The notes under the pieces: generated by a model
Seen by the model: only the letters and a program-made list of their open reading frames with translations
Told to the model about the DNA's origin: nothing
Database searches by the model: none
Origin: Chitinophagaceae bacterium
GTDB taxonomy: Bacteria; Bacteroidota; Bacteroidia; Chitinophagales; Chitinophagaceae
Assembly (NCBI GenBank): GCA_039935335.1
Contig: JBDTKK010000099.1
Coordinates: forward strand, 659-64,658
Direction: 5' to 3'
DNA length: 64,000 bases
In this document: positions 1 to 64,000 of the stretch, in pieces
Position numbering within the stretch: the first letter of the stretch is position 1
Layout of the letters: the number at the start of each line of letters is the position of its first letter
Position numbers and translations under genes: made by a program

Positions 1-1496
1 TGGGCATGCCCGACCGCGATTACTATTTCAATAAAGATGCACGCAGTACCAAAATCAGGGATGCCTACAAGCAATATCTCGTGAAGCTGATGACTTTGAT
101 GGGCGATAGCAATGCTACGGCGGATGCTGCGGCAGAATACAAACTTGAAGAAACGCTTGCCGCCGCTTCCATGACCAAAGTGGAACAGCGTGACCCTTAT
201 AATGTTTATCACAAAATGAGCATTAGTAGCTTGAATACAGCAACTCCAGGTGTAGATTGGAAGGGAGTTTTCACCGACCTCAAGATTACAAATCAGGATA
301 GCTGCATCGTAGGTCAGCCGAAGTTTTTTGCAGAAATCGCGAAGCAATTGAAAGCTACGCCACTGCCCGTTTGGAAGAATTATTTGAAGACGCAAATGGT
401 GATGGACATGAGTCCTTACTTAAGTGCCAACTTCGACGACGCTCATTTTGATTTCTTCGGTCGTACACTACGCGGACAAGAAGCGCAACGCCCACGCTGG
501 AAGCGTGTTTTGGGTGTAGTTGATGGTTCTGTAGGCGACATGCTTGGTCAGCTTTACGTTGACAAAAACTTTAAGCCAGAAGCCAAAAAACGCATGCTTG
601 ATTTGGTAAACAACCTACAGGAAACTTATGCAGAGCGCATCAAGAACTTGGATTGGATGAGTCAGGAAACTAAAGAAAAAGCCTTGACTAAACTTCATGG
701 CTTTATGAAGAAAATAGGCTACACGGATAAGTGGAAGACTTACGCAGGAATGAAGATTGTGCCAGACAATTATGTTGCCAATATTTTCAATGCTTCAGAG
801 TGGGAATACAATTACAATATAAACAAATTGGGCAAGCCAGTTGACAAAACAGAATGGGGCATGACACCGCCAACGGTGAATGCCTATTACAATCCTGCTT
901 TCAACGAAATCGTTTTCCCTGCCGGTATTTTGCAATATCCATTCTTCTCCGAGAAGGCTGATGATGCCGTAAATTACGGTGGAATCGGTGCCGTAATTGG
1001 CCACGAAATGACGCACGGATTTGACGACCAAGGTCGGCAATACGATGTGAATGGTAATCTGAAAGATTGGTGGACTTCTGCTGATTCTGCCAACTTTGTA
1101 AAACGTGCCGATAGAGTGGTTGATCAGTTCAATAACTACACCGTTTTAGATACCGTTCATGTGAATGGCCGCCTCACTGAAGGAGAAAATCTTGCAGACC
1201 TTGGTGGTGTCACGATTGCCTACCAAGCTTTCCAGAAAACCGAAGAAGCAAAAAGCGGCAAAAAGATTGATGGCTTTACTCCAGATCAACGGTTCTTCCT
1301 AAGTTGGGCGCAGGTTTGGCGCAGTAATACGCGTCCTGAGGAAATTGCATCGCGCATTGTGACTGATCCGCACTCTCCAAGTGAGCTGCGTGCCAATGGT
1401 CCCTTGAGTAATTTTGAACCTTTCTATAAAGCGTTCAACGTGAAACCAGGCGATAAAATGTATCGTGTGGATAGCACGAGAGCTAAGGTTTGGTAG
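1..1496 (+). CDS. M13 family (neprilysin/PepO-like) zinc metallopeptidase, C-terminal ~496 aa; 5' end probably outside the window
   Basis: HExxH zinc site in GAVIGHEMTHGFDDQG. Family-typical NAYYNPAFNEIVFPAGILQYPFF and GENLADLGG blocks, and a C-terminal ...RVDSTRAKVW. Family members are usually ~670-690 aa, and the frame is open to base 1. Confidence 0.9.
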   Translation, partial: GMPDRDYYFNKDARSTKIRDAYKQYLVKLMTLMGDSNATADAAAEYKLEETLAAASMTKVEQRDPYNVYHKMSISSLNTATPGVDWKGVFTDLKITNQDSCIVGQPKFFAEIAKQLKATPLPVWKNYLKTQMVMDMSPYLSANFDDAHFDFFGRTLRGQEAQRPRWKRVLGVVDGSVGDMLGQLYVDKNFKPEAKKRMLDLVNNLQETYAERIKNLDWMSQETKEKALTKLHGFMKKIGYTDKWKTYAGMKIVPDNYVANIFNASEWEYNYNINKLGKPVDKTEWGMTPPTVNAYYNPAFNEIVFPAGILQYPFFSEKADDAVNYGGIGAVIGHEMTHGFDDQGRQYDVNGNLKDWWTSADSANFVKRADRVVDQFNNYTVLDTVHVNGRLTEGENLADLGGVTIAYQAFQKTEEAKSGKKIDGFTPDQRFFLSWAQVWRSNTRPEEIASRIVTDPHSPSELRANGPLSNFEPFYKAFNVKPGDKMYRVDSTRAKVW

Positions 1497-1525
1497 GAAA
1501 ATCAGGATTAGTATTTTCAGAAAAA

Positions 1526-1550
1526 GGGTCGCCGAAGGCGACCCTTTTTC
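1526..1550 (+). terminator. Rho-independent terminator after the M13 peptidase gene
   Basis: Perfect 8-bp stem GGGTCGCC / GGCGACCC with loop GAAG, followed by TTTTT. Confidence 0.8.
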
Positions 1551-1997
1551 TTGTGTGATAGAAGTGAGTTTATCCCGTTTAGGCTCCCATTTTAGACCAA
1601 AAAATCTTTCATTTTTCACGCGCATCCCAGACTTACCTCTCTGGGAGGAAGGATTATTTGGGAAAGTTCAGGAGCTAGGGATTTTTAGGTGTCTATTTGG
1701 CATTATTCGAACTGTAGTGAAACGTCCAAAAACAGAAAGAAACAGTCAATAAATATCTAAACAAGCGATAGTAAGCAGCTAAAGTTGGCGACGAGGAAAT
1801 AGGGTGTCATTTGAAGATAAAGGTTTCTCCCGCATAATGCAAAGGCGAAGATTGACTTTAAAAAAACTGCTTTTCAATAGGCCAAACAGGGCTTCATTTG
1901 GCAAATCTCCCAAACCTTCAATCTGATTAGCTTGAATTGAACCCACAAAAAACCCCGCAGCTCGCGCCACAGGGAAAAAAAAATTCTTGAAATAAAC

Positions 1998-2258
1998 TTA
2001 TCCGTTTTGAGCCTGACGCTTATATTCAATCATACCAGGGTCTTCGTAACTAGAAACTAGCGTACAGAAATGCCCAATAATTGCCAAACTCCAAGCAGCA
2101 ACTGGCCAAGCGTGCCAAGGGTAAACCCAACCATTTACAGCTTTTTCCTGCCCTGCATGATACATAAACATTGCTGTTACGCCGACGATATAAATGGCAA
2201 GGTGAACGAAGAAAATAGTCTTTTGACGACTGGTAGCTTTAATTCTGTTGTGAGACAT
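1998..2258 (-). CDS. Small 2TM-domain membrane protein
   Basis: 86 aa with two hydrophobic helices (IFFVHLAIYIVGVTAMFMY and WPVAAWSLAIIGHFCTLV). The layout resembles the 2TM domain family. Confidence 0.55.
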   Translation of the reverse strand: MSHNRIKATSRQKTIFFVHLAIYIVGVTAMFMYHAGQEKAVNGWVYPWHAWPVAAWSLAIIGHFCTLVSSYEDPGMIEYKRQAQNG

Positions 2259-2317
2259 AGTATTGTTGATGAACGCCGCAAAGATAAAGGCCTGAAACGA
2301 AAAACAAAAAGCATTCT

Positions 2318-2725
2318 TCAGCTTTTTCCGAAGTCTTTTTGCACAAATTGTTGATAGGCGCTAAGGTCAAATGATTCCATGATTTCAGGATGCCCTTCTG
2401 CGGCTCTCGCTTCAACTTCGAAGGCGTTGTCGTAGTAGCCATTCTTTCGGAATTCCCTTAAATATTGAATCAGAAATCGGAAAAGGCCGAGCTGTTGGTA
2501 TTGCTCCAAGTGCTTAAATTCATGAAAAACCCAAGTTGGTTTCGCAAAAAAATCCGCCTTTGAAGTGTTATGTAAATGAATGGTTTTCCCAAACACAATA
2601 GCCACACTATCGTACCCCATTTTTAGAGCTGCAACCCGCGCCAGTAAAGAGTTTTCGCGAATTTGGACCTTTAGCTTTCCCATTCTCTCTATCAAATAAA
2701 AAGCGCTCCAAATGGAACGCTTCAA
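2318..2725 (-). CDS. DUF4157-like putative zinc metallopeptidase domain protein
   Basis: The HEFKH (HExxH) motif is preceded by AIVFGKTIHL, matching the DUF4157 pattern (xITLGxxI ... HELxHxxQ). Confidence 0.5.
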   Translation of the reverse strand: MKRSIWSAFYLIERMGKLKVQIRENSLLARVAALKMGYDSVAIVFGKTIHLHNTSKADFFAKPTWVFHEFKHLEQYQQLGLFRFLIQYLREFRKNGYYDNAFEVEARAAEGHPEIMESFDLSAYQQFVQKDFGKS

Positions 2726-2745
2726 TTTACTTTTAAAAAAAAAAT

Positions 2746-3315
2746 TTAGGCTCTAACAGACTTGAAATTCCCAGCTTTCTCCCAGTTGCCAAATGCTGCC
2801 CAACCACCAAAAAGTAAAGCGCTGAACATAAAGGTTGCCGCTAAAGACGTGTATAAAAATGGGAGGCCAAGTACATAGGTTTGGAATAAACCTTCGCCAG
2901 TCATTGGCAGGTTGTAACCACCATGACCAATCCAAGTGGCAAAATTGGAAGTAAGGAAATAAAGTATCGGAGCAGCCACACTTCCTGCGGCAATCTTCAA
3001 AATATTGACGCGCCCCATACCGATGCCAACAAACACGATACCGGCAAGCAGCAGATAATTTATCCACTGCCCTTCATAAAAACCTGCGATGTTCGTGAGC
3101 CCGCTCCTATAAAGGACTTCAAACAAAACGTCTGATATGAGCATGGAGAAAATTGGCAACGCAAAAGCCCATTTTTTGCTTTTTAGAATTGCACCGCCAA
3201 AGAGTGCAATGGCGATTTGTGGTGCAAAACCCATTGGCCTTCCAGGTACAATACGATATAGCGCTGCTACAGCGATCAATAGGATAAAGGCTATAAGAAG
3301 CTTGTTGTTTTTCAT
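2746..3315 (-). CDS. Polytopic inner-membrane protein of unknown function (possibly DUF6580/ECF-S-like)
   Basis: About 6 predicted TM helices. The start was moved to the internal MKNNKLLIAF, which begins the first hydrophobic helix. The longer ORF start at 3381 is also possible. Confidence 0.55.
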   Translation of the reverse strand: MKNNKLLIAFILLIAVAALYRIVPGRPMGFAPQIAIALFGGAILKSKKWAFALPIFSMLISDVLFEVLYRSGLTNIAGFYEGQWINYLLLAGIVFVGIGMGRVNILKIAAGSVAAPILYFLTSNFATWIGHGGYNLPMTGEGLFQTYVLGLPFLYTSLAATFMFSALLFGGWAAFGNWEKAGNFKSVRA

Positions 3316-3402
3316 TTCAATTCTGTTTGAGGCAAAAGTAATTAAAGCAAAGTAACGGTGTCGTTTCAATGTGGATTGCACGGAAAAAGTGGGAATAAGT
3401 TT

Positions 3403-5364
3403 TTAGGCAAGTACCGGCGCGTCCACCCAAACTCCAGATTCCTGAAGGAGTTTTATCAGCTCATCGACTGCGATTTCACTGGGCACATTCCGCTTCACCA
3501 CTTCTTTGCTTTTGTATAAAGTAATCTTTCCAGGGCCGCTGCCAACATATCCGAAATCAGCATCCGCCATTTCTCCAGGACCATTGACAATACAGCCCAT
3601 CACGGCAATTTTAAGCCCCTTTAAATGCGCTGTCGCAGCTCGGATTTTTGCTGTAGTTTCCTGAAGGTCAAAAAGTGTGCGGCCACAAGAAGGACATGAA
3701 ATGTATTCCGTTTTAGAAATCCTAGTTCTTGTGGCCTGTAAAATGGAAAATGCGAGTTCATTCAAAAACTTATTTCCAAGGCTATTTTCTAGGGTGTTTT
3801 CAGGTTCTGTCATCAGCCAGATTCCGTTTCCTTTTCCCTCTAAAAATAGAGCCCCAGATTGGATAGAAAGCTCCGCAATCAGCCTGTCTTCATTATGCGA
3901 ATGGCTTGCTGGCGCAATGATTACTGGAACTTGGATTTCCGCATTTTCCAAAAAATTAAAAAACTTCCGAAATGCTGCCAGTTGCGCCTTTGCGCTTGAA
4001 TAAATGCACAAAACTACTTTTGGATATTCTGTGACTTTTAAAGCGATTTCAGGGGCATTTTCTAAGGATGCATCCAGACTAACAAAATTCAAAATGGGCG
4101 AACTTTCGCTCGATGCCAAAAAGGCTTCCGCTTCAAAAAGAGGAAACACATTTTGTGCGGATTTTTGCCCTTTCCAAATTGCAGCATTGCAGATGACTCC
4201 CAATGTCCCGGGAAGGGAAAAACCTATCAAATTATCTCCTGTAAAAAGATAGTCGGCCGCACCATCACTGATATTCCATTTGTCTAAAATCGGACTGTAG
4301 TGATACCCTATTTCTAGCAAATCTTTAGGAGAAATGGAGTTATGATGCATGTAGTCTGCAACCACCACAGGCACTTGGTTTCCGCCAATATTTTTTACGA
4401 CTATCGAGCTTCTTTTTTGGAAAGGATGAGGGCCAATATTCTTCGAAACTTTTTCATGAATTTCCAGTTGACTTTGTCCAGAAGATTTATCCCGCATATC
4501 GTCACAAGCGGCAACAATTTCTCTGCAAACAGGCAGTTCAAATTCTGGCTCTTCGGTGAGGCTTACACGGATGGTATCACCAATACCTTCGGCCAATAAT
4601 ATCCCGATACCAATGCTGCTTTTCACACGTCCGTCCATGCCGTCTCCGGCTTCGGTGACACCTAAATGGAGTGGATAATATTCCCCAAACTCATCGCCCA
4701 TATGCTTTACCAGCAAGCGATACGCTTCTACCATCACCATCGGATTAGAGCTTTTCATGCTCAAGATGATTTGGTGATAATCCGCACTTCGGGCTATCCG
4801 CAAAAACTCCATTGCACTTTCCACCATGCCCAAAGCGGTGTCGCCATATCGACTCATGATGCGGTCGCTAAGGGAACCGTGATTGGTACCAATTCGCATG
4901 GCTGTGCCGTGCTCTTTACAAATCAAAACCAAGGGCATAAACCGCTCTTTAATTCGAACGATTTCGGCATCGTATTCAGCATCTGTATAATCAATTTGGG
5001 CAAACTTTTTCTTGTCCACATAATTGCCTGGATTGACGCGAACTTTTTCAATAATTCTCGCGGCAATTTCTGCGGCATTGGGTGTGAAATGGATGTCAGC
5101 AACCAAGGGTGTGTCGAACCCTGCTGCTCTGATTTGGTCTTTGATTGCCTGTAGGTTCTCTGCTTCTGTTTTACTCGGCGCAGTTATGCGCACAAGTTCC
5201 GCGCCAGCTTTGATACACCGAATAGATTGCGCTACGGTAGCTTCAGTGTTTAAAGTATCGGTAGTCGTCATCGTCTGAATGCAAATAGGATGACCGCTAC
5301 CGATAAGTACATTGCCCACACGGACCTCGCGTGTTGGCAGCCGAAAAGAAGATGTTGATTGCAT
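3403..5364 (-). CDS. ispG: 4-hydroxy-3-methylbut-2-en-1-yl diphosphate synthase, long form with inserted domain
   Basis: N-terminal TIM-barrel block RVGNVLIGSGHPICIQTMTTTDT. C-terminal 4Fe-4S block ISCPSCGRT ... VMGCIVNGPGEMADADFGYVG. At 653 aa it fits the Bacteroidota/plant-type insertion form. Confidence 0.93.
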   Translation of the reverse strand: MQSTSSFRLPTREVRVGNVLIGSGHPICIQTMTTTDTLNTEATVAQSIRCIKAGAELVRITAPSKTEAENLQAIKDQIRAAGFDTPLVADIHFTPNAAEIAARIIEKVRVNPGNYVDKKKFAQIDYTDAEYDAEIVRIKERFMPLVLICKEHGTAMRIGTNHGSLSDRIMSRYGDTALGMVESAMEFLRIARSADYHQIILSMKSSNPMVMVEAYRLLVKHMGDEFGEYYPLHLGVTEAGDGMDGRVKSSIGIGILLAEGIGDTIRVSLTEEPEFELPVCREIVAACDDMRDKSSGQSQLEIHEKVSKNIGPHPFQKRSSIVVKNIGGNQVPVVVADYMHHNSISPKDLLEIGYHYSPILDKWNISDGAADYLFTGDNLIGFSLPGTLGVICNAAIWKGQKSAQNVFPLFEAEAFLASSESSPILNFVSLDASLENAPEIALKVTEYPKVVLCIYSSAKAQLAAFRKFFNFLENAEIQVPVIIAPASHSHNEDRLIAELSIQSGALFLEGKGNGIWLMTEPENTLENSLGNKFLNELAFSILQATRTRISKTEYISCPSCGRTLFDLQETTAKIRAATAHLKGLKIAVMGCIVNGPGEMADADFGYVGSGPGKITLYKSKEVVKRNVPSEIAVDELIKLLQESGVWVDAPVLA

Positions 5365-5429
5365 GAAAGGACAAATTTACACGCGAGTATTCCCTTCAAA
5401 CTAAATAGAGGCATTGTTCCCCACTATTT

Positions 5430-6311
5430 TTGCATTTCATGCTGCTTCGATTTTACCGGTTATTCCTGTTGTTGTTCCTGTTCTTCTTTTCTGGAGCAAA
5501 CCCGCTTGCAGCAAGGGTTTCAGCTCTGGATTATGGCATCGTAATTTCGCCTTTTGATTCCATTCGAATTTCCAAATCATACCAAGTTGCAGCGGACAGC
5601 ATAGTTCACATGACTTCAACATTTCAGGCACATGTAGAATATCAGATAGTGCGGCGGCAATCGGCAAAAAACAGAAGTACTGATTTTTACTTCCTTCTGG
5701 CTTTAGTTATCATTCTAGGATTAATTCGGTATAGCGATGGGCGCTATTTCTCACTAATTACGGGAGCTTTTCGGAGTGGTGTCAGCAGACAATGGCAAGA
5801 AATGCTTCAGGCTTCCATCGTTTCCAATGTGGCAATGAATGTCTTTTTCTGTGCGGTTGCTGGAATATTCGTTTACTATCTCGCTGCGGAAAGCAGCACA
5901 GCATTCGCGGCGCGTTCCAAGCCTCTGATGATGCTCTTATTGATTTTGGGCATGATGATGATTTATATTGGGAAGTACCTCGTGCTCCATTTTGCAGGCT
6001 GGGCTTTTAGCCAGAAAGCACTATCTAGCGAATATCTTTTTCAGGTTTTTCTCGTCAACAAAATCACAGGGATTGTGCTTTTGCCCTTTGTCATTTTACT
6101 TGCATTTGCAGGCTCGGAATGGCTCGTACCCATCACCGTAGTGTCCTCGACAATAGTAGCAGCCATGCTTTTTACTCGTTATCTGCGGTCGTGGCCTGCT
6201 ATGCAAAAGCTTTTTCGCGGCTCTGCATTTCACTTTTTTACCTACCTTTGCGCTTCGGAAATCTTGCCTATGGCTGTGCTTGTCAAATGGATGATACATA
6301 TGATAAGCTGA
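5430..6311 (+). CDS. DUF4271 domain membrane protein
   Basis: Multi-TM protein sitting directly upstream of a HemD-domain gene. This is the conserved Bacteroidota DUF4271-hemD pairing. Confidence 0.6.
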   Translation: MHFMLLRFYRLFLLLFLFFFSGANPLAARVSALDYGIVISPFDSIRISKSYQVAADSIVHMTSTFQAHVEYQIVRRQSAKNRSTDFYFLLALVIILGLIRYSDGRYFSLITGAFRSGVSRQWQEMLQASIVSNVAMNVFFCAVAGIFVYYLAAESSTAFAARSKPLMMLLLILGMMMIYIGKYLVLHFAGWAFSQKALSSEYLFQVFLVNKITGIVLLPFVILLAFAGSEWLVPITVVSSTIVAAMLFTRYLRSWPAMQKLFRGSAFHFFTYLCASEILPMAVLVKWMIHMIS

Positions 6312-6365
6312 TTCCCAAAATGTACACACCCGCTCTTCTTCTCCTAAAACACTTCGGATATTCAC

Positions 6366-8339
6366 ATGGCTAAAGCTGTTAGTACTACCAACAGTAAGCA
6401 TACTGCTACTAAGGCTGTAAAGACACCGGCAACGGCAAAGGATTCAAAGGCTGTAAAAAACAGTCCAAAAACTTCCGAAGTAAAAGCTACTCCAGCCAAA
6501 AAGGCTATAGTGAAAAAGGCAACCATTACTAAAAGCAGTTTAAAAAAGGTTGTTGCGGCAAAGAAAGCAGTTGCACCTAAGAAAGTTCTTGCAAAACCTG
6601 TGAGCCTACCTAAGAAGCCTGCAGCAAAAGTGGCATCCGCAAAAGCTAAAACGGCAACTGTAGTTAAGGCTAGCAAGAAAGTACCGGCGGTCAAGAAACT
6701 TGTAGCTAAAACGCTGGTAGTTAGAAAGCCTACGAAAAGCATTTCTAAAAAGATTGTTGTGGCGAAGAAAGTTGCTCCTAAAAAGGCAATAATCGCGCCC
6801 ACAAAGGCACTTCCTAAGAAAGTAACGGCAACAAAAAAGGCGGCAGTCGCAAAGAAAGTAGCTACTCCAAAAAAGGCGATTTCAAAAGAAAAAATAGCAT
6901 CTCCCGCAAAAGGCATTTCTAATATAAAGGTTACTCCAAAGAAGGTTGTAGCATCTAAAAAGGCGATTTCAAAGAAGGTAATAGCAACTCTTGAAACGAA
7001 CATTTCTAATAAAAAGACAACCTCAAAAAAGGTTGCTCCGAAGAAGGTTGTCACTGCTAAAAAAGCAATTTCAGAGAAGGTAATAGCAACTCCGGAAAAG
7101 AGCATTTTTACCAAAAAGACTACTCCAAAAAAGGTAGCGCCAAAGAAGATCGTAGCTTCTAAAAAGACCGTTGAAAAGAAGGTAATAGCAACTCCCGAAA
7201 AGAGCATTTCTAGTAAGAAAACTAATCCTAAAAAGCTTGCTCCAAAGAAGAATAATGTTCCTAAAAAGGCGGTCAAAAGAGTAGCTACATCGCCAGAAGT
7301 ACTCAAGTCCGACAAAGAGAAAGTTTCCCAAAAAACTGCTGCAAAAAAGGCTGTAGCTTCTAAAAAGCCTGTAGCTACCAAAAAGGAAGTAACGCCTAAG
7401 AAAACTGCCCTACCTAAAAAGGAAACTGCGCCTAAGAAAAAGGCTACACCAAAGAAAAAGGCAACCCCAAAAAAGAAATCTTCAGCTAAAAAGGCGCAAT
7501 CAAAGAATACACCTAAGCCCAAACCGGCGGAGCTGGTAAAGGAAATTTCAGCTCAGGTAGAAGCCGTTAAGCAACACCTGAATTTGGATAAGGCTGTAAG
7601 CAGAATTCTTATCACACAGCCTCGCCCCGATTCTGATAGAAGCCCCTATTTTGAACTGGCCAAGAAATACAATATCGACCTAGATTTCTTTCCATTCATT
7701 CGAGTGGAAGGCGTTACTGGGCGCGACTTTCGTCGGCAGCGGGTGAACGTTCCAAACCATACTGCCATCGTGTTTACAAGCCGTAGTGCTGTGGATCATT
7801 TCTTCCGCATTTTGGATGAGATGAAAGTGCGTGTGAGTCAGGAAATGAAGTATTGCTGCATCACGGAAGCGGTGGCACTTTATCTTCAAAAATTCATTCT
7901 TTACCGCAAGAGGAAAGTGTTTTTCTCCGCTGATGGCAGCGTGCAAGGCTTGCTGGACGTTATTGGAAAACATAAGAACGAGAAATATGTAGTCCCTACA
8001 TCGGAAACAGGCAAGAACGAAATTGGAGCGTACATGACGAAGCATAGTATCGCATTTAGTGAGGCCACGCTGTACCGCACCATTAGCAATGATATTGACT
8101 CTGTGATGAAGAAATTCATGTACGATATGGTTGTGTTTTTCTCTCCATTTAGCGTCCAAACTTTGCAGGAACATACGCCGACCTTTAAGCAGAATGGTAC
8201 TGTTTTTGGGGCTTTTGGCCCTATTACTTCTAAAGCAATCGAAGACTTAGGTTTCCGCTTAGACGTAAAAGCTCCTGCGCCAAACGCACCTTCAATGGTC
8301 ACCGCGTTGGAGCAGTTTTTAGAAGCATTCAAGAAATAA
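6366..8339 (+). CDS. hemD: Uroporphyrinogen-III synthase (HemD) domain protein with a ~390-aa lysine/alanine/proline-rich histone-H1-like N-terminal extension
   Basis: The C-terminal ~250 aa (ILITQPRPDSDRSPYFELAKKY...FTSRSAVDHFF...VFFSPFSVQTL...GPITSKAIEDLG) has the HemD fold pattern. The N-terminal part is KKxAxPKK-type low complexity. It is a single uninterrupted frame with no in-frame ATG between 6366 and the HemD domain. The only alternative start is an in-frame TTG at 7584. Confidence 0.75.
   Translation: MAKAVSTTNSKHTATKAVKTPATAKDSKAVKNSPKTSEVKATPAKKAIVKKATITKSSLKKVVAAKKAVAPKKVLAKPVSLPKKPAAKVASAKAKTATVVKASKKVPAVKKLVAKTLVVRKPTKSISKKIVVAKKVAPKKAIIAPTKALPKKVTATKKAAVAKKVATPKKAISKEKIASPAKGISNIKVTPKKVVASKKAISKKVIATLETNISNKKTTSKKVAPKKVVTAKKAISEKVIATPEKSIFTKKTTPKKVAPKKIVASKKTVEKKVIATPEKSISSKKTNPKKLAPKKNNVPKKAVKRVATSPEVLKSDKEKVSQKTAAKKAVASKKPVATKKEVTPKKTALPKKETAPKKKATPKKKATPKKKSSAKKAQSKNTPKPKPAELVKEISAQVEAVKQHLNLDKAVSRILITQPRPDSDRSPYFELAKKYNIDLDFFPFIRVEGVTGRDFRRQRVNVPNHTAIVFTSRSAVDHFFRILDEMKVRVSQEMKYCCITEAVALYLQKFILYRKRKVFFSADGSVQGLLDVIGKHKNEKYVVPTSETGKNEIGAYMTKHSIAFSEATLYRTISNDIDSVMKKFMYDMVVFFSPFSVQTLQEHTPTFKQNGTVFGAFGPITSKAIEDLGFRLDVKAPAPNAPSMVTALEQFLEAFKK
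6879..7271 (+). repeat. In-frame 102-bp (34-aa) tandem repeats, 3 full copies plus 1 shorter copy, inside the K-rich extension
   Basis: Copies start at 6966, 7068 and 7170 (exact 102-bp spacing): ISKKVIATLETNISNKKTTSKKVAPKKVVTAKKA / ISEKVIATPEKSIFTKKTTPKKVAPKKIVASKKT / VEKKVIATPEKSISSKKTNPKKLAPKKNNVPKKA. A 29-aa related copy precedes them. Confidence 0.85.
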
Positions 8340-8427
8340 ATTCTTGCGTTTTTTAGCAAGGATTTCGGGTGGAATGCCTTTAGTTTTGCCCTGGAATTTT
8401 TCCCCGATTTTTTAGTTTTATTTACCC

Positions 8428-10452
8428 ATGTCAACGGCTGCCGGTTCGCGCCAGCTTGTGCTACGAGCCATTTTCATAGGGATGGGTCTCGTGCTACTTA
8501 TCCGCCTCTTATTTCTTCAGCTTTTTGAGCCGAAGTATAAAATCATGGCCAACGACATCGCCATTTACAGGCAAGTTGTCTATCCTCCGCGCGGCGTTAT
8601 TTATGATAGAAATGGAAAGGTGCTTTGCTACAACGAAGTTGTGTACGACCTCCAAATGACTAGCAATAATGTACCGCGCGACTTTGACTCTTCTAAGCTT
8701 TGTCAGGTCTTGGGTATAGATGGCAACACCTATTACAACCTCCACGAACGAGCAAAATGGGCAAATGGCCCAATGCGCCCGGGCACTTTTCTGGAGCAGC
8801 TTTCCACGGCGCAAGCTGCACGATTTGGGGAAAATAAGTATTCCTTTCCCGGTTTTGATATGGTGGAGCGAAACATACGCAGCTACCCCGAACCGATTGG
8901 CGGAGCTTTCCTTGGTTTTATCGGAGAAATCTCGCCTCGACTTTTAAAGAAAGACCGTTTCAGCTCCTACCAACAAGGCGATTATCTCGGCCTCGACGGC
9001 CTCGAACTTTCTTATGAAGAAGTGCTGCGCGGCCAGCGAGGCGTGTATTTCAAAGAAAAAGACAACTACAACCGACCTCGTGATTCTTATTTAAAAGGAG
9101 CCTTGGATACTCCGGCTGTAGCAGGTCAGGCTTTGCATCTATATCTCGATGAAAAACTGCAGGCTTACGGCGAAAAGTTGATGCAAAACAAACTCGGCTC
9201 TATTGTTGCAATTGACCCTTCGACCGGCGGGATTTTGGCTATGGTGAGCGCACCTTCTTACGACCCGAATTTACTGCGTGGCGCAGACCGATCCAAGAAT
9301 TTTTCTAGACTTTATCAACTCCATACTAAGCCACTTTTCAACCGAGCAATCAAAGCTTCTTACAGTCCCGGCTCTACTCAAAAGCCTTACACAGCCCTTA
9401 TTGCGCTGGATGACGGGGCTATAACTCCCGCCTTTGGTTATCCTTGTCGGGGTGCTTACTATGCTTGTGGACGGCCAGTGCGCTGTACCGAAACTTGGGC
9501 CGGGCACGCTGCTAACCTTCGACTCGCCATCGCAAATTCCTGCAACTCCTACTTCTGTCATATCTATCGGCTTTCGGTAGATGAAGACAAATTTGGTGGC
9601 GTTAAAAAAGGCCTAGAAGATTGGTATCGGCACATGTTCCTTTTTGGATTTGGCCACCCTACCGGTGTGGACATCCCTTATGAAATTGGTGGTACACTCT
9701 TCGACTCCACGGACTATAACAAGCTCTACAATGGCTCTTGGAATTCTTGTACCAATCTATTTTTAGGAATGGGGCAAGGTGAGCTTTCTGTAACGCCGAT
9801 GCAAATGGCCAATTCGCTTTGTATTGTGGCTAATCACGGCTTTTTCTACGTGCCGCATTTTGTAAAGTCCATTGGCAATAATCCTAAAGACCCTTCATTA
9901 GCACGCTTTCTAGTAAAGCATGAAGTGACTAACATTCCTGATACAATGTACAAAACTGTAACTCTCGGCATGATGGATGTGGTGAATGCAGGTACTGGCC
10001 GCGTGGCTAGACTGCCGGGCATAGAAGTGTGTGGAAAAACAGGAACCGTGGAGAACTATGCCTTTATCAATGGCAAAAGAACTAAACTCCAAAACCACTC
10101 GATGTTTGTGGCCTTTGCGCCACGTGGACACCCGAAAATCGCCATTGCGGTTACGGTAGAAAATGCAGGCTATGGTGCCACTTGGGCCGGCCCAATTGCC
10201 TCTTTGATGATGGAGAAATACCTAACTGATACTATTGCAAAGAACCGCCTACCCTTGCAGGAAAGAATATTGAAAGGCAATGTGATTAACATGCGACAGG
10301 TCACTTTGATAGACTCTGCCCGCCGTGCTGCCGACCAAGCCCGCTATGAACGCCGCCTACAAAATGCAGCCGTGTCCGATAGTGTAAAGCGAGCTTATGA
10401 TTCTCTGGTGATATTGCGCTACATCAAGACCTATCTCCTCCCAAAAAAGTAA
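8428..10452 (+). CDS. mrdA: Penicillin-binding protein 2 (peptidoglycan D,D-transpeptidase)
   Basis: N-terminal TM anchor. Active-site motifs STQKP (SxxK), SCN (SxN) and KTGT. rodA lies directly downstream. Confidence 0.92.
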   Translation: MSTAAGSRQLVLRAIFIGMGLVLLIRLLFLQLFEPKYKIMANDIAIYRQVVYPPRGVIYDRNGKVLCYNEVVYDLQMTSNNVPRDFDSSKLCQVLGIDGNTYYNLHERAKWANGPMRPGTFLEQLSTAQAARFGENKYSFPGFDMVERNIRSYPEPIGGAFLGFIGEISPRLLKKDRFSSYQQGDYLGLDGLELSYEEVLRGQRGVYFKEKDNYNRPRDSYLKGALDTPAVAGQALHLYLDEKLQAYGEKLMQNKLGSIVAIDPSTGGILAMVSAPSYDPNLLRGADRSKNFSRLYQLHTKPLFNRAIKASYSPGSTQKPYTALIALDDGAITPAFGYPCRGAYYACGRPVRCTETWAGHAANLRLAIANSCNSYFCHIYRLSVDEDKFGGVKKGLEDWYRHMFLFGFGHPTGVDIPYEIGGTLFDSTDYNKLYNGSWNSCTNLFLGMGQGELSVTPMQMANSLCIVANHGFFYVPHFVKSIGNNPKDPSLARFLVKHEVTNIPDTMYKTVTLGMMDVVNAGTGRVARLPGIEVCGKTGTVENYAFINGKRTKLQNHSMFVAFAPRGHPKIAIAVTVENAGYGATWAGPIASLMMEKYLTDTIAKNRLPLQERILKGNVINMRQVTLIDSARRAADQARYERRLQNAAVSDSVKRAYDSLVILRYIKTYLLPKK

Positions 10453-10459
10453 GCCATCA

Positions 10460-11788
10460 ATGCCCACGACCAATCGCTCACTCATTTCCAGACTTGATGC
10501 CTTGACGCTGACACTCTATTTAGTGTTAGTGGTTATTGGACTGCTCGCTGTCTTTTCGGTGGAATATCGGAGTACGGATGTTGGGCTTTTTTTGAAAGGG
10601 AAAAACTACACCAGCCAAACTATTTTTCTGGGTATCAGCTTATTTGTCGGGATGATTATTCTCTTCACGGATAGTAAAGCATTTGCCTCCGGCGCTTTCC
10701 TTGCCTATCTGTTTGGAATTATACTTCTCATTGTGACTATTTTTTTCGGAAAAAATGTAAAAGGCTCCCACTCTTGGCTACAAATTGGCCCTATGTCTTT
10801 CCAACCTGGTGAAGTCTGCAAAATCTTTACAGCACTGGCTTTGGCCAAATTTTTATCCCTTTCCGAAACCAATTTTCATACCCTCAAACATCGACTTATT
10901 GCGGTAGCCATTGCTCTACTCCCGGCGGTACTTATTATCCTTCAAAACGAAACTGGACTCGCCCTAGTTTACTTCTCCTTCATCCTCGCATTGTATCGTG
11001 AAGGGCTTCCCAATTCCATTCTGATTATTGGCTTTTCTGTTGTGGTTTTGGCCATTGCCTCGCTGCTCCTAACCCAACTCACCATCTTCCTCATCCTTAC
11101 CGCAATTGCAAGCATTTTTATTGTGCTTTTGTGGAAGCGGTTATTGATAAACGGAAAACTTCGACTAGTCCTAATTGGTAGCTATGGCGTAGCGCTACTT
11201 TTTTCCCAACTCGTTGTGCCTTTTACCTTCAAGAAAGTACTGCAAGGCTACCAGATTCAACGCATCTATTCTATGCTGGGGCAAGAAGTACCCGAAGCAT
11301 ATCTAAAGCACGAAGAGATACAAAAGTTACAGGTTGGCAAGAAGAAAGATGACAATTACAACGTCAAACAATCCAAGATAGCCATTGGCTCCGGAGGCTT
11401 ACTGGGCAAGGGTTTCCTCAATGGAACTTCTACCAAAAACAATTTTGTACCGGAGCAACATACCGACTTCATTTTTTGCAGTATTGGGGAGCAATTTGGC
11501 TTTGTGGGTAGTGCTTTGCTTATCCTGCTTTATGTAGGTTTGATGATAAGGATATCCATCCTTGCAGAGCGACAGCGCTCTGTGTTTAGCCGGGTGTATG
11601 CCTATTGTGTGGCCAGTATTTTGTTCTTCCATTTTGCTATCAATATCTCGATGACTATTGGGCTCGCGCCGGTAATTGGCATTACGCTACCCTTGTTGTC
11701 GTATGGTGGTTCTTCGCTGCTTTCCTTTTCCATTTTAATTTTCATTTTGCTAAGATTGGATGCTGATAGAGCCGTATTGATTCGCTAA
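10460..11788 (+). CDS. rodA: Rod shape-determining SEDS protein RodA
   Basis: Polytopic FtsW/RodA family pattern (EQHTDFIF, GLAPVIGITLPLLSYGGSS). Follows mrdA by 8 nt. Confidence 0.9.
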   Translation: MPTTNRSLISRLDALTLTLYLVLVVIGLLAVFSVEYRSTDVGLFLKGKNYTSQTIFLGISLFVGMIILFTDSKAFASGAFLAYLFGIILLIVTIFFGKNVKGSHSWLQIGPMSFQPGEVCKIFTALALAKFLSLSETNFHTLKHRLIAVAIALLPAVLIILQNETGLALVYFSFILALYREGLPNSILIIGFSVVVLAIASLLLTQLTIFLILTAIASIFIVLLWKRLLINGKLRLVLIGSYGVALLFSQLVVPFTFKKVLQGYQIQRIYSMLGQEVPEAYLKHEEIQKLQVGKKKDDNYNVKQSKIAIGSGGLLGKGFLNGTSTKNNFVPEQHTDFIFCSIGEQFGFVGSALLILLYVGLMIRISILAERQRSVFSRVYAYCVASILFFHFAINISMTIGLAPVIGITLPLLSYGGSSLLSFSILIFILLRLDADRAVLIR

Positions 11789-11845
11789 AGCCGACAAGCT
11801 CGGCGAGTTCCCATAATTTTAGCCAAATCAACAAATACGCAGACC

Positions 11846-12586
11846 ATGACTTATTTATGCATCGACTGGGGGAACACATTGGTAAAAGCAGCAGCGATGG
11901 ACGCGACTGGGGAATTCCTCGAGATGCAAACCGTAATGCCCGAAGAAGCCTTCGCTACCGTTTCCGAATTACTGGAAAAGCATCAACCTCGTGCTTCCAT
12001 TTTTTGTTCCGTTGTCGTCAATCAGGGAGAGCAACTAATAAACCTACTTAAGGAACGCACCCATTTCGTGGAGCTTAATCTGAAGACGATGTTGCCCATC
12101 ATGAATGCCTATCGTTCCGATACTTTGGGCATGGACAGGATTGCCGCCGTCGCAGGTATTCACGCAGAGCATCCTGAAAAAAACAATCTCGTCATCGCCT
12201 TAGGCACTTGCGTCACGTACAATTTCATCACTAAGAACGGTGCTTTCCGCGGTGGTGCTATTTCTCCAGGCTTGCAAATGCGCCTCGATGCGATGCACCA
12301 TTTCACTGACGGGCTTCCTCAAGTCCCTGCCGAAGGCGATACTTTGCTTTTGGGGTATGACACGGCAACTTGTATGCGGAGCGGCGTAGTGTTTGGCATG
12401 GCAGCAGAGATTGACGGAATGGTAGAAGCTTTTGCTAAAGAATATGGGGAAATTAACGCTGTTTTAACCGGTGGTGATGCAGCACTTTTGGCACGCCATA
12501 TCAAAAGCTCGATATTTGCCGACCCTAAAATAATTCTAAAGGGGCTGTACCAAATCCTAAAACATAATGCGCGATTTCTCCGTTAG
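11846..12586 (+). CDS. coaX: Type III pantothenate kinase
   Basis: N-terminal LCIDWGNTLVKAA (DxGNT motif) and GTC/GMDRIAA blocks. About 245 aa, typical for CoaX. Confidence 0.88.
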   Translation: MTYLCIDWGNTLVKAAAMDATGEFLEMQTVMPEEAFATVSELLEKHQPRASIFCSVVVNQGEQLINLLKERTHFVELNLKTMLPIMNAYRSDTLGMDRIAAVAGIHAEHPEKNNLVIALGTCVTYNFITKNGAFRGGAISPGLQMRLDAMHHFTDGLPQVPAEGDTLLLGYDTATCMRSGVVFGMAAEIDGMVEAFAKEYGEINAVLTGGDAALLARHIKSSIFADPKIILKGLYQILKHNARFLR

Positions 12587-13853
12587 GCAACTACTAGCTG
12601 CTGGCTTTATCCTTACCGCTACTGTTGCTTCTGCGCAAGTTCAATCCGGAAATTCCAATAAAGAAAATGACCCTTATTCGCGCTTTGGCATCGGCCAAAT
12701 AACTACGGGAACCAATGTGCTGAATTGTGGCATGGGCTACGTTTCTACCGCTTATCAGAATGCTAGCGCTATCAATACGGACAACCCCGCTTCTTATGCT
12801 TCGCTCAAATTAACGACTTATGAAGCCGGTTTTACGGGTAGCCTTCTTAGCATCCATACCGAAGACAAAACTTACGGAACTGGCTCGGCCAATTTGGCCA
12901 ATTTAAGACTTGGATTTCCCGTAGGGAAACACGCAGGATTAGCACTGGGCCTACAACCGCAGTCGCACATCTTCTACCACAACGTGGATAGCAACAGCAT
13001 AAATGGAATTGGGAAAACAGCGTCAGAATACACAGGACAAGGAGGTTTGAATTATGCGTTCATTGGCGCAGCTGGAGAAACACATGGCTTCTCTTTCGGA
13101 CTAAACTTCGGCTACTTGTTCGGCACGATGAGCAATACTAGCCGACTGGTAAACATTGATACAACACAGGTTCTTGGTTCAGATTTTTCTAAAGATACCC
13201 GCCTAGGCGGCTTGCATTTCAAAGCTGGAATTCAGTACCATGACACACTGCAAAATGGCTGGAATATCAGGCTTGGTGCTACAGCAGATTGGGGACAAGA
13301 TTTACAAGGAAATCAAACTTCTTACAGTAGCTCTTTCTACTACGTTGGCACCACAATCACCTCCGATACTGCTTATACTGCAACAGGAAAAGATGGCAAA
13401 ATAGTACTGCCTGCTACTTACAGCATCGGTGCAAATCTCGGTGGACTCAATTGGAGCGTCGGTGTGGATGCAACGCAAATGAATTGGAGTAAGTATCGAA
13501 ACTTTGATGCTATTGACACCAATATCAATTCCAAAACCCTACGCATTGGCGTAGGCGGCGAGTACACGCCCGACCCGCTAAGCGTATATAGCTATATCTC
13601 TCGCATCACTTACCGGGCAGGTTTTTACTACGGTTCTGATTATGTGAAGCTGCGCAATACCGACCTTAATTATTACGGCCTTACTGTTGGCGCTTCCTTC
13701 CCTTTCAAACGCAGTGCAGACCGCATTCATACAGCGCTGGAATTTGGCCGAAGAGGTACAACGACAAATGGCTTGGTACAAACCAATTATTTCAAAGTAC
13801 ACCTCGGTATTTCGCTCAATGACCGTTGGTTTGTAAAGCGGAGATATGACTAA
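12567..13853 (+). CDS. Outer-membrane beta-barrel protein (putative porin / FadL-like); family uncertain
   Basis: Signal peptide ending ASAQ. NDPYSRFGIGQ N-terminal motif. Alternating beta-strand pattern with aromatic-rich C-terminal strands. Confidence 0.5.
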   Translation: MRDFSVRQLLAAGFILTATVASAQVQSGNSNKENDPYSRFGIGQITTGTNVLNCGMGYVSTAYQNASAINTDNPASYASLKLTTYEAGFTGSLLSIHTEDKTYGTGSANLANLRLGFPVGKHAGLALGLQPQSHIFYHNVDSNSINGIGKTASEYTGQGGLNYAFIGAAGETHGFSFGLNFGYLFGTMSNTSRLVNIDTTQVLGSDFSKDTRLGGLHFKAGIQYHDTLQNGWNIRLGATADWGQDLQGNQTSYSSSFYYVGTTITSDTAYTATGKDGKIVLPATYSIGANLGGLNWSVGVDATQMNWSKYRNFDAIDTNINSKTLRIGVGGEYTPDPLSVYSYISRITYRAGFYYGSDYVKLRNTDLNYYGLTVGASFPFKRSADRIHTALEFGRRGTTTNGLVQTNYFKVHLGISLNDRWFVKRRYD

Positions 13854-14436
13854 CAGCTTTCCCTTCTTCCTGAAAAAATTTACCCGGACTATTCTTCCGG
13901 GTTTTTTCTTTTTGCTTTTAATGGCGAGTTGCAGCAATAGCAAACAGGAAATAGATGAGGTGATGAGCAAAGCCAGTCTGGGCGAGGAACGCGGCAAGGA
14001 TGTCACAATCTTGTACAGTCGCGGAGGGCACGTCAGCACACGCCTTTTTGCACACACTTTCATCCGTGCCTTATCGGCCAATCCACCTTATACCGAAATG
14101 CGCGACGGGCTGAATGTGGAGTTTTATGATGATAGTCTGCACATCAAGAACACACTAACTGCGGGTTATGCGCGATGGTACGAGCTGGAGAATAATATCC
14201 TCATTCGCGATAGTGTAAAAATCGTGAACGACCGTGGCGAAGAACTACAGACTTCGGAGCTGGTATGGAACCAGAAAATTCAGAAGTTTTTTACAGAAAA
14301 GCCTGTCCGCATCATCACCAAAACCCAGACTTTGAATGGTACAGGCATGGAAGCCAGTCAGGACTTTTCTACCTACCGGATTTATAACCTAACCGGGCAA
14401 GTGAAAGTGGAGAAAAGCCAGATGCCAGGTGGGTAG
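13846..14436 (+). CDS. lptC: LptC-like LPS export periplasmic lipoprotein
   Basis: Lipobox LLMASC. About 190 aa with an OstA/LptC-like beta-jellyroll pattern. Position after coaX is as in many Bacteroidota. Confidence 0.5.
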   Translation: MTNSFPFFLKKFTRTILPGFFFLLLMASCSNSKQEIDEVMSKASLGEERGKDVTILYSRGGHVSTRLFAHTFIRALSANPPYTEMRDGLNVEFYDDSLHIKNTLTAGYARWYELENNILIRDSVKIVNDRGEELQTSELVWNQKIQKFFTEKPVRIITKTQTLNGTGMEASQDFSTYRIYNLTGQVKVEKSQMPGG

Positions 14437-14641
14437 GGTTTCAATTTTCCCCGAAATATCCCTCTGAGTTTCTTCCGGAATTTTTCCCTCTGGGTTGCGA
14501 CCCCGGGCTACTAAAATTTGACCCCTCCAGGATTAGCCGAAAACTCCCATTTAGAGTCCTTGATTGTCTCGATTTCAATGTTCATTTAGCGTAGCCAAAT
14601 TCTTAATGCTCCGTGATCTCACTCATTTAAAAATCAGCACT

Positions 14642-14773
14642 TCGTGCAACTCTGTAACACCGAGTCTCCGTGGTAAAATCTCAAATCGAAATTCCCAACT
14701 CTCCATGCCCTCTGTCGTCTGATTATCATTTCCTCCGTGCCACTCTGTGGCTCTGCGTCTCTGTGGTAAAATC
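14642..14773. repeat. Two copies of a ~39-nt element (CGTGCnACTCTGT...TCTCYGTGGTAAAATC) in an intergenic region
   Basis: Copy 1 at 14642-14680: TCGTGCAACTCTGTAACACCGAGTCTCCGTGGTAAAATC. Copy 2 at 14734-14773: TCCGTGCCACTCTGTGGCTCTGCGTCTCTGTGGTAAAATC. Confidence 0.6.
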
Positions 14774-14828
14774 CCCTAACACCCGTTTCCCAATACTACC
14801 TTTAAGCCATCCTAATTTTTTTTAGAAA

Positions 14829-15674
14829 ATGCCAAACAATACTCCTCAAAACGCGCAAAGTCTGGCCAACAGAACGTTCTTCATCACCGGCGCCAGTCGG
14901 GGTATTGGTAAAGCCATTGCCTTGAAGCTGGCAAGTGAAGGTGCCAACATCATCATCGCCGCTAAAAGCACGACTGAAAATGCTAAACTTGGCGGTACCA
15001 TTTTCAGCGCAGCAAAAGAGATAGAAGCCGCTGGTGGCAAGGCTTTCCCTGTGGCATGCGACATTCGTGATGAAGCTCAGATAGCCAATGCGGTGGCGCA
15101 AGGAGCTGAACGTTTTGGTGGTATCGACGGCGTTATCAATAATGCTTCCGCCATCTCACTCACCGGCACCGCCGAAACGGAAGCGAAGCGCTTTGACCTG
15201 ATGCACGACATCAACGTTCGTGGTACTTTCCTGGTCACCCAGCATTGTCTTCCTTTCCTAAAGAAATCCGAGAACGCGCATATCCTTACGCTCTCGCCGC
15301 CCATTTCTTTGGATCCAAAATGGCTTGGTCCCAGCGTAGCTTATACCATGAGCAAGTACAACATGAGTATGATGAGTTTGGGATGGGCAGAAGAGTTTAA
15401 AAACATCGGCATTGCCGCCAATTCTCTTTGGCCGATGACCACTATTGCTACAGCAGCCGTGCAAAATATCTTGGGCGGTGATAAGCTCATTCAGCGCAGC
15501 CGAAAACCGGAAATTGTGGCCGACACCGCTTATTTCATTCTTCGCCGAGCAGCGAAAGATTGTACCGGAAATCTCTTTTTGGATGAAGAGGTTTTAAGGT
15601 CTGAAGGGATTAATGATTTTGAACAATATGCGGTGACGCCAGGCGGGAAGTTGCAAAGGGATTTGTTTATATAG
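14829..15674 (+). CDS. SDR family NAD(P)-dependent oxidoreductase (HSDL2-like)
   Basis: Cofactor motif TGASRGIGKAIA, NNAS, and catalytic YTMSK (YxxxK). Confidence 0.85.
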   Translation: MPNNTPQNAQSLANRTFFITGASRGIGKAIALKLASEGANIIIAAKSTTENAKLGGTIFSAAKEIEAAGGKAFPVACDIRDEAQIANAVAQGAERFGGIDGVINNASAISLTGTAETEAKRFDLMHDINVRGTFLVTQHCLPFLKKSENAHILTLSPPISLDPKWLGPSVAYTMSKYNMSMMSLGWAEEFKNIGIAANSLWPMTTIATAAVQNILGGDKLIQRSRKPEIVADTAYFILRRAAKDCTGNLFLDEEVLRSEGINDFEQYAVTPGGKLQRDLFI

Positions 15675-15675
15675 G

Positions 15676-15724
15676 GCGGATTGCAAATCCGCAACCATGT
15701 GGCGCGGGATTGCAAGTCCCGCGC
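15676..15724 (+). terminator. Twin hairpins sharing the core GGATTGCAAnTCC, immediately after the SDR stop codon
   Basis: Hairpin 1 at 15676-15692: GCGGATT-GCA-AATCCGC. Hairpin 2 at 15702-15724: GCGCGGGA-TTGCAAG-TCCCGCGC. A T-run follows only ~15 nt later, so the terminator function is tentative. Confidence 0.45.
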
Positions 15725-15821
15725 TGCAGCGAAAGTACAATTTTTTTAAAAGAAATATTTCACGAAAAACGCTACCTTACATTATTGTCGGCATTATCGC
15801 CCACACAAAATTTCCCCGCAC

Positions 15822-16334
15822 ATGTTTAAATACATTTCCATTCTGTTTGTTTGCTGCTACATGACTTCTGCGGGATTCGCCCAGACGGATACTGCGTTAT
15901 TGCAAAAGAAATTCAGCTACGTGCTGCCCCAAGGATGGTCGCTACAGGATCGCTTTAAGGATGGCTGGGCTGATCAGGCGCAGCCCGACCCGCCAATTCT
16001 CTGTTTGGGTTATATACTTTTCGACGTAACTGATGCTGCAAAAATGAAAGCGTACATAGACCTGAATCTGAAAGTGATGCAGGAAAGTGACAATCCCGAT
16101 GCCAAGATAATTTATAGCGAGAAACGGCAGATTCATGGCGTGCCGTTTAGCATTGTGCAGATTTCCTACATGCAGGACGGTGTGCCGTGGTTGGAATATC
16201 AGTATTTCACCCCCAAGGAATGCGGATCAATCTGTAAGGGCTATCTGTTTATGATACAAGCACCGGCCAGCCGATTTAAAAGTATGGTTACGGAAATCGT
16301 CCAGTTTGAGGTCGGGCTTCGGGTGGAAAGCTAA
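15822..16334 (+). CDS. Hypothetical secreted protein
   Basis: Signal peptide MFKYISILFVCCYMTSAGFAQ. No recognisable family. Confidence 0.55.
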   Translation: MFKYISILFVCCYMTSAGFAQTDTALLQKKFSYVLPQGWSLQDRFKDGWADQAQPDPPILCLGYILFDVTDAAKMKAYIDLNLKVMQESDNPDAKIIYSEKRQIHGVPFSIVQISYMQDGVPWLEYQYFTPKECGSICKGYLFMIQAPASRFKSMVTEIVQFEVGLRVES

Positions 16335-16621
16335 TAGTTCATTGTAGGATGATACAGTTGTCAGTCGTAGTTTATGTTCCTCTACTGCTCGTAGGCATTC
16401 GAAGGTTCCAGAAGCATGGAGCATGAGCTCGCGCGTCTAGTTCGAGGATGATGGAAGGCGTATTTTGTTTGCTGATTTTGAAATGATTGGTTCAAGATTA
16501 TTTTTGAAATTGGGTTTTTAGAAAAATGAAAACCGCAAGCTAGGCTAACCACAAACAGCCTAGCGCCTCTACTCTGCCTCGGCTAAAGGTTCAAATTCAT
16601 CCTGTAGCAATAGCCCTATGC

Positions 16622-16657
16622 TAAACAAAAGCGGCGAACAAATAAATGTCCGCCGCT
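16622..16657 (-). terminator. Rho-independent terminator of the 494-aa orphan gene
   Basis: On the minus strand: AGCGGCG-loop-CGCCGCT followed by TTTGTTT. Lies 23 nt after the stop codon. Confidence 0.65.
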
Positions 16658-16679
16658 ACTCAATTTCTCAAACGATATA

Positions 16680-18164
16680 CTAGCTCTTCACGATATACAA
16701 CATCTTCGTTATCTGGTTGTAGCCGATTGGCCCATAGCCATTAGTGGTACGCGAGGTTGCAGTTAACGTAAAGGAGTAGATGCACGATTTCGCCGGCACC
16801 CAGGGAGCACCGCCCAATGGCACGACTACATTAGTAATACCCGTCCAAACCGTCGGCTTAGTGGGGCCGAAAGAATCGGAATAGAAAGAGCCGCCACCAC
16901 CGTCGCCCGCCCCCCAGCTCATGCTGATGGCATCAATATCCCCGTCGCTGTCTGACGCAGTGATGTTGAAAAGAAGCCCCTCCGTATGGCCGAGTGTCAG
17001 CGGGTCGCAGGTATGCTGCTGCATTACATCTACGCCCGGCATGGTAGAACGGGAGATATTATTGATGGCCACGACCGGCACTGTGTTGTCAATGTAAAGC
17101 ACCAAAGTCTGCGCTGGTGACGGCACAAGCACATTGGCGTTATTAAAAAACTGAACGGTGAACTGATAAAGCCCATTGGGCAAGAGGCCCGAGTTGAACT
17201 GAATCAGCAGGTCCTGAATGCTGTATTGCGCGGCCGGGTTTGGCAGCGTGTAGAAGCCGCCACCATCTGCCCCGAAGGAATCGAGCACCACATCATTGCC
17301 CACCCAGCGGTAGTTGAGCCAAGCACCTTGTAACGCGCTCTGGATGCCGCCCACAAGTCCAAACATTACTTTATACTTGTTTACACCGGCATTGCGCAGG
17401 GTATTGATTGTATTGTGATTGAAGATGATGTTGAGATTGCCGCCAAAAGCCGCTCTATTCGCCGCTACATAATAGCCGGCTGCAGTAGTGGCGCGGCCGG
17501 TAGCAGGACTTATAATGCTGTTAGCTGTAGGGATAAGGCCAACTGCGGCCATTACAGGTCCCATCAGCGCAGGGTCTATCACCGCATTGCGTGCAAATAC
17601 CAACACCGATGTGGACATCTGGCCGAAACCAGTGCCGGAGAAGAGTGCAGGGAATTCGGAGGTGTGCCCGCTCACGTTGATGCGCAGCCCCATCCAGGCA
17701 ATGATGTTCATGGCCGCGAGGTTGATACCGAAATCAGCCAGCGGCACTTTAAGCTTCCATACTTTATGAGCTGCTGCATTCTTAGGCGAGCCTTCAAAGG
17801 CAAATTTGTAGATCCCCGGCGTTCCGTTGATGCCAGTCCACTGGCTTGGCGCGAGGTAATACTGCCGTGTGAGTTTGCCTGGATACTGCGGCACAGGCGC
17901 GCCATAATTGATATCAAGGTTCGGATTGATGGATCCGTTTTTGTTGACATCAAACGACATCCAGAAGTAGTCGTTCGCGGTACTGTTGCTCATCTCGTCG
18001 GGCAAGTCGATGGCGAAATACATGTTGTGCGCATCGTTGCGCAGGTAGAGCCAGATATTGCCGGCGACGGGCATCTTCTGGACATTGCTGTCCGCCCATG
18101 CTACGTCGTTGAGGCTTTCATCGAGCGTTAGCGGATTCACCGCCCATTTTGAATTCAGTACCAT
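16680..18164 (-). CDS. Hypothetical 494-aa protein with no signal peptide, G+C-rich relative to its neighbours
   Basis: Long ORF with coherent coding. The N-terminal ~190 aa loosely resembles CBM9/DOMON-like sugar-binding folds (LDESLNDVAWA...MYFAIDLPDE). The C-terminus is beta-rich with a DSDGDID acidic patch. Sampled 60-nt blocks have 52-67% G+C versus ~38-48% in flanking genes. Confidence 0.6.
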   Translation of the reverse strand: MVLNSKWAVNPLTLDESLNDVAWADSNVQKMPVAGNIWLYLRNDAHNMYFAIDLPDEMSNSTANDYFWMSFDVNKNGSINPNLDINYGAPVPQYPGKLTRQYYLAPSQWTGINGTPGIYKFAFEGSPKNAAAHKVWKLKVPLADFGINLAAMNIIAWMGLRINVSGHTSEFPALFSGTGFGQMSTSVLVFARNAVIDPALMGPVMAAVGLIPTANSIISPATGRATTAAGYYVAANRAAFGGNLNIIFNHNTINTLRNAGVNKYKVMFGLVGGIQSALQGAWLNYRWVGNDVVLDSFGADGGGFYTLPNPAAQYSIQDLLIQFNSGLLPNGLYQFTVQFFNNANVLVPSPAQTLVLYIDNTVPVVAINNISRSTMPGVDVMQQHTCDPLTLGHTEGLLFNITASDSDGDIDAISMSWGAGDGGGGSFYSDSFGPTKPTVWTGITNVVVPLGGAPWVPAKSCIYSFTLTATSRTTNGYGPIGYNQITKMLYIVKS

Positions 18165-19065
18165 AAAAAAGGATAAAAAAGTTTGCCTACTCTAGTCGCT
18201 TTTCGGCTTCCGCGCCCGTACTCTGAATTAGGATTTTCCGGGTTGCTCCATAGTAGATAGTTGGTGTTGCAGGATGGCTAGGAAATACCGCCTTTGTGAT
18301 TCCTAAAGTATAGTATTGCTATAGTAAAATCAAGTGATTGCTTGTGGCAGATTTTATAATTTCGATTAATGGGAAATGCTCATATTGATGTTCAATTAAT
18401 TAGAGCTTTTAGGTGTACAAAACATTAACAAAAAGTTTTTCAAAGACCTATAATTCGCTCCTATACGGCCTTACAGAGCTTGTGCGAAACGGCCATCGAA
18501 TGCGGATTGGGGAAGAAATAAGTCTATATCCCAAGATGCCGATAAGTCATTTTCAAGTATTCTCTAAAGACAGCCTAGCATTGCTTTTCGAAAATGTATA
18601 AGGCTTAAAATTTGGCGCAGGATATCTTATTTTAGGAAGCTTGGAACGGAGGCGCTTCATCATCTGTAATGCGCTGACAATTGTTCAAAAAGCCCAATCA
18701 ACTGAAGGATAATTTAGAGGCTACTATCAGGTATCTGTTTTGGCATTTCCCATGCTTCGTAAGCAAATTTCACAGTTCACCTGTTGGAACCTTCCATCAG
18801 CAAAAAGAACGAACATCTTATCGACTAAATTCCCACAAGCATGGCAGGTAAGCCTGCGTGCAGCCTGGATGTGGGAGGATTTAGGAAGCGGTATTTTGCC
18901 TCCTAATTTTGAAATTCTTGTTTCAGGAAAAATTTTGAAATTAGATTTTAAGAAAAAAAAACTAAAAGTTAGGCGTATGACAGGCAGCACATTATCTTTC
19001 TCGGAACAGGGTTAAATTTCCCAATCAAATGCGCTACATTCAACCTTCATAAAAATCAACTCCTC

Positions 19066-20016
19066 ATGGCCCGTATCAACTTTCCAGACAACTTTGCTGC
19101 ACAGCAAACCCTCCTTACCAACCTCCACGCCAAACACACTGCGGACGGTACTTCCAGCGACCTACTGCCCTACTTTGCGCAGCAAAACCTAAACATAGCA
19201 GCCGATGTAGCAGCCGGCGAACAGGCAGCAATCCATGAGACCGCTCGAGGGCTATTTAGCAGAAATGCTGAAAACTTCAGAGAGCTTCGCGACAACCGTT
19301 TTAAGCCTGTATTTGCCCGCTTCAAAGGCTTGGTGCAATTCCTCAAAAGCCTGAACAAAGGCAACGAAAGAGCACTTGCCGAATGGGGTATTACGGTTGA
19401 TAATCAATCCAAAATTGTATATCCTACAGACTTTGATACACAAGCCGCGCTCTACACCACTTTTGCCGAAAAGCATTCCAGCTTTGACCCCATCAGCGCA
19501 CCGCTCAATCCGTACATCGGCAAACAAATCATCTCTATGGACGCAGACCATACTGCCGTCACCAATGCCACCACGAGCAATGCCAGCATGAAGGCTGCGG
19601 CCAATAATTCTGAATCAGAAAAAGTATTGCGCGATAATCTTTGGCAGCCGGTGGTGGCGCACCTGCGCGGTTCTATTGATTATCTTAAAAAATTGAATAG
19701 CGATAACCCGAAAGCCCTCGGCGCCTGGGGCATTACGGCGGATGACTCGCCACGGCAGCCGCGGGTGCGGACTACGAGCCTGATAATTGGGGAAACGATT
19801 ACGATAAGTGGAGCTATTATTGGCGGTACTTTTACTAATCTTGGCGCGAGCGATTTACATCTTTATAAAGGAAAGACTACTACTGGGACGCCGGAGATAG
19901 TACATGCTGGGGAGCAGTTTGGGATTTTGAAGGGATGGAGTATTCTTACTGTGGTTAATGTTTCTGTGTTGGTTGCGGGGAAATTTAGTTTGCTGGTAAG
20001 CAACACTGCGATTTAG
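19066..20016 (+). CDS. Hypothetical 316-aa protein with an internal ~41-aa duplication, no signal peptide
   Basis: ELRDNRFKPVFARFKGLVQFLKSLNKGNERALAEWGITVDN (aa 73-113) matches VLRDNLWQPVVAHLRGSIDYLKKLNSDNPKALGAWGITADD (aa 187-227). No known family recognised. Confidence 0.6.
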   Translation: MARINFPDNFAAQQTLLTNLHAKHTADGTSSDLLPYFAQQNLNIAADVAAGEQAAIHETARGLFSRNAENFRELRDNRFKPVFARFKGLVQFLKSLNKGNERALAEWGITVDNQSKIVYPTDFDTQAALYTTFAEKHSSFDPISAPLNPYIGKQIISMDADHTAVTNATTSNASMKAAANNSESEKVLRDNLWQPVVAHLRGSIDYLKKLNSDNPKALGAWGITADDSPRQPRVRTTSLIIGETITISGAIIGGTFTNLGASDLHLYKGKTTTGTPEIVHAGEQFGILKGWSILTVVNVSVLVAGKFSLLVSNTAI

Positions 20017-20027
20017 GAGGCTAAAAA

Positions 20028-20237
20028 GATGTACGGAAGGCGGCGAAAGATGTACGGAATAATGAAAATAATGTGCGGAATAATGAAAATAATGTGCGGA
20101 ATAATAAAAATAATGTGCGGAATTTACCAAATAATGTACGGAATAGTGTAAATAATGTGCGGAATAATAGAAATAATGTGCGGAATTATGAAAATAATGT
20201 GTGGAATAATTGAATAAATGCAGAGAATTCCAACGAT
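20028..20237. repeat. Tandem array of ~9-10 copies of a 21-bp unit (consensus AATGTGCGGAATAATGAAAAT)
   Basis: Units start at 20028, 20049, 20070, 20091, 20112, 20133, 20154, 20175, 20196 and 20217 (the last is degenerate). The ATGTRCGGAAT core is conserved and the spacer half is variable. Confidence 0.9.
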
Positions 20238-20336
20238 TATTGGCGTATTAGCCCCAGACAGGCACAAGGTCTTCGCCTTCTCGGCTTGTTTGGGGCAGCG
20301 GAGCGTTAGTTATAAATTTAAACAACATATTATTGA

Positions 20337-20957
20337 ATGAAGCTTATATTAACACTCGTGCTGGCCGTAATCGTTGGAACAAGTTCCTATGGACAAGTTA
20401 TAACTTATAACAACTTTAAAGCTGTTATTCCCTTTTTACAGAAAGAAGATTTCAAAGAAGCTTTCAACATGACTAGCGAACTGTTAACTTCAACCCAAAA
20501 CGACACTTCTGATTTACGAGGAATAGTTACTTATATGAATATTTTTTCGGCAGCAGGTATGTTGACACTTGACCAAATGACTTATGATGACTTTACTAAA
20601 AATGCAAACAAGTATATTGGACACTATATTGTTATGTCTGCACATCCTTGTATTGACAGTTCGTCTCACGGTTATAATTCATTACAGTTTTTTACACATA
20701 GCAGCGGAAAATTACACGGGATGACAATAACGACGAATCACGCGAAGACAAACATTCTTTGTTTTGAATACTTTGACTATTCCGATCCAATTAACTCTTC
20801 AGATTTTATCGAAAAAAATGTCAGATGTGGCGGAATATTGCAGACCGTGGAAACGAATCCCAATAAATCGAAAATTTGGATAGCAAGACTTCGTATTGTA
20901 GATGCCTTTGCAAGAATTATGACCCCGTTGCCTATAGGCTCTTCACATCGGCGTTAA
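20337..20957 (+). CDS. Hypothetical secreted protein
   Basis: Signal peptide MKLILTLVLAVIVGTSSYGQ. A+T-rich, no recognisable family. Confidence 0.55.
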   Translation: MKLILTLVLAVIVGTSSYGQVITYNNFKAVIPFLQKEDFKEAFNMTSELLTSTQNDTSDLRGIVTYMNIFSAAGMLTLDQMTYDDFTKNANKYIGHYIVMSAHPCIDSSSHGYNSLQFFTHSSGKLHGMTITTNHAKTNILCFEYFDYSDPINSSDFIEKNVRCGGILQTVETNPNKSKIWIARLRIVDAFARIMTPLPIGSSHRR

Positions 20958-21066
20958 GCGAAGATTCCGGCCTTCGTTTTATTATTTTGCAGGCTTTGGC
21001 TGTCTAGCGTCCAGCTTTTAATAAAAACATTCTTTAAAAACTACCTAACCTTCGCCCCTACGGGCT

Positions 21067-21279
21067 TTACGCATAACGCGCAGCTCTTACATTTTCAACT
21101 TCTTTGGTAATTTCTTCTAAGCTTGGCGGAGCAGCGGCTGCTTTCTTGCGAAGTCGCTCAACTACCTTCAAAAAAGGGTCTGTTGCTATTTTAGAAATAG
21201 AAATCAGCTTCAAATCTGCTAGGCTTTGGAGCAATTTGTCCGCTTTGGGATTGAGTACGTTAACTTGATAAGTCACCAT
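21067..21279 (-). CDS. Small hypothetical protein (70 aa), possibly antitoxin-like
   Basis: An N-terminal beta-alpha segment (VNVLNPKADKLLQSLADLKLISI) plus a C-terminal helix resembles small orphan antitoxin-like proteins of Bacteroidota. No partner gene is seen. Confidence 0.35.
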   Translation of the reverse strand: MVTYQVNVLNPKADKLLQSLADLKLISISKIATDPFLKVVERLRKKAAAAPPSLEEITKEVENVRAARYA

Positions 21280-21354
21280 TGGTCAAATTTAGGGAAAGAA
21301 CCCGGAATGGAGTAGCAGTGTTTCTAATTGCGCCTTCCATCTCGCCCAAAAACT

Positions 21355-21381
21355 AAAAAAGCCATCCGCAAGGCGGACGGC
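21355..21381 (-). terminator. Rho-independent terminator after rplY
   Basis: On the minus strand: GCCGTCCGC-CTT-GCGGATGGC (one mismatch) followed by TTTTTT. Confidence 0.7.
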
Positions 21382-21406
21382 TTTTCAATTTCAAACAGGA
21401 AAGTTC

Positions 21407-21997
21407 TTATTTCTTTACAGCTACTTTTGCTTCTTCGGTAGCTTCTTGCTTCAACTGACGGGTGAGCACAATAGAAGCAATTGGAATACGTGGAGAGTTC
21501 ATCACTTCCATGTTTTCAGCAATCACGTCTGATACGCGCATGTTTTCGTTCAGTTCAAGGTTGGTGATATCCACCTCAATGGCTTCCTTCAAGTACTTAG
21601 GCAACGTGCGCACTTTCAAGGTTTTCATTTTGGTTTCCAGTCGTCCGCCAGCCTTCACACCCGCGGGAGAGCCTGTGTATTTAATAGGCAAACTCGCGGT
21701 TACGCGCTTGCCTTCAACTAACTCCAGGAAGTCGATGTGGGAAAGCTCGTCGGTCACTACGTCAAACTGCTTGTCCTTGAGGATGCAGCGATAAGAAGCA
21801 CCTTCTACCGTGATTTCAGCAAGCTGAAAATCAGGGGTATATACCAATGGGCGGAAAGCCAATGATGGTGCAGAGAAATGGATTTCCTTTTCGCCTCCAT
21901 AGATTACGCAGGGTACTTGTCCGTCAGCTCGGAGATGGCGCGTAGGTGTCTTACCAAATTCGCTTCTGACTTTTCCTTCAATTTTTACGCTCTTCAT
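21407..21997 (-). CDS. rplY: 50S ribosomal protein L25 / general stress protein Ctc
   Basis: N-terminal REFGKTPTRHLRADGQVPCVIYGG pattern. About 196-aa long (Ctc) form. Adjacent to prs, as in many bacteria. Confidence 0.9.
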   Translation of the reverse strand: MKSVKIEGKVRSEFGKTPTRHLRADGQVPCVIYGGEKEIHFSAPSLAFRPLVYTPDFQLAEITVEGASYRCILKDKQFDVVTDELSHIDFLELVEGKRVTASLPIKYTGSPAGVKAGGRLETKMKTLKVRTLPKYLKEAIEVDITNLELNENMRVSDVIAENMEVMNSPRIPIASIVLTRQLKQEATEEAKVAVKK

Positions 21998-22177
21998 TGC
22001 GTGTTTTGTTTTTGTAGCCTTTCAAGGAGCGAGCGGATTATCCGTTCGAACGTTCGTCTTTGAATGGGCCGTGTTTTTGTTATAATTGTTGAAGTGGAAC
22101 CTGACTGGCAGGAAACGGATTTTGTTGTTTAAACAGTCTTGAGTATTTCTAAAAGATACTAAATAATAATGTTGCTC

Positions 22178-23125
22178 TTAATCCTTGTGATTGGAATGAA
22201 TGAACAGGGAGCTAATCGATTTATTTTCAAACGTATTGCGGATGGCGGTGGCAAATAAATCAGCCGTTGGCAAGACTTCTATTTTGCTACTTTGTTGCTT
22301 TAGGGGAATGGTATCGCAAACTACAAGCTTCTCGAGCACGCTATTTTCAATATTCTGATAAGCATTGCCGCTCAAAACGGGATGCGTACAAAAAGCACGA
22401 ACTGATTTTGCACCGCGCTCCATCAGCAAGGCAGCACTTTTGGTAAGGGTTCCGGCAGTATCGCAGATATCATCTATCAATACCACATTATGCCCGGTCA
22501 CTTCACCGATTACCGTCATGGACGCAATCTCGTTGGCGCGTTTCCGCTGCTTATCGCAAATCACCATTTCAGCCCCAAAATAAGCGGCTACTTCACGAAC
22601 ACGGTTGGTAGAACCTACGTCGGGAGAGGCAAACATCAAGTCCTCTATATTCATCTTTTCGATGTAAGGAATAAAGATGGCCGAAGAATCGAGGTGATCC
22701 ACCGGAATATCAAAAAAGCCTTGAATCTGCGGTGCGTGGAGATCCATGGTCATCACGCGGTCGGCACCGGCTTCGGAAAGAATATTGGCAATCAGCTTTG
22801 ACGCGATAGATACCCGGGGCTTGTCTTTCCTGTCCTGTCTGGCAAAACCAAAGTAAGGAATTACAGCAGCGATATATCCTGCTGATGCACGACGAGCGGC
22901 ATCAATCATGAGCAAAAGCTCCATCAAATTATCCGTGGGCGCGTAGGTGCTCTGTACTAAAAAAACATAGTCACCACGAATATTTTCTTCAAAAACTGGC
23001 TGAAATTCGCCGTCGCTAAATTTCTGAATCTTGCAAGCACCGAGCTTCTTGCCAAAAGAAGTTGAAATTTTATTGGCGAGATAGGCAGAACTTGTGCCGG
23101 AAAAGATTTTGACCGTAGGCTGCAT
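22178..23125 (-). CDS. prs: Ribose-phosphate pyrophosphokinase
   Basis: PRPP-binding loop VVLIDDICDTAGT, plus PYFGFARQDRK and DLHAPQIQGFF blocks. Confidence 0.95.
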   Translation of the reverse strand: MQPTVKIFSGTSSAYLANKISTSFGKKLGACKIQKFSDGEFQPVFEENIRGDYVFLVQSTYAPTDNLMELLLMIDAARRASAGYIAAVIPYFGFARQDRKDKPRVSIASKLIANILSEAGADRVMTMDLHAPQIQGFFDIPVDHLDSSAIFIPYIEKMNIEDLMFASPDVGSTNRVREVAAYFGAEMVICDKQRKRANEIASMTVIGEVTGHNVVLIDDICDTAGTLTKSAALLMERGAKSVRAFCTHPVLSGNAYQNIENSVLEKLVVCDTIPLKQQSSKIEVLPTADLFATAIRNTFENKSISSLFIHSNHKD

Positions 23126-23221
23126 AAAGCGTGAAATGAGGCGCGAAAGTATGAATTATGAACTTAGTTTCCCGCAGAAATTTTGTTCTTTCAATCCGAT
23201 AGTATAATTTTCGGAAATTCC

Positions 23222-23608
23222 ATGAACAAAGCACTCAAAGTTTTTAAGGCAATTGATGTTTTCGGGCAGCTTGCTTGTGTACTGCTTCCGCTTTTATTGG
23301 CTCGGTACACGGCGATGTTTACCATAGTACTCGTTTTAGGAAGTTGGCAATTTGCAAGCTTTGTTGTCCATATTCCATTTTGGAGACAACCTTGGATAGC
23401 AAAAGGCAGAAAGATTTATGGTATTCTTCTTTTTCTGGTGATTTGCTTGGCATTCCTTGCTTTGGTGAGTGGCGGAATTCTATTCTTCTTTTTATTTGTT
23501 TTTGCGTGGATAGCTATTGCCATGGGCGGATTCTACCTTATCATTAGTTTTTTAGAATGGCAGAAAATGAAGCGAATTTCAGTTCAAAATATCAAAGCTG
23601 AATTTTAA
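23222..23608 (+). CDS. Small multi-TM membrane protein, paralog 1 of 3
   Basis: Shares K-x-x-K-A-x-D-V/I-x-G-Q...WQ-x-x-SF-x-x-H-x-PF...W-I...YG...FY-L/F-IIS-x-x-EW-x-x-M with the next two ORFs. Confidence 0.6.
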   Translation: MNKALKVFKAIDVFGQLACVLLPLLLARYTAMFTIVLVLGSWQFASFVVHIPFWRQPWIAKGRKIYGILLFLVICLAFLALVSGGILFFFLFVFAWIAIAMGGFYLIISFLEWQKMKRISVQNIKAEF

Positions 23609-23631
23609 TTCAGAAGCATTTAAAAATTTCC

Positions 23632-24063
23632 GTGGATAAAAAGTATAAAATTGCAAAGGCAATAGATATTATCGGGCAAGTAGGTTGCTTTTTGATTCCA
23701 CTTTTCTGGGCGATGATGACTCAGGCAACTTATCAGGGGATTTATCTAGGAATGATGCTCTCCTTATTAACCTTGGGAAAGTGGCAATTTTTCAGTTTTC
23801 TTATTCATTTGCCTTTCATCCGGCAGCCATGGATTTCAAAATTCAGGAAGGTTTACGGCGTTATATTGTTCTTCGTTTTTATTTTCATAATACTCTCTTT
23901 CATTTTCTTTTTTTTAATAATTTCGTTGGCGAGATACGTACTTTACATGGGTATCGGAATGGTGTTGTTCTATTTTATTATTAGCCTGATTGAATGGGCA
24001 GACATGGAAGCAATGACGACACCTACCATTTTGGAGACGACGGATCGGGAAGGGATTTTTTAA
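23632..24063 (+). CDS. Small multi-TM membrane protein, paralog 2 of 3 (GTG start)
   Basis: Same conserved skeleton as paralogs 1 and 3 (AIDIIGQVGC...WQFFSFLIHLPFIRQPWISKFRKVYG...FYFIISLIEWADM). Confidence 0.6.
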   Translation: MDKKYKIAKAIDIIGQVGCFLIPLFWAMMTQATYQGIYLGMMLSLLTLGKWQFFSFLIHLPFIRQPWISKFRKVYGVILFFVFIFIILSFIFFFLIISLARYVLYMGIGMVLFYFIISLIEWADMEAMTTPTILETTDREGIF

Positions 24064-24143
24064 AGTTATAGAAATAACGGGACAAGGAATTTCCTCTTTT
24101 AATCGATGCACTCTATTCTTGAAAAACTATTTCAGTAAATTTC

Positions 24144-24545
24144 GTGAACAAAGCCGCCCAAATTTTTAAAGCTTTTGATGTCTTTGGGCAACTGTTTTGC
24201 ATTTTCGTTCCAATGCTCATCGCGATTTATCAGCGAAGTACCGATGCCTTCTTTTCAATTTTGGTCTATTTAGGTGCTTGGCAATTGTTGAGCTTTTTCT
24301 GTCATTTGCCTTTTCTTAAAATGTCTTGGATTATAATAGAGAGAAGACTTTATGGTGCCTTTTTGGGAAGTATTGCATTGGCAGGATTATTGGTTTCCAT
24401 TTCAAACGATGCTGTGTTTATGTCCTTCTTTGGTGCGGCTCTCGGTATTTTCTACCTTATCATTTCCATTGTAGAATGGGAAAGGATGAAGCTGATAACG
24501 ATGCCGACGATTGCGGAAATGAGGGATGAAGTATCGGCCTTTTGA
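24144..24545 (+). CDS. Small multi-TM membrane protein, paralog 3 of 3 (GTG start)
   Basis: Same skeleton (AFDVFGQLFC...WQLLSFFCHLPF...LYG...FYLIISIVEWERM). Confidence 0.6.
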   Translation: MNKAAQIFKAFDVFGQLFCIFVPMLIAIYQRSTDAFFSILVYLGAWQLLSFFCHLPFLKMSWIIIERRLYGAFLGSIALAGLLVSISNDAVFMSFFGAALGIFYLIISIVEWERMKLITMPTIAEMRDEVSAF

Positions 24546-24658
24546 AGAAAATGCTTTGCATACTTCGTTTAAAGAATATTCTCGTGGATTGCGGTAGTAA
24601 AGGATTTCCGTAAATTCAGTCCAAATCCTGCCTTACTTTAGCGGCCAAATTATTGCAC

Positions 24659-25486
24659 ATGGGCTACTCGCTTTTAAAAGGAAAAAAAGGAATCATTTTT
24701 GGCGCTTTGGATGAGCGTTCTATCGCTTGGAAAACTGCCCTTCGCTGTCACGAAGAAGGTGCGGAAATCATCTTGAGTAATGCCCCGATTGCGCTTAGAA
24801 TGGGCAAGATTAAAGAACTCGCTGCACTCTGTGGCAATTGCCCCATCATCGCTGCTGACGCTACTTCCAGCGAAGACCTCGAAATCCTATTGAACGAAGC
24901 CATGAGTCATTTTGGAGGCAAAGTTGACTTCATGTTGCACTCCATAGGCATGAGCCTAAACATGCGTAAAGGCATTCCTTATGTCGAAACGAATTACGAG
25001 AATTTCCACAAAACGATGGACATTTCTGCGCTGTCATTGCATCGACTTTTGCAGATTTCTATGAGGCTCGATGCTATTAACGAATGGGGTTCTGTGGTCG
25101 CACTTTCCTACATTGCAGCACAACGGACTTTCCCCGGATACAATGATATGGCAGATACGAAAGCCTTGTTGGAAAGCATCGCCCGTTCTTTCGGCTATTA
25201 TTATGGTTTCGCCAAAAAAGTACGCGTCAATACCGTTTCGCAATCGCCAACTATGACTACTGCAGGCTCTGGTGTTGGCGGCTTTGATGCCTTCTTTGCT
25301 TATGCAGATAAGATGAGCCCGCTGGGCAATGCCAGTTCAGAAGATTGTGCCAAATACACGACCCTACTCTTTAGCGATATGACGCGGATGGTGACGATGC
25401 AAAACCTCTTTCATGATGGTGGATTTTCCTTTACCGGTGTCTCTGTTCCCGTTGTAGAAGAAATGGAAAAGGCCGCACAGCAATAA
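24659..25486 (+). CDS. fabI: Enoyl-[acyl-carrier-protein] reductase (NADH), FabI-type SDR
   Basis: N-terminal LKGKKGIIFGALDERSIAW (FabI-style nucleotide-binding turn), Y...Y/M...K catalytic region (SYIAAQRTFPGYNDMADTKALLE), and a C-terminal HDGGF. Confidence 0.8.
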   Translation: MGYSLLKGKKGIIFGALDERSIAWKTALRCHEEGAEIILSNAPIALRMGKIKELAALCGNCPIIAADATSSEDLEILLNEAMSHFGGKVDFMLHSIGMSLNMRKGIPYVETNYENFHKTMDISALSLHRLLQISMRLDAINEWGSVVALSYIAAQRTFPGYNDMADTKALLESIARSFGYYYGFAKKVRVNTVSQSPTMTTAGSGVGGFDAFFAYADKMSPLGNASSEDCAKYTTLLFSDMTRMVTMQNLFHDGGFSFTGVSVPVVEEMEKAAQQ

Positions 25487-25555
25487 TTAGCACACGCCAA
25501 TCGTTTTGGTGAAAATTGCCGCCCTTCTTTGGTCGGCATGCTTGAATATCAGCCT

Positions 25556-26656
25556 ATGAAAATCCGCTTACTAACGCTTGGCTTTGCGCTTACTTTTATA
25601 CTGCCCAAAACAATGCTGGCGCAGGTTACAGGCGGTCAGCATGTCTTTGAGTTTTTGAATTTGGCGCAGTCGGCACATATCTCTGCACTGGGCGGTGTCA
25701 ACGTCTGCAACCCGATGGAAGATGTGTCTTTGGCCTTGCAAAATCCTGCGCAAATGCGGCCAAGTTTACACAACCAATTGAGCGTTGGTTACAACAGCTA
25801 TTATGCGGGCGTATCGATAGCTAATCTGGCTTACGGCTACTATGCACCAAAGCTGAACACGGCTTTTATTTTGGGCATTCAATACTTGAATTATGGCAGT
25901 TTTCACGGCATGGATGATATCGGAAATCCGACTGTAGATTTCAAGGCCAGCGACTACTTTGTTTCGCTTGGTGCGAGCAAAAAATATGGTGAACGCTGGC
26001 GTTATGGCGCGGCTTTAAAATTGGCGTATTCAAACTATGCAACCGCCACTGCCACCGCTTTGCTGGCGGATGTGGGCATTCTTTACACGGACACGGCAAA
26101 CCTCATCACCTTTGGCGCAACGGCCAAGAACATCGGCTTCATGACGCAGCAATTTGAAGGTTCAGGCAGCGAGCCGCTTCCCTTCGATTTGCAGTTGGGT
26201 ATTTCCAAGCGTTTTGCGCATTTGCCGCTTCGCTTAATGGCCACCGTGCATCATCTCTACGAATGGGATATCCGCTATAATAATCCGGCAGATTTTGTGA
26301 GCAATTCCCTGACGGGCGGCTCTGATTCTTCCAGCCTTACCAAAAAATATTTTGCTGATAAACTATTTCGACATTTCATTTTGGGCGCGGAGCTTTCTTT
26401 GGGTAAAAGATTGACCTTCGGTTTGTCTTACAATCACCTTCATCGTGCGGAGTTGGCCTTGCCCGACAAGAAAGGTCTTGCAGGATTCTCTTTTGGCGCT
26501 TCGCTTAATCTGAACAAATTTCAGGTGCATTATGCGCGGAGTTATTATTCAATTGTTGGGGCGTACAACGAATTTGGCCTCGCGATGAACCTAAATAAAT
26601 TGGGCATGGGCAAAGGAGATAATTTCAATGCGGTTTGGACGGAGAAGGAACTGTAA
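25556..26656 (+). CDS. porQ: PorQ-like type IX secretion system outer-membrane beta-barrel protein
   Basis: Signal peptide followed by GGQHVFEFLNLAQSAHISALGG, which matches my recollection of the PorQ N-terminal signature. Beta-barrel periodicity throughout. Confidence 0.55.
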   Translation: MKIRLLTLGFALTFILPKTMLAQVTGGQHVFEFLNLAQSAHISALGGVNVCNPMEDVSLALQNPAQMRPSLHNQLSVGYNSYYAGVSIANLAYGYYAPKLNTAFILGIQYLNYGSFHGMDDIGNPTVDFKASDYFVSLGASKKYGERWRYGAALKLAYSNYATATATALLADVGILYTDTANLITFGATAKNIGFMTQQFEGSGSEPLPFDLQLGISKRFAHLPLRLMATVHHLYEWDIRYNNPADFVSNSLTGGSDSSSLTKKYFADKLFRHFILGAELSLGKRLTFGLSYNHLHRAELALPDKKGLAGFSFGASLNLNKFQVHYARSYYSIVGAYNEFGLAMNLNKLGMGKGDNFNAVWTEKEL

Positions 26657-26932
26657 GAATGCAAAATTAAAAATGCAAAATTAAAAAGCTCGTGGAATGT
26701 GGGTGAGTTGAGTAGATTTAGGGAATGAGGCTCTAGGATTCTTAATAATTCAGCGATAGAGAAGTACATTCTGCGCTATGCTCAAGTCAAAATTTAGCTG
26801 GTGTGAAGAAGTCCTTCTATTCTTCTAAAAAGGATGCTGGTTTCAAGCAGAAACCTACAATAATTCCCCAAATGACACAGGAGTTTAAACTTCTGCTTTC
26901 AATTTTCAGACTGTTAGTTTTACCTTCAAAGA

Positions 26933-27432
26933 ATGAATCTTCTAGAACAGATTGCCGCTACTCATAAGCAAGTAAAAAGTGGCGCAGATTTTCCTGCTTT
27001 TATACAAGAACTGAAGAAATTGGGCGTTTCAGGCTATACCACTTTTGTGGCCACGGACATTCTATTTATTTCCACCAAGACAACACATCTGCTTCTACCG
27101 TTGCTAAATATGCTCCACTTGAAATTGCCTAAAGTAGCCACCAGCAAGCTTTTCAAGAAAGGCTACAGGCGCACCAACACGGCCATACAGACTACCCTAC
27201 TTTCTTCGCTGATGCAGCAAAAAATGGTGTTGAGAAATGGACAGTCGACATGGAGAAGATGACCTGTACCTATTTTGACCTCGCGGGAAATAACATGCTT
27301 CCGGAATCCATCCCGATGGTTTCTTTCGTAAAAAGGATAGACAAAAAGGCATTGCTTTTTTTGTCCAATCAGCAACAACAAAAAATACAATTATGGCTTA
27401 CAACATACTTTCAAAAGAGGAAGAAAGAATAA
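26933..27432 (+). pseudogene. DUF1398 family gene disrupted by a frameshift and an in-frame stop
   Basis: Frame A (from 26933) gives MNLLEQIAATHKQVKSGADFPAFIQELKKLGVSGYTTFVA. The family sequence then continues in another frame from ~27055: GHSIYFHQDNTSASTVAKYAPLEIA-TAA(27130-27132)[61 protein letters not shown]. Confidence 0.75.
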
Positions 27433-27782
27433 TAGAAAATAAGGGAACGGAAATGCCCTTCACAGGTGAGTATTACAACAGTAAAATGGCCGGCACGTAT
27501 ACCTGTCGGCGATGCAACAATCCTTTGTATCACTCTGCGGATAAGTTCAGTTCAGAATGCGGTTGGCCCAGCTTTGACGATGAAATTGCCGGGGCTGTAA
27601 AACAACATACAGATAAGGATGGGCATCGGATAGAAATCCTTTGTGCAAACTGCAATGGGCATTTGGGGCATGTCTTTATTGGCGAGCGTCTCACGGCAAA
27701 AAACACACGGCATTGCGTCAATTCCATTTCGATGAAGTTCATTCCGGAAGGAGAAGAATTGCCAAAGCTTTTGTCGATTTGA
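27393..27782 (+). CDS. msrB: Peptide-methionine (R)-S-oxide reductase
   Basis: Two CxxC zinc pairs ([21 protein letters not shown]) and the catalytic RHCVNS motif. Confidence 0.93.
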
Positions 27783-28117
27783 CGATTAACTACATAGGCA
27801 CTAAGGCTCATTATGGATTCGATTTGAAAATTAGAAGATGGTGGAACAATTTGAAGATAGTTTACCGTCCCAAAAGCTTTCTACTTTATACTATTGTCTT
27901 TTGTCAAGGTTTCCTTTCCCAGAAGCCTGATACTTGATACGAACTACCTGATACTTGCTCCCCAAAGTCTGTATACTCTCTACTAATTGCTACCTACTAT
28001 TTCCCAACACCTTTTTCATTTTGAATTTTCAATTTTGAATTAATTAACACGCCGTGGAACGGTCTTATCATTAGTCTAGTTGTTCAAATGATTTTTTACC
28101 ACAAAAACAGAACAACC

Positions 28118-28549
28118 ATGAAAAAGATAATCGTAGCCGTAATGATGGTGGCTGGCTTTGCCGGAACTGTGAACGCAAAAGTCAGGAGCAAAGTAAAAGC
28201 CGTGAAACGGCATATTCCTTATGCTCAAAATCCGAATATTGACCACAGTAAGGATGTCGCCTACAGTGCGCAATGGGCCAGCGAAGCTGTGAGTCCTTCC
28301 CCTAATGCGGATTTCGATGCGGTGCAGCCCGTAAATACAACTGCCACTACTGGACGGACAATTAATTATAAACATCCGCTCGCCAACTTCACCCGCTATG
28401 GTTCCCACCATGCCAGCATGAACGCTGCATACCAAGGGAAAAATGCTCCCTCTTGGGAAGGGCCAGTAAAGAATGAATATCGCAACAGACGTGCAAATAA
28501 CACAAGTGCACCCTTACCACCCAATGACGGTAATGGAAGCAAAAAATAA
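28118..28549 (+). CDS. Hypothetical secreted protein
   Basis: Signal peptide MKKIIVAVMMVAGFAGTVNA. Low-complexity mature part. Confidence 0.5.
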   Translation: MKKIIVAVMMVAGFAGTVNAKVRSKVKAVKRHIPYAQNPNIDHSKDVAYSAQWASEAVSPSPNADFDAVQPVNTTATTGRTINYKHPLANFTRYGSHHASMNAAYQGKNAPSWEGPVKNEYRNRRANNTSAPLPPNDGNGSKK

Positions 28550-28566
28550 AACTACTACCCAATAGA

Positions 28567-28605
28567 AAAGCCGGAAGAACACATTGTTTTTCCGGCTTTG
28601 TTTTT
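28567..28605 (+). terminator. Rho-independent terminator
   Basis: Perfect 10-bp stem AAAGCCGGAA / TTCCGGCTTT with a 13-nt loop, followed by GTTTTT. Confidence 0.8.
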
Positions 28606-28813
28606 CGATAGGTACTCTGTATTAAACGTGCTATTTCAAAAATAGAAAGCTGCGGTGCGCATCATTCGTGGAATTAGTAATCCTTTTTATCAGACTTTGA
28701 AGTATCGTTCTCCAGAATAAAATTCATGCAGGTTCAGAATTCCTTCATAATTGACTGGTAGGTTTGTGGTGCTTAGAATTATTAAGTACTTGCCACGGCA
28801 CAGAATGATTTTT

Positions 28814-29821
28814 ATGAAAAAGAACCTTGCATTTTGCCTCCTGTTTTGCCTTTCCTTCTCAAGCAATTTAAAGGCAAAAACTCACGACAAATTGCCCTTA
28901 AAATCCAGCTTTTACATTCATAGCGAAGGGCATTGGGATTATCTCGCAGTAGCACCACAAAGCAAGGAGCTTTACGTCTCTCATGGCACGCAAGTGAATA
29001 TTCTCAACAAAATAACTGGCGATTCAATTGGCGTTATTCCTGGTACCATCGGTGTACATGGTATTGCTTTCGTACCTGCGCTGGGCAAGGGTTTCATCTC
29101 TAACGGTAAGCTGAATAATGTCTTTGTGTTTAACCTTAAAACGCACAAAATTCTAGACAGTATCAAAACGGGTGAGAATCCTGATGCTATTTTTTATGAA
29201 CCTTTTTCTGAAAAAATAATCACCTGCAATGGCCGTAGTAAAGATGCGTCTGTAATAGACCCAAAGACCGAAAAGGTAGTAGCAACCATCCCGCTATGTG
29301 GCAAGCCGGAAACAGCAGTTTCCGATGGTAAAGGCTTAATGTTCGTCAACATTGAAGACAAAAACGAAGTAGTTGTTGTGAACATGAAAACTATGAAGCT
29401 GGAAAAGCACTACCCTTTGAATGGAGCAGAAGAACCTACTGGACTTGCTATCAATCCGAAAGCAGAAACCCTCTTTGTTGGCTGTGGCAATAAAAAGCTA
29501 GTTGTGATGCGCACTTCAGGGGAAATTATCCAGACTTTGCCCATTGGGGACCACTGCGATGGTACCGCTTTTGATAATCGAGTTGCTTACGCTTCCTGCG
29601 GTGATGGCACACTTGCTCAAATCTTACTTTCCCCGAAAACGGGTCTGTATTCCGTAAAGAACTACAGGACGAAAGCGGGAGCTCGAACAATTACCATTGA
29701 TCCTGAAACACACAATATTTACGTCCCAACTGCCGAATTTATACCTCTAAAAGACGGTGAAAAGGGAAGGGCAAAAATGATTCCGGGAAGTTTTCAAATT
29801 TTAGTTTTTGGTGCAAAATAG
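28814..29821 (+). CDS. YncE-like / YVTN-repeat beta-propeller protein (secreted)
   Basis: Signal peptide MKKNLAFCLLFCLSFSSNLKA. Repeated ~40-aa blades with G-x-x-P-x-G-I/A patterns (GVHGIAF, GENPDAIFY, KPETAVS, EPTGLAI). Confidence 0.6.
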   Translation: MKKNLAFCLLFCLSFSSNLKAKTHDKLPLKSSFYIHSEGHWDYLAVAPQSKELYVSHGTQVNILNKITGDSIGVIPGTIGVHGIAFVPALGKGFISNGKLNNVFVFNLKTHKILDSIKTGENPDAIFYEPFSEKIITCNGRSKDASVIDPKTEKVVATIPLCGKPETAVSDGKGLMFVNIEDKNEVVVVNMKTMKLEKHYPLNGAEEPTGLAINPKAETLFVGCGNKKLVVMRTSGEIIQTLPIGDHCDGTAFDNRVAYASCGDGTLAQILLSPKTGLYSVKNYRTKAGARTITIDPETHNIYVPTAEFIPLKDGEKGRAKMIPGSFQILVFGAK

Positions 29822-31085
29822 CAAAGGATACCTCTATCTCTGTTGCCTGATATTCGCTGTCCTAGTGAGTTTGGGAAATAATCTTTCATGCCTAGCGCAA
29901 GAAAATATTCATCTGGATTCTTACTTGCAAATCGCCAAAGCACGCAGCCCACTTTTGCGCGAATACCGCAATGCAATTGCTTCATTGAGCATTGATAGTG
30001 AAAAGACGCGGGCTGGCTACAAGCCGCAAGTAGCGCTGGTTTCAACAAATATGTATGCGCCTTCGGGCAAGAATTTTGGCTATGACCAAACGGTAACAAA
30101 CGGTGGACAATTCAGTACAGTGGTGGCCGCGAGCAAAACATTCGTCAGCCAAAAGAATCTTCAAACACAGTTTCAGGGACAACGGCTCTCTACCGATTCA
30201 ATCAGAACACTTTCCGCCATTGCAGAGCAAGAACTGAAGCGCAGCATAACCGCGCAATACTTGACTGCCTACGGCGACCAACAACAGCTCCTTGCCCTCG
30301 CCGAAATCAACAGCACGCTACAGGATGAAGAGGGATTACTCAAGAGCCTTACACAGAATAATATCTACCGGCAGACTGACTACCTCACTTTTCTTGTAAC
30401 ACAGCGGCAGCAAGCTTTACAGCTTCGTCAAATGCGCATTCAATACCTCAATGACTATGCGAATCTGGCGAATCTCTGCGGTATTGTGGATACCACCGCG
30501 ATGAACAAAAAATTGCTCCTTCCAGAATTGCGTATTGCTGAATTTCCTGCGGAAATGAACTCTGCATTTTTTGCGAGATACAAAATTGACAGCCTTCAAC
30601 TCGACAACACAATTCGACTTATAAACTTTAGTTACCGACCAAAGGTTTCTGTGTTTGCTGATGCCGGATACAACGCTACTCAACTTCATACTTTCTACCA
30701 AAACTTCGGCGTTAGCGCGGGTTTCAGCGTTAATCTCCCCATTTATGATGGCGGCCGGCGCAAGCTTTCCATTACCCAAATGCAGCTTTCTGAAGATACA
30801 CGAAGTGGCTATCATCAATTTTTCCAAGACCAGTTTGCACAGCAGATTGCCGCCCTTCATCAACAGCTCAATGCTACCGAAAATCTAGCTGGCGATATTG
30901 ACGACCAAATAAAATATTCCAAAGGGCTAATCGACGTGAACGCTGAATTATTGAAGACTGGCGATGTCAGAATTCCAGACTTTGTACTCGCCATCAACAA
31001 CTACCTTATGGCGAAAACTTTGAGAACCCAAAACCAAGTTTCAAGGCTTCAAATTATCAACCAAATCAACTACTGGAATCGGTAG
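29808..31085 (+). CDS. TolC family outer-membrane efflux protein
   Basis: Two coiled-coil/beta repeats and the typical LPIYDGGRRK motif. First gene of the TolC-MFP-RND triad. Confidence 0.85.
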   Translation: MVQNSKGYLYLCCLIFAVLVSLGNNLSCLAQENIHLDSYLQIAKARSPLLREYRNAIASLSIDSEKTRAGYKPQVALVSTNMYAPSGKNFGYDQTVTNGGQFSTVVAASKTFVSQKNLQTQFQGQRLSTDSIRTLSAIAEQELKRSITAQYLTAYGDQQQLLALAEINSTLQDEEGLLKSLTQNNIYRQTDYLTFLVTQRQQALQLRQMRIQYLNDYANLANLCGIVDTTAMNKKLLLPELRIAEFPAEMNSAFFARYKIDSLQLDNTIRLINFSYRPKVSVFADAGYNATQLHTFYQNFGVSAGFSVNLPIYDGGRRKLSITQMQLSEDTRSGYHQFFQDQFAQQIAALHQQLNATENLAGDIDDQIKYSKGLIDVNAELLKTGDVRIPDFVLAINNYLMAKTLRTQNQVSRLQIINQINYWNR

Positions 31086-31094
31086 GAAACAACT

Positions 31095-32096
31095 ATGAAG
31101 CAAGCAAAACGCCTGTCTACCAAACCTGCCACAACAAGGCTCTTTACTGCCCGTTTCGAGGCGGTCTTACTCTGTATTTTCTCAACTACTCTATCTCTAT
31201 TAATCACCTCATGCCATGACGCACCGAGCGGAACGAATACTCCTGCGTCGGTGCGTACACCTGTTACCGTTACATCGGTTTCTCATTTTCCCTTAAACGA
31301 ATATATCGAATTGAACGCAATTTCCACTTATATACAACAGAATTTTGTAAAATCAAACCTGAACGGATACATTCAAAAATCAAATATCAAATTTGGCGAT
31401 CATGTACATCAAGGAGAAGTTCTATTTGTTTTAAAAACCAAGGAAGCCAGCGCCATAGGAAATGCGGTGAATCAACTGGATCCCAGTTTTAACTTTTCAG
31501 GCGCAAATATAATTCGCGCCGGCGCTACTGGATACGTAATGCAGTTGAACCATCTGAAGAGCGACTACGTTCAGGACGGCGAGCAATTGGCCGTGATAAG
31601 CGATTCAAAGAGTTTTGCGTTTGTAATGAATGTACCTTACGAAGACAAACCTTTTGTTTCCATTGGAAAGCATGTGCAAGTGATATTGCCGGATTCGGTA
31701 GTGATGGATGGGACGATTTCTTCATCTTTGCCCTTAGTTGATTCTGTAACCCAAACACAATCTTATTCCATAAAAGTGAGTGCCGGCTATACTATTCCAA
31801 AGGATTTAATTGCTAAAGTAAAAATCCTGAAAAGATCAGCGAATGAAGCAGAAACTTTGCCAAAGAGTTCCATTTTATCTGATGTAACACAAACGAAATA
31901 TTGGGTAATGAAAATGATAAATGACAGTATGGCTGTAAAGGTGCTTGTAAAAACTGGTATTGAAAAAGGCGATACGGTACAAATTGTTTCACCCCATTTT
32001 TCGCCTGACGCTAAAATTCTATCAGGAGGAAATTATGGTTTATCGGATACCGCTTTGGTGACGACTTCTGCAGACTCTTCCACGGGAGGAAATTAA
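31095..32096 (+). CDS. Efflux RND transporter periplasmic adaptor (MFP/HlyD family)
   Basis: Lipoyl/beta-barrel pattern (GYIQKSNIKFGDHVHQGEVLFVL ... GYVMQLNHLKSDYVQDGEQLAVI). Lies between the TolC and RND genes. Confidence 0.8.
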   Translation: MKQAKRLSTKPATTRLFTARFEAVLLCIFSTTLSLLITSCHDAPSGTNTPASVRTPVTVTSVSHFPLNEYIELNAISTYIQQNFVKSNLNGYIQKSNIKFGDHVHQGEVLFVLKTKEASAIGNAVNQLDPSFNFSGANIIRAGATGYVMQLNHLKSDYVQDGEQLAVISDSKSFAFVMNVPYEDKPFVSIGKHVQVILPDSVVMDGTISSSLPLVDSVTQTQSYSIKVSAGYTIPKDLIAKVKILKRSANEAETLPKSSILSDVTQTKYWVMKMINDSMAVKVLVKTGIEKGDTVQIVSPHFSPDAKILSGGNYGLSDTALVTTSADSSTGGN

Positions 32097-32140
32097 GAAG
32101 ACTGGCAAATTTAAGAAGTTCTAAAAAACGAATGAATTAA

Positions 32141-35100
32141 ATGAATAATGAAAATGGACAAGTAAAAAATTCCTCAGGCGGTGGAGGCTTTTTTACTACT
32201 TATAAAAGCCCGCTCACGGTTATCCTATTCATTTTAATTGGGGGCGGATTATTTGCGTATAGAAGTTTAAAGACTTCACTATTTCCAGAAATAACATTTC
32301 CAAAAATAAAAATCATTGCAGATGCCGGCCTACAACCTGTTGACAGGATGATGGTAACCGTAACTCGCCCCTTGGAACTTGCCATCAAACAAATACCCAG
32401 TCTTACAAGTATAAGGAGCATAACCAGCAGAGGAAGTTGTGAAATATCCGCTTATATAAGTTGGAATGCTAATGTGGACATTAGTGAGCAAAAAATAGAA
32501 GCAAGAATAAATCAAATAAGAAATACATTACCTCCCAATGTAAATATTACCGTTGAAAAAATGAACCCTTCCATTCTACCGGTAATGGGTTATTCTTTAG
32601 AAAGCCACGATCTCTCGCCGATAGCTTTAAAGCAATTAGCCGTTTACACTATAAAGCCTTACCTGAGCCAGGTTGCCGGTGTTTCGCAAGTACAAATTGT
32701 TGGAGGAAAATCTAAAGAATATTGGGTAAAGCTGAATCTACAAAAAATGAGCACGCTTTCTGTAACGCCAGACGCCGTTTCTACTGCGCTCAACCAGACA
32801 AATTTCATCAAATCAAATGGGTATCTTTCTGATTACCGTTTTCTATATCTTACCGTTACGGATGCTGCATTGCAATCACTAAATGAATTACAAAATGTAG
32901 TGGTAAGTAATAATGGTAGGCGCATTATTAAGTTAAATGATATTGCCGATATTGAAGTACAGGAATCAATTGAGTATATCAAGGTATTTGCAAATGGCAG
33001 AGAAGGAGTATTAATTGGTGTGATAAAGCAGCCCAATAGCAATTTGGTAGATGTATCTACAAACATGAAAGCTAAAATAGCTCAGCTTAAAGATATTTTA
33101 CCTAAGGGAGTTACCTTGAAACCATATTATGTACAAGCAGATTTTGTAAAAACGGTTGCAAAAAGTGTAACCGATAGCTTATGGATTGGGCTTGTACTCG
33201 CCATAATTGTAGCCATAATTTTCCTACGTTCTTTTAAGGCAAGTGTGACTATTTTAATAATCATACCCGTAACGCTAGGCGCTACATTAATCGGATTATA
33301 CGCTAGTGGCTATACATTAAATATCATGACGCTCGGCGCAATAGCGGCTTCTTTAGGATTAATTATAGATGATGCCATTGTAGTGGTAGAACAAATTCAC
33401 CGAACGCATGAAGAGAATCCAGATGATGAATATAAAAACATTGTGCAAAAGGCAATTCATTTTTTGTTTCCTGCAATGGTTGGCTCTTCCATCAGCACTA
33501 TTGTTATTTTTCTTCCTTTTATTTTAATGAGCGGCGTTGCCGGAGCTTATTTTAACGTGCTTACCAACACGATGATCATAACATTAGTATGTTCTTTCTT
33601 TGTAACCTGGATTGGGTTGCCGGTTGTTTATCTTTTATTTTCCCGAAAAAAGAAAAAGACTGCAAAAAAAGAAAAAAAGGAAGATGTAAAAAGACAGGGA
33701 TGGGTACAATGGTTTATACTAAAACCGTGGATTAGCTTTATTTTCATTGGGATATTAATGTTGTGTATTTATCTTATTTTACCAAAGCTCAAAACAGGTT
33801 TTCTACCTCACATGGACGAAGGAAGCATTGTGCTTGATTACTCCTCTATACCCGGAACTTCATTAGCTGAAACAAACAGCGAGCTACAGCAGGTTGGAAA
33901 AATAATAACTTCCACGCCGGAGGTAAGCGCTTATTCGCGCCGAACAGGAACGCAAATGGGTTTCTTTATAACCGAACCTAACAGAGGCGATTTTCTCATT
34001 GAACTTAAAAAAAATCGAAAAAAAACCACCGACCAGGTAATTGAAGAAATCCGAAAGCGAATCGAAGCATCGCAGCCTGCACTTAGGGTTGACTTCGGTC
34101 AGGTGATTAGCGATATGCTTGGCGACCTGATGACTTCGGTACAACCCATTGAAATTAAGATTTTTGGAGACGATATACAAAAACTCAATAAACTTGCCAA
34201 GCAGGTAAGCGCCATTGCTGAAAATACAAAGGGCACTGCAGATGTATTTGACGGTATAATTATTGCCGGTCCTTCTTTAAGCGTTCACCCTGATTATACA
34301 AAAATTGCGCAATATGGCATCTCTCCGGCCAACTTTCAATACCAGGTGCAGACAGATTTAGAAGGTAACGTGGCGGGAAATATTTTTGAAAATAACCGGC
34401 TTTTCCCTGTAAGGTTAGTTTATCCGGGAAGCAGGCAAAGAACTGTGGAGGATTTAAAAAAATTAAAAATATTTTTGCCTGATGGAAGCCTAAAGCCTAT
34501 AAACGAGTTGGCAACGTTAAGCATTAATCCCGGCGCCGCAGAAATTGACAGAGAGAATTTACAATCAATGGGTGTAGTTTCTGCGCGTCTCAACAACCGC
34601 GATTTAGGAAGCACTGTATCAGATATCAAAAGCCAGATAAATGCTAAAGTTACTTTGCCTAAGGGTTATACAATTGAATATGGCGGCGACTATGCGCAAC
34701 AGCAAAAATCATTTTCCGAACTTTTAATGATTCTTATCGCTTCAAGTATTTTAGTATTCGGCGTTATCCTTTTTTTATTTCAAGATATAAAGGCCGCTAT
34801 TATTATTTTAATACTCGCCGTACTGGGCATTGCAGGAAGCTACCTTGCCCTGTTTATTACCAGTACGCCATTAAATGTTGGCAGCTATACCGGCCTTATT
34901 ATGATAGTTGGAATTATCGGGGAAAATTCAATTTTCACTTTTTTACAATTCAAAACAACATTGAAGGATAAAAGTGTGGATGAATCTGCTGTTTACGCTA
35001 TTTCCACAAGAATCCGTCCGAATCTTATGACTGCGTTAGGGGCAATTACAGCCTTAATGCCTTTAGCGTTGGGCATCGGTGCCGGTGCCCAGCTTCATCA

Positions 35101-35230
35101 ACCTTTGGCCATAGCTGTTATTGGGGGTTTTGTCATAGCGCTTCCTCTGATATTGATTGTGCTTCCCTCAATGTTGAGACTGTTTTATAAAAATAATAAA
35201 AATAAAGACCACGAAGTAGAAGCTCTATGA
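32141..35230 (+). CDS. Efflux RND transporter permease (CzcA/CusA-like; substrate class not assignable)
   Basis: 1029 aa with 12-TM RND topology and two large periplasmic loops. AcrB/CzcA-type blocks LGAIAASLGLIIDDAIVVVE and GLIMIVGIIGENSIF. Confidence 0.9.
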   Translation: MNNENGQVKNSSGGGGFFTTYKSPLTVILFILIGGGLFAYRSLKTSLFPEITFPKIKIIADAGLQPVDRMMVTVTRPLELAIKQIPSLTSIRSITSRGSCEISAYISWNANVDISEQKIEARINQIRNTLPPNVNITVEKMNPSILPVMGYSLESHDLSPIALKQLAVYTIKPYLSQVAGVSQVQIVGGKSKEYWVKLNLQKMSTLSVTPDAVSTALNQTNFIKSNGYLSDYRFLYLTVTDAALQSLNELQNVVVSNNGRRIIKLNDIADIEVQESIEYIKVFANGREGVLIGVIKQPNSNLVDVSTNMKAKIAQLKDILPKGVTLKPYYVQADFVKTVAKSVTDSLWIGLVLAIIVAIIFLRSFKASVTILIIIPVTLGATLIGLYASGYTLNIMTLGAIAASLGLIIDDAIVVVEQIHRTHEENPDDEYKNIVQKAIHFLFPAMVGSSISTIVIFLPFILMSGVAGAYFNVLTNTMIITLVCSFFVTWIGLPVVYLLFSRKKKKTAKKEKKEDVKRQGWVQWFILKPWISFIFIGILMLCIYLILPKLKTGFLPHMDEGSIVLDYSSIPGTSLAETNSELQQVGKIITSTPEVSAYSRRTGTQMGFFITEPNRGDFLIELKKNRKKTTDQVIEEIRKRIEASQPALRVDFGQVISDMLGDLMTSVQPIEIKIFGDDIQKLNKLAKQVSAIAENTKGTADVFDGIIIAGPSLSVHPDYTKIAQYGISPANFQYQVQTDLEGNVAGNIFENNRLFPVRLVYPGSRQRTVEDLKKLKIFLPDGSLKPINELATLSINPGAAEIDRENLQSMGVVSARLNNRDLGSTVSDIKSQINAKVTLPKGYTIEYGGDYAQQQKSFSELLMILIASSILVFGVILFLFQDIKAAIIILILAVLGIAGSYLALFITSTPLNVGSYTGLIMIVGIIGENSIFTFLQFKTTLKDKSVDESAVYAISTRIRPNLMTALGAITALMPLALGIGAGAQLHQPLAIAVIGGFVIALPLILIVLPSMLRLFYKNNKNKDHEVEAL

Positions 35231-35243
35231 AAATTGATAAAAA

Positions 35244-35865
35244 ATGAAGGTCTCGGTGATGGCAGAAATAAAGACTGCAATTGCTAGAAAAATTTCCATG
35301 CCGCCCGGCTATCACATCGAATACGGAGGCTCCTGTGCTGAGCAGCAAAAATCCTTTAGTGAGCTGCTGATGATTTTGTTTAGTTCTTCACTTTTGGTGT
35401 TTTGTGTCGTCTTATTTCTGTTCCGCGATTTGCGTGTAGCACTGGTGATTATACTTCTCTCTGTTTTAGGAATTTCAGGAAGTTATTTGGCGCTTTTCCT
35501 CACCCATACGCTGCTCAATGTTGGCTCCTACACAGGCTTGATTATGATAGTGGGGATTATTGCGGAGAATGCCATTTTCACCTTTCTTCAATTCCGTGAA
35601 GAACTGCGCCAACAGAGCGTTGACGAAGCATTGGTCTATTCCATTTCCACCAGATTGAGACCAAAGTTGATGACCGCTTTGGGAGCAATTATTGCATTGA
35701 TGCCTTTGGCGTTGGGAATTGGCACTGGGGGCTCAATTGCACCAACCTCTTGCCATAGCCGTCATTGGCGGATTTATCATTGCGTTGCCTCTATTGCTTG
35801 TCGTGTTGCCAACAATGTTGAGATTGATTTTTAGGAAAAATGCAGAAGCGCTTCCTAGCAATTAA
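35244..35865 (+). pseudogene. Remnant of a second RND permease: last ~200 codons only, with a frameshift at a G5 run
   Basis: Aligns to aa ~840-1015 of the upstream permease (PPGYHIEYGGSCAEQQKSFSELLMILFSS...GSYTGLIMIVGIIAENAIFTFLQF...LMTALGAIIALMPLALGIGTG). After CTGGGGGCTC the family sequence continues in another frame as AQLHQPLAIAVIGGFIIALPLLLVVLPTMLRLIFRKNAEALPSN-stop (TAA 35863-35865). Confidence 0.8.
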
Positions 35866-35926
35866 GTCCGGGTTAGCCAACGGATAAATGTTGAAACCAA
35901 GGCTTGGTTAGGGTTCATCTATTCTC

Positions 35927-37174
35927 TTAAAACCAGACCTCAAAGATTTGCACGCCGTTTTTGAAATGGTAAACGATTCGAAAGCCCAGTGCTTTGCAAA
36001 TCTGTGCTACAATGGAAAGTCCCAATCCGTTGCCTTCCTTTCCGCTATCGGGATTGCGAAAAAACTGCTGAAATAGCGACTCCTTGGGTATTTCAGGTAA
36101 GTTCGAGGTATTGGCAATACTCAAATTTCTCGCAGAAAGCGAAATTGAAATTGTGCCTCCGGAGTAGTTGTATCTAATGGCGTTGCTCAGCAAATTGCCA
36201 ATAAGGATTTCGAAAAGATGCTTGTTTGTTTGAAGAGCAATCCTTTCTAAAACACTTTCGAGGGAGATGTTTCCTCCATCGATCAAGTCTTGTAGTTCTG
36301 AAGTTTTGTTTTCTAGAAGTTCCGCCACAGAAAGCTCATCGCTGAGCAGAAACTGTTGGTTTTCTATTTTGGTGAGCAGCAACAACGCGCTGAAAAGTCT
36401 TGTCAACTTTGCTACCGATTGATCAATCCCTCCAATTTGCTTTGCGGTGGCTTCATTCAATTCGGGCATTTGCATTAGCGCTTCGAGCCGCGCACTGAGC
36501 ACTGCCAAGGGAGTTTGCATTTCATGTGCCGCCTGTGCAGTAAAGCTCCGAATAGCTTCAAAGTCTTTGGCACTTCGTGCTGCCATGGCGTTCAACGTTT
36601 CATTGAGCATACTGAACTCCTGAACGCTTGTTTCAGGCAAAAGGAGTGGAGTCGCTTGAGCCAGCGAATACTGGCTAAGGGCCTTTGTTGTTTGATAAAA
36701 TGGCTTTAATAAGCTCCGAACAATCCTATGGTTTACCCAATAAATACTGAGCAAAACGAGCAACAGCATTCCCAAAGTAACGAGCGCGATAATGCGAAGT
36801 AAAGTATCTGTTCCCTCTAAAGGAGTGTTTATCCTGAATTGGAAAATTTTGCCTAAAAAAGTTATTGGGAATTCGAATTGCCGAGCTGGTTCAATACCAT
36901 CTGAATCGACCATTTGCACAGTTCGAAAAGAAGCTGCAAATGTTGAGTTTACTTCTTGATAAACAATTTGAAGGTCGCTGAAGGATGATGGAGGCGGCAG
37001 CTTTTGATGCTGCTGGATGTAGGCCACTATTTCATCACGCTCTGTTTCTAAGCCTTCATCTACTTGATGGATGAGGATGTACCGGAAACTGAAAAACAAG
37101 GCGATCATTCCCAACAGAAATGCTACCAACATGGCAGATAAGTTCAGCCTTGTATATCGCGCAAAGAGTTTCAT
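35927..37174 (-). CDS. Sensor histidine kinase (two TM segments, HisKA + HATPase_c)
   Basis: H-box FTAQAAHEMQTPL, N-box LLSNAIRYN, G-boxes GNGLGLSIV. Overlaps the upstream response regulator gene by 4 nt (ATGA). Confidence 0.88.
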   Translation of the reverse strand: MKLFARYTRLNLSAMLVAFLLGMIALFFSFRYILIHQVDEGLETERDEIVAYIQQHQKLPPPSSFSDLQIVYQEVNSTFAASFRTVQMVDSDGIEPARQFEFPITFLGKIFQFRINTPLEGTDTLLRIIALVTLGMLLLVLLSIYWVNHRIVRSLLKPFYQTTKALSQYSLAQATPLLLPETSVQEFSMLNETLNAMAARSAKDFEAIRSFTAQAAHEMQTPLAVLSARLEALMQMPELNEATAKQIGGIDQSVAKLTRLFSALLLLTKIENQQFLLSDELSVAELLENKTSELQDLIDGGNISLESVLERIALQTNKHLFEILIGNLLSNAIRYNYSGGTISISLSARNLSIANTSNLPEIPKESLFQQFFRNPDSGKEGNGLGLSIVAQICKALGFRIVYHFKNGVQIFEVWF

Positions 37175-37848
37175 TTCAAGGAGAATTTATAGCCCATACC
37201 ATAAACACTTTGGAGATAGTTGGGAGTGCCGATTGCCTCCAGCTTTTTACGGAGATTTTTTACGTGAGTGTAGATAAAGTCGTAGTTCTCCGCAATATCC
37301 ATTTCATCGCCCCAAAGATGCGCCGCTATTGCATTCTTAGAAATGACGCGGTTTTTATTGATGAGGAAATACAGCAGCAATTCATACTCTTTTCGGGTAA
37401 GCACCAGCTCCGTTTCACCGACCAAAACCCTTTGAGCCGAAATATCAATTTCTATCTCTTCAAAACAAACTTTCTCGCTACCATGTAGCTTTTTTCTCCG
37501 AATAATAGCAGCTATTCGAACTGCTAATTCAGAAAGATGAAATGGCTTGGTCAGATAATCATCTGCGCCCAAACTTATACCTGCTATTCTATCGTCTAAG
37601 TCCGCCCTCGCAGAAATAATAATCACACCATCCTCTTTTGCGTCCTCTTTTAGAAGACGCAAAAGTTGAAGGCCATCTCCCCCGGGAAGTGTAAGGTCCA
37701 AAATGATACAGTCGTAATCATAGTCCTCAATTTTCAACCTTGCAGACTGAAAATCAGATGCCGTTTCGCAGAGATAATTTTGTGCCAAAAGGAAGGCTTC
37801 AATTCGCTCCCGGAGCTCGGCATCATCTTCTATTAGGAGTAGTTTCAA
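37171..37848 (-). CDS. OmpR/PhoB-family response regulator
   Basis: Receiver domain (LLIEDD...DCIILDLTLPGGDG...KPF) plus a winged-helix output (LTRKEYELLLYF...VYGMGYKF). Confidence 0.9.
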   Translation of the reverse strand: MKLLLIEDDAELRERIEAFLLAQNYLCETASDFQSARLKIEDYDYDCIILDLTLPGGDGLQLLRLLKEDAKEDGVIIISARADLDDRIAGISLGADDYLTKPFHLSELAVRIAAIIRRKKLHGSEKVCFEEIEIDISAQRVLVGETELVLTRKEYELLLYFLINKNRVISKNAIAAHLWGDEMDIAENYDFIYTHVKNLRKKLEAIGTPNYLQSVYGMGYKFSLK

Positions 37849-37860
37849 AAGCAGGAGTTT

Positions 37861-38286
37861 TTAGTCTTTTTGGCTGCGCAAATAGTTTCCTTCATGGTCA
37901 AATATTTGGTCGATGCCTTTTACTTCAGCTTCATAATTTATACTGCCGTCTGCCATTTTCAGTTCCGCAGCTTCCTTTATTTTTTCAGCTTTGAAATGGG
38001 CTGCTAGATACACTTTCACCTTAGCAGGCAAGCTGGAAATTGGAATACTTTTCTCCGTTTCCTTTAAAGTTCCGTCGACCATAATAACCGCTGACATCAC
38101 TTGCTTTCCTTCCCTAAAGTTGACCTCATAACCTGCCTTTTCTTTTTCCCATTTTGCATTTTCTGCTTTTGGAAAGTTCTTTGTAAAACTAACCCTTGCT
38201 GCTTCCGGCACTTTAGAGCTTGGTACTTTTTGAGCCATTGCTGGTATGCTTCCTAGAAGTACCAAGGCTACGATTGTCTTTTTCAT
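37861..38286 (-). CDS. PepSY-like (DUF2874-type) periplasmic protein
   Basis: Signal peptide MKKTIVALVLLGSIPAMAQ. Duplicated motifs LPxAxxxFxxxxFPxA...YEV / YEAEVKG. Commonly found upstream of RR/HK pairs in Bacteroidota. Confidence 0.6.
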   Translation of the reverse strand: MKKTIVALVLLGSIPAMAQKVPSSKVPEAARVSFTKNFPKAENAKWEKEKAGYEVNFREGKQVMSAVIMVDGTLKETEKSIPISSLPAKVKVYLAAHFKAEKIKEAAELKMADGSINYEAEVKGIDQIFDHEGNYLRSQKD

Positions 38287-38471
38287 GATTGATTGTTGTT
38301 TGAGCACCAAAGATGAAAGGTCAATCTGTGGAAATGCTGTAGCAATACCATTGAAAACAGCAGGCTAATATATTTACCAGTCTGAAAAGTTGGATTTCAA
38401 GAGTGAAAAGGCCAGAAAAACGCAGGTCCTTCTGGCTTTAATTCTTTCAAGAGAAAAACTACAAAAGCTTG

Positions 38472-40526
38472 CTATTTCACAACAATCTGTTCAGAAAAAT
38501 GCTCCGATTTTGTACTTACCTGCAATAGATAAATGCCAGTTGGAAGCGTCAAAGGAAATTGAAAAACATTATCGCCTTTAACAAGTCGTATAGCCTTGGC
38601 ATCAACTAGCTTCCCTGTCATTTCACGTACTGTAAGCTGCGCCGGGCCTGCTTCTTGAGCGATGATCGAGCATTTGGCACTTCTTTCCACTGGGTTGGGA
38701 TAGACCATTATTGGCCCAGATCCTGCGAGGCAAATAGGAACATTTACATCCGATTTCTGTGGCGGGTAAGGCTTGGTGAATAAATCCCCGCAAGTGCCAA
38801 CGAGTAAATGGCCATTATCTTCAAAAAGAGATAGTACGATTTGATCTTGAAATGTGTCTAATTCCCAGTTACCGGAATTTTCCCGGAATAAACCGCTCGG
38901 CGTTCCTGCAACCAATTTACCGCTATCCACTGCAAGCGAAAAGATAGTATCTGGTAATACCGCCGCAGACATTGCTGTCCAAGTATTTCCATCATTAGAG
39001 CTATATAATCCTGCTCCTTTAGTACCCGCAAAAAAAACTCCACCGTTGCTCACTACACTGGTCACTGCGGCAGGGATAATACTTGTTACATTGAATACAT
39101 TGCTCTTGCCTGCATGATAAAAACCAATGCCAGCGTTCACAAAAATATTGGTATCAATCCCGATAATAAGATCAGCGAGATTTGGTTTGATACCTGTGCT
39201 AGGCACAGCGATAAAACTGCTTCCATTATTCACAGACAAGAAAAGATTGCCGCCCTGAATCACCCAAACATCTCCACTATTTGGGACAGCATAAATGGAG
39301 CTAACCAAGCCGCCAGCAAGGCCAGAGCTAATTTTTACCCAACTTGCACCACTATCCAAAGAGCGATAAAAGCTACCAGTATCGCCCGCAAAAACAAAAC
39401 CAGGCTTCGCATCTATGCAGCGAATTTCGCCTTCCAAACCGTTGGCATAACTACCTACATGCTGCCAGGTTTTCGCACTATCCGAAGTTCTATATATGCC
39501 TCGTGGAGGAGTAGCCGCAAATAAGTTTTTATTGCTCGCTGCAATACCGACAACAGCAGTAGAATAAAATCCACTATTACTGCCCTGCCATGAATGACCA
39601 CCATCCTTCGATGCAAATAAATCGTAGTTAGTTCCCACAAATACGCTCGTATCGGCAATGAAAAAATCATTGACCTTGCGGAATGCAAAACCGCCACCCA
39701 AGTTTGCAGGGGCATTGGAATAAGATAAGCCACCATCATTGGAATATTTGATAGTATCCACGCCAGTCGCAGAAGTGATTGATGCAAAAATATTTTGTCC
39801 AAGTGCCGCTACGTTCGTTACCTTTCTTCCTGTCAGTCCAATTGAGCTGAAAGTCATGCCAAAATCCTGTGATTGCAGTACCCCATTGTTGGTGGCGAGA
39901 TAGGCTGTATCGTTGGCCCAGTAAAGCTTGCCGTCGGTAATACTTGAATTGATATTCATGAAATTTAAGCCATTATTTCCGCTGGTGTAAAGTCCAGTAT
40001 TTGTGACCAAATACAGAATTCCATTCCTTTTGGAAAGGGAATACGCTTTTGAATTATTGATAGCAATCGTCACCCGCTGCCATAACATGCCTTGGTCTGT
40101 AGTAAGATAGAGAAGGCCAGAATCCGGACGAATCAACAGGGCGTTTGGACCCACCACTTCTACGTCATTGTAGTTCGCTCCAGCTTTCTTCAAATTGGTA
40201 TTCACTGAGCTCCAAGTTGCTCCAGCATCTGTGGAACGGAAGACACCAAGATTGGCCGTAGCAGCATACATATCATTCATGCTAGCGGCTACACAAAGAA
40301 CATCATCACAGCCAAAAACATTCTCGGGGTTGGACGTATTCGCCCAAGTTTTTCCGTTGTTGCTAGATACGAATACACCGGCATTCGAGGCTGCATAAAC
40401 TTGTCCTGCACTTTCATAAAAGCCAAAGACTTTACCTCCCCAAAAACCTGCTCGCTGATATTGTGCATTCACTGAAAGCCCCAACAGGCAAAGGCTAAAA
40501 GCCAAAATATATTTAGTTCTCTTCAT
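38472..40526 (-). CDS. Secreted BNR/Asp-box repeat (sortilin/GH74-like double beta-propeller) protein with a T9SS C-terminal sorting domain
   Basis: About 10 Asp-box motifs (STDAGATW, SKDGGHSW, SLDSGASW, SSNDGNTW, SNDGGLSY and others). Signal peptide present. The C-terminal ~80 aa, YPNPVERSAKCSI...GIYLLQVSTKSEHFSEQIVVK, matches the T9SS type A sorting domain pattern. Confidence 0.75.
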   Translation of the reverse strand: MKRTKYILAFSLCLLGLSVNAQYQRAGFWGGKVFGFYESAGQVYAASNAGVFVSSNNGKTWANTSNPENVFGCDDVLCVAASMNDMYAATANLGVFRSTDAGATWSSVNTNLKKAGANYNDVEVVGPNALLIRPDSGLLYLTTDQGMLWQRVTIAINNSKAYSLSKRNGILYLVTNTGLYTSGNNGLNFMNINSSITDGKLYWANDTAYLATNNGVLQSQDFGMTFSSIGLTGRKVTNVAALGQNIFASITSATGVDTIKYSNDGGLSYSNAPANLGGGFAFRKVNDFFIADTSVFVGTNYDLFASKDGGHSWQGSNSGFYSTAVVGIAASNKNLFAATPPRGIYRTSDSAKTWQHVGSYANGLEGEIRCIDAKPGFVFAGDTGSFYRSLDSGASWVKISSGLAGGLVSSIYAVPNSGDVWVIQGGNLFLSVNNGSSFIAVPSTGIKPNLADLIIGIDTNIFVNAGIGFYHAGKSNVFNVTSIIPAAVTSVVSNGGVFFAGTKGAGLYSSNDGNTWTAMSAAVLPDTIFSLAVDSGKLVAGTPSGLFRENSGNWELDTFQDQIVLSLFEDNGHLLVGTCGDLFTKPYPPQKSDVNVPICLAGSGPIMVYPNPVERSAKCSIIAQEAGPAQLTVREMTGKLVDAKAIRLVKGDNVFQFPLTLPTGIYLLQVSTKSEHFSEQIVVK

Positions 40527-40609
40527 AATAAATTCATTAAAAATCAATCCTAGATAAAATAGCAGCCACTCTTGATGCTATTGGAAACAGACTTGTTTCT
40601 TTCGCGCTT

Positions 40610-43600
40610 CTACATGTTTCTGCGATATTGTCCGCCAACCTCAAAAAGAGCATCGGTAATCTGACCAAGACTGCAATATTTCACGGTATGCATCAATTCT
40701 TCAAACACATTTCCACCATGAACCGCTACTAATTGAAGTTGCTTTAAGGCCGCTACACCTCGCTCCGCGCCCCGCTTTTGCACCAAAGCTACATTCGTAA
40801 TCTGTGCTTCCTTTTCAGCAGTTGTAGAACGAATCACCTCGCCCGGACGAACAGTTGGCGAACCGGTAGAAGACAAAAAAGTATTCACGCCTATAATGGG
40901 AAACTCACCAGTGTGTTTCAAGGTTTCATAATAAAGGCTTTCTTCCTGAATCTTGCCACGCTGATACATCGTTTCCATGGCACCAAGCACGCCACCGCGC
41001 TCCGTAATCCTGTCAAACTCCGCCAGCACAGCGGCTTCCACGAGTTCTGTCAATTCCTCAATGATAAAAGAACCTTGCAGCGGATTTTCATTTTTCGCCA
41101 GCCCTAATTCCTTGTTGATAATTAGCTGGATGGCCATGGCGCGGCGCACACTTTCTTCTGTAGGTGTAGTTATGGCTTCGTCGTATGCATTTGTGTGCAG
41201 CGAATTGCAGTTGTCGTAAATGGCGTAAAGCGCCTGCAACGTCGTGCGGATATCATTGAAATCAATCTCCTGCGCGTGAAGGCTTCGACCACTGGTCTGG
41301 ATGTGATACTTAAGCATTTGGCTGCGCTCATTACCCCCATATTTCAGCTTCATTGCTTTTGCCCAAATACGCCGCGCGACCCGGCCAATCACACTGTATT
41401 CCGGATCCACGCCGTTCGAAAAAAAGAAGCTAAGATTTGGTGCGAATTCGTCAATGTGCATTCCTCGACTGAGGTAATATTCTACAAACGTAAAACCATT
41501 GGAAAGCGTGAACGCAAGCTGCGAAATTGGATTAGCACCTGCTTCCGCAATGTGGTAGCCCGAGATGGAAACAGAGTAAAAATTCCGAACGGCTTTATCT
41601 ATGAAATACTGCTGCACATCACCCATTACGCGCAGCGAAAATTCGGTAGAGAAAATGCAGGTATTCTGCGCCTGATCTTCCTTTAAAATATCCGCCTGAA
41701 CCGTTCCCCTCACATGTTTCAGGGTTTCAGTCTTTATCGTTTCATAGACATCTGCGGGCAATACTTCATCGCCGGTAACACCAAGTAACATCAAGCCTAA
41801 GCCATCATTTCCTTCGGGCAAAGTCATGCTTTCTCCTTTTACACCGTAGCTCGGCCGTTTCAGTCCTTTGTCTTTATAAATCGCGTCAATCTTCTTGCTT
41901 ACTTCATCTTCCAAACCATGCGCCTTGATGTATAGTTCGCATTGTTGATCCACGGCGGCGTTCATAAAAAACGCAGCAATTGTTGGTGCCGGGCCGTTAA
42001 TGGTCATACTCACCGACGTCTTTGGGTCGGCAAGATTGAAGCCAGAATAAAGCTTTTTGGCATCATCCAAAGTGGGTACACTTACGCCGCTATTCCCGAT
42101 TTTTCCATAGATATCTGGGCGATGTGCAGGGTCTTGCCCGTAGAGCGTAACAGAGTCAAAAGCAGTACTCAAACGCTTTGCCGGCAAGCCTTTGGAGACA
42201 TAGTGAAAGCGCTTGTTTGTCCGCTCTGGGCCACCTTCTCCGGCAAACATCCGTGCAGGATCTTCTCCTTCTCTTTTGAAAGGATAAATGCCTGCTGCGT
42301 AAGGAAATTCTCCCGGAAAATTTTCACACAATGCCCACATCAATATCTCGCCCCAAGCCTCGAAACGAGGCACGGCAACCTTGGGGATTTGTGTATGCGA
42401 AAGGCTTTCAGTATGCGTCTTGATTTTGATTTCCTTACCGCGCACTTTATAGACGTAGTATTCATCTTGAAAATGGCGTTTCCGCGATTCCCAGTTTTGA
42501 AGTAAGTGTAGATTTTTAGGGTCTAATTCCCGAGTAACGCGTTGGTAGGCTTCTTCCAATTCTTTAATCATTCGGTCGGTATCATTCGTCTCCGAAGGGC
42601 TACGCATTTCAGCCAAAGTCTCTATTGTTTTGCGGATACCAAAAAGCTTTTGTGCAACATTCGCCTGATTGCGTGCCCACTTATCGTAGCCGCGATTATT
42701 CTCCGCAATCTCGCTCAGGTAGCGGGTTCTGGAAGGAGGGATGATAAATATTTTCTCACTCACTTCTTCGCTCGGCACAAAATGGCTGTTGAAGGTAGTA
42801 CCCAATTTTGCATCGAGCATGTCCATCAAAGCATGGTACATCTTGTTCGTTCCTGGGTCGTTAAACTGGCTGGCGATGGTGCCAAAGACAGGCATGTTTG
42901 CGGGGTCTTCCGAGAAACGCTTATGGTTGCGCTGGAACTGCTTTTTTACATCGCGGAGTGCATCCAAAGCTCCTCGTTTATCAAACTTGTTGATGCAGAC
43001 GAGGTCGGCAAAATCGAGCATGTCTATCTTCTCCAATTGCGTGGCAGCACCGTATTCTGGTGTCATCACATAAAGACTTGCGTCGCAATAATCCGTAATT
43101 TGGGTGTCGCTTTGGCCAATGCCGGAAGTTTCAAGAATAATTAAATCGTAGTCCGCAGCTTTAAGTATATCCACTGCGTCTTTGATATGCTTACTCACCG
43201 CAAGATTACTTTGGCGTGTTGCCATAGAGCGCATATACACTCGAGGATTTCTGATGGCATTCATCCGAATTCTATCCCCCAGCAAAGCCCCGCCAGTCTT
43301 GCGTTTGGAAGGGTCAACGGAAATAATACCCAACGTCTTTTCAGGAAAATCAATAAGAAAGCGGCGTACGATTTCATCTACTAGGGAAGATTTTCCCGAG
43401 CCACCAGTACCAGTAATCCCAAGCACTGGAGGTGTTGCTTTATCAGTAGCAATTTTCTCCCTAACGCTCTTCATCATCGCTTGCGTTTCGGCAGAGTCTG
43501 GGAAATTTTCGGCTGCTGAAATAAGTCTGGCTACGCTTTTTGCATCATGCTCTTTTAGGTGATTTATTTCACCATTCAAATGATTGCCTGTAGGGAAATC

Positions 43601-44023
43601 ACTTTGCTGGAGCAAGTCCACAATCATGCCTTCAAGACCCATTGCGCGACCATCATCTGGCGAGTAAATCCTGGCGATTCCATAGTTCTGGAGTTCTTCA
43701 ATTTCTTCAGGCAGAATAACGCCACCGCCGCCGCCAAAGAGCTTAATATGCCCGCAGCCAGCGGCTTTCAGTAAATCATACATGTACTTGAAATATTCCA
43801 GATGCCCGCCTTGATAACTCGTAATAGCAATGGCATTGGCATCTTCCTGAATGGCTGTATCTACCACTTCCTGCACAGAGCGATCATGCCCCAAATGAAT
43901 GACTTCCGCACCATCTTGCTGCATAATGCGGCGCATGATATTGATGCTGGCATCGTGGCCATCAAATAACGAAGCAGCGGTAACAATTCTGATTTTATTC
44001 TTAGGAGAAAAGCTCATTAGCAA
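40610..44023 (-). CDS. icmF: Fused isobutyryl-CoA mutase / MeaB-like GTPase
   Basis: N-terminal B12-binding domain ([13 protein letters not shown]). Central G3E GTPase with P-loop [14 protein letters not shown]-terminal ~550-aa methylmalonyl-CoA mutase-type TIM barrel. The 1137-aa architecture is diagnostic for IcmF. Confidence 0.9.
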
Positions 44024-44469
44024 GGGATATTTTGAAGGGAGTAAAAATACAACAATGGTTGCGGGGTAAATTACACGCTGTTTGGAGATTCGTTCACTCC
44101 CAGACTAACCGAAAATAAACCGATTAAACCCATCGCGAATCAATGTGTTGTTATCGCAAAGAGTGCGATTGTCCTAACAGACAAAAATTGACCTTAGGAA
44201 TGCAGCCCGTTCTCTTCCCAAATTGTCCCCATACCCCGATAGACTTACGCTTCACGCCGCTGGTCAAGGCTGAGGAAAAGAATAAGAAATGCCGTTGCAA
44301 TTTGCCAATTGTAGGCGCACCGATACTGAAGCTGTCAAAAATAATCCCTTATTCCGATGGTCTTGCCAGTCATATCAGTGCCGTATCATTTGGGGAAACC
44401 GGATGACTTTATCCAACAAAAAATGCCGTCAACGCCAATCTCTATTCGCCTGCTAAATGGGATGAAACC

Positions 44470-44820
44470 ATGACTGAAGAATTGCTAAAATGCCGCGCTG
44501 CGCTTACGCTTGTTGGCAGTCGTGGGCAAAAGTGTAAAAAGAACCTTCCCAATACCAAAAACAAAGTGGAGCGAATGCTTGCTGCATACCATCTGACCGA
44601 CAATTTCCCTACGGTAGATAATGAAATCAAAAACGATGCTTCCGTAAAATACATCTATTTGTCACCCTACAAAAACGCAAAACATACGGGCATCGACTAC
44701 AATACCAGGGATATAAAAATGGTCAAATCCTACGGACCATTTTACAATATTGGAGGTGGCGATGTGCCTCGTGGTGCGACTTATGTGCTTTTCTATTCCG
44801 TAAAAAAGAAAGGAAAATGA
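44470..44820 (+). CDS. Hypothetical protein (116 aa)
   Basis: ORF with a 4-nt ATGA overlap onto the downstream lipoprotein gene, suggesting translational coupling. No family recognised. Confidence 0.35.
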   Translation: MTEELLKCRAALTLVGSRGQKCKKNLPNTKNKVERMLAAYHLTDNFPTVDNEIKNDASVKYIYLSPYKNAKHTGIDYNTRDIKMVKSYGPFYNIGGGDVPRGATYVLFYSVKKKGK

Positions 44821-45707
44821 TGCGTAGCTTTTTTTTAATTTTCCTTTTAGCTGCGACGAGTTGTTCGGGGCGCAGAATGCAAAATTCCGATACACGAAGC
44901 GCAGATAGCACTATTGAAAATCTTGGATTTTCCCTGCTGACAGACAACTACGGTGCTATTCGCGATCTTTCTACATTCCAAACGGAAGGCAACGTGCCAA
45001 GTGCAACTCCGGAGCTAGTGTTCCGTAAAATTGAACAAGACTTAAAAGAGAAGATTAGTAAAGAATATCCAAGCGACAGTGCCACGATTCTGGAAAATAT
45101 TTTTTCGTCTAAGGAACTCATTCTTTGGAATATCGGCTCGATTGAAAACGCAACCATTTACCTGTTTCATTTTCATGAAATGGCACTCGGTGATCAGTAT
45201 TGGCTGTACCTTTTTAAAGAAGGAAAAATCAGTTCCACAGCATTCACTTTCTCCTCCGAATCCCTTGATAGCGGCCAATTTCAGAATAATTCGCTTCCGG
45301 CTTTTACAATTAAGAATGAATCAAACGAAATAGTGGTGGCTACTGGCCGCCGGAACGGAAATGTATATAACGCGATTGTTACCTTTTATCTAAAAAGCGA
45401 TGCGTCACTTCAACTTTCCCAAGAAATAAAAGTTGAAACTGAAGCATTAATTCCCTTTGCGCCGGAAGCGAGGAAAATTGAAAGGCAGATTATAATAACA
45501 AGTGCTTCCGATAACTATCAGCTCAACGTATTTTCAATCGAGGCAAATGCTCAAAAGAAACTAGTGGGAAAGGTTCAGTTGCAGCAAAAGCAAAGAAAGT
45601 GGACAGTTATAAAAAGGGATGTTCTTGACAAGAAATTCAAAAATCTGCTCATCACTTGTTCGCCCAACGGAGAGGAGCGTTTTCTCAATGCCAGAGGCAC
45701 ATTTTAG
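44817..45707 (+). CDS. Hypothetical lipoprotein
   Basis: Lipoprotein signal MMRSFFLIFLLAATSC. No family recognised. Confidence 0.55.
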   Translation: MMRSFFLIFLLAATSCSGRRMQNSDTRSADSTIENLGFSLLTDNYGAIRDLSTFQTEGNVPSATPELVFRKIEQDLKEKISKEYPSDSATILENIFSSKELILWNIGSIENATIYLFHFHEMALGDQYWLYLFKEGKISSTAFTFSSESLDSGQFQNNSLPAFTIKNESNEIVVATGRRNGNVYNAIVTFYLKSDASLQLSQEIKVETEALIPFAPEARKIERQIIITSASDNYQLNVFSIEANAQKKLVGKVQLQQKQRKWTVIKRDVLDKKFKNLLITCSPNGEERFLNARGTF

Positions 45708-45760
45708 GAAAAGTAAATCTTAGGGATGCCGCGCAGTCGCAAAGCCTACTTTTGCGCCAC

Positions 45761-47092
45761 ATGGAAGCTTCCCCAAAAATAGTTGAACAGGTATTAGAAA
45801 CCCTTAGTCTGAAAACCCTCAACGAGATGCAAATTGCCACACTCAAAGCGGTGAAAACCCATGCTGATATTTTACTGCAATCACCCACGGGATCTGGAAA
45901 AACCCTAGCCTTTTTATTGCCTATTTTAATGGAATTAGATACAGCAGTAAAAACCACCCAAGCCTTGATAGTAGTGCCTTCCAGAGAACTGGCACAGCAG
46001 ATTGAAACAGTTTGGAGAACAATGCGCACGGGCTATAAAGTAACCTGCTGCTATGGTGGCCACAAGCGGGAAACTGAAGAAAATAGCTTGGTAGAAGCGC
46101 CGGCTTTAATCATTGGTACCGCAGGTAGATTGGCCGACCATATCCGACGCGGAAACATCACTACGGCCACCATCAAAACATTGATAGTAGATGAGTTTGA
46201 TAAAGCCTTGGATTTGGGTTTTGCTGCCGAAATGGAAGAAATAATCACTGCCCTTCCTAACATTGAAAGGCGTATCCTTACTTCCGCTACCGGAGCAACA
46301 GAAGTTCCTGCTTTTGTAGGCTTAAGCAATCCTGAAACTTTGCATTTTGAAGCGGCAGAAACAGAAGAAGGCTTTGGGCTTGCCATCCAGATTTTGCATA
46401 CTTCAGACAAAGACAAACTAGATGACCTTTTCAGTTTGATTTGTCAGCTTGGGGCGCGGCCAACAATCATTTTTTGCAACCATCGTGAAGCGGTGGAACG
46501 CACCAGCAACGCACTCTACGAACGAGGCATTTTCAATGAATTTTATCATGGCGCAATGGAGCAACAAGAGCGCGATGCAGCTTTGGTGAAATTCCGAAAT
46601 GGCAGCACTTATTTCCTGGTAACAACCGATTTGGCAGCTCGTGGATTGGACATTGCGAACCTCCGCTACATCATTCATTATCACCTGCCCCACACCGAAG
46701 ATGCCTTCACGCACCGTAATGGGCGCACAGCGAGAGTAGATAAAAGCGGCACAGCAATTTTGATGATTGGCCCGGATGAAAAAGTCCCAGATTATGTATT
46801 AGAAGGCTTATTTACCACTATCAAACTTCAAGAAAAAAACACGCTTCCCGAACGCCCGGATTGGGTGACACTTTACATTTCTGCAGGCAAGAAAAACAAG
46901 GTGAACAAGGTGGATATTCTTGGCTTTTTGGCGCAAAAAGGTAGCCTTAAAATGGAGGACATTGGCTTGATAGAAGTGAAAGACTTTTTCTCTTTTGTAG
47001 CCGTAAGAAGAGCCAATGCATCGAGCGCACTAAAGGCCATTGAAAATGAAAAATTGAAGGGAAAGAAACTTAAAATCGAATTGGCCAGATAG
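45761..47092 (+). CDS. DEAD-box ATP-dependent RNA helicase with a DbpA-type C-terminal RNA-binding domain
   Basis: Motif I SPTGSGKT, motif II VDEFD (a variant of DEAD), motif III SAT, motif VI HRNGRTAR. The C-terminal domain is DbpA-like (LYISAGKKNKVNKVDILGF...IEVKDFFSFVAV). The start was set at MEASPK (ATG 45761) because the longer ORF overlaps the upstream gene. Confidence 0.85.
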   Translation: MEASPKIVEQVLETLSLKTLNEMQIATLKAVKTHADILLQSPTGSGKTLAFLLPILMELDTAVKTTQALIVVPSRELAQQIETVWRTMRTGYKVTCCYGGHKRETEENSLVEAPALIIGTAGRLADHIRRGNITTATIKTLIVDEFDKALDLGFAAEMEEIITALPNIERRILTSATGATEVPAFVGLSNPETLHFEAAETEEGFGLAIQILHTSDKDKLDDLFSLICQLGARPTIIFCNHREAVERTSNALYERGIFNEFYHGAMEQQERDAALVKFRNGSTYFLVTTDLAARGLDIANLRYIIHYHLPHTEDAFTHRNGRTARVDKSGTAILMIGPDEKVPDYVLEGLFTTIKLQEKNTLPERPDWVTLYISAGKKNKVNKVDILGFLAQKGSLKMEDIGLIEVKDFFSFVAVRRANASSALKAIENEKLKGKKLKIELAR

Positions 47093-47131
47093 TCCAAATC
47101 TTTATTAGCAGCGAATTTCAAAGGAATTCGT

Positions 47132-47656
47132 TTGTCAAACTCCTATTCTTATTTACTTTTGAAGAGAATTAATTCACCAAAAAAAATAGCACCTGTGGCG
47201 TACGACAACTCCCCAAATTACAACAACAGCTATGGTCAGAACAATGACCGCAACAATGACAGCATCTATTCAAAGCGCGTAAAAGCGGGTAAACGGCGCA
47301 CCTACTTTTTTGATGTGCGTGCAACGCGTGGCAATGATTATTTCATCACCATTACAGAAAGTAAAAGGCGCTTTGAAGATGGTGGATACGACCGCCACAA
47401 AATGTTTATCTACAAGGAAGATTTTAATAAGTTTCTTGCTGGCCTTGCAGAGACGATAGATTATGTAAAAACGGAGTTGATGCCCGACTTTGATTTTGAT
47501 TCCTTCAGCCACGAAAATGATGAAGAATATCAGGAGGCACAGCCACAGGTTAATGTCGTGTCAGAACCTTACGAAGCCACGCTGCCAGCGTATTCCGAGC
47601 CTGTTTCCAGTGTATCAGATAATGACGATATGAACATTGACGACTGGAAGATGTAA
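47132..47656 (+). CDS. DUF3276 (PUR-alpha-like) nucleic-acid-binding protein; start codon uncertain
   Basis: The core KAGKRRTYFFDVRATRGNDYFITITESKRRF...HKMFIYKEDFNKFLAGL is the DUF3276 signature. There is no in-frame ATG upstream of the core; candidates are TTG 47132 or GTG 47195. Acidic C-terminal tail. Confidence 0.7.
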   Translation: MSNSYSYLLLKRINSPKKIAPVAYDNSPNYNNSYGQNNDRNNDSIYSKRVKAGKRRTYFFDVRATRGNDYFITITESKRRFEDGGYDRHKMFIYKEDFNKFLAGLAETIDYVKTELMPDFDFDSFSHENDEEYQEAQPQVNVVSEPYEATLPAYSEPVSSVSDNDDMNIDDWKM

Positions 47657-47678
47657 GTCGGAGAATAGCTTTTTGAAC

Positions 47679-47718
47679 ATGCCCGTCTCGGCTGAGCCTA
47701 GATGGGCATTTTCATTTT
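47679..47718 (+). terminator. Rho-independent terminator after the DUF3276 gene
   Basis: Stem ATGCCCGTCT / AGATGGGCAT (one G-U pair) with an 11-nt loop, followed by TTTCATTTT. Confidence 0.7.
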
Positions 47719-47756
47719 AAGTCAATTTTGATTCCGCTTCTATAAGTGAAAAGGTA

Positions 47757-48131
47757 TCAGACAGAAGGTGTCACAGCGGTTGTATTGCTTTCTGGTTTAC
47801 GCTTCATCATAATGGCATAGGCTTCTACAGCAAAGCCAATGAGAATGACGATTGGTGCCAGTGTTATTCTGCGAAAAGAATAAATTTCTTTGTAGTTAAA
47901 TTGGTGCGGGTCGAGGCTTTTGCCGCCAGACATGAGCATGAAGCCGATAAGAATCAGCAGCACGCCAAGGCCCATCCACATGTAATTCTTCTTGTCGAAA
48001 AGGAAGGTTTGATTGCCACGTGGTTCGCTGGCTTTATAACTAGCTTTAGCCTTCACAGGACTTCTATAAGCTGGAGCCGGAGTAGTCTTAAGATTGGAAC
48101 TTGGAACCTGAGGTTTGTGTGCTTTTGCCAT
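47757..48131 (-). CDS. DUF3098 domain membrane protein
   Basis: FLFDKKNYMWMGLGVLLILIGFMLMSGG signature. Lies immediately downstream of ftsX, as is typical in Bacteroidota. Confidence 0.7.
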   Translation of the reverse strand: MAKAHKPQVPSSNLKTTPAPAYRSPVKAKASYKASEPRGNQTFLFDKKNYMWMGLGVLLILIGFMLMSGGKSLDPHQFNYKEIYSFRRITLAPIVILIGFAVEAYAIMMKRKPESNTTAVTPSV

Positions 48132-48206
48132 AATTTTTACTGTAAGCAATATTAGATAAAAAGGAGGAAGGGACGATTAATTAAGTTCTTAAAAAATGGC
48201 CAGGAA

Positions 48207-49064
48207 TCAATAAAGGTCATCCACCCGCATCTTCAAATACTTGAGTACCGAACGGTGCGTGCTGAGTAGCGAAATAAGGACTCCGAGCATGAGCAAAACA
48301 CCCATCAGCAAGGCAATTGAAGCATTATCGTGCAAGGTCTTTAATTCAGGCAATTGAGCCTCGGCAAACTGAATAACAAGCCACAAGCCTAACACCGCAA
48401 TGGCACCGCTAATAAGTCCGTTGATGATAGCGCGTTTGTCAAAAGGGCGCGAAATGAAATGCCGATTGGCACCTACCATTTGCATAGTTTTTATCAAGAA
48501 TCGATTGCTAAACATGGCCAAGCGAACAGTGTTATCTATCAGCACTACTACCGCGAAAACCAATACCAGCGCGATGATGCCTAGAATCAGGTTGATGCGA
48601 CGGAAGTTACTATTCATCTGTTCCACTTGCACTTTTGGGTAGCTCACATCCCGCACAATATTGCTCTGCAGCACAAACTGTTTGATTTTTTCAAGGCTGT
48701 CTTTGTTGGCATATTCTTGATAAACGTTCATCTCCAAAGAAGCAAAAAGCGGATTATAGCCCAAAAACTGACCCACATTTTCTCCTTCAATTTCGCTTTG
48801 CAAACGCAGTGCTTCCTCTTTAGAAATCATCTTTGTGTGCTTAATGAAAGGTTGCTTTTCCATGATTTTATGAAGTGCTTCTATCTGTCCAGGAGCTACA
48901 TTATCATGAAAATCTGCAGTAAGGGTGATATTTTCCTTAAACTCCCGCGTGAGCGATCTGCCATTGATGACGAGCCAGCCAAGCGTACCCAACAAGAATA
49001 AAACAAGGCTCACACCAATGATGGCGTAAACGTATGAAGGCTTTGATTTTTTTCCGGTCGACAT
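48207..49064 (-). CDS. ftsX: Cell division protein FtsX (permease-like)
   Basis: One N-terminal TM, a periplasmic domain, then three C-terminal TMs with the FtsX pattern (FSNRFLIKTMQMVGA). Confidence 0.85.
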   Translation of the reverse strand: MSTGKKSKPSYVYAIIGVSLVLFLLGTLGWLVINGRSLTREFKENITLTADFHDNVAPGQIEALHKIMEKQPFIKHTKMISKEEALRLQSEIEGENVGQFLGYNPLFASLEMNVYQEYANKDSLEKIKQFVLQSNIVRDVSYPKVQVEQMNSNFRRINLILGIIALVLVFAVVVLIDNTVRLAMFSNRFLIKTMQMVGANRHFISRPFDKRAIINGLISGAIAVLGLWLVIQFAEAQLPELKTLHDNASIALLMGVLLMLGVLISLLSTHRSVLKYLKMRVDDLY

Positions 49065-49101
49065 GAAATGAATAAGGCTTAGGCCACCAAAAGTAACGGA
49101 A

Positions 49102-50056
49102 ATGAACTTTGAAGTTTCGGGCTCTGCTCTATTCTACCGCATCTTTGTGTTTGTTTTGCCAATCTCGCTGTCTTTCAAAGCATCCATAATCCCTGAAATC
49201 CACTGAAACACCAGTTGAATTCAGTGTTCCATTCTGGATTTTCTTGGTTATTGGAGCGATCTATTTCTATGTTTTTCGCTTTGATGTGATGGACGTAGAC
49301 GCTTCGCAAGATGTCGAAATGAGCCGCGTAATGAGCCATCGCCACAATTGGCTTCAAATCTTTGACAGTGGAAGGATTACCTCGATAAACCGCCGTTCCG
49401 CTTTTAGTTATTTGCCTTGTGCTTGAAGGCTTTTGGCATCACAAATTTCGCCTAGAAACTGCCTTCAGGCTACCTTCAATTCTATTCGCCTTTCTAGCCA
49501 TTTTCTCTATTTATCGATTAGCTCTAACCCTCTATAATGCAAGCCTGGCGAAGATTACAGCATTTGTGCTCGCATCTAAGGACTCTTTCTTTGGACAAAT
49601 GATGTGCCTACAAACACGATGCTAATTAATTGTGTGATCACCCCCATTTTGTGCGTTGGAGAATGAGAGCAAAAGTGCCGATGGCATTTTGTGTCGGGAA
49701 GTACTCTCGCAATCGCTTACGGCATGATCACGAAAGGATCAATCGTTCTGTTGATTCCTGTATTTACCATAGGTTATGATCGGGTGTTTCGCGGAAAATA
49801 GTAACTGCTTTTTCTGGCTTGGCATTTGCTAGATGCAGCCATCATAGCGGCTTTCATGCTACCGATGTGCATTGGATTATACCAACAATTTGATCTCCAT
49901 CTCGAAAAAATAATTCTTGGTCAGCACAATCTTTCGGGTATAAAATTCTTTTTCTGGAGGCAAAGTTTTGGCGGTGTAACAGGAGGAAATTCTTGGAATA
50001 ATGGCGCCAGTCTTTTGTTTCGTTTGAATAGTGTGCTTTGGATGTTTCTGCCCTAG
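49102..50056 (+). pseudogene. Heavily decayed GT39/ArnT-like membrane glycosyltransferase (multiple frameshifts and stops); decay probably extends to ~50.9 kb
   Basis: Family-typical pieces are scattered over all three frames: DVDASQDVEMSRVM, YLDKPPF, AFRLPSILFAFLAIFSIYRLALTLYN, GMITKGSIVLLIPVF, QQFDLHLEKIILGQHNLSGIKFFFWRQSFGGVTGGNSWNN...LWMFLP. No ORF over 76 aa lies between 49.1 and 51.28 kb. Confidence 0.65.
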
Positions 50057-51282
50057 ATTTTCCAATTTTTAACAACAATAATCTTGAACGTAAAGTAGAT
50101 TTTTTAACAAAAATTCCGACTCGCTGAAAGACAAGAATGAGTAAGCTCTAAAGGCTTCCCTTCCGGTACTTTTCCCTTTGCTTGCCGCACTACCTGCTAC
50201 TACATTCCAAACTAGTAGCGTTTCCGTTGGTGGTAATTTTAATCGTGAAATCTCACTACGAAATGGTTGTGGCCAGGAAATTTCAATGCCCAAAGAAAGT
50301 TTGGCTAAGTTCTAATCGAAATCACTTGGAGAAAGTAGCGATAAGATGACGCTATCAAATTCGTTGCAGGTCGGAAAACATGCACTGGTGTCACTGTAAG
50401 GAAAAGACCATGTAAAAAATACAAAACCGAAATTAGAACCGCGCGGAAGTTTTTGGTACCATTCAAATTGTAATCAGCGTTTTGATTTTAGTTGCTGTAC
50501 TTTTAATTCTCATCGTTGTGTTTCCTGCGGAAAAGGCGGTTGTCTTTTTGTGGCCTTGTGCGTTTGGCATTTGGCAATCCCTTCAGTTGAAAATGTAAAT
50601 ACCGGACAAGACATATTGGATGTGGTCAACTACCATGATATTTGCAACCTACGCATATTATATATAATAATGCTCCAAAATGTAATGCTTGAACGAGGGT
50701 GGGAAAGATTTCCCAAACGGACTAGATTTCGCCCGCGAAGATCATAAGTTGGCTGATACTAGTCCGCATTTGGCTATTTGTATTTTTATGCTGGTAGAAT
50801 TATTGGGGAGAATGACGGCTATCCTGCCCAAGCAAAACTGCCTGTGCTATACTGCCGCGCTAAGCTCTTTAAAATCGCACTAAAGGAAGCTCGCGTAGGG
50901 GATTGGTTGCTTTTGCCCTGAATGCTCTATAGAGGGTCTGTAGTGACCCTACAATTCCCTAACGCCAATACACGGGGCAGCATAAAAAAACGAACTATTT
51001 TGCGTGATTGAAATAGAAATTTTGGAAATAATTTTGGCAGGATTTGACATTAGTCGGATAAATATGGAAAGCCAAACGCAGGAAAGTGAAAGTTGATCCA
51101 GCCAATGCTCTACCAAAAACTGTACAACGAGGAAAAGTACATGTAGCAACCTCGGAATAAAGAATTGGTTTCACTATTCAACGAGCCTAATGATAGGTTG
51201 TAAAGGAGTCCATTGAACAATAACATGTATTATAATCAGCTACAAACAAGATGACAATATAACATCACAAATGTATCAACTC

Positions 51283-53172
51283 CTAAATCTGAACTTGATA
51301 GGTAACGTCAATAGCACTCTGACTCTGCAATTCTGCAATCAATTCCACCTTAATTCGTTCCCATTCTTCAGGCGATACCAAACTAGAATCGCTGGGAGTG
51401 AGTTTCACGTTTATTAATGGAATCAAACCTTGATTTGGCATTGGACTTAATCCTACACCCTTCTCGACCTTCACATCTGAAACCTTATTTAGTAAATAAG
51501 CAGTGCAGAAATTCTTTATATCCATTGCAGTGACAATGCGGTTTCTGGAAAGCAATACCGACTTAAATGCAGTAAGTATCTCTGTATTTTTCAACTTATC
51601 CATTCCACCAGTACTTTGCGTCATCAATACAAGGCTTCTTTTTGCAAATGATGAGCCTTCGTACAAATCCATCTGCGAACCACTTCGGATACCGTTTCCT
51701 GCCGCTCCTGCGCAAGTCCAGTACTGCACAAAGATTGTGTCGCCGTCTTCCAATGGATTAATTAGTAGGTACGTAGGTGTAGTTTGCAAAAGATGAAGGT
51801 TCTGCTTTATTTTTTGCTCTATCAGTCCAATGTTTTGATTCAAATCTTTTATTGCAGTTGCCATAAAATCCTGTCCAAAAGCAGCAAAAGCACGGCTTTC
51901 ATCCCGCAAAAGTTCCATCAAATAATTAATATATTCAGCAGCATTTCTACTGTCAAATCGCTCCAAATCACCTACTCTCACAGTATATATTCCCTTATCT
52001 ACATCGTTGTATTGATCAAATGGGTAATACACATAATCATTCCGACCTCGTGGCCCAACAATTGTCCCCTCCACATGCTTCACAGCAAAAAACTGTTCAC
52101 TACTCAATAATGGAATGATATTAAAATAACTATTTAATCTATAATTCAGCTCGTTGAGATGTCTATTAACTACAGGAAAGCAATTTATTGATATTGACAA
52201 ATCGTCAATTACAGGTGTTGTAAATTCTGGCGGTAATTCAAGTTTTAGCCAAAGAAGTTGTTCAGTTAGTTGACCCAGCTCAGCCGCCCCCAGATATTGC
52301 TCAAATTCTGTCGGGTATTTCTTTAGATTTGCACTATCTACTTGCTGTAAAGCTTCATTTCCGCCAGCACTAATAGTAAGAAAATTACTTGAATAAATCC
52401 TATTTATTTGCCTTTCAAGCCGTCTGTTGATGTACAATTCCTCCAAGGCATCTTCAAAAGGAAGCTCATGATCTTCGTAGCTCGTTTGTGAAAGACCTTT
52501 AGTTAGGTTTACTCTGACTCCATTGAAACTACATTGAACATGCCCCAGCATAGACAAATACCGAAATTTATCCGGAATGTTTTTCAAGTCAAAGAAAATG
52601 GATAAATCCGTCAAATCTTGACCGCGTTCTGCCCGGATACCAACCCAGATTGTCTGTGCTGGAAATACACGCCCAGGTGATGGTCTTAAGTAGGTTTCCT
52701 TTTGTTGAAAATTATTTAACTTATATACATTAGAAGCTGCTGCAATAATCGCAACATCGCCGGAAATCGTCTTGAATCTACCTGCTGGGGAAAAGAAAAC
52801 GTCGAGTGTTTTATCCAAAGGACCATTCACAACCGAGGCAATTCGCTTTTGATGCAGAAATTGAGACTCCAATGCCACATACATCATCTCATCGGTCGCT
52901 GCTGCATGAATGACCGCGTGCGCTGGCCTCGGCTGGATATGTACTTCAGGAATGAGCAAATCGGCCAACCTTTCGGTCATAACCCGTTGGAGTGAGGCTA
53001 TTTCATTATCAATCCTATAAACTTCTACTGCACAGGCTTCTACCAATAGTCGAACTAATGGATCAAAGTTGTCCATATTAGTATCGTTAAGCCCCCAAAA
53101 ACGGGCAGCATTACGAAACATTCTGCTGGCTATTGCCTCCTTACTTAAATTATTACTCTCTGTATTCAGCAT
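51283..53172 (-). CDS. tssF: Type VI secretion system baseplate subunit TssF (Bacteroidota type)
   Basis: 629 aa. The N-terminal block SKEAIASRMFRNAARFWGLNDTNMDNFDPLVRLLVEACAVE is typical of T6SS-iii TssF. Lies directly after tssE. Confidence 0.8.
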   Translation of the reverse strand: MLNTESNNLSKEAIASRMFRNAARFWGLNDTNMDNFDPLVRLLVEACAVEVYRIDNEIASLQRVMTERLADLLIPEVHIQPRPAHAVIHAAATDEMMYVALESQFLHQKRIASVVNGPLDKTLDVFFSPAGRFKTISGDVAIIAAASNVYKLNNFQQKETYLRPSPGRVFPAQTIWVGIRAERGQDLTDLSIFFDLKNIPDKFRYLSMLGHVQCSFNGVRVNLTKGLSQTSYEDHELPFEDALEELYINRRLERQINRIYSSNFLTISAGGNEALQQVDSANLKKYPTEFEQYLGAAELGQLTEQLLWLKLELPPEFTTPVIDDLSISINCFPVVNRHLNELNYRLNSYFNIIPLLSSEQFFAVKHVEGTIVGPRGRNDYVYYPFDQYNDVDKGIYTVRVGDLERFDSRNAAEYINYLMELLRDESRAFAAFGQDFMATAIKDLNQNIGLIEQKIKQNLHLLQTTPTYLLINPLEDGDTIFVQYWTCAGAAGNGIRSGSQMDLYEGSSFAKRSLVLMTQSTGGMDKLKNTEILTAFKSVLLSRNRIVTAMDIKNFCTAYLLNKVSDVKVEKGVGLSPMPNQGLIPLINVKLTPSDSSLVSPEEWERIKVELIAELQSQSAIDVTYQVQI

Positions 53173-53196
53173 ATTATCAGGTGTATCATCAAAAAC

Positions 53197-53640
53197 TTAA
53201 TCAATAGAAATAGGGCTAATAAACAATTGTGGTGAAAAGGTAAATGGCTCCCCTGTTGCTTTTAAAGTCCCTTTTACGTTAATGGTCAGTTTCTTTTTGA
53301 TACTCCGTACTCTGGTTTGGGGGTTAAAATAAGGTTCCTCCGTAATAACTGTATCCACACTAATCTTATCTAACCTCCGTTCATACTTATTAAGCGTTTT
53401 GATTATGGACTTATTTACTTCTTCTTGCCAAATCAATGGATTGGTAATCAACTCAAAATCTCGTTCCCAAATTTCACAGCCATATTCAGGGTCAAAACGA
53501 TGTTCCTGATATTTGGATGTGATAATAAGAAAAATGTTCTGCGCTATGGATGTCCCTAGGTTTACCGCAGGAAGCTCTTGATTTCGCTCCATGAGCAAAT
53601 CAAAACGAAAGGGCATCTGATATAACTTCGCTGTGTTCAT
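53197..53640 (-). CDS. tssE: Type VI secretion baseplate subunit TssE (GPW/gp25 family)
   Basis: gp25-like core SIAQNIFLIITSKYQEHRFDPEYGCEIWERDFE. About 147 aa from MNTAKL. Lies between vgrG and tssF. Confidence 0.75.
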   Translation of the reverse strand: MNTAKLYQMPFRFDLLMERNQELPAVNLGTSIAQNIFLIITSKYQEHRFDPEYGCEIWERDFELITNPLIWQEEVNKSIIKTLNKYERRLDKISVDTVITEEPYFNPQTRVRSIKKKLTINVKGTLKATGEPFTFSPQLFISPISID

Positions 53641-53693
53641 AAGATGTGTCGCATAAAACTTATAAGCTGCTATCGTTGCCAACAATATGCAGC

Positions 53694-55550
53694 CTAATTA
53701 ATCATCACCATCGCTCCTTTAATGGTATTAATACCACTAGCTTCTACATTTACTAAAGCACCTTTCAGTTTCGCTGTTCCAGAGCCAGAAATTTCAGTCT
53801 GTACAGATTCAATTTTTACTGAAGTTCCTCCCTTGGCCTCGAGGCCAGTACTTGCTTCAATTTTGATATCTGGAGCCTTCATTTCAATCTTCGTATTTGC
53901 ACTCAGTGATATACTGTCGGTAGCCTCAATAGTAATTTTCTCAGATTTTATGCTGATTGTTTTATCACCTTGAACTTCAATCGACTTTCCTGATTTTACG
54001 ACAATAGTCTCCTTAGAGTTTACCTCAATCGCCTTCGAAGAATAAATCTTAATCGTTCCGTCGGAATTCTTAAGATTAATGGAAATATAATTCGTCTTAT
54101 CCGTTTGAATGTTTATTTCCTGCTCTTTATCATCATCTTTATCGGTAAAAGTAATGATGTTTCCGCTTCTGGTACTGATTGACTTAATCTGATTCTTATC
54201 ATTGGGTGATGAGTCTATCTGTTTTCCATTGGGCAAACTGCCTAACACAAAAGGTCTTTCAGGATCATTCTGGGAAAACCCAACCATCACCATTTCTCCA
54301 ACCTCGGGTGTAAAAAAGTGACCGCGAGTCTTCTTACCATCTTTGTACGTGCCACCATGCGGGGTCATCACCCTAATATAAGGCGTTGTATCTGAATCCT
54401 TTTGCCACAATAGTTGAACCTTCACTTTCCCTAATTTGTCGGGATCTGTATTGTCGGTAACTATTCCCATCTGCGCATCTGCAATTCGTTTTTCAATATG
54501 GGCATTTGGAACAACAGTAATTCCATTGGGAATCGCTTCAAAGTTATTAGTATAGTTGCCCAGTCCATCGGTTGTATGATTAACAGATATAACTGTAAAC
54601 TTTCCATAATCAGTAGTGTCTGCCATAATCGCCACTGTAGCACCCAGGCTCACTGATGGAGAATCAGAACTTGCTTCAACAGCCACAAAATTTCCGGCAG
54701 TAGTGGATTTGATTACTTTAACCGATTCGTCAAGCTCTTTGGCTTCCAAAAATTTCCTCGCACTTAGTGTATTGGCTTTAGCCTTAAATATTTGCTTTGA
54801 AGTGTTTAAAGCAAATTTTCCATTCGCATCCAAGCCTGCAACATCCTGCCCAGACGATGCTACACGAAGTTGTTTGTCTTCTTTAGACAAGTAGCCAACA
54901 TGTTCAAATTCAACAGGTCCGAGCTTCACTTGCAAGTCCAATTCCGATAGGTCATTGGGATATTGAAGTGAAATATTTACAGCCTGACTCGGCTTCCCAA
55001 AATTCAGCTTTGTACCGTCATAAAAAAAATGCTCTCCATACTCCGCTGCTAACCGCCGTAAGAATGAAAAGTCACTCTCATGATATTGAACGCAATAAGG
55101 AATGGCCGATTTCTTTACGGGATTTACGCTAAGCGACAAATCATTAGAAGGCACATCCTTTGTAGCCCCTTTCACAACTTGTGAAAGTGTGCTTTTGAGA
55201 TAAGAAGCATTCGACTCGCCAGTTTCCAATAGGATTGTTGGGCTATAGCCACTAAAAATCAAATCTCCAGGCGAATCCAAGGTATTTGAAATGCGAATGT
55301 CCGTAACAATGCCTTTAAACACAGTTTCTTGCTTCGTTTTTTCGAAGTTGTTGAAAGCGATATTAATCGCTTTGCCTAGATAATCTTTTGATTTATCGAG
55401 GGTGACGGCTCCTTTAGCCTCCAAAACATCATAATTGAAGTGCAACTCAAAATAATGATGTGCATTATATTGCTGTCGCAACGACAATTGAGAAAATGGG
55501 GTGATTTTCTTGCCGTTAATCGTAATATCTACGCTAATCTGCTGCGCCAC
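53694..55550 (-). CDS. vgrG: Type VI secretion spike protein VgrG (TssI)
   Basis: gp27-like N-terminus (ITINGKKITPFSQLSLRQQYNAHHYFELHF), a gp5 OB-fold (GIVTDNTDPDKLGKVKVQLLW...YIRVMTPHGG), and a C-terminal beta-helix of repeated x-I-x-I/V-x-x strands. The GTG start at 55550 fits family N-termini. ATG alternatives lie at 55592 and 55610. Confidence 0.85.
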   Translation of the reverse strand: MAQQISVDITINGKKITPFSQLSLRQQYNAHHYFELHFNYDVLEAKGAVTLDKSKDYLGKAINIAFNNFEKTKQETVFKGIVTDIRISNTLDSPGDLIFSGYSPTILLETGESNASYLKSTLSQVVKGATKDVPSNDLSLSVNPVKKSAIPYCVQYHESDFSFLRRLAAEYGEHFFYDGTKLNFGKPSQAVNISLQYPNDLSELDLQVKLGPVEFEHVGYLSKEDKQLRVASSGQDVAGLDANGKFALNTSKQIFKAKANTLSARKFLEAKELDESVKVIKSTTAGNFVAVEASSDSPSVSLGATVAIMADTTDYGKFTVISVNHTTDGLGNYTNNFEAIPNGITVVPNAHIEKRIADAQMGIVTDNTDPDKLGKVKVQLLWQKDSDTTPYIRVMTPHGGTYKDGKKTRGHFFTPEVGEMVMVGFSQNDPERPFVLGSLPNGKQIDSSPNDKNQIKSISTRSGNIITFTDKDDDKEQEINIQTDKTNYISINLKNSDGTIKIYSSKAIEVNSKETIVVKSGKSIEVQGDKTISIKSEKITIEATDSISLSANTKIEMKAPDIKIEASTGLEAKGGTSVKIESVQTEISGSGTAKLKGALVNVEASGINTIKGAMVMIN

Positions 55551-55636
55551 GGTAAATAGTTTAGTGATAAAGAATAGGCCGCAAGACCCCATGAAGAGAC
55601 CTTGCGGCAACCAATTCCTGCTGACAAGCTAAAGCC

Positions 55637-56041
55637 TTAGGCTTTGTTGTCAGGCCACAGATTCGTGTGCTTGGCAGCATCACCCATAGAGATTTCACGA
55701 GCGGAAATCGTCATCTGGATAGCCATAGCTTCGCTGCTATTTGCCTGCGCAGATTCTGTGTAGTTTGTGATGAAGCCATCAACAAACTTCAGCGTTTTCA
55801 TGACTCCGTCGGCGGAACCCTGATCATAGGTGATGTCACCTGTTTGCGCTGTATGCTGCTTGTTCAGCATAATTTCTAGTAGCGTCGTATCTGCATACGA
55901 TTCTACTGCCAAGTGGATCTCACCACCATAAACCCCTGAAGACGGACGTCCTTTAGGATCTACTGATCGGTTGAATGAGAATGTTGTGCTGAGCACATCG
56001 TACTTCTTTCCCCCTAGACTGAGGGTCATTTTGTAAGCCAT
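55637..56041 (-). CDS. hcp: Type VI secretion tube protein Hcp/TssD (Bacteroidota type), copy 1
   Basis: MAYKMTLSLGGKKYDVLSTTFSFNRSVDPKGRPSSGVYGGEIH matches the T6SS-iii TssD signature. 134 aa. Confidence 0.88.
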   Translation of the reverse strand: MAYKMTLSLGGKKYDVLSTTFSFNRSVDPKGRPSSGVYGGEIHLAVESYADTTLLEIMLNKQHTAQTGDITYDQGSADGVMKTLKFVDGFITNYTESAQANSSEAMAIQMTISAREISMGDAAKHTNLWPDNKA

Positions 56042-56103
56042 AGCTGGTTTGGTTTGGATGATTAAAAAAAAAGAAAAGTTTGCGTAATAGAATTTGCGTA
56101 ATA

Positions 56104-56145
56104 GAGTTAGAGTAGGACTCCTGTATTAGAATCCTACTCTAACTC
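56104..56145 (-). other. Perfect 14-bp-stem hairpin between the two hcp copies
   Basis: GAGTTAGAGTAGGA (56104-56117) pairs with TCCTACTCTAACTC (56132-56145) across a 14-nt loop. There is no clear U-tract, so it may be an attenuator, an RNA processing site or a weak terminator. Confidence 0.55.
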
Positions 56146-56193
56146 ATTGATGCCTCTTTGACGACAAAGTAGAGCAGACTAACTAGTCTTTGC

Positions 56194-56598
56194 CTAAGCT
56201 TTGTTGTCTGGCCACAAGTTCGTGAGCTTGGCAGCATCACCCACAGAGATTTCACGAGCGGAAATCGTCATGGCAATTGTCATAGCGTCTCCGCTATTTG
56301 CTTGTGCAGACTCACCATAGCTCGTGATGAAGCCATCAACAAACTTCAATGTTTTCATGACACCATCTGCGGAGCCCTGATCGTAGGTGATGTCACCTGT
56401 TTGCGCTGTATGCTGCTTATTCAGCATAATTTCTAGTAGCGTCGTATCTGCATACGATTCTACTACAATGTGAATCTCACCACCATAAACCCCTGAAGAC
56501 GGACGTCCTTTAGGATCTACTGATCGGTTGAATGAGAATGTTGTGCTGAGCACATCGTACTTCTTTCCCCCTAGACTGAGGGTCATTTTGTAAGCCAT
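56194..56598 (-). CDS. hcp: Type VI secretion tube protein Hcp/TssD, copy 2
   Basis: 124 of 134 residues are identical to copy 1. The first ~125 coding nt and the proximal leader are essentially identical. Confidence 0.88.
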   Translation of the reverse strand: MAYKMTLSLGGKKYDVLSTTFSFNRSVDPKGRPSSGVYGGEIHIVVESYADTTLLEIMLNKQHTAQTGDITYDQGSADGVMKTLKFVDGFITSYGESAQANSGDAMTIAMTISAREISVGDAAKLTNLWPDNKA

Positions 56599-56658
56599 GT
56601 CTGGTTTGGTTTAGATGATTAAAAAAAAGAAAAAAAATAATTTCGTAAATAGATAGTA

Positions 56659-58041
56659 TTAAGCATTTTCCGTCTTGGTATCCCATTCGGCCCCATCATC
56701 GCCCTTGTGTCCGTCCAGCTTCAGCATAAAGCTCTTGGCAGGGAAATAAGGAGTGATGTTGATATCCAAGAAGATACGGTCTTTCTGATTTTCATCGCGC
56801 TCAAAGCGCAATACGCGGAATTTTTCGATAAGCTTGTCTGCACCTTTGATGCTGTCCAAGAATTTCACAATCTGCTGACGCAAATCTTGCTCCGTAGCTG
56901 ATGTCCAGTTTTCAAATGCCCGACGGTTCAAGAAATCTATCAATACTTTGTTGATATAGTCAAATACGCGGACAACAGAGTAAGTTTGAAGGCCAATATT
57001 GTCGCCGTTGAACAATGTCTTGGAAGAAAATGCCATTACCTTGCCATACTCGCTTACCATTGGGATTAGTCCGGCACGATCCATCGCAGATATTTCTGAC
57101 TTCTTCAAATCAAACCGAATCCCTTCTACCTCGTTCATACCACCATGCTTCTTACCAGCGGTCACTTGAGACATTAGCGTATAATAAAGCTTACCAGCCA
57201 ATGCTGAGGATGGGGGTACGCGTAAATCATCCTCTTCGTCAACTTCCTCGTTCTTAGCACGGCCAACTATATAGTTCGCAGCCATCATAACGTTAGAGCG
57301 GTGAAGTTCGCCGCCAGTGAGGTTGGCCTCAACAAACATATCCAAAGTATCATCTGGATTATCAATGTCCATGAAGTCAGTAACAAGCATGGTCTTCGTC
57401 GCAAACGCTAATTTCGCCCATTTTTCAACTACGGCATTGCTGCCCAAATATCCTGGGACACAAAGAATTGAATAATTGTTCCGCAAATCCAATCTATCGT
57501 AATTCTGCTTCAATTCACCAGCTACATACTCAATGAATTTCGGTGCGTCCAAGTCTTTAATTTGGTCAGGCCCTGCGTTCACAATGGTTACGTTCTTAAG
57601 TTTCTCTGATTCAGTATTCTTATAGAAAAGATTCAAAGAGCGGTAAGACACTTCCAATTCATGGCTAGCCTCTACTGCCTTCTTCAAGTTTTTCTTCAAA
57701 AGCGCAGCAGCTTCTTCAGATTTCTGTTGGCTCACTTCTGCCATCTTGCTAATGTCACTGCTAGATTGAAGAAGATCTAACCACAATTGCATTTTCTTCT
57801 TCAATTCGGCACGCTCTTTCTTCTTGTTGCTATCGCTCAAAAAGATATTCTTCCGTGCCTTACGCTCGGGGTTGAGGCTTTGAACGCCATCGATTGCAGA
57901 TTCAAGAAAGTCAAAGCTGCCAAATTTAGCAAGCTTTGCCAAGCTCGCGTCAATCGACTCCGAGGGAGCGGTACTGGCTTCCTGGGTTTTGACCGCTAGT
58001 TCCTGACTGTCTTCTGCCTGTTGCATTGATGCTTCTGCCAT
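56659..58041 (-). CDS. tssC: Type VI secretion contractile sheath large subunit TssC
   Basis: 460 aa, downstream of tssB. The sheath-family C-terminal region LQTYSVVRVFDYINKVLIDFLNRRAFENW...ITPYFPAKSF is typical of Bacteroidota TssC. Confidence 0.82.
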   Translation of the reverse strand: MAEASMQQAEDSQELAVKTQEASTAPSESIDASLAKLAKFGSFDFLESAIDGVQSLNPERKARKNIFLSDSNKKKERAELKKKMQLWLDLLQSSSDISKMAEVSQQKSEEAAALLKKNLKKAVEASHELEVSYRSLNLFYKNTESEKLKNVTIVNAGPDQIKDLDAPKFIEYVAGELKQNYDRLDLRNNYSILCVPGYLGSNAVVEKWAKLAFATKTMLVTDFMDIDNPDDTLDMFVEANLTGGELHRSNVMMAANYIVGRAKNEEVDEEDDLRVPPSSALAGKLYYTLMSQVTAGKKHGGMNEVEGIRFDLKKSEISAMDRAGLIPMVSEYGKVMAFSSKTLFNGDNIGLQTYSVVRVFDYINKVLIDFLNRRAFENWTSATEQDLRQQIVKFLDSIKGADKLIEKFRVLRFERDENQKDRIFLDINITPYFPAKSFMLKLDGHKGDDGAEWDTKTENA

Positions 58042-58084
58042 AGTTTATATTATTTCTGTTGTGTAATGTTTTTTAAGGTAAAGA

Positions 58085-58531
58085 TTATTTCTGTTGATCC
58101 AATTCGTTAATGAGACTTTGAAGGGCATTCATAAATGCCGCTTTTGTTTCTGGGTTTTCAATGACATTACGGACGAGCTTATTTGTTTTCAATTGCTTCA
58201 TCAGTTTTTGATATTCATCCTTTTCATTATTCAAGCCTTGAAGTAAGGGACTTTGAGACACCATGCTTGATGCCTTAAAATCACCCACACCGTTAAAATG
58301 AATTTCTTCAGATTGTGTGCTGCCATCTGGCTTGTCAAATTCTACTTCCACTTTCGGCTTGTAGTGATCAAATACTTCCTCTACAGTTTTGAGGTCATAT
58401 ACTGCTTCTGGACGAATCGGATCATCTGCAGTAAGTTTTTGTACGAACAACGAACGGTTCATAGAAATACTCGCCATGCCTTCAGAGGCATCCATCTTGA
58501 CGGCGTTCCCGCCTACTTCATAATCAAACAT
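58085..58531 (-). CDS. tssB: Type VI secretion contractile sheath small subunit TssB
   Basis: 148 aa, immediately upstream of tssC. VipA-like layout with a C-terminal helix. Confidence 0.7.
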   Translation of the reverse strand: MFDYEVGGNAVKMDASEGMASISMNRSLFVQKLTADDPIRPEAVYDLKTVEEVFDHYKPKVEVEFDKPDGSTQSEEIHFNGVGDFKASSMVSQSPLLQGLNNEKDEYQKLMKQLKTNKLVRNVIENPETKAAFMNALQSLINELDQQK

Positions 58532-58643
58532 TGGTACGGTTTTTGATAGTTTTTATTTATTGATTTCCTTTTTTGTCGCTACTTTTTAGAAAAGTATTGC
58601 CGTTTTGCAATGCCAAAGTACAACTTTTTCCTACAAAACAAAA

Positions 58644-61133
58644 TTATTTTTTGACGGAGTAGTCAACTTCTTGTTCTTCATTCAGTTTCACCATTATTGT
58701 ATCGCCCTTTCCTACTCCTCCAGCCACAATAAGTTTGGAAATTGGCCTCCGTAAATGAGTTCGAATCACTCCAGAAATTTGCCTTGCACCATACTTTGGC
58801 GTGAACCCTGTAAGGGCAATTTTTTGCTTGGCCTCTTCGGTTATTTCCAATAAAATTCCTTGCTTGTCGAGGCTTTCCAAAAGGCTTTTCATCTGAATCT
58901 CCAAAATCTTAACAACATTGGATTCACTGATGGGCGCGAAGGGAATAATCTCGGTGAGGCGAGCCAAAAACTCGGGGCGGAAATACTTCGTCATAATCTC
59001 CATCAACTGGTTGGACTTGGGCATAATATTCTGGCCAAATTGCTCTACAATCCACTCGCTGCCTATGTTTGAGGTGAAGATGATTAACGAGTTCGAGAAG
59101 TCTCCTTCCTTACCCAATCGATCGCTCATTTTCCCTTCGTCAAGTATCTGCAGGAAGATGTCAAACACTGATGGATGAGCCTTTTCAATTTCATCGAAAA
59201 GCACGACAGAATAAGGCTGCTGGCGGATTTTATTCACCAATACTCCACCCTCTTCGTAACCCACATATCCTGGAGGTGCACCGTACAACAATGCTGCAGA
59301 ATGCTCTTCTTTAAACTCCGACATGTCGAAGCGAATCATCGCTTTTTCATCGTTGAACAAAAAGTCTGCGATTGCTTTTGCGACTTCCGTTTTACCAGTA
59401 CCTGTAGGCCCAAGCAAGAAGAAGGAGCCTATTGGCTGCCCGGGTTTATTAAGGCCGCTACGCGACTCTACAATAGCATCTGCAAGCGCTTTCACGGCGT
59501 GGTCTTGCCCCACAACTCTACGCTTAATGATACTTTCCATTTCCTGAAGCTTTTGTTGCTCCTTCGCTTGGATTTTACCCATCGGGATGCCCGTTTTGAA
59601 AGCAACGATTGCCGCCAATTCGGCTTTAGTTACTTCGTCTTTTATTTCAGCCGCAAATTCTTTCAAACTCGTCAAAGTATGACCCAGCGCAGTTTCTATG
59701 TCTGTAGCGGTCTCCAATTTGCCAATGTCTGTAGGGTCAAGCAGTTTGCCAAACAATACAGGGCTAAGGCTATTTTTCAAAGATTGGTAGAACCATTTGT
59801 ACTCCGAGATTCTTTCCACATCATCAAGCTCTGCGTCTTTCACTAAAGCTTCAAATTGTGTGGTGAGCGTATCCAGTTCAGGAATGGAAGTTTCGTTCAT
59901 CATTTTGATGGCTGCCATGGTACGATCCAACAAATCCACCGCAGAGTCTGGCAGGCGACGATCTTTTACATAACGCTTTGCCAATCTTGCACATTCTGCA
60001 AGTACGTCTTTTTCAATTTTCAACTTATGATGGGCTTCAAATGCAGATGCCAATTTTTGCAACATTTTCGCGGCTGTGGACATGTCCGGCTCTTCCACTC
60101 GAATCACCTCAAACCTGCGGCTGAAAGCCTGTTCAGGCTCTATAAGCTTGCGATATTCATCCAAAGTAGTTGCACCAATCACTGTAATTTCGCCGCGTGC
60201 CAGTTCGGGTTTCAAAAGGTTTGCAGCACCGCCGGCACTACCTTTTGGATCCAAAAGTGTATGGATTTCATCGATGAAAAGAATGGCTTTGTCAAACTGC
60301 TTTATTTCCTTAATAATGCTCTTCAATCGCTCTTCTACTTCGCCTTTGTAAGATGCTCCGGCAAAAAGAGATCCTAAATCGAGCTCGTACAAAAAGGCTT
60401 CCTTGAGCGCATCGGGCACTTTTCCTTCTACAATACTTAGCGCGAAACCGTCTATTAGCGCGGTTTTGCCCACGCCAGGATCACCTGTTATTATCACATT
60501 AGGCTTGGTGCGGCGGCCAAGTACTTCCAACATCATTCTCGTTTCCTTGTCGCGGCCAACAATCGGGTCAATTTTCCCTTCTTTAGCCAGCGCAATCTTG
60601 TCGATGCAATATTTCAGCAAAGCCACGTTGGCCTTGCCTTGCGAGGCTGTGCCTTCTACTCCGTCTATAGCCTGAGTGGTACCTAGAGTTTGGCTAAGCG
60701 AACTATCATTGAGATAGAGGTCTAGAATCTCCTTTTCCCGAAGGGGAAAGGACTTCAATTCTTCAGAACTAAAACCAACATTTGGCTTTACCAATGCTGT
60801 AAGCGCGCAAATTGGCGAAACATCATTCAAGCCTAGCTTTAAGCGAATGTTATCCGCTTCTTCAAGGGCATTTGCAGTCTTCTCATCTGCTGTGATGTTT
60901 TCTACGCTTTTGCCACTTTTAGGCAGCTCATCGATGCGTATTTCGGCCCATTCCGTCATGTAACCAATATCTTTCCCTAAGGAATTGAGGAAGGGATGCA
61001 ATCCAGCATCTTTGTGCAATAGTCCGCGCAACAAATGTGGAAGCGAAAATTGCTCGTTTTTGTTTTCTCTTGCAAAGGAAATGGCTACCTGAATAGCTGT
61101 TTTCAGGGATTCACTAAAGGAAAGCGTTGTCAT
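58644..61133 (-). CDS. clpV: Type VI secretion AAA+ ATPase ClpV (TssH)
   Basis: Clp N-domain plus two AAA+ modules: Walker A GDPGVGKTA and Walker B ILFIDEIH in the first, Walker A GPTGTGKTE and Walker B VVLFDEIEKAH in the second. Lies inside the T6SS cluster. Confidence 0.9.
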   Translation of the reverse strand: MTTLSFSESLKTAIQVAISFARENKNEQFSLPHLLRGLLHKDAGLHPFLNSLGKDIGYMTEWAEIRIDELPKSGKSVENITADEKTANALEEADNIRLKLGLNDVSPICALTALVKPNVGFSSEELKSFPLREKEILDLYLNDSSLSQTLGTTQAIDGVEGTASQGKANVALLKYCIDKIALAKEGKIDPIVGRDKETRMMLEVLGRRTKPNVIITGDPGVGKTALIDGFALSIVEGKVPDALKEAFLYELDLGSLFAGASYKGEVEERLKSIIKEIKQFDKAILFIDEIHTLLDPKGSAGGAANLLKPELARGEITVIGATTLDEYRKLIEPEQAFSRRFEVIRVEEPDMSTAAKMLQKLASAFEAHHKLKIEKDVLAECARLAKRYVKDRRLPDSAVDLLDRTMAAIKMMNETSIPELDTLTTQFEALVKDAELDDVERISEYKWFYQSLKNSLSPVLFGKLLDPTDIGKLETATDIETALGHTLTSLKEFAAEIKDEVTKAELAAIVAFKTGIPMGKIQAKEQQKLQEMESIIKRRVVGQDHAVKALADAIVESRSGLNKPGQPIGSFFLLGPTGTGKTEVAKAIADFLFNDEKAMIRFDMSEFKEEHSAALLYGAPPGYVGYEEGGVLVNKIRQQPYSVVLFDEIEKAHPSVFDIFLQILDEGKMSDRLGKEGDFSNSLIIFTSNIGSEWIVEQFGQNIMPKSNQLMEIMTKYFRPEFLARLTEIIPFAPISESNVVKILEIQMKSLLESLDKQGILLEITEEAKQKIALTGFTPKYGARQISGVIRTHLRRPISKLIVAGGVGKGDTIMVKLNEEQEVDYSVKK

Positions 61134-61220
61134 AGTTTCTAAAAAAAATAAAAGTTGTTTTCGTAAAAATACTTTTTATTCTCGGAGAAACAAATGCTGA
61201 TGGAATGATAAAGGCAAAAG

Positions 61221-61248
61221 ATTAATGGTTAATGATTAATGGTTAATG
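61221..61248. repeat. Perfect tandem duplication of the 14-mer ATTAATGGTTAATG, ~90-115 nt upstream of the clpV start
   Basis: 61221-61234 and 61235-61248 are identical. Each copy contains the palindrome ATTAAT. Confidence 0.85.
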
Positions 61249-61280
61249 GTGTGGGGACATTCCGTTGTGGATACATTGAA

Positions 61281-61459
61281 AAGGCAAAGGGCGAAATGCA
61301 AAAAGCAACGGACAATGGGCAAAGGGCAAAGGGCAAAAGACAATGGGCAAAAGGCAATGGGCAAAAAGCAACGGACAAAGGGCAAAGGGTAATGGGCAAC
61401 GGGCAAAGGGTAACGGGCAAAAGGCAATGGGCAAAAGGCAATAGGCAAAAAGGGTAGGC
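61281..61459. repeat. About 27 tandem copies of a 6-7-nt unit GGGCAAn (TTGCCCn on the transcribed minus strand), including (G3N4)5G3 tracts
   Basis: Read directly. For example 61380-61417 = GGGcaaaGGGtaatGGGcaacGGGcaaaGGGtaacGGG, and 61317-61347 = GGGcaaaGGGcaaaGGGcaaaagacaatGGG. A higher-order ~64-bp repeat is also present (GCAAAAAGCAACGGACAAnGGGCAAAGGG occurs twice). Confidence 0.9.
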
Positions 61460-61735
61460 TCATTCCCGTACGGTTGCCTTGAAAAGTTAAAAGAACTCCC
61501 CTGTTGTCTTTTTAGTTTGGGTGATTTGGAGTCAAAAAGCATTCAATCACGCTGCAGATATGAAAGCATTCGCTGGAAGGAAATCCCTTCAATTTTCAAT
61601 CCATTTCCCGAAGAAAATCTCTACACTTTTGCACCATCTCTTTGAAAAAAAACTCTGAATTGAGCCAATGCTTTTTTTCTAGCTTCCTACTTTTTTTTGA
61701 AGATTTCAGTAGCGGTCTAAATGCTTTCGAGCTTT

Positions 61736-61772
61736 TTAAAAAGAAAATCCCAGCCACTTGCGCGACTGGGAT
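61736..61772 (-). terminator. Candidate intrinsic terminator after tssO
   Basis: On the minus strand: ATCCCAG-12 nt-CTGGGAT followed by TTTTCTTTTTAA. Lies ~35 nt after the tssO stop. Confidence 0.5.
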
Positions 61773-61806
61773 CCACCTAAAAATAATTTTTCCTAAAAGC
61801 CCAGAG

Positions 61807-62316
61807 CTATTGCGTAGGAGGCATAGGCATCGGAGCTGCGCCCATACCCATCATGGGATTGCTTTGCACCGCTTTGAGCTTCGCGTCCATATCTTGAAGC
61901 TTGAGCAAGGCATCCTTCAATTTGGCTTGTGCATCCACCAATTGTGTGACGTGTGTAAAATGCTTCTCGTAGCTGGCGCGAATAGTAGGTACGATGGCAA
62001 TTGAAGTATCCATCCTGCTCAAATCGGAAATACCATCTGCAATTTTCTGCTTGAGCAAAACTGGATTTTCAACGGTTGCAGAGGCTAGTAAATTGATGTT
62101 GGAATCAATTTCAGCCATTTTCTTCAAAATGATTTTTTGCGTGTGCTCGAAGTTGGAATAGGCCACTAATTTGTCGGACTCGCCCTGACTTATTTCCTCG
62201 GGCACTTTGTAGTAGGAAAAGAATATCAACGCGGCGGGCACCATGGCGAGCGCGAAAAAGATAAACACGAATTGCCAGAGCGATTTGCTACGTTCCTTGC
62301 TATTGATTGGTTTCAT
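61807..62316 (-). CDS. tssO: Bacteroidota-specific T6SS transmembrane protein TssO
   Basis: 169 aa with a single N-terminal TM (LWQFVFIFFALAMVPAALIFFSYY) followed by a coiled-coil. Size, topology and position next to tssK fit TssO of T6SS-iii. Confidence 0.55.
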   Translation of the reverse strand: MKPINSKERSKSLWQFVFIFFALAMVPAALIFFSYYKVPEEISQGESDKLVAYSNFEHTQKIILKKMAEIDSNINLLASATVENPVLLKQKIADGISDLSRMDTSIAIVPTIRASYEKHFTHVTQLVDAQAKLKDALLKLQDMDAKLKAVQSNPMMGMGAAPMPMPPTQ

Positions 62317-62342
62317 AAATGGTCTGTGATATATTATAGGGA

Positions 62343-63506
62343 TTAATCAAAAATACTAAACTTGCCTTTGCCTTTTTCCTTCGGTGTTTCCATGGTACGA
62401 CCGCCAAAGTCAAACTTCTCATTCTTCTGTCCGATGAGCTTGAGGTCTTTCAATTTTTCTAGCAACTCGCACCATACTTTGAGGAATTGCAGGAGCGGTT
62501 GGTAAAAGCCATAAATATCTTCATGGTTATAATCTGCATTGATAACTAGGGCAAGCATTTCTTCAAACTTACCTGGGCTAATCTCGTTCCAATAGCTAAA
62601 ATACTGGAGTAATTCTTCCTTGTCTTTGATGGAGAGCAAGGTCATGTTTACATTGATATGGCTGGCCAGCTGCACAACCGTATTGGCCATGTACACCGGA
62701 CTTTGCTGCCGATACATCATCCGAAACATGAAGAACTCAGATGCGATATGCCGAACTGTGTGTTCGCAAACACTCCTTAGATTCTGCGCTAAAGCGGCAT
62801 TCTGCCCACCTTCCACCACTTTTCGTACCACTTCGCTACTGTATTCTTGTATTTGGTTGAGGCGTTCCGCAATGGTATTAAAAATCTGCTTGGTACCCGG
62901 ATGTGCGCCCACTAATGCACACGGCGGAATGTAATTATTATCACGCACCAGTTCACCATTTTTTAGGATGAACTTGGCCACTGGCAAATTATTTGCGCCG
63001 ATAGAGCCTGTATTGATATCTTCTTCGGCCACGAGGCTAAGGCGATAGCTGGAAATACTATGTTCGTTGCGTGGTGGATATTCTTCGGCGGATGCAGCGC
63101 CAAAAGGCTCGCGGTTGTATGGATTCACAGATATTACTGCATAAAATCCCGTAGCCCCAGATTTTGCGGCATTAAATTCTTCACCGGATTGAGCGGTATT
63201 ATCACTCACCAATTCCGGATGAATGCCAGGGATAATTTCAATTCTACAGCCCCCGGAAGTGATGGCGCGGCAATAGCTTACGGTCACTTTAAATTGCCGG
63301 GTTTGGTTGGCTGCTGCGTTGCAGTCGAGGGAGCTTTTTTCACCGGCTATGGGTTGCAGTAATCCGTAGGAAAATGCATTGAGCGCCACAGCATGGCTGT
63401 CGCGCAACTGATCAATCAGTGCATTCTCACTATCAATAAAGTGCTGACGGTTTATTTTCATTCCGTCCACCCAATTGGTGAGGTGATATTGCAGCTTAGG
63501 TAACAT
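62343..63506 (-). CDS. tssK: Type VI secretion baseplate subunit TssK
   Basis: N-terminal NWVDGMKINRQHFIDSE matches the TssK W-x-E/D-G-M-x-L/I-x-P/R-Q-HF signature. 387 aa. Confidence 0.7.
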   Translation of the reverse strand: MLPKLQYHLTNWVDGMKINRQHFIDSENALIDQLRDSHAVALNAFSYGLLQPIAGEKSSLDCNAAANQTRQFKVTVSYCRAITSGGCRIEIIPGIHPELVSDNTAQSGEEFNAAKSGATGFYAVISVNPYNREPFGAASAEEYPPRNEHSISSYRLSLVAEEDINTGSIGANNLPVAKFILKNGELVRDNNYIPPCALVGAHPGTKQIFNTIAERLNQIQEYSSEVVRKVVEGGQNAALAQNLRSVCEHTVRHIASEFFMFRMMYRQQSPVYMANTVVQLASHINVNMTLLSIKDKEELLQYFSYWNEISPGKFEEMLALVINADYNHEDIYGFYQPLLQFLKVWCELLEKLKDLKLIGQKNEKFDFGGRTMETPKEKGKGKFSIFD

Positions 63507-63543
63507 GCGTTGTTAAGAGGTCGGTTTGTTAGTTTTAAGAAGT

Positions 63544-64000
63544 TTAATAGTCATTTTCAGGCTCGGCGATGATGCCTACACGCTTTGCCATAATGATGTT
63601 CTTTTCAATGATTTTATTATCTGCGATGGTCAATTCCGGATCAATGAATTTAGTGCCACCCAAAAAGGAAGGTTTTACATAAAAAATCCAGCCCATTGCC
63701 GTTTGATCATCATTCATGAACTGGATGGGGTCGTTTTCGAACTTGTAATTATAGTTATCGATAAAGGAACGAAACCAGTCACCAAATTTCATGGCTACAG
63801 GGGCACGAAGCTTGGTATTGGTCACGCGTGGATCATTGATGGACTTGGAATATTCCAGCTCCAGCATAAAGATGGTAGTCGTGTCAATTTTATCATAATC
63901 CACTTCATCTGCATGGAGCGGAAGATACCAAACCTTATTGATTTCCTGTGGAATCTCGCGGTAGGCACCGAAGGCCGATCGCAGAAATTGCGGAAGCACA
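63544..64000 (-). CDS. T6SS-cluster protein, C-terminal ~150 aa only (gene continues beyond the window); identity unknown
   Basis: The frame is open to the window edge. It is co-oriented with tssK and lies 37 nt upstream of it. No family motif recognised in the visible part. Confidence 0.5.
   Translation of the reverse strand, partial: VLPQFLRSAFGAYREIPQEINKVWYLPLHADEVDYDKIDTTTIFMLELEYSKSINDPRVTNTKLRAPVAMKFGDWFRSFIDNYNYKFENDPIQFMNDDQTAMGWIFYVKPSFLGGTKFIDPELTIADNKIIEKNIIMAKRVGIIAEPENDY

Follow-up and report, generated by a model that had tools for sequence, protein, structure and literature searches.

Gene content of the minus-strand cluster

Eleven co-oriented genes occupy positions 51283-64000 on the minus strand of the window, the 64,000-nucleotide stretch of DNA analysed here. 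All eleven open reading frames (ORFs) described in an earlier note on this DNA are present, in the order tssN (truncated by the window end), tssK, tssO, clpV, tssB, tssC, hcp, hcp, vgrG, tssE and tssF. We scanned about 45 window ORFs against protein family profiles, which named 10 of the 11 minus-strand ORFs; the eleventh, a partial ORF, is TssN. The genes for the sheath (TssB, TssC), the tube (two Hcp), the spike (VgrG), the baseplate (TssE, TssF, TssK) and the ATPase (ClpV) are intact in the window.

63544..64000, minus strand: tssN, 3′ part; C-terminal 151 residues, about 136-286 of 286
62343..63506, minus strand: tssK, baseplate subunit, 387 aa; PF05936 26.2 bits (cutoff 23.4), TIGR03353 E 8e-13
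61807..62316, minus strand: tssO, single-pass membrane-complex protein, 169 aa; PF17561 E 1e-13
58644..61133, minus strand: clpV/tssH, double AAA+ ATPase, 829 aa; AAA_2 E 3.5e-57, AAA_lid_9, ClpB_D2-small
58085..58531, minus strand: tssB, small sheath subunit, 148 aa; VipA E 4.5e-4, weak and under cutoff
56659..58041, minus strand: tssC, large sheath subunit, 460 aa; PF17541 725 bits, E 3e-218
56194..56598, minus strand: hcp copy 1, inner tube, 134 aa; PF17642 E 2e-33
55637..56041, minus strand: hcp copy 2, tandem duplicate, 134 aa; PF17642 E 1e-34 to 2e-34
55578..55608, minus strand: GC-rich hairpin of 13 bp between hcp copy 2 and vgrG
53694..55550 (ORF to 55610), minus strand: vgrG/tssI, spike; Phage_base_V E 3e-19, Phage_GPD E 2.5e-10, TIGR03361 E 6e-28
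53197..53640 (ORF to 53685), minus strand: tssE, gp25-like baseplate wedge; PF04965 (gp25) 34.5 bits
51283..53172, minus strand: tssF, baseplate wedge, 629 aa, last gene of the cluster; PF05947 27.3 bits (cutoff 25)

The partial gene at the window end, previously described as encoding an unknown protein, is the 3′ end of tssN: the full 286-aa protein, taken from the overlapping contig L001 (see below), matches PF17555 with E 2.5e-65. TssN spans the inner membrane several times and has a cytoplasmic domain; its gene is placed between tssG and tssK. TssK is 81-95% identical to the orthologues adjoining tssN in the related loci L002-L005. The tssO gene, whose PF17561 match bears out the TssO-like protein of the earlier note, is complete and is the sole TssO/TssQ-like gene of the cluster; its profile scores 94% against TssO and 91% against TssQ of Pedobacter in a profile-profile comparison. 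ClpV, encoded between tssO and tssB, shows Walker A and B motifs in both rings and is 92% identical to its orthologue in the relative L003; it scores 652 bits against TIGR03345, under the equivalog cutoff, and 727 bits against ClpB. In every T6SS-iii locus compared, tssC is directly preceded by a gene for a 148-aa TssB orthologue. The identities of tssB, tssF, tssK, tssE and tssG draw on weak profile scores together with synteny.

The first Hcp copy matches the Bacteroidales TssD structures 9qwl and 7yw0 in the PDB (E 3e-27). Relatives carry a single hcp, whereas here a unit of 444 nt is duplicated with 90.8% identity between copies. The two proteins differ at 10 amino acids (positions 44-45 and 93-125), and their genes by 20 synonymous versus 10 non-synonymous codon changes. 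The most likely start codon of vgrG is the GTG at 55550 (618 aa), as suggested by the L003 orthologue and by the 13-bp hairpin in the hcp-vgrG spacer; the protein is without a toxin extension. For tssE the L003 orthologue points to the ATG at 53640 (147 aa) as the most likely start, which would make the vgrG-tssE gap 53 nt rather than the 8-9 nt of the longer ORF and corrects the earlier statement that tssE begins 9 nt past the vgrG stop. A gap of 53 nt still leaves no room for a gene, and PAAR, effector and immunity genes are indeed absent between vgrG and tssE. TssF is 83% identical to its 630-aa orthologue in L088 and 30-33% identical to Pedobacter and Chitinophaga proteins located between tssE and tssG.

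We found no match to the TssJ, TssL or TssM families among the about 45 scanned window ORFs, in agreement with the earlier note, nor among the ORFs of L001. Neither TssA nor TssJLM, which are traits of T6SS-i, were detected among the scanned window ORFs. The locus thus combines a Bacteroidota-type TssB/TssC sheath, Hcp and VgrG, a TssE/F/G/K baseplate, ClpV, TssN and TssO with a lack of TssJLM. This is the set of the T6SS-iii of Bacteroidota, reportedly set out by Russell in 2014, as in Flavobacterium johnsoniae and the GA3 locus of Bacteroides fragilis. Family profile matches and gene order uphold the class proposed before, and argue that the region very probably encodes the core of a type VI secretion system of the Bacteroidota type (T6SS-iii), located on the chromosome. 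Housekeeping genes flank the cluster.

The host appears to be an uncultured bacterium whose closest relatives are Chitinophagaceae-like. The nearest loci come from Chitinophagaceae and Bacteroidetes metagenome-assembled genomes, and the window also encodes a T9SS Por_Secre_tail protein and Bacteroidota-typical DUFs, which places the host in the phylum Bacteroidota. The taxon assignment is built only on the best TssN matches, whose identity does not exceed 65% in reference genomes.

Spacers and proposed transcription units

The spacer between tssO and clpV has the following features.

61134..61806, minus strand: tssO-clpV spacer, 673 nt; DNA homology to relatives ends at about 61805 and restarts at about 61140
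61745..61774, minus strand: terminator-like hairpin, 13 pairs and a T-run, 33 nt past the tssO stop
61279..61450, minus strand: about 24 degenerate tandem copies of a 7-nt unit, CCCnTTG, within the spacer

The 673-nt spacer is unique to this genome; its counterpart in L003 measures 69 nt. Its repeat array holds 15 of the 16 matches to the CCCnTTG pattern in the window, against 0.12 expected by chance, and is missing from all 96 related loci compared. We propose that the spacer probably marks the boundary between two transcription units. The Bacteroidota -7 promoter motif (TAnnTTTG) occurs in none of the spacers, and the two-operon model is therefore built on the terminator-like hairpin and on the split loci of relatives: in three close relatives (L002, L005 and L087) unrelated genes follow tssO and the cluster is divided there. 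Expression would then proceed from two units divided at this spacer, with attenuation after hcp, where the 13-bp hairpin, likewise terminator-like, is a possible attenuator.

Upstream extension and a conserved array in relatives

The read-assembly contig L001 is identical to the window end over 1680 nt (0 mismatches) and adds 3.4 kb of the same genome, which encodes a TPR protein, TssG and TssN. We assign the gene beside tssN as tssG from weak matches to PF06996 and TIGR03347 (E 3e-4 to 4e-3, both in the same C-terminal profile region) and from the tssG-tssN-tssK order. Of the components that the earlier note had proposed to seek beyond 64 kb, tssN and tssG are thus found, and tssP, tssQ, tssR and effector-immunity pairs are not seen.

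We compared the cluster to some 25 related loci, every one of them from an uncultured Chitinophagaceae-like bacterium. These share a collinear array, seen in L002-L019 and L087-L094, of SLT, U393, U284, TPR, tssG, tssN, tssK, tssO, clpV, tssB, tssC, hcp, vgrG, tssE and tssF. The window genes are equal in length to their orthologues and 74-92% identical to those of L003. Upstream of the TPR gene, relatives add an SLT transglycosylase and two unknown secreted proteins, U393, with an Ig-like and an NTF2-like domain, and U284, a 284-aa protein whose predicted model (pLDDT 90) is without a PDB match. These upstream genes were read in relatives only and lie beyond the sequence of this genome. The N-termini of all four proteins (SLT, U393, U284 and the 713-aa TPR protein) are signal-peptide-like. 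The compact 15-gene array is an undescribed architecture, so far found only in metagenome-derived genomes.

The membrane complex

The T6SS-iii membrane complex was shown in 2024 to consist of five proteins, TssNQOPR (PMC10781749), in which roles have been described for TssN and TssO (PMC10781749; PMC13584744). The tssG-tssN-tssK order is reported for all T6SS-iii (PMC10781749), and the complex docks TssK through TssN. TssN and TssO, two of the five proteins, are hence encoded here, and the view that no membrane-complex genes are in sight has to be given up; the puzzle that it posed is already answered by TssN and TssO.

We investigated the other three components. TssP is nearly ubiquitous in T6SS-iii, and TssQ and TssR are unidentifiable in 23-31% of systems (PMC10781749). 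We collected the three families from 47-51 Pedobacter, Mucilaginibacter and other loci and made HMMs from 40 Pedobacter-type sequences each, which gave no match in the six-frame translated window or in any locus of the clade. Nor is a tssP, tssQ or tssR gene recognisable in the roughly 10 kb that flank the about 25 clade loci on each side. In profile-profile comparisons with TssP, TssQ and TssR the upstream proteins have a probability below 10%, against 91-99.7% for the TssO control. Given that TssP is nearly ubiquitous yet not found within about 10 kb of the clade loci, the system could be incomplete. Canonical TssP, TssQ and TssR may be encoded elsewhere, or their functions may be taken over by the clade-specific Sec-exported proteins whose genes precede tssG.

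We give nearly even weight to the reading of a canonical T6SS-iii whose genes are distributed among several loci, with tssP/Q/R, PAAR and effector-immunity pairs elsewhere and with SLT, U393, U284 and TPR as accessory factors rather than replacements. The genes of a T6SS-iii frequently lie at two to five separate loci (PMC10781749), a break after tssO is also found in the closest relatives, L002, L005 and L087, and the intact, conserved core genes argue for a functional system, which would require a spike tip and cargo. However, the other 15 genes are strictly collinear in the clade, no tssP/Q/R lies within about 10 kb on either side, and other lineages have tssP/Q/R immediately next to tssO. 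More tentatively, the clade may build the periplasm-spanning part without TssP/Q/R, keeping TssN and one TssO-like protein and using SLT, U393, U284 and TPR for the rest. If exported proteins do replace TssP/Q/R, the envelope-spanning part would be swappable during the evolution of a contractile secretion system, and the clade would have a second way of building the Bacteroidota T6SS membrane complex. The locus is otherwise one more T6SS-iii; one of two points that go beyond routine, the other being the cargo module treated below, is the compact 15-gene array without the nearly ubiquitous tssP and with four conserved exported-protein genes.

The missing cargo module

The earlier note had concluded that the cargo must be encoded elsewhere or upstream of 64 kb. 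Upstream we find tssN, tssG and the TPR gene, to which relatives add SLT and the two secreted proteins, and the 3.4-kb L001 extension contains no cargo genes. In relatives the cargo sits on the opposite side, directly downstream of tssF: a PAAR gene (E 4e-25) follows within 4.2 kb in 5 of the 6 relatives with sequence beyond tssF, accompanied in individual relatives by genes for a DUF4123 adaptor (E 1e-31), a LysM protein or a Tle1-like lipase (E 3e-22). The corresponding site in our window is the following.

49065..51282, no strand assigned: ORF-poor DNA, 2.2 kb, no ORF >76 aa; site of the relatives' PAAR/effector/adaptor genes

Apart from a single weak PMT_2 fragment on the plus strand it gives no family signal, and tblastn searches with the relatives' PAAR, DUF4123 and effector proteins left no trace in the window. 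The PAAR/effector/adaptor module is missing from its usual place downstream of tssF. Either the cargo that this system loads is encoded at other sites in the genome, or the local arsenal has been lost. The locus is a natural case in which to ask how a conserved firing apparatus can be armed from distant loci, or what becomes of it once its arsenal is lost.

The second of these possibilities could mean that the cargo module was deleted and that the cluster is disarmed and heading for loss or for a residual role. The genes present after tssF in 5 of 6 relatives have here given way to 2.2 kb of ORF-poor, apparently decayed DNA, and genomes may encode defective secretion systems (PMC10781749). We nevertheless regard decay as unlikely: the eleven genes in the window and the twelfth, tssG, outside it are all full length, the ClpV, TssC and TssB proteins share 89-92% identity with those of a relative whose TssN shares only 76%, and both copies of the duplicated hcp have been retained, with 20 synonymous versus 10 non-synonymous codon changes. 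Together these are signs of continued purifying selection. Last, a phage tail or extracellular contractile injection system, which the Phage_GPD, Phage_base_V, GPW_gp25 and Phage_sheath_1C matches and the phage-tail ancestry shared by VgrG, gp25 and the sheath might suggest, is rejected as extremely improbable, because ClpV, TssK, TssN, TssO and a Bacteroidota-type Hcp are present, the flanks are housekeeping genes, and no tape-measure, capsid, terminase, Afp-type or phage structural family was matched among the scanned window ORFs.

Proposed working of the system

For the T6SS-iii core favoured here, established T6SS biology would suggest the following steps. TssN would anchor the TssEFGK baseplate at the inner membrane, where TssBC would polymerise around a tube of Hcp with VgrG at its tip. 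On contraction the tube, the spike and bound effectors would be driven into neighbouring cells, and ClpV would take the contracted sheath apart for recycling. The SLT lytic transglycosylase may open the peptidoglycan; its role in assembly is suggested by its position, signal peptide and SLT domain only.

Comparison with known systems

Reference systems for the Bacteroidota T6SS-iii are those of F. johnsoniae and B. fragilis GA3 (Coyne 2016, PMC4714493; Bongiovanni 2024, PMC10781749). Common to these and to our cluster are the Bacteroidota-type TssB/C, Hcp, VgrG, TssE/F/G/K and ClpV, the lack of TssJLM, the position of TssN between tssG and tssK, the presence of TssO, and the retained tssB-C, tssE-F and hcp-vgrG pairs. 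Unlike in the reference systems, no tssP, tssQ or tssR is recognisable in or near the locus, all core genes form a single collinear array, and the clade has conserved SLT, U393, U284 and TPR genes upstream of tssG. Internal variable effector regions, minor Hcp genes and an ICE context, which distinguish the reference systems, are absent here.

The Pedobacter, Mucilaginibacter and Chitinophaga loci L023-L085 encode homologous baseplate and sheath proteins and a TssN 32-37% identical to ours. Their gene order and strands differ from those of the present cluster and, unlike here, they contain a tssO-tssQ-tssP-tssR block beside clpV. In L073 and L085 two further genes of unknown family, possibly PAAR-like or effector genes, lie right after vgrG. 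A wall-cleaving enzyme tied to T6SS assembly has counterparts among the helpers of proteobacterial T6SS-i, MltE in EAEC and TagX in Acinetobacter (PMC13584744), and the SLT protein of the clade would fit this pattern. The gene for MltE lies outside the T6SS locus, and TagX acts as an endopeptidase (PMC13584744); SLT heads the clade's array.

A T6SS-iii core cluster with membrane-complex genes

Eleven ORFs on the minus strand, listed in the same orientation and with short spacers, occupy 51283-64000, as the earlier note had described. Pfam and NCBIfam scans, profile searches of the kind that it had proposed, assigned T6SS families to ten of them:

51283-53172, minus strand: tssF, PF05947 (27.3 bits, cutoff 25)
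53197-53685 as ORF, minus strand: tssE, gp25 (PF04965)
53694-55610 as ORF, minus strand: vgrG, Phage_base_V, Phage_GPD and TIGR03361
55637-56041 and 56194-56598, minus strand: two copies of hcp, PF17642 (E about 1e-34)
56659-58041, minus strand: tssC, PF17541 (725 bits)
58085-58531, minus strand: tssB, weak match to VipA
58644-61133, minus strand: clpV, double AAA+
61807-62316, minus strand: tssO, PF17561 (E 1e-13)
62343-63506, minus strand: tssK, PF05936 and TIGR03353

Hcp also matches solved Bacteroidales Hcp structures (E 3e-27); PDB sequence searches with TssC, TssF and TssK returned no match. TssJ, TssL and TssM, reported missing before, were matched by none of the scanned ORFs across the window, and Rfam and tRNA scans of it were empty. 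The cluster is a genuine T6SS-iii core, and an eCIS or phage-tail identity is excluded.

The eleventh ORF, previously called a partial unknown protein, is TssN. It runs off the window end and is completed on L001, a single 5-kb read-assembly contig from the same genome found by exact-protein look-up with TssK. L001 overlaps the window over 1680 nt with 0 mismatches and adds 3391 nt, giving a 286-aa TssN (PF17555, E 2.5e-65). Upstream of tssN it encodes a 316-aa protein matched weakly by the C-terminal half of two TssG models, preceded by a TPR protein of at least 648 aa, which found no relative as a query against genome contigs. The suggested extension beyond 64 kb thus recovered both tssN and tssG, the latter by these weak matches. 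The resulting order tssG-tssN-tssK agrees with the arrangement described as systematic in T6SS-iii (PMC10781749). An exact-match search of recorded contigs with tssF found none, so that the window can be extended at its tssN end only, by 3.4 kb.

In T6SS-iii the membrane complex consists of TssN, Q, O, P and R, with TssN binding TssK (Bongiovanni et al. 2024, PMC10781749), a composition restated in a 2026 review (PMC13584744). Because TssN and TssO belong to this complex, the window, with tssO complete and tssN in part, does show membrane-complex genes, and the claim that none were in view has to be withdrawn.

The gene array is conserved in an uncultured clade

We collected 96 related loci from contigs with TssN, U284 or U393 homologues (the last two being predicted exported proteins encoded upstream of tssG), from a reference-genome scan by TssN alignment and from a metagenome scan with TssF. 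We ran tblastn with the cluster proteins on the loci collected up to then, drew ORF maps of later ones, and from both defined a focal clade. It comprises L002-L019 and L087-L094, with TssN 49-91% identical; all members are metagenome-derived, and those with names are mostly "Chitinophagaceae bacterium". They share a collinear array, SLT(370 aa)-U393-U284-TPR(713)-tssG-tssN-tssK-tssO-clpV-tssB-tssC-hcp-vgrG-tssE-tssF. In length the window genes equal their orthologues, and in tblastn comparisons with the clade member L003 identity is 92% for ClpV, 91% for TssC and Hcp, 89% for TssB and TssE, 83% for TssF, 81% for TssK, 78% for TssO and 74% for VgrG. The equal lengths and these identities speak for a system that is intact and under selection.

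A very large gene (1400-1900 aa) in divergent orientation lies upstream of the array in L003 (1-3153) and at the upstream ends of L007, L009, L011-L014 and L016-L019. Its L003 product, encoded just upstream of the SLT gene, carries PKD_5 and a T9SS sorting signal (Por_Secre_tail). In another lineage (L020, L022, L026, L053 and L077), a homologue is found inside the T6SS cluster, after tssO/tssQ.

The remainder of the window encodes housekeeping functions (PBP2/RodA, GcpE, PRPP synthetase, an RND pump, a two-component system, an IcmF-like mutase, a DEAD helicase and FtsX), and the cluster is therefore chromosomal, without an evident mobile element. The 1029-aa RND pump gene (32141-35230) is immediately followed by a 196-aa ORF (35244-35834) whose match to the AcrB profile covers only positions 827-988, in the C-terminal part; it resembles a partial duplicate, or what remains, of a pump gene. 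Local G+C peaks at 0.50 (about 0.43 otherwise) at 16000-18200, the site of a 494-aa ORF on the minus strand (16680-18164) without a Pfam match; the adjoining ORFs 19066-20016 and 20337-20957 are also without family match.

The cargo module is missing at its usual site

Orthologue alignment places the vgrG start at a GTG at 55550 and the tssE start at an ATG at 53640, and the vgrG-tssE gap is thus 53 nt. It is empty, which upholds the earlier view that no PAAR, effector or immunity gene lies there. Among metagenome loci, five of the six relatives with sequence beyond tssF have a PAAR gene 6 nt to 4.2 kb downstream of it. Pfam confirms the PAAR assignment (E 4e-25) and, in individual relatives, recognises genes for a DUF4123 adaptor (E 1e-31), for a 513-aa LysM protein and for a Tle1-like phospholipase (E 3e-22). 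Downstream of tssF, the window has 2.2 kb (49065-51282) in which no ORF exceeds 76 aa, and then ftsX. The relatives' PAAR, adaptor and effector proteins left no detectable trace in this stretch or elsewhere in the window; the local cargo module is therefore absent and has not just diverged. A search of the window with DUF4280-type PAAR-like seeds, taken from loci of Dysgonomonas, Chitinophaga and Pedobacter, was likewise negative. The effectors are encoded elsewhere in the genome, or lost. What is concretely new for this genome is that the site where the clade usually has its PAAR/effector module is without one.

The DNA separating tssF from ftsX could represent a gene in advanced decay or a deletion scar. 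Decay of a cargo region was rejected, the stretch having no similarity to the relatives' PAAR, adaptor or effector proteins. A plus-strand fragment at 49419-49625 weakly resembles PMT_2/ArnT-type membrane glycosyltransferases; a decayed PMT_2-type gene is a tentative reading, the match being one 50-residue fragment (E 2.7e-4 alone, 0.018 in frame context).

In the cargo region of the clade member L088 (features at 17837-18802 and 20855-21887), the effectors are followed by an IS1595-family transposase. The next ORF starts MKTILGLDLGTNSIGWALV, with a putative resemblance to a Cas9 N-terminus.

Local rearrangements at hcp and after tssO

The hcp gene, present in one copy in relatives, is tandemly duplicated here (55637-56598). 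The repeat unit of 444 nt is 90.8% identical, with 20 synonymous codon changes and 10 amino-acid changes, the latter grouped at residues 44-45 and 93-125. Between the copies lies an inverted repeat (GAGTTAGAGTAGGA...TCCTACTCTAACTC), and a strong hairpin follows hcp2.

The tssO-clpV spacer measures 673 nt compared with 69 nt in L003, and homology to relatives stops exactly at its borders. It contains a terminator-like hairpin directly after tssO and, at 61279-61450 on the minus strand, a degenerate 7-nt tandem array (consensus CCCnTTG, about 24 copies) some 150-315 nt upstream of the clpV start. Neither the rest of the window nor any of the 96 related loci contains this array. The RNA fold of the spacer is not unusual (z = 0.14), a sigma-70 promoter scan performed no better than on shuffled sequence, and no spacer contains the Bacteroidota TAnnTTTG motif. 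Since the three closest relatives carry unrelated genes after tssO, the junction is a rearrangement point and probably an operon boundary.

Candidate periplasmic proteins of the clade

In Pedobacter- and Mucilaginibacter-type loci, clpV adjoins a block of tssO (173 aa), tssQ-like (161 aa), tssP-like (328 aa, with an N-terminal helix) and tssR-like (792 aa) genes, whose BLAST families are present in 47-51 loci. Of the block-family HMMs, only tssO matched the six-frame window, and the TssP/Q/R models matched no focal-clade locus. TssO and TssQ families are themselves detectably homologous (HHalign 91-99.7% with focal TssO, using L023 5429-6437 and family profiles). The clade has one TssO/TssQ-like gene; Pedobacter TssO gives it a lower score than does the second copy, at the TssQ position, of L053-type loci.

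All four proteins encoded upstream of tssG (SLT, U393, U284 and TPR) have signal-peptide-like N-termini. As relatives of the block families they were rejected, with profile-profile probabilities below 10% against 91-99.7% for the TssO control. The U284 family (105 clusters) has no Pfam domain, and its predicted model (pLDDT 90) matches no PDB fold; U393 (29 clusters) is predicted to comprise an Ig-like sandwich, a disordered linker and an NTF2-like domain. U284 and U393 orthologues were not recovered from the focal sample, the nearest contigs coming from other samples. That the clade uses different periplasmic proteins, these four, in place of TssP/Q/R is conceivable, if somewhat improbable; alternatively, a second locus may encode TssP/Q/R. 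Our search of open-access papers found no account of a T6SS-iii architecture without tssP, nor of one whose locus encodes an SLT. Profile matches identify the SLT protein as a lytic transglycosylase, and its presence in the clade recalls the requirement of the EAEC T6SS for MltE (PMC13584744).

What the first reader, a model, noticed from the sequence alone, without database searches (positions are those of the whole stretch)
61281..61459. GGGCAAn microsatellite with canonical G-quadruplex motifs inside the T6SS cluster, on the template strand
About 180 bp between tssO and clpV consists almost entirely of 6-7-nt GGGCAAn units. Positions 61380-61417 carry six G3 tracts separated by exactly 4-nt loops, which is a textbook G4 motif. 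Positions 61317-61347 carry three more tracts plus a fourth after an 11-nt loop. The G-rich strand is the plus strand, which is the template for the minus-strand T6SS genes. The RNA or sense strand would carry TTGCCC repeats. The array lies ~150-330 nt upstream of the clpV start and downstream of a candidate terminator. It is therefore positioned to act on promoter activity, on read-through from tssK-tssO, or as a slippage-prone phase-variation tract. I know of no described regulatory element of this kind in T6SS-iii loci.
Basis: partly seen in the sequence, partly recalled or inferred. Interest (0 to 1): 0.65.

Follow-up and report, generated by a model that had tools for sequence, protein, structure and literature searches.

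The report
Degenerate G-rich 7-base tandem repeat
The stretch is a real 25-unit tandem repeat of a 7-base G-rich motif in a strain-specific spacer that splits a type VI secretion gene cluster, but it belongs to an already described class of intergenic 7-base repeats found next to unrelated genes in many bacteria and is absent from related secretion clusters, so it is probably ordinary repeat DNA and not a dedicated switch.

Summary
Window 61279-61453 is a gap-free array of 25 heptamers, consensus AAAGGGC on the + strand and TTGCCCn on the sense strand of the T6SS genes. Six G3 tracts with 4-nt loops lie at 61380-61417. This is the only canonical G4 motif in the 64 kb.

The interpretation as a T6SS-specific regulatory element is not supported.
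- In six related T6SS-iii loci, tssO and clpV are 38-148 bp apart, with no heptamer array.
- In the closest relative, the cluster is broken exactly at this junction.
- The 673-bp spacer with terminator-like hairpin and array is therefore specific to this lineage.
- Arrays of the same GGGYAAN/NNGGCAA type occur at unrelated loci in other Chitinophagaceae, in Saprospiraceae and in many cyanobacteria. They appear in both orientations and between convergent genes.
- Other contigs in the same soil metagenomes carry such arrays with unrelated flanks.

G-rich, G4-capable heptamer repeats and mixed heptamer arrays in Bacteroidetes were described in 2015 (PMC4692102, PMC4679880), without a proven function.

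The units are degenerate: 11 variants, longest perfect run 3 units. A related strain differs by about 15 inserted bases, close to two extra units. Slippage and unequal recombination is the best explanation.

Verdict: new member of a known kind, low interest. An incidental effect on clpV expression is not excluded.

The parts
61279..61453 (+). Main heptanucleotide array: 25 gap-free 7-nt units, consensus AAAGGGC (TTGCCCn/GCCCTTT on the - strand, which is the sense strand of clpV); 14-nt super-period AAAAGGCAATGGGC
   Evidence: TRF period 7 and 14; in-register listing; unit table with 11 variants
61380..61417 (+). Six G3 tracts with 4-nt loops (canonical G4 motif)
   Evidence: Regex scan: only hit in 64 kb; G4Hunter 1.28-1.32 and G4 in the MFE structure, -8.96 kcal/mol
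61317..61347 (+). Three G3 tracts with 4-nt loops plus a fourth after an 11-nt loop; contains the longest perfect tract (GGGCAAA x3, 61317-61337)
   Evidence: Sequence; longest perfect period-7 run
61300..61425 (+). Higher-order duplication inside the array: 61300-61362 and 61363-61425 are 51/63 identical in register, the mark of unequal exchange or slippage of multi-unit blocks
61220..61250 (+). Second, unrelated heptamer array TTAATGG x4, 28 nt from the main array
   Evidence: TRF; period-7 scan
61164..61194 (-). Only Bacteroidetes-type promoter candidate in the spacer: TTTG, 19 nt, then TATTTTTA (one mismatch to TAnnTTTG). It lies between the arrays and the clpV ATG
   Evidence: Consensus scan. 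Background is 1.45 such sites per kb per strand, so this is a candidate only
61745..61774 (-). Terminator-like hairpin (13 pairs, 6 G-C) followed by a T run, 33 nt after the tssO stop
   Evidence: single copy in the window
61134..61806 (.). 673-bp tssO-clpV spacer, specific to this lineage. Orthologous spacers are 38-148 bp, and the non-repeat parts have no detectable relatives
   Evidence: spacers; no similarity outside the array
61807..62316 (-). tssO (169 aa)
   Evidence: Pfam PF17561, E 9.8e-14
58644..61133 (-). clpV (829 aa, the same length as in relatives)
   Evidence: Pfam AAA_2, AAA_lid_9, ClpB_D2-small; orthologues of 829-832 aa

Best explanation
The feature is a lineage-specific, degenerate heptanucleotide tandem array. 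It belongs to the known class of intergenic heptamer repeats, in its G-rich, G4-capable sub-class. It grew in place by replication slippage and unequal exchange of one-unit and multi-unit blocks. It sits in a 673-bp spacer that arose recently at the tssO-clpV junction of a Chitinophagaceae-like soil bacterium.

The spacer also carries a terminator-like hairpin, and it splits what is a tightly packed gene run in relatives. The G4 motif is a by-product of a unit that contains GGG. The array is most likely neutral or nearly neutral repeat DNA that marks an unstable junction. It is probably not a dedicated T6SS control element. Any effect on the clpV-tssBC-hcp promoter would be incidental.

Shown: the anatomy, the lack of conservation, the occurrence of the same array type at unrelated loci, and the differences between strains. 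Inferred: the slippage mechanism and the absence of a dedicated function.
For: 1. Anatomy typical of an evolving minisatellite. There are 25 in-register units with 11 variants. The longest perfect run is 3 units. A 63-nt block is duplicated at 81% identity. A different heptamer array, TTAATGG x4, abuts it.

2. Not conserved. The tssO-clpV spacers are 68, 143, 60, 63, 148 and 38 bp in L128, L130, L139, L140, L142 and L143. No period-6, 7, 8 or 14 tract occurs in 22 related loci. The closest relative, at 91% TssO identity, has tssO followed by a different hairpin and unrelated genes.

3. Same array type elsewhere. A pattern scan found at least 120 genomic stretches before it was capped. About 54 are cyanobacterial and about 15 are from Bacteroidota, including Saprospiraceae and Chitinophagaceae. 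In those loci period 7 covers 17.2 kb, against 0.2-1.2 kb for periods 5, 6, 8 and 9. Arrays in Chitinophagaceae with nearly the same units (AATGGGC, AATAGGC, AAAAGGC) flank AlaRS, transketolase, CusB/OEP efflux and inositol monophosphatase genes. The host is Chitinophagaceae-like.

4. No positional logic. A crude census gave 31 aligned cases (G-rich strand sense in 18, antisense in 13), 17 convergent and 6 divergent.

5. Same metagenomes. Many contigs match only the array and have unlike flanks. Depth over array words reaches about 200x, against about 5x for the locus.

6. Fast turnover. A related strain in run X3 shows about 2.5% substitutions in the flank. Within the first 62 nt of the array it shows 15 inserted bases, among them one 7-nt block (TGAAACG) and a cluster of 7 bases at 61306-61312.

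7. Literature. The same picture is published: variable unit number, indels in 7-nt steps, relatives with short repeat-free spacers, and no function found (PMC4692102; PMC4679880).
Against: - Function was not tested. No RNA data exist for this locus, so the transcription start site is unknown.
- The array lies between co-directional genes with its G-rich strand antisense to the downstream gene. PMC4692102 reports this configuration as favoured, although within 50 bp of the gene.
- It persists in at least two strain variants.
- Only 64 kb of the host genome is available and holds one such locus. Dispersal within this genome itself is therefore not shown.
- The census of genomic context used crude ORF calls.
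Confidence: 0.66

Rival explanations
1. Cis-regulatory G-quadruplex. When the + strand is unwound, for example by read-through from tssO or by negative supercoiling behind RNA polymerase, the six G3 tracts fold on the template strand. The folded structure then either blocks read-through, acting as a second barrier after the terminator, or keeps the region open and alters clpV promoter firing.
For: Canonical six-tract motif; G4Hunter 1.28-1.32; G4 predicted in the MFE structure. The array lies between a terminator-like hairpin and the clpV start. Related heptamer oligonucleotides form G4s in vitro, and G4 effects in E. coli depend on position and strand (PMC4692102).
Against: It is absent from all related T6SS-iii loci. 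In the same family, arrays of this type have the G-rich strand on the sense strand or lie between convergent genes. The motif is 250-280 nt from the ATG and upstream of the only candidate promoter. The score is below the strict 1.5 threshold, and other places in the window score higher. PMC4692102 itself found no regulatory role.
Confidence: 0.14
2. Contingency (phase-variation) locus. Gain and loss of 7-nt units changes clpV-tssBC-hcp expression, as the (ATCTTTC)n tract does for hmw1A in Haemophilus influenzae.
For: A related strain differs by inserted bases, including one 7-nt block. Heptamer repeats are a known phase-variation substrate (PMC12721329). T6SS is a costly, contact-dependent weapon for which on/off heterogeneity could pay; this last point is inference.
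Against: The units are degenerate and the longest perfect run is 3 units, which predicts low slippage rates. The array is not between the -33 and -7 elements and not in an ORF. The sense RNA shows no unusual structure (z = +0.44), so an hmw-type long hairpin is not supported. Only contigs are available, so heterogeneity within a population cannot be seen.
Confidence: 0.08
3. Multivalent binding platform. The array, as DNA or as (UUGCCCN)n in a long 5' leader, recruits many copies of a sequence-specific protein that controls the downstream operon. A similar role was proposed for TAACTGA repeats in Beggiatoaceae.
For: Five of the seven unit positions are nearly invariant (AA..GGC) while the others drift, which could reflect a constrained core. 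A proposal of this kind exists (PMC4679880).
Against: The same pattern is expected from recent common descent of the units. No candidate binding protein is encoded nearby. Arrays occur in both orientations and between convergent genes. There is no evidence that the array is transcribed.
Confidence: 0.07
4. The array is part of a small protein-coding gene (ORFs 61243-61542 or 61236-61463 on the - strand, or 61239-61457 on the + strand), or it is an assembly artefact.
For: Open frames of 72-99 aa run through the array on both strands.
Against: A 7-nt period is not a multiple of 3, and all frames are open only because the units lack stop codons. No Pfam match reaches significance. The inserted bases in the related strain total 15, but the separate 7-nt insertions would break any frame between them. 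An independent contig spans the whole region without differences, and both junctions are seen in other samples.
Confidence: 0.02

Closest known systems
G-rich quadruplex-forming heptamer repeats: GGGAATC in Xanthomonas, GGGGA(C/T)T in Nostoc (Rehm et al. 2015, PMC4692102)
   Same: Tandem 7-nt units with a G3 tract. Intergenic. Highly variable unit number (2-26 there, 25 here). G4-capable. Frequent between co-directional genes. Extensive length and sequence variation between close relatives. Neighbouring genes of any function. No function established.
   Different: The unit motif is GGGCAAN, not GGGNATC or GGGGAYT. The host is a Chitinophagaceae-like Bacteroidota. The array is long and degenerate, not the preferred four perfect units. 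It lies 146-320 nt from the ORF, not within 50 nt. Abundance across this host genome is not shown.
Heptamer direct-repeat arrays (TAACTGA and others) in Beggiatoaceae, Cyanobacteria and Bacteroidetes (MacGregor 2015, PMC4679880), and the cyanobacterial STRR heptanucleotide repeats (Calothrix PCC 7601; cited in PMC4692102, otherwise my own knowledge)
   Same: Long intergenic arrays in Bacteroidetes that are mixed with other heptamers. Close relatives have the same gene neighbourhood but shorter spacers without repeats. Strain differences come in 7-nt steps. Association with rearranged junctions.
   Different: The unit sequence differs. In Beggiatoaceae the repeats sit a few nucleotides upstream of start codons on the sense strand, which is not the case here.
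Phase-variable (ATCTTTC)n tract upstream of hmw1A/hmw2A in Haemophilus influenzae (PMC12721329)
   Same: A heptanucleotide tandem repeat upstream of a surface or secretion-related operon.
   Different: The hmw tract is a perfect repeat, it is transcribed in the 5' UTR, and it pairs with a G-rich arm to form a long RNase III-cleaved hairpin. Here the units are degenerate, transcription is unknown, and the sense RNA has no unusual structure.
pilE-associated G4 of Neisseria gonorrhoeae (my own knowledge; cited in PMC4692102 as promoting antigenic variation)
   Same: A bacterial G4 motif upstream of a surface-structure locus.
   Different: That element is a single conserved 16-nt G4 that drives recombination with silent copies. 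It is not a tandem array, and no silent cassettes or similar system are visible here.

Membership tests
Intergenic heptanucleotide repeat arrays (heptamer SSR / STRR-like class) | Head-to-tail repeats of a 7-nt unit, at least several copies | tested here: met
   25 in-register units, 0% indels
Intergenic heptanucleotide repeat arrays (heptamer SSR / STRR-like class) | Non-coding, intergenic location | tested here: met
   Lies between tssO and clpV. ORFs through it have no family match, and the 7-nt period is incompatible with coding
Intergenic heptanucleotide repeat arrays (heptamer SSR / STRR-like class) | Same kind of array at many unrelated loci in the host genome | tested here: inconclusive
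   Only one locus in the 64 kb available and none in about 170 kb of related T6SS loci. Arrays of the same type are nevertheless abundant in the same metagenomes with unlike flanks, and occur in four other Chitinophagaceae genomes
Intergenic heptanucleotide repeat arrays (heptamer SSR / STRR-like class) | Unit number and unit sequence vary between close relatives | tested here: met
   The strain in run X3 has 15 inserted bases, including a 7-nt block, plus unit substitutions
G4-forming G-rich heptamer repeats (Rehm et al. 2015) | Four or more consecutive units each carrying a G3+ tract (G3+N1-7 x4) | tested here: met
   Six tracts at 61380-61417
G4-forming G-rich heptamer repeats (Rehm et al. 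2015) | Unit motif GGGNATC / GGGGA(C/T)T | tested here: not met
   The unit is GGGCAAN / GGGTAAN. It is a different motif of the same kind
G4-forming G-rich heptamer repeats (Rehm et al. 2015) | K+-dependent quadruplex formation in vitro | not testable with these tools
   Prediction only: G4Hunter 1.28-1.32; MFE -8.96 kcal/mol with G4 against -1.2 without
Phase-variable SSR (contingency locus) | Long perfect or near-perfect tract | tested here: not met
   Longest perfect tract is 3 units (21 nt); 11 variants among 25 units
Phase-variable SSR (contingency locus) | Tract inside an ORF, between promoter hexamers, or in the 5' UTR, so that unit number sets expression | tested here: inconclusive
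   It lies upstream of the only candidate promoter. The TSS is unknown because no RNA runs were found
Phase-variable SSR (contingency locus) | Length heterogeneity within a population | not testable with these tools
   The runs are held only as assembled contigs
Conserved T6SS-iii cis-element | Present at the same place in related T6SS-iii clusters | tested here: not met
   Six orthologous junctions of 38-148 bp without repeats, and no arrays in 22 related loci
Known RNA families (Rfam 15) | Match to a curated covariance model | tested here: not met
   No hit in or near the spacer at E <= 1, and none at gathering score in the whole window

The most novel reading that the evidence does not exclude
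The hairpin plus heptamer-array spacer was recruited as an insulator or tuner. On this reading it splits an ancestrally contiguous T6SS-iii gene run, so that clpV, the sheath genes and hcp are expressed separately from the membrane and baseplate genes. Folding of the template-strand G4 and evolutionary changes in unit number would then set the expression level. More broadly, GGCAA-type heptamer arrays in Chitinophagaceae and Saprospiraceae would be a shared, actively generated element that marks or creates operon break-points.
Probability: 0.1. Interest if true: 0.5.

Novelty: new member of a known kind. Interest (0 to 1): 0.2.

Why it matters
The finding matters little for T6SS biology, because the array is not a conserved part of T6SS-iii loci.

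It does add a clear Bacteroidota example to the unsolved problem of why heptamer tandem repeats are so over-represented in some bacterial lineages, namely cyanobacteria, Beggiatoaceae, Saprospiraceae and Chitinophagaceae. Here the ancestral state (a short spacer), a sister lineage with a rearrangement at the same junction, and strain-level unit turnover can all be seen side by side.

If the array did modulate clpV-tssBC-hcp expression, it would be a natural case of operon splitting by repeat expansion.

Tried and rejected
- Rfam found nothing in the spacer at E <= 1 and nothing at gathering score in the whole window.
- No RNA sequencing run holds the locus, so the TSS and read-through could not be examined.
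- The exact TssO sequence is not on record. The exact TssC is found only on a 2.2-kb contig, so the rest of the host genome could not be reached.
- The metagenome scan with a TssO profile gave only 8 loci, none with arrays.
- The non-repeat parts of the spacer have no similarity to the rest of the window, to the orthologous spacers, or to any fetched locus. A MITE or IS remnant could not be supported.
- The terminator-like hairpin is single-copy in the window.
- An hmw-like long RNA hairpin is rejected. The sense RNA folds no better than shuffles (z = +0.44) and the array is mostly unpaired.
- Coding ORFs through the array are rejected (and the insertions).
- A sigma-70-type scan gave one weak site, fewer than in shuffles. 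A promoter inside the array is not supported, because no TAnnTTTG site with a correctly spaced TTTG lies within it.
- I considered planar DNA bending by phased A-tracts and set it aside by reasoning only. A 7-bp phasing does not match the roughly 10.5-bp helical repeat.

Full report
**What is there.** Window 61279-61453 is a gap-free tandem array of 25 seven-base units. Tandem Repeats Finder reports period 7 with 24.4 copies and 0% indels, and a 14-nt super-period AAAAGGCAATGGGC. Read in register, every unit is 7 nt, so there are no 6-nt units. The consensus is AAAGGGC on the + strand. On the - strand, which is the sense strand of the surrounding genes, it reads TTGCCCn. Unit positions 1, 2, 5, 6 and 7 are nearly fixed, and positions 3 and 4 drift. 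There are 11 unit variants. The longest perfect run is three units (61317-61337). Two 63-nt blocks, 61300-61362 and 61363-61425, are 81% identical in register, so blocks of several units were duplicated. A second, different heptamer array, TTAATGG x4, lies 28 nt away at 61220-61250.

**G4 motifs.** The former is the only canonical G4 motif on either strand of the 64 kb. Its G4Hunter score is 1.28-1.32, above the permissive 1.2 threshold and below 1.5, and a few other places in the window score higher. ViennaRNA with quadruplex terms places a G4 in the minimum-energy fold (-8.96 against -1.2 kcal/mol). A single four-tract motif per 64 kb is not rare by chance (mean 0.25 in simulations). The 175-nt period-7 tract is what lies beyond chance: no other period from 4 to 15, apart from 14, gives any tract in the window.

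**Context.**
- The genes are a Bacteroidota-type (T6SS-iii) cluster on the - strand, in transcription order: TssN, TssK, TssO (61807-62316), ClpV (58644-61133), TssB, TssC, two Hcp, VgrG, TssE (gp25-like) and TssF.
- A protein with a T9SS sorting domain lies elsewhere in the window. An IcmF-like mutase is 82-84% identical to those of Taibaiella, Polluticoccus and 'Chitinophagaceae bacterium'. Together these place the host in or near the Chitinophagaceae.
- The window comes from soil or rhizosphere metagenomes.
- A terminator-like hairpin with a T run follows tssO at 61774-61745.
- The only Bacteroidetes-type promoter candidate in the spacer is TTTG-N19-TATTTTTA at 61194-61164. It lies between the arrays and the clpV ATG. 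About one such site is expected by chance in a spacer of this size, so it is no more than a candidate.
- The array is real DNA. One independent contig spans 60800-62300 without a difference, and contigs of two other samples join the array to either flank.

**The array is not part of the T6SS-iii design.** TssO homologues led to orthologous loci. In six relatives with 65-78% TssO identity, tssO and clpV are separated by 68, 143, 60, 63, 148 and 38 bp. None of these short spacers shows an obvious hairpin with a T run when read by eye; no terminator scan was run on them. None of 22 related loci, about 170 kb in all, holds any period-6, 7, 8 or 14 tract. In the closest relative (91% TssO identity), tssO is followed by a different hairpin and by unrelated genes on the other strand, so the cluster is broken at exactly this junction. 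The 673-bp spacer is therefore a recent, lineage-specific acquisition at an unstable junction. Apart from the arrays, its sequence resembles nothing in the window, in the orthologous spacers or in any fetched locus.

**The same kind of array is common elsewhere.**
About 54 are from cyanobacteria, mostly filamentous. About 15 are from Bacteroidota: six Saprospiraceae, four Chitinophagaceae (two of them Ferruginibacter) and five others.
- In these loci period-7 tracts cover 17.2 kb, against 0.2-1.2 kb for periods 5, 6, 8 and 9. Many 8-kb loci hold several independent heptamer arrays.
- The Bacteroidota arrays look like this one. Their units are TTGCCCA, TTGCCCT, AATGGGC, AATAGGC and AAAAGGC, they drift along the array, and they abut other heptamers.
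- In the host's own family they flank alanyl-tRNA synthetase, transketolase, CusB/OEP efflux genes and inositol monophosphatase.
- They occur with the G-rich strand either sense or antisense, and between convergent genes. A crude census gave 31 co-directional cases (18 sense, 13 antisense), 17 convergent and 6 divergent.
- In the same soil metagenomes, many contigs match only the array and continue into unrelated flanks. Array words reach about 200x depth where the locus itself has about 5x.
- One gap remains. Only 64 kb of this genome is available and it holds one such locus, so dispersal within this very genome is not shown.

**Turnover.** A related strain in run X3 has about 2.5% substitutions in the clpV-proximal flank. 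In the first 62 nt of the array it has four substitutions and 15 inserted bases, among them one 7-nt block and a cluster of 7 bases. The array therefore evolves faster than its flanks, roughly by whole units. Within-population heterogeneity cannot be judged, because these runs are held only as contigs.

**Comparison with what is known.**
- Rehm et al. 2015 (PMC4692102) described G-rich heptamer repeats, GGGAATC in Xanthomonas and GGGGAYT in Nostoc. They are abundant and intergenic, have 2-26 units, form G4s in vitro, are commonest between co-directional genes, and vary between close relatives. They sit next to genes of every class. The authors found no regulatory role and judged phase variation unlikely.
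- MacGregor 2015 (PMC4679880) described heptamer direct repeats in Beggiatoaceae, Cyanobacteria and Bacteroidetes. In Bacteroidetes the arrays are long and mixed with other heptamers. Close relatives have the same neighbourhood but shorter, repeat-free spacers. Strain differences come in 7-nt increments, and a link to gene rearrangement was suggested. This matches what is seen here.
- The hmw (ATCTTTC)n tract of H. influenzae (PMC12721329) is a functional heptamer repeat. It is a perfect repeat, it is transcribed, and it forms a long hairpin. Here the units are degenerate and the sense RNA folds no better than shuffles (z = +0.44).

**Explanation and rivals.**
- Most likely (about 0.66): the array arose and keeps changing through slippage and unequal exchange in a newly created spacer, and its G4 motif is a by-product of a GGG-containing unit. 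It has no dedicated role in T6SS control.
- Template-strand G4 acting on read-through or on the clpV promoter: about 0.14.
- Contingency locus: about 0.08.
- Multivalent protein- or RNA-binding platform: about 0.07.
- Coding sequence or assembly artefact: about 0.02. The 7-nt period, the insertions between strains, the lack of Pfam matches and the independent contigs all argue against it.

**Verdict.** This is a new member, with a new unit motif and a new host family, of a known kind of repeat. Interest is low. The useful residue is a clean natural example of ancestral short spacer, expanded spacer with arrays, and sister-lineage rearrangement, bearing on the open question of why heptamer repeats proliferate in certain bacterial lineages.

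Noticed in passing
window 49065-51282: A 2.2-kb stretch directly downstream of tssF has no ORF of 80 aa or more. The only family hint is a sub-threshold PMT_2 (glycosyltransferase 39-like) fragment at 49419-49625 on the + strand (E 2.7e-4). It is probably one or more decayed pseudogenes at the edge of the T6SS cluster.
   Followed up: partly
window 20050-20210: Intergenic 21-nt tandem repeat, 7.7 copies (ATGTGCGGAATAATGAAAATA), between ORFs 19066-20016 (+) and 20337-20957 (+).
   Followed up: no
window 6870-7251: Tandem repeats of 87 and 102 nt lie inside the long ORF 6366-8339 (+). The protein therefore contains a repeated A-rich (Lys codon-rich) segment.
   Followed up: no
window 26645-26688: A mini-array TAAAAATGCAAAAT x2.4 (heptamers AATGCAA / AATTAAA) lies just after ORF 25529-26656 (+). 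It is the only other period-7/14 tract in the window and has the same A-rich style.
   Followed up: partly
window 61745-61774 and run X1: The terminator-like hairpin after tssO has a 4-mismatch relative on another 1642-nt contig of the same metagenome at similar depth (10.3 against 11). It may belong to a small family of repeated hairpins. It is single-copy in the window.
   Followed up: partly
L122-L127 (closest relative, 91% TssO identity): The T6SS cluster is interrupted immediately after tssO. A different hairpin follows, then a PhaC-like hydrolase gene on the opposite strand, a gene of unknown function and a radical-SAM gene. ClpV, TssB and TssC must lie elsewhere in that genome or be lost.
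   Followed up: partly
L142 5656-8158: In one relative clpV is called as five fragments and tssK and tssC are also split. These are possible pseudogenes, or homopolymer errors of a long-read assembly.
   Followed up: no
window 61229-61239: Within the TTAATGG array the sequence TTAATGATTAA is a perfect 5-1-5 inverted repeat. It lies about 35-45 nt upstream of the candidate -33 element and could be a binding site for a dimeric protein, or mere chance.
   Followed up: no
whole window: No tRNA, rRNA, riboswitch or other Rfam family reaches its gathering score anywhere in the 64 kb.
   Followed up: yes
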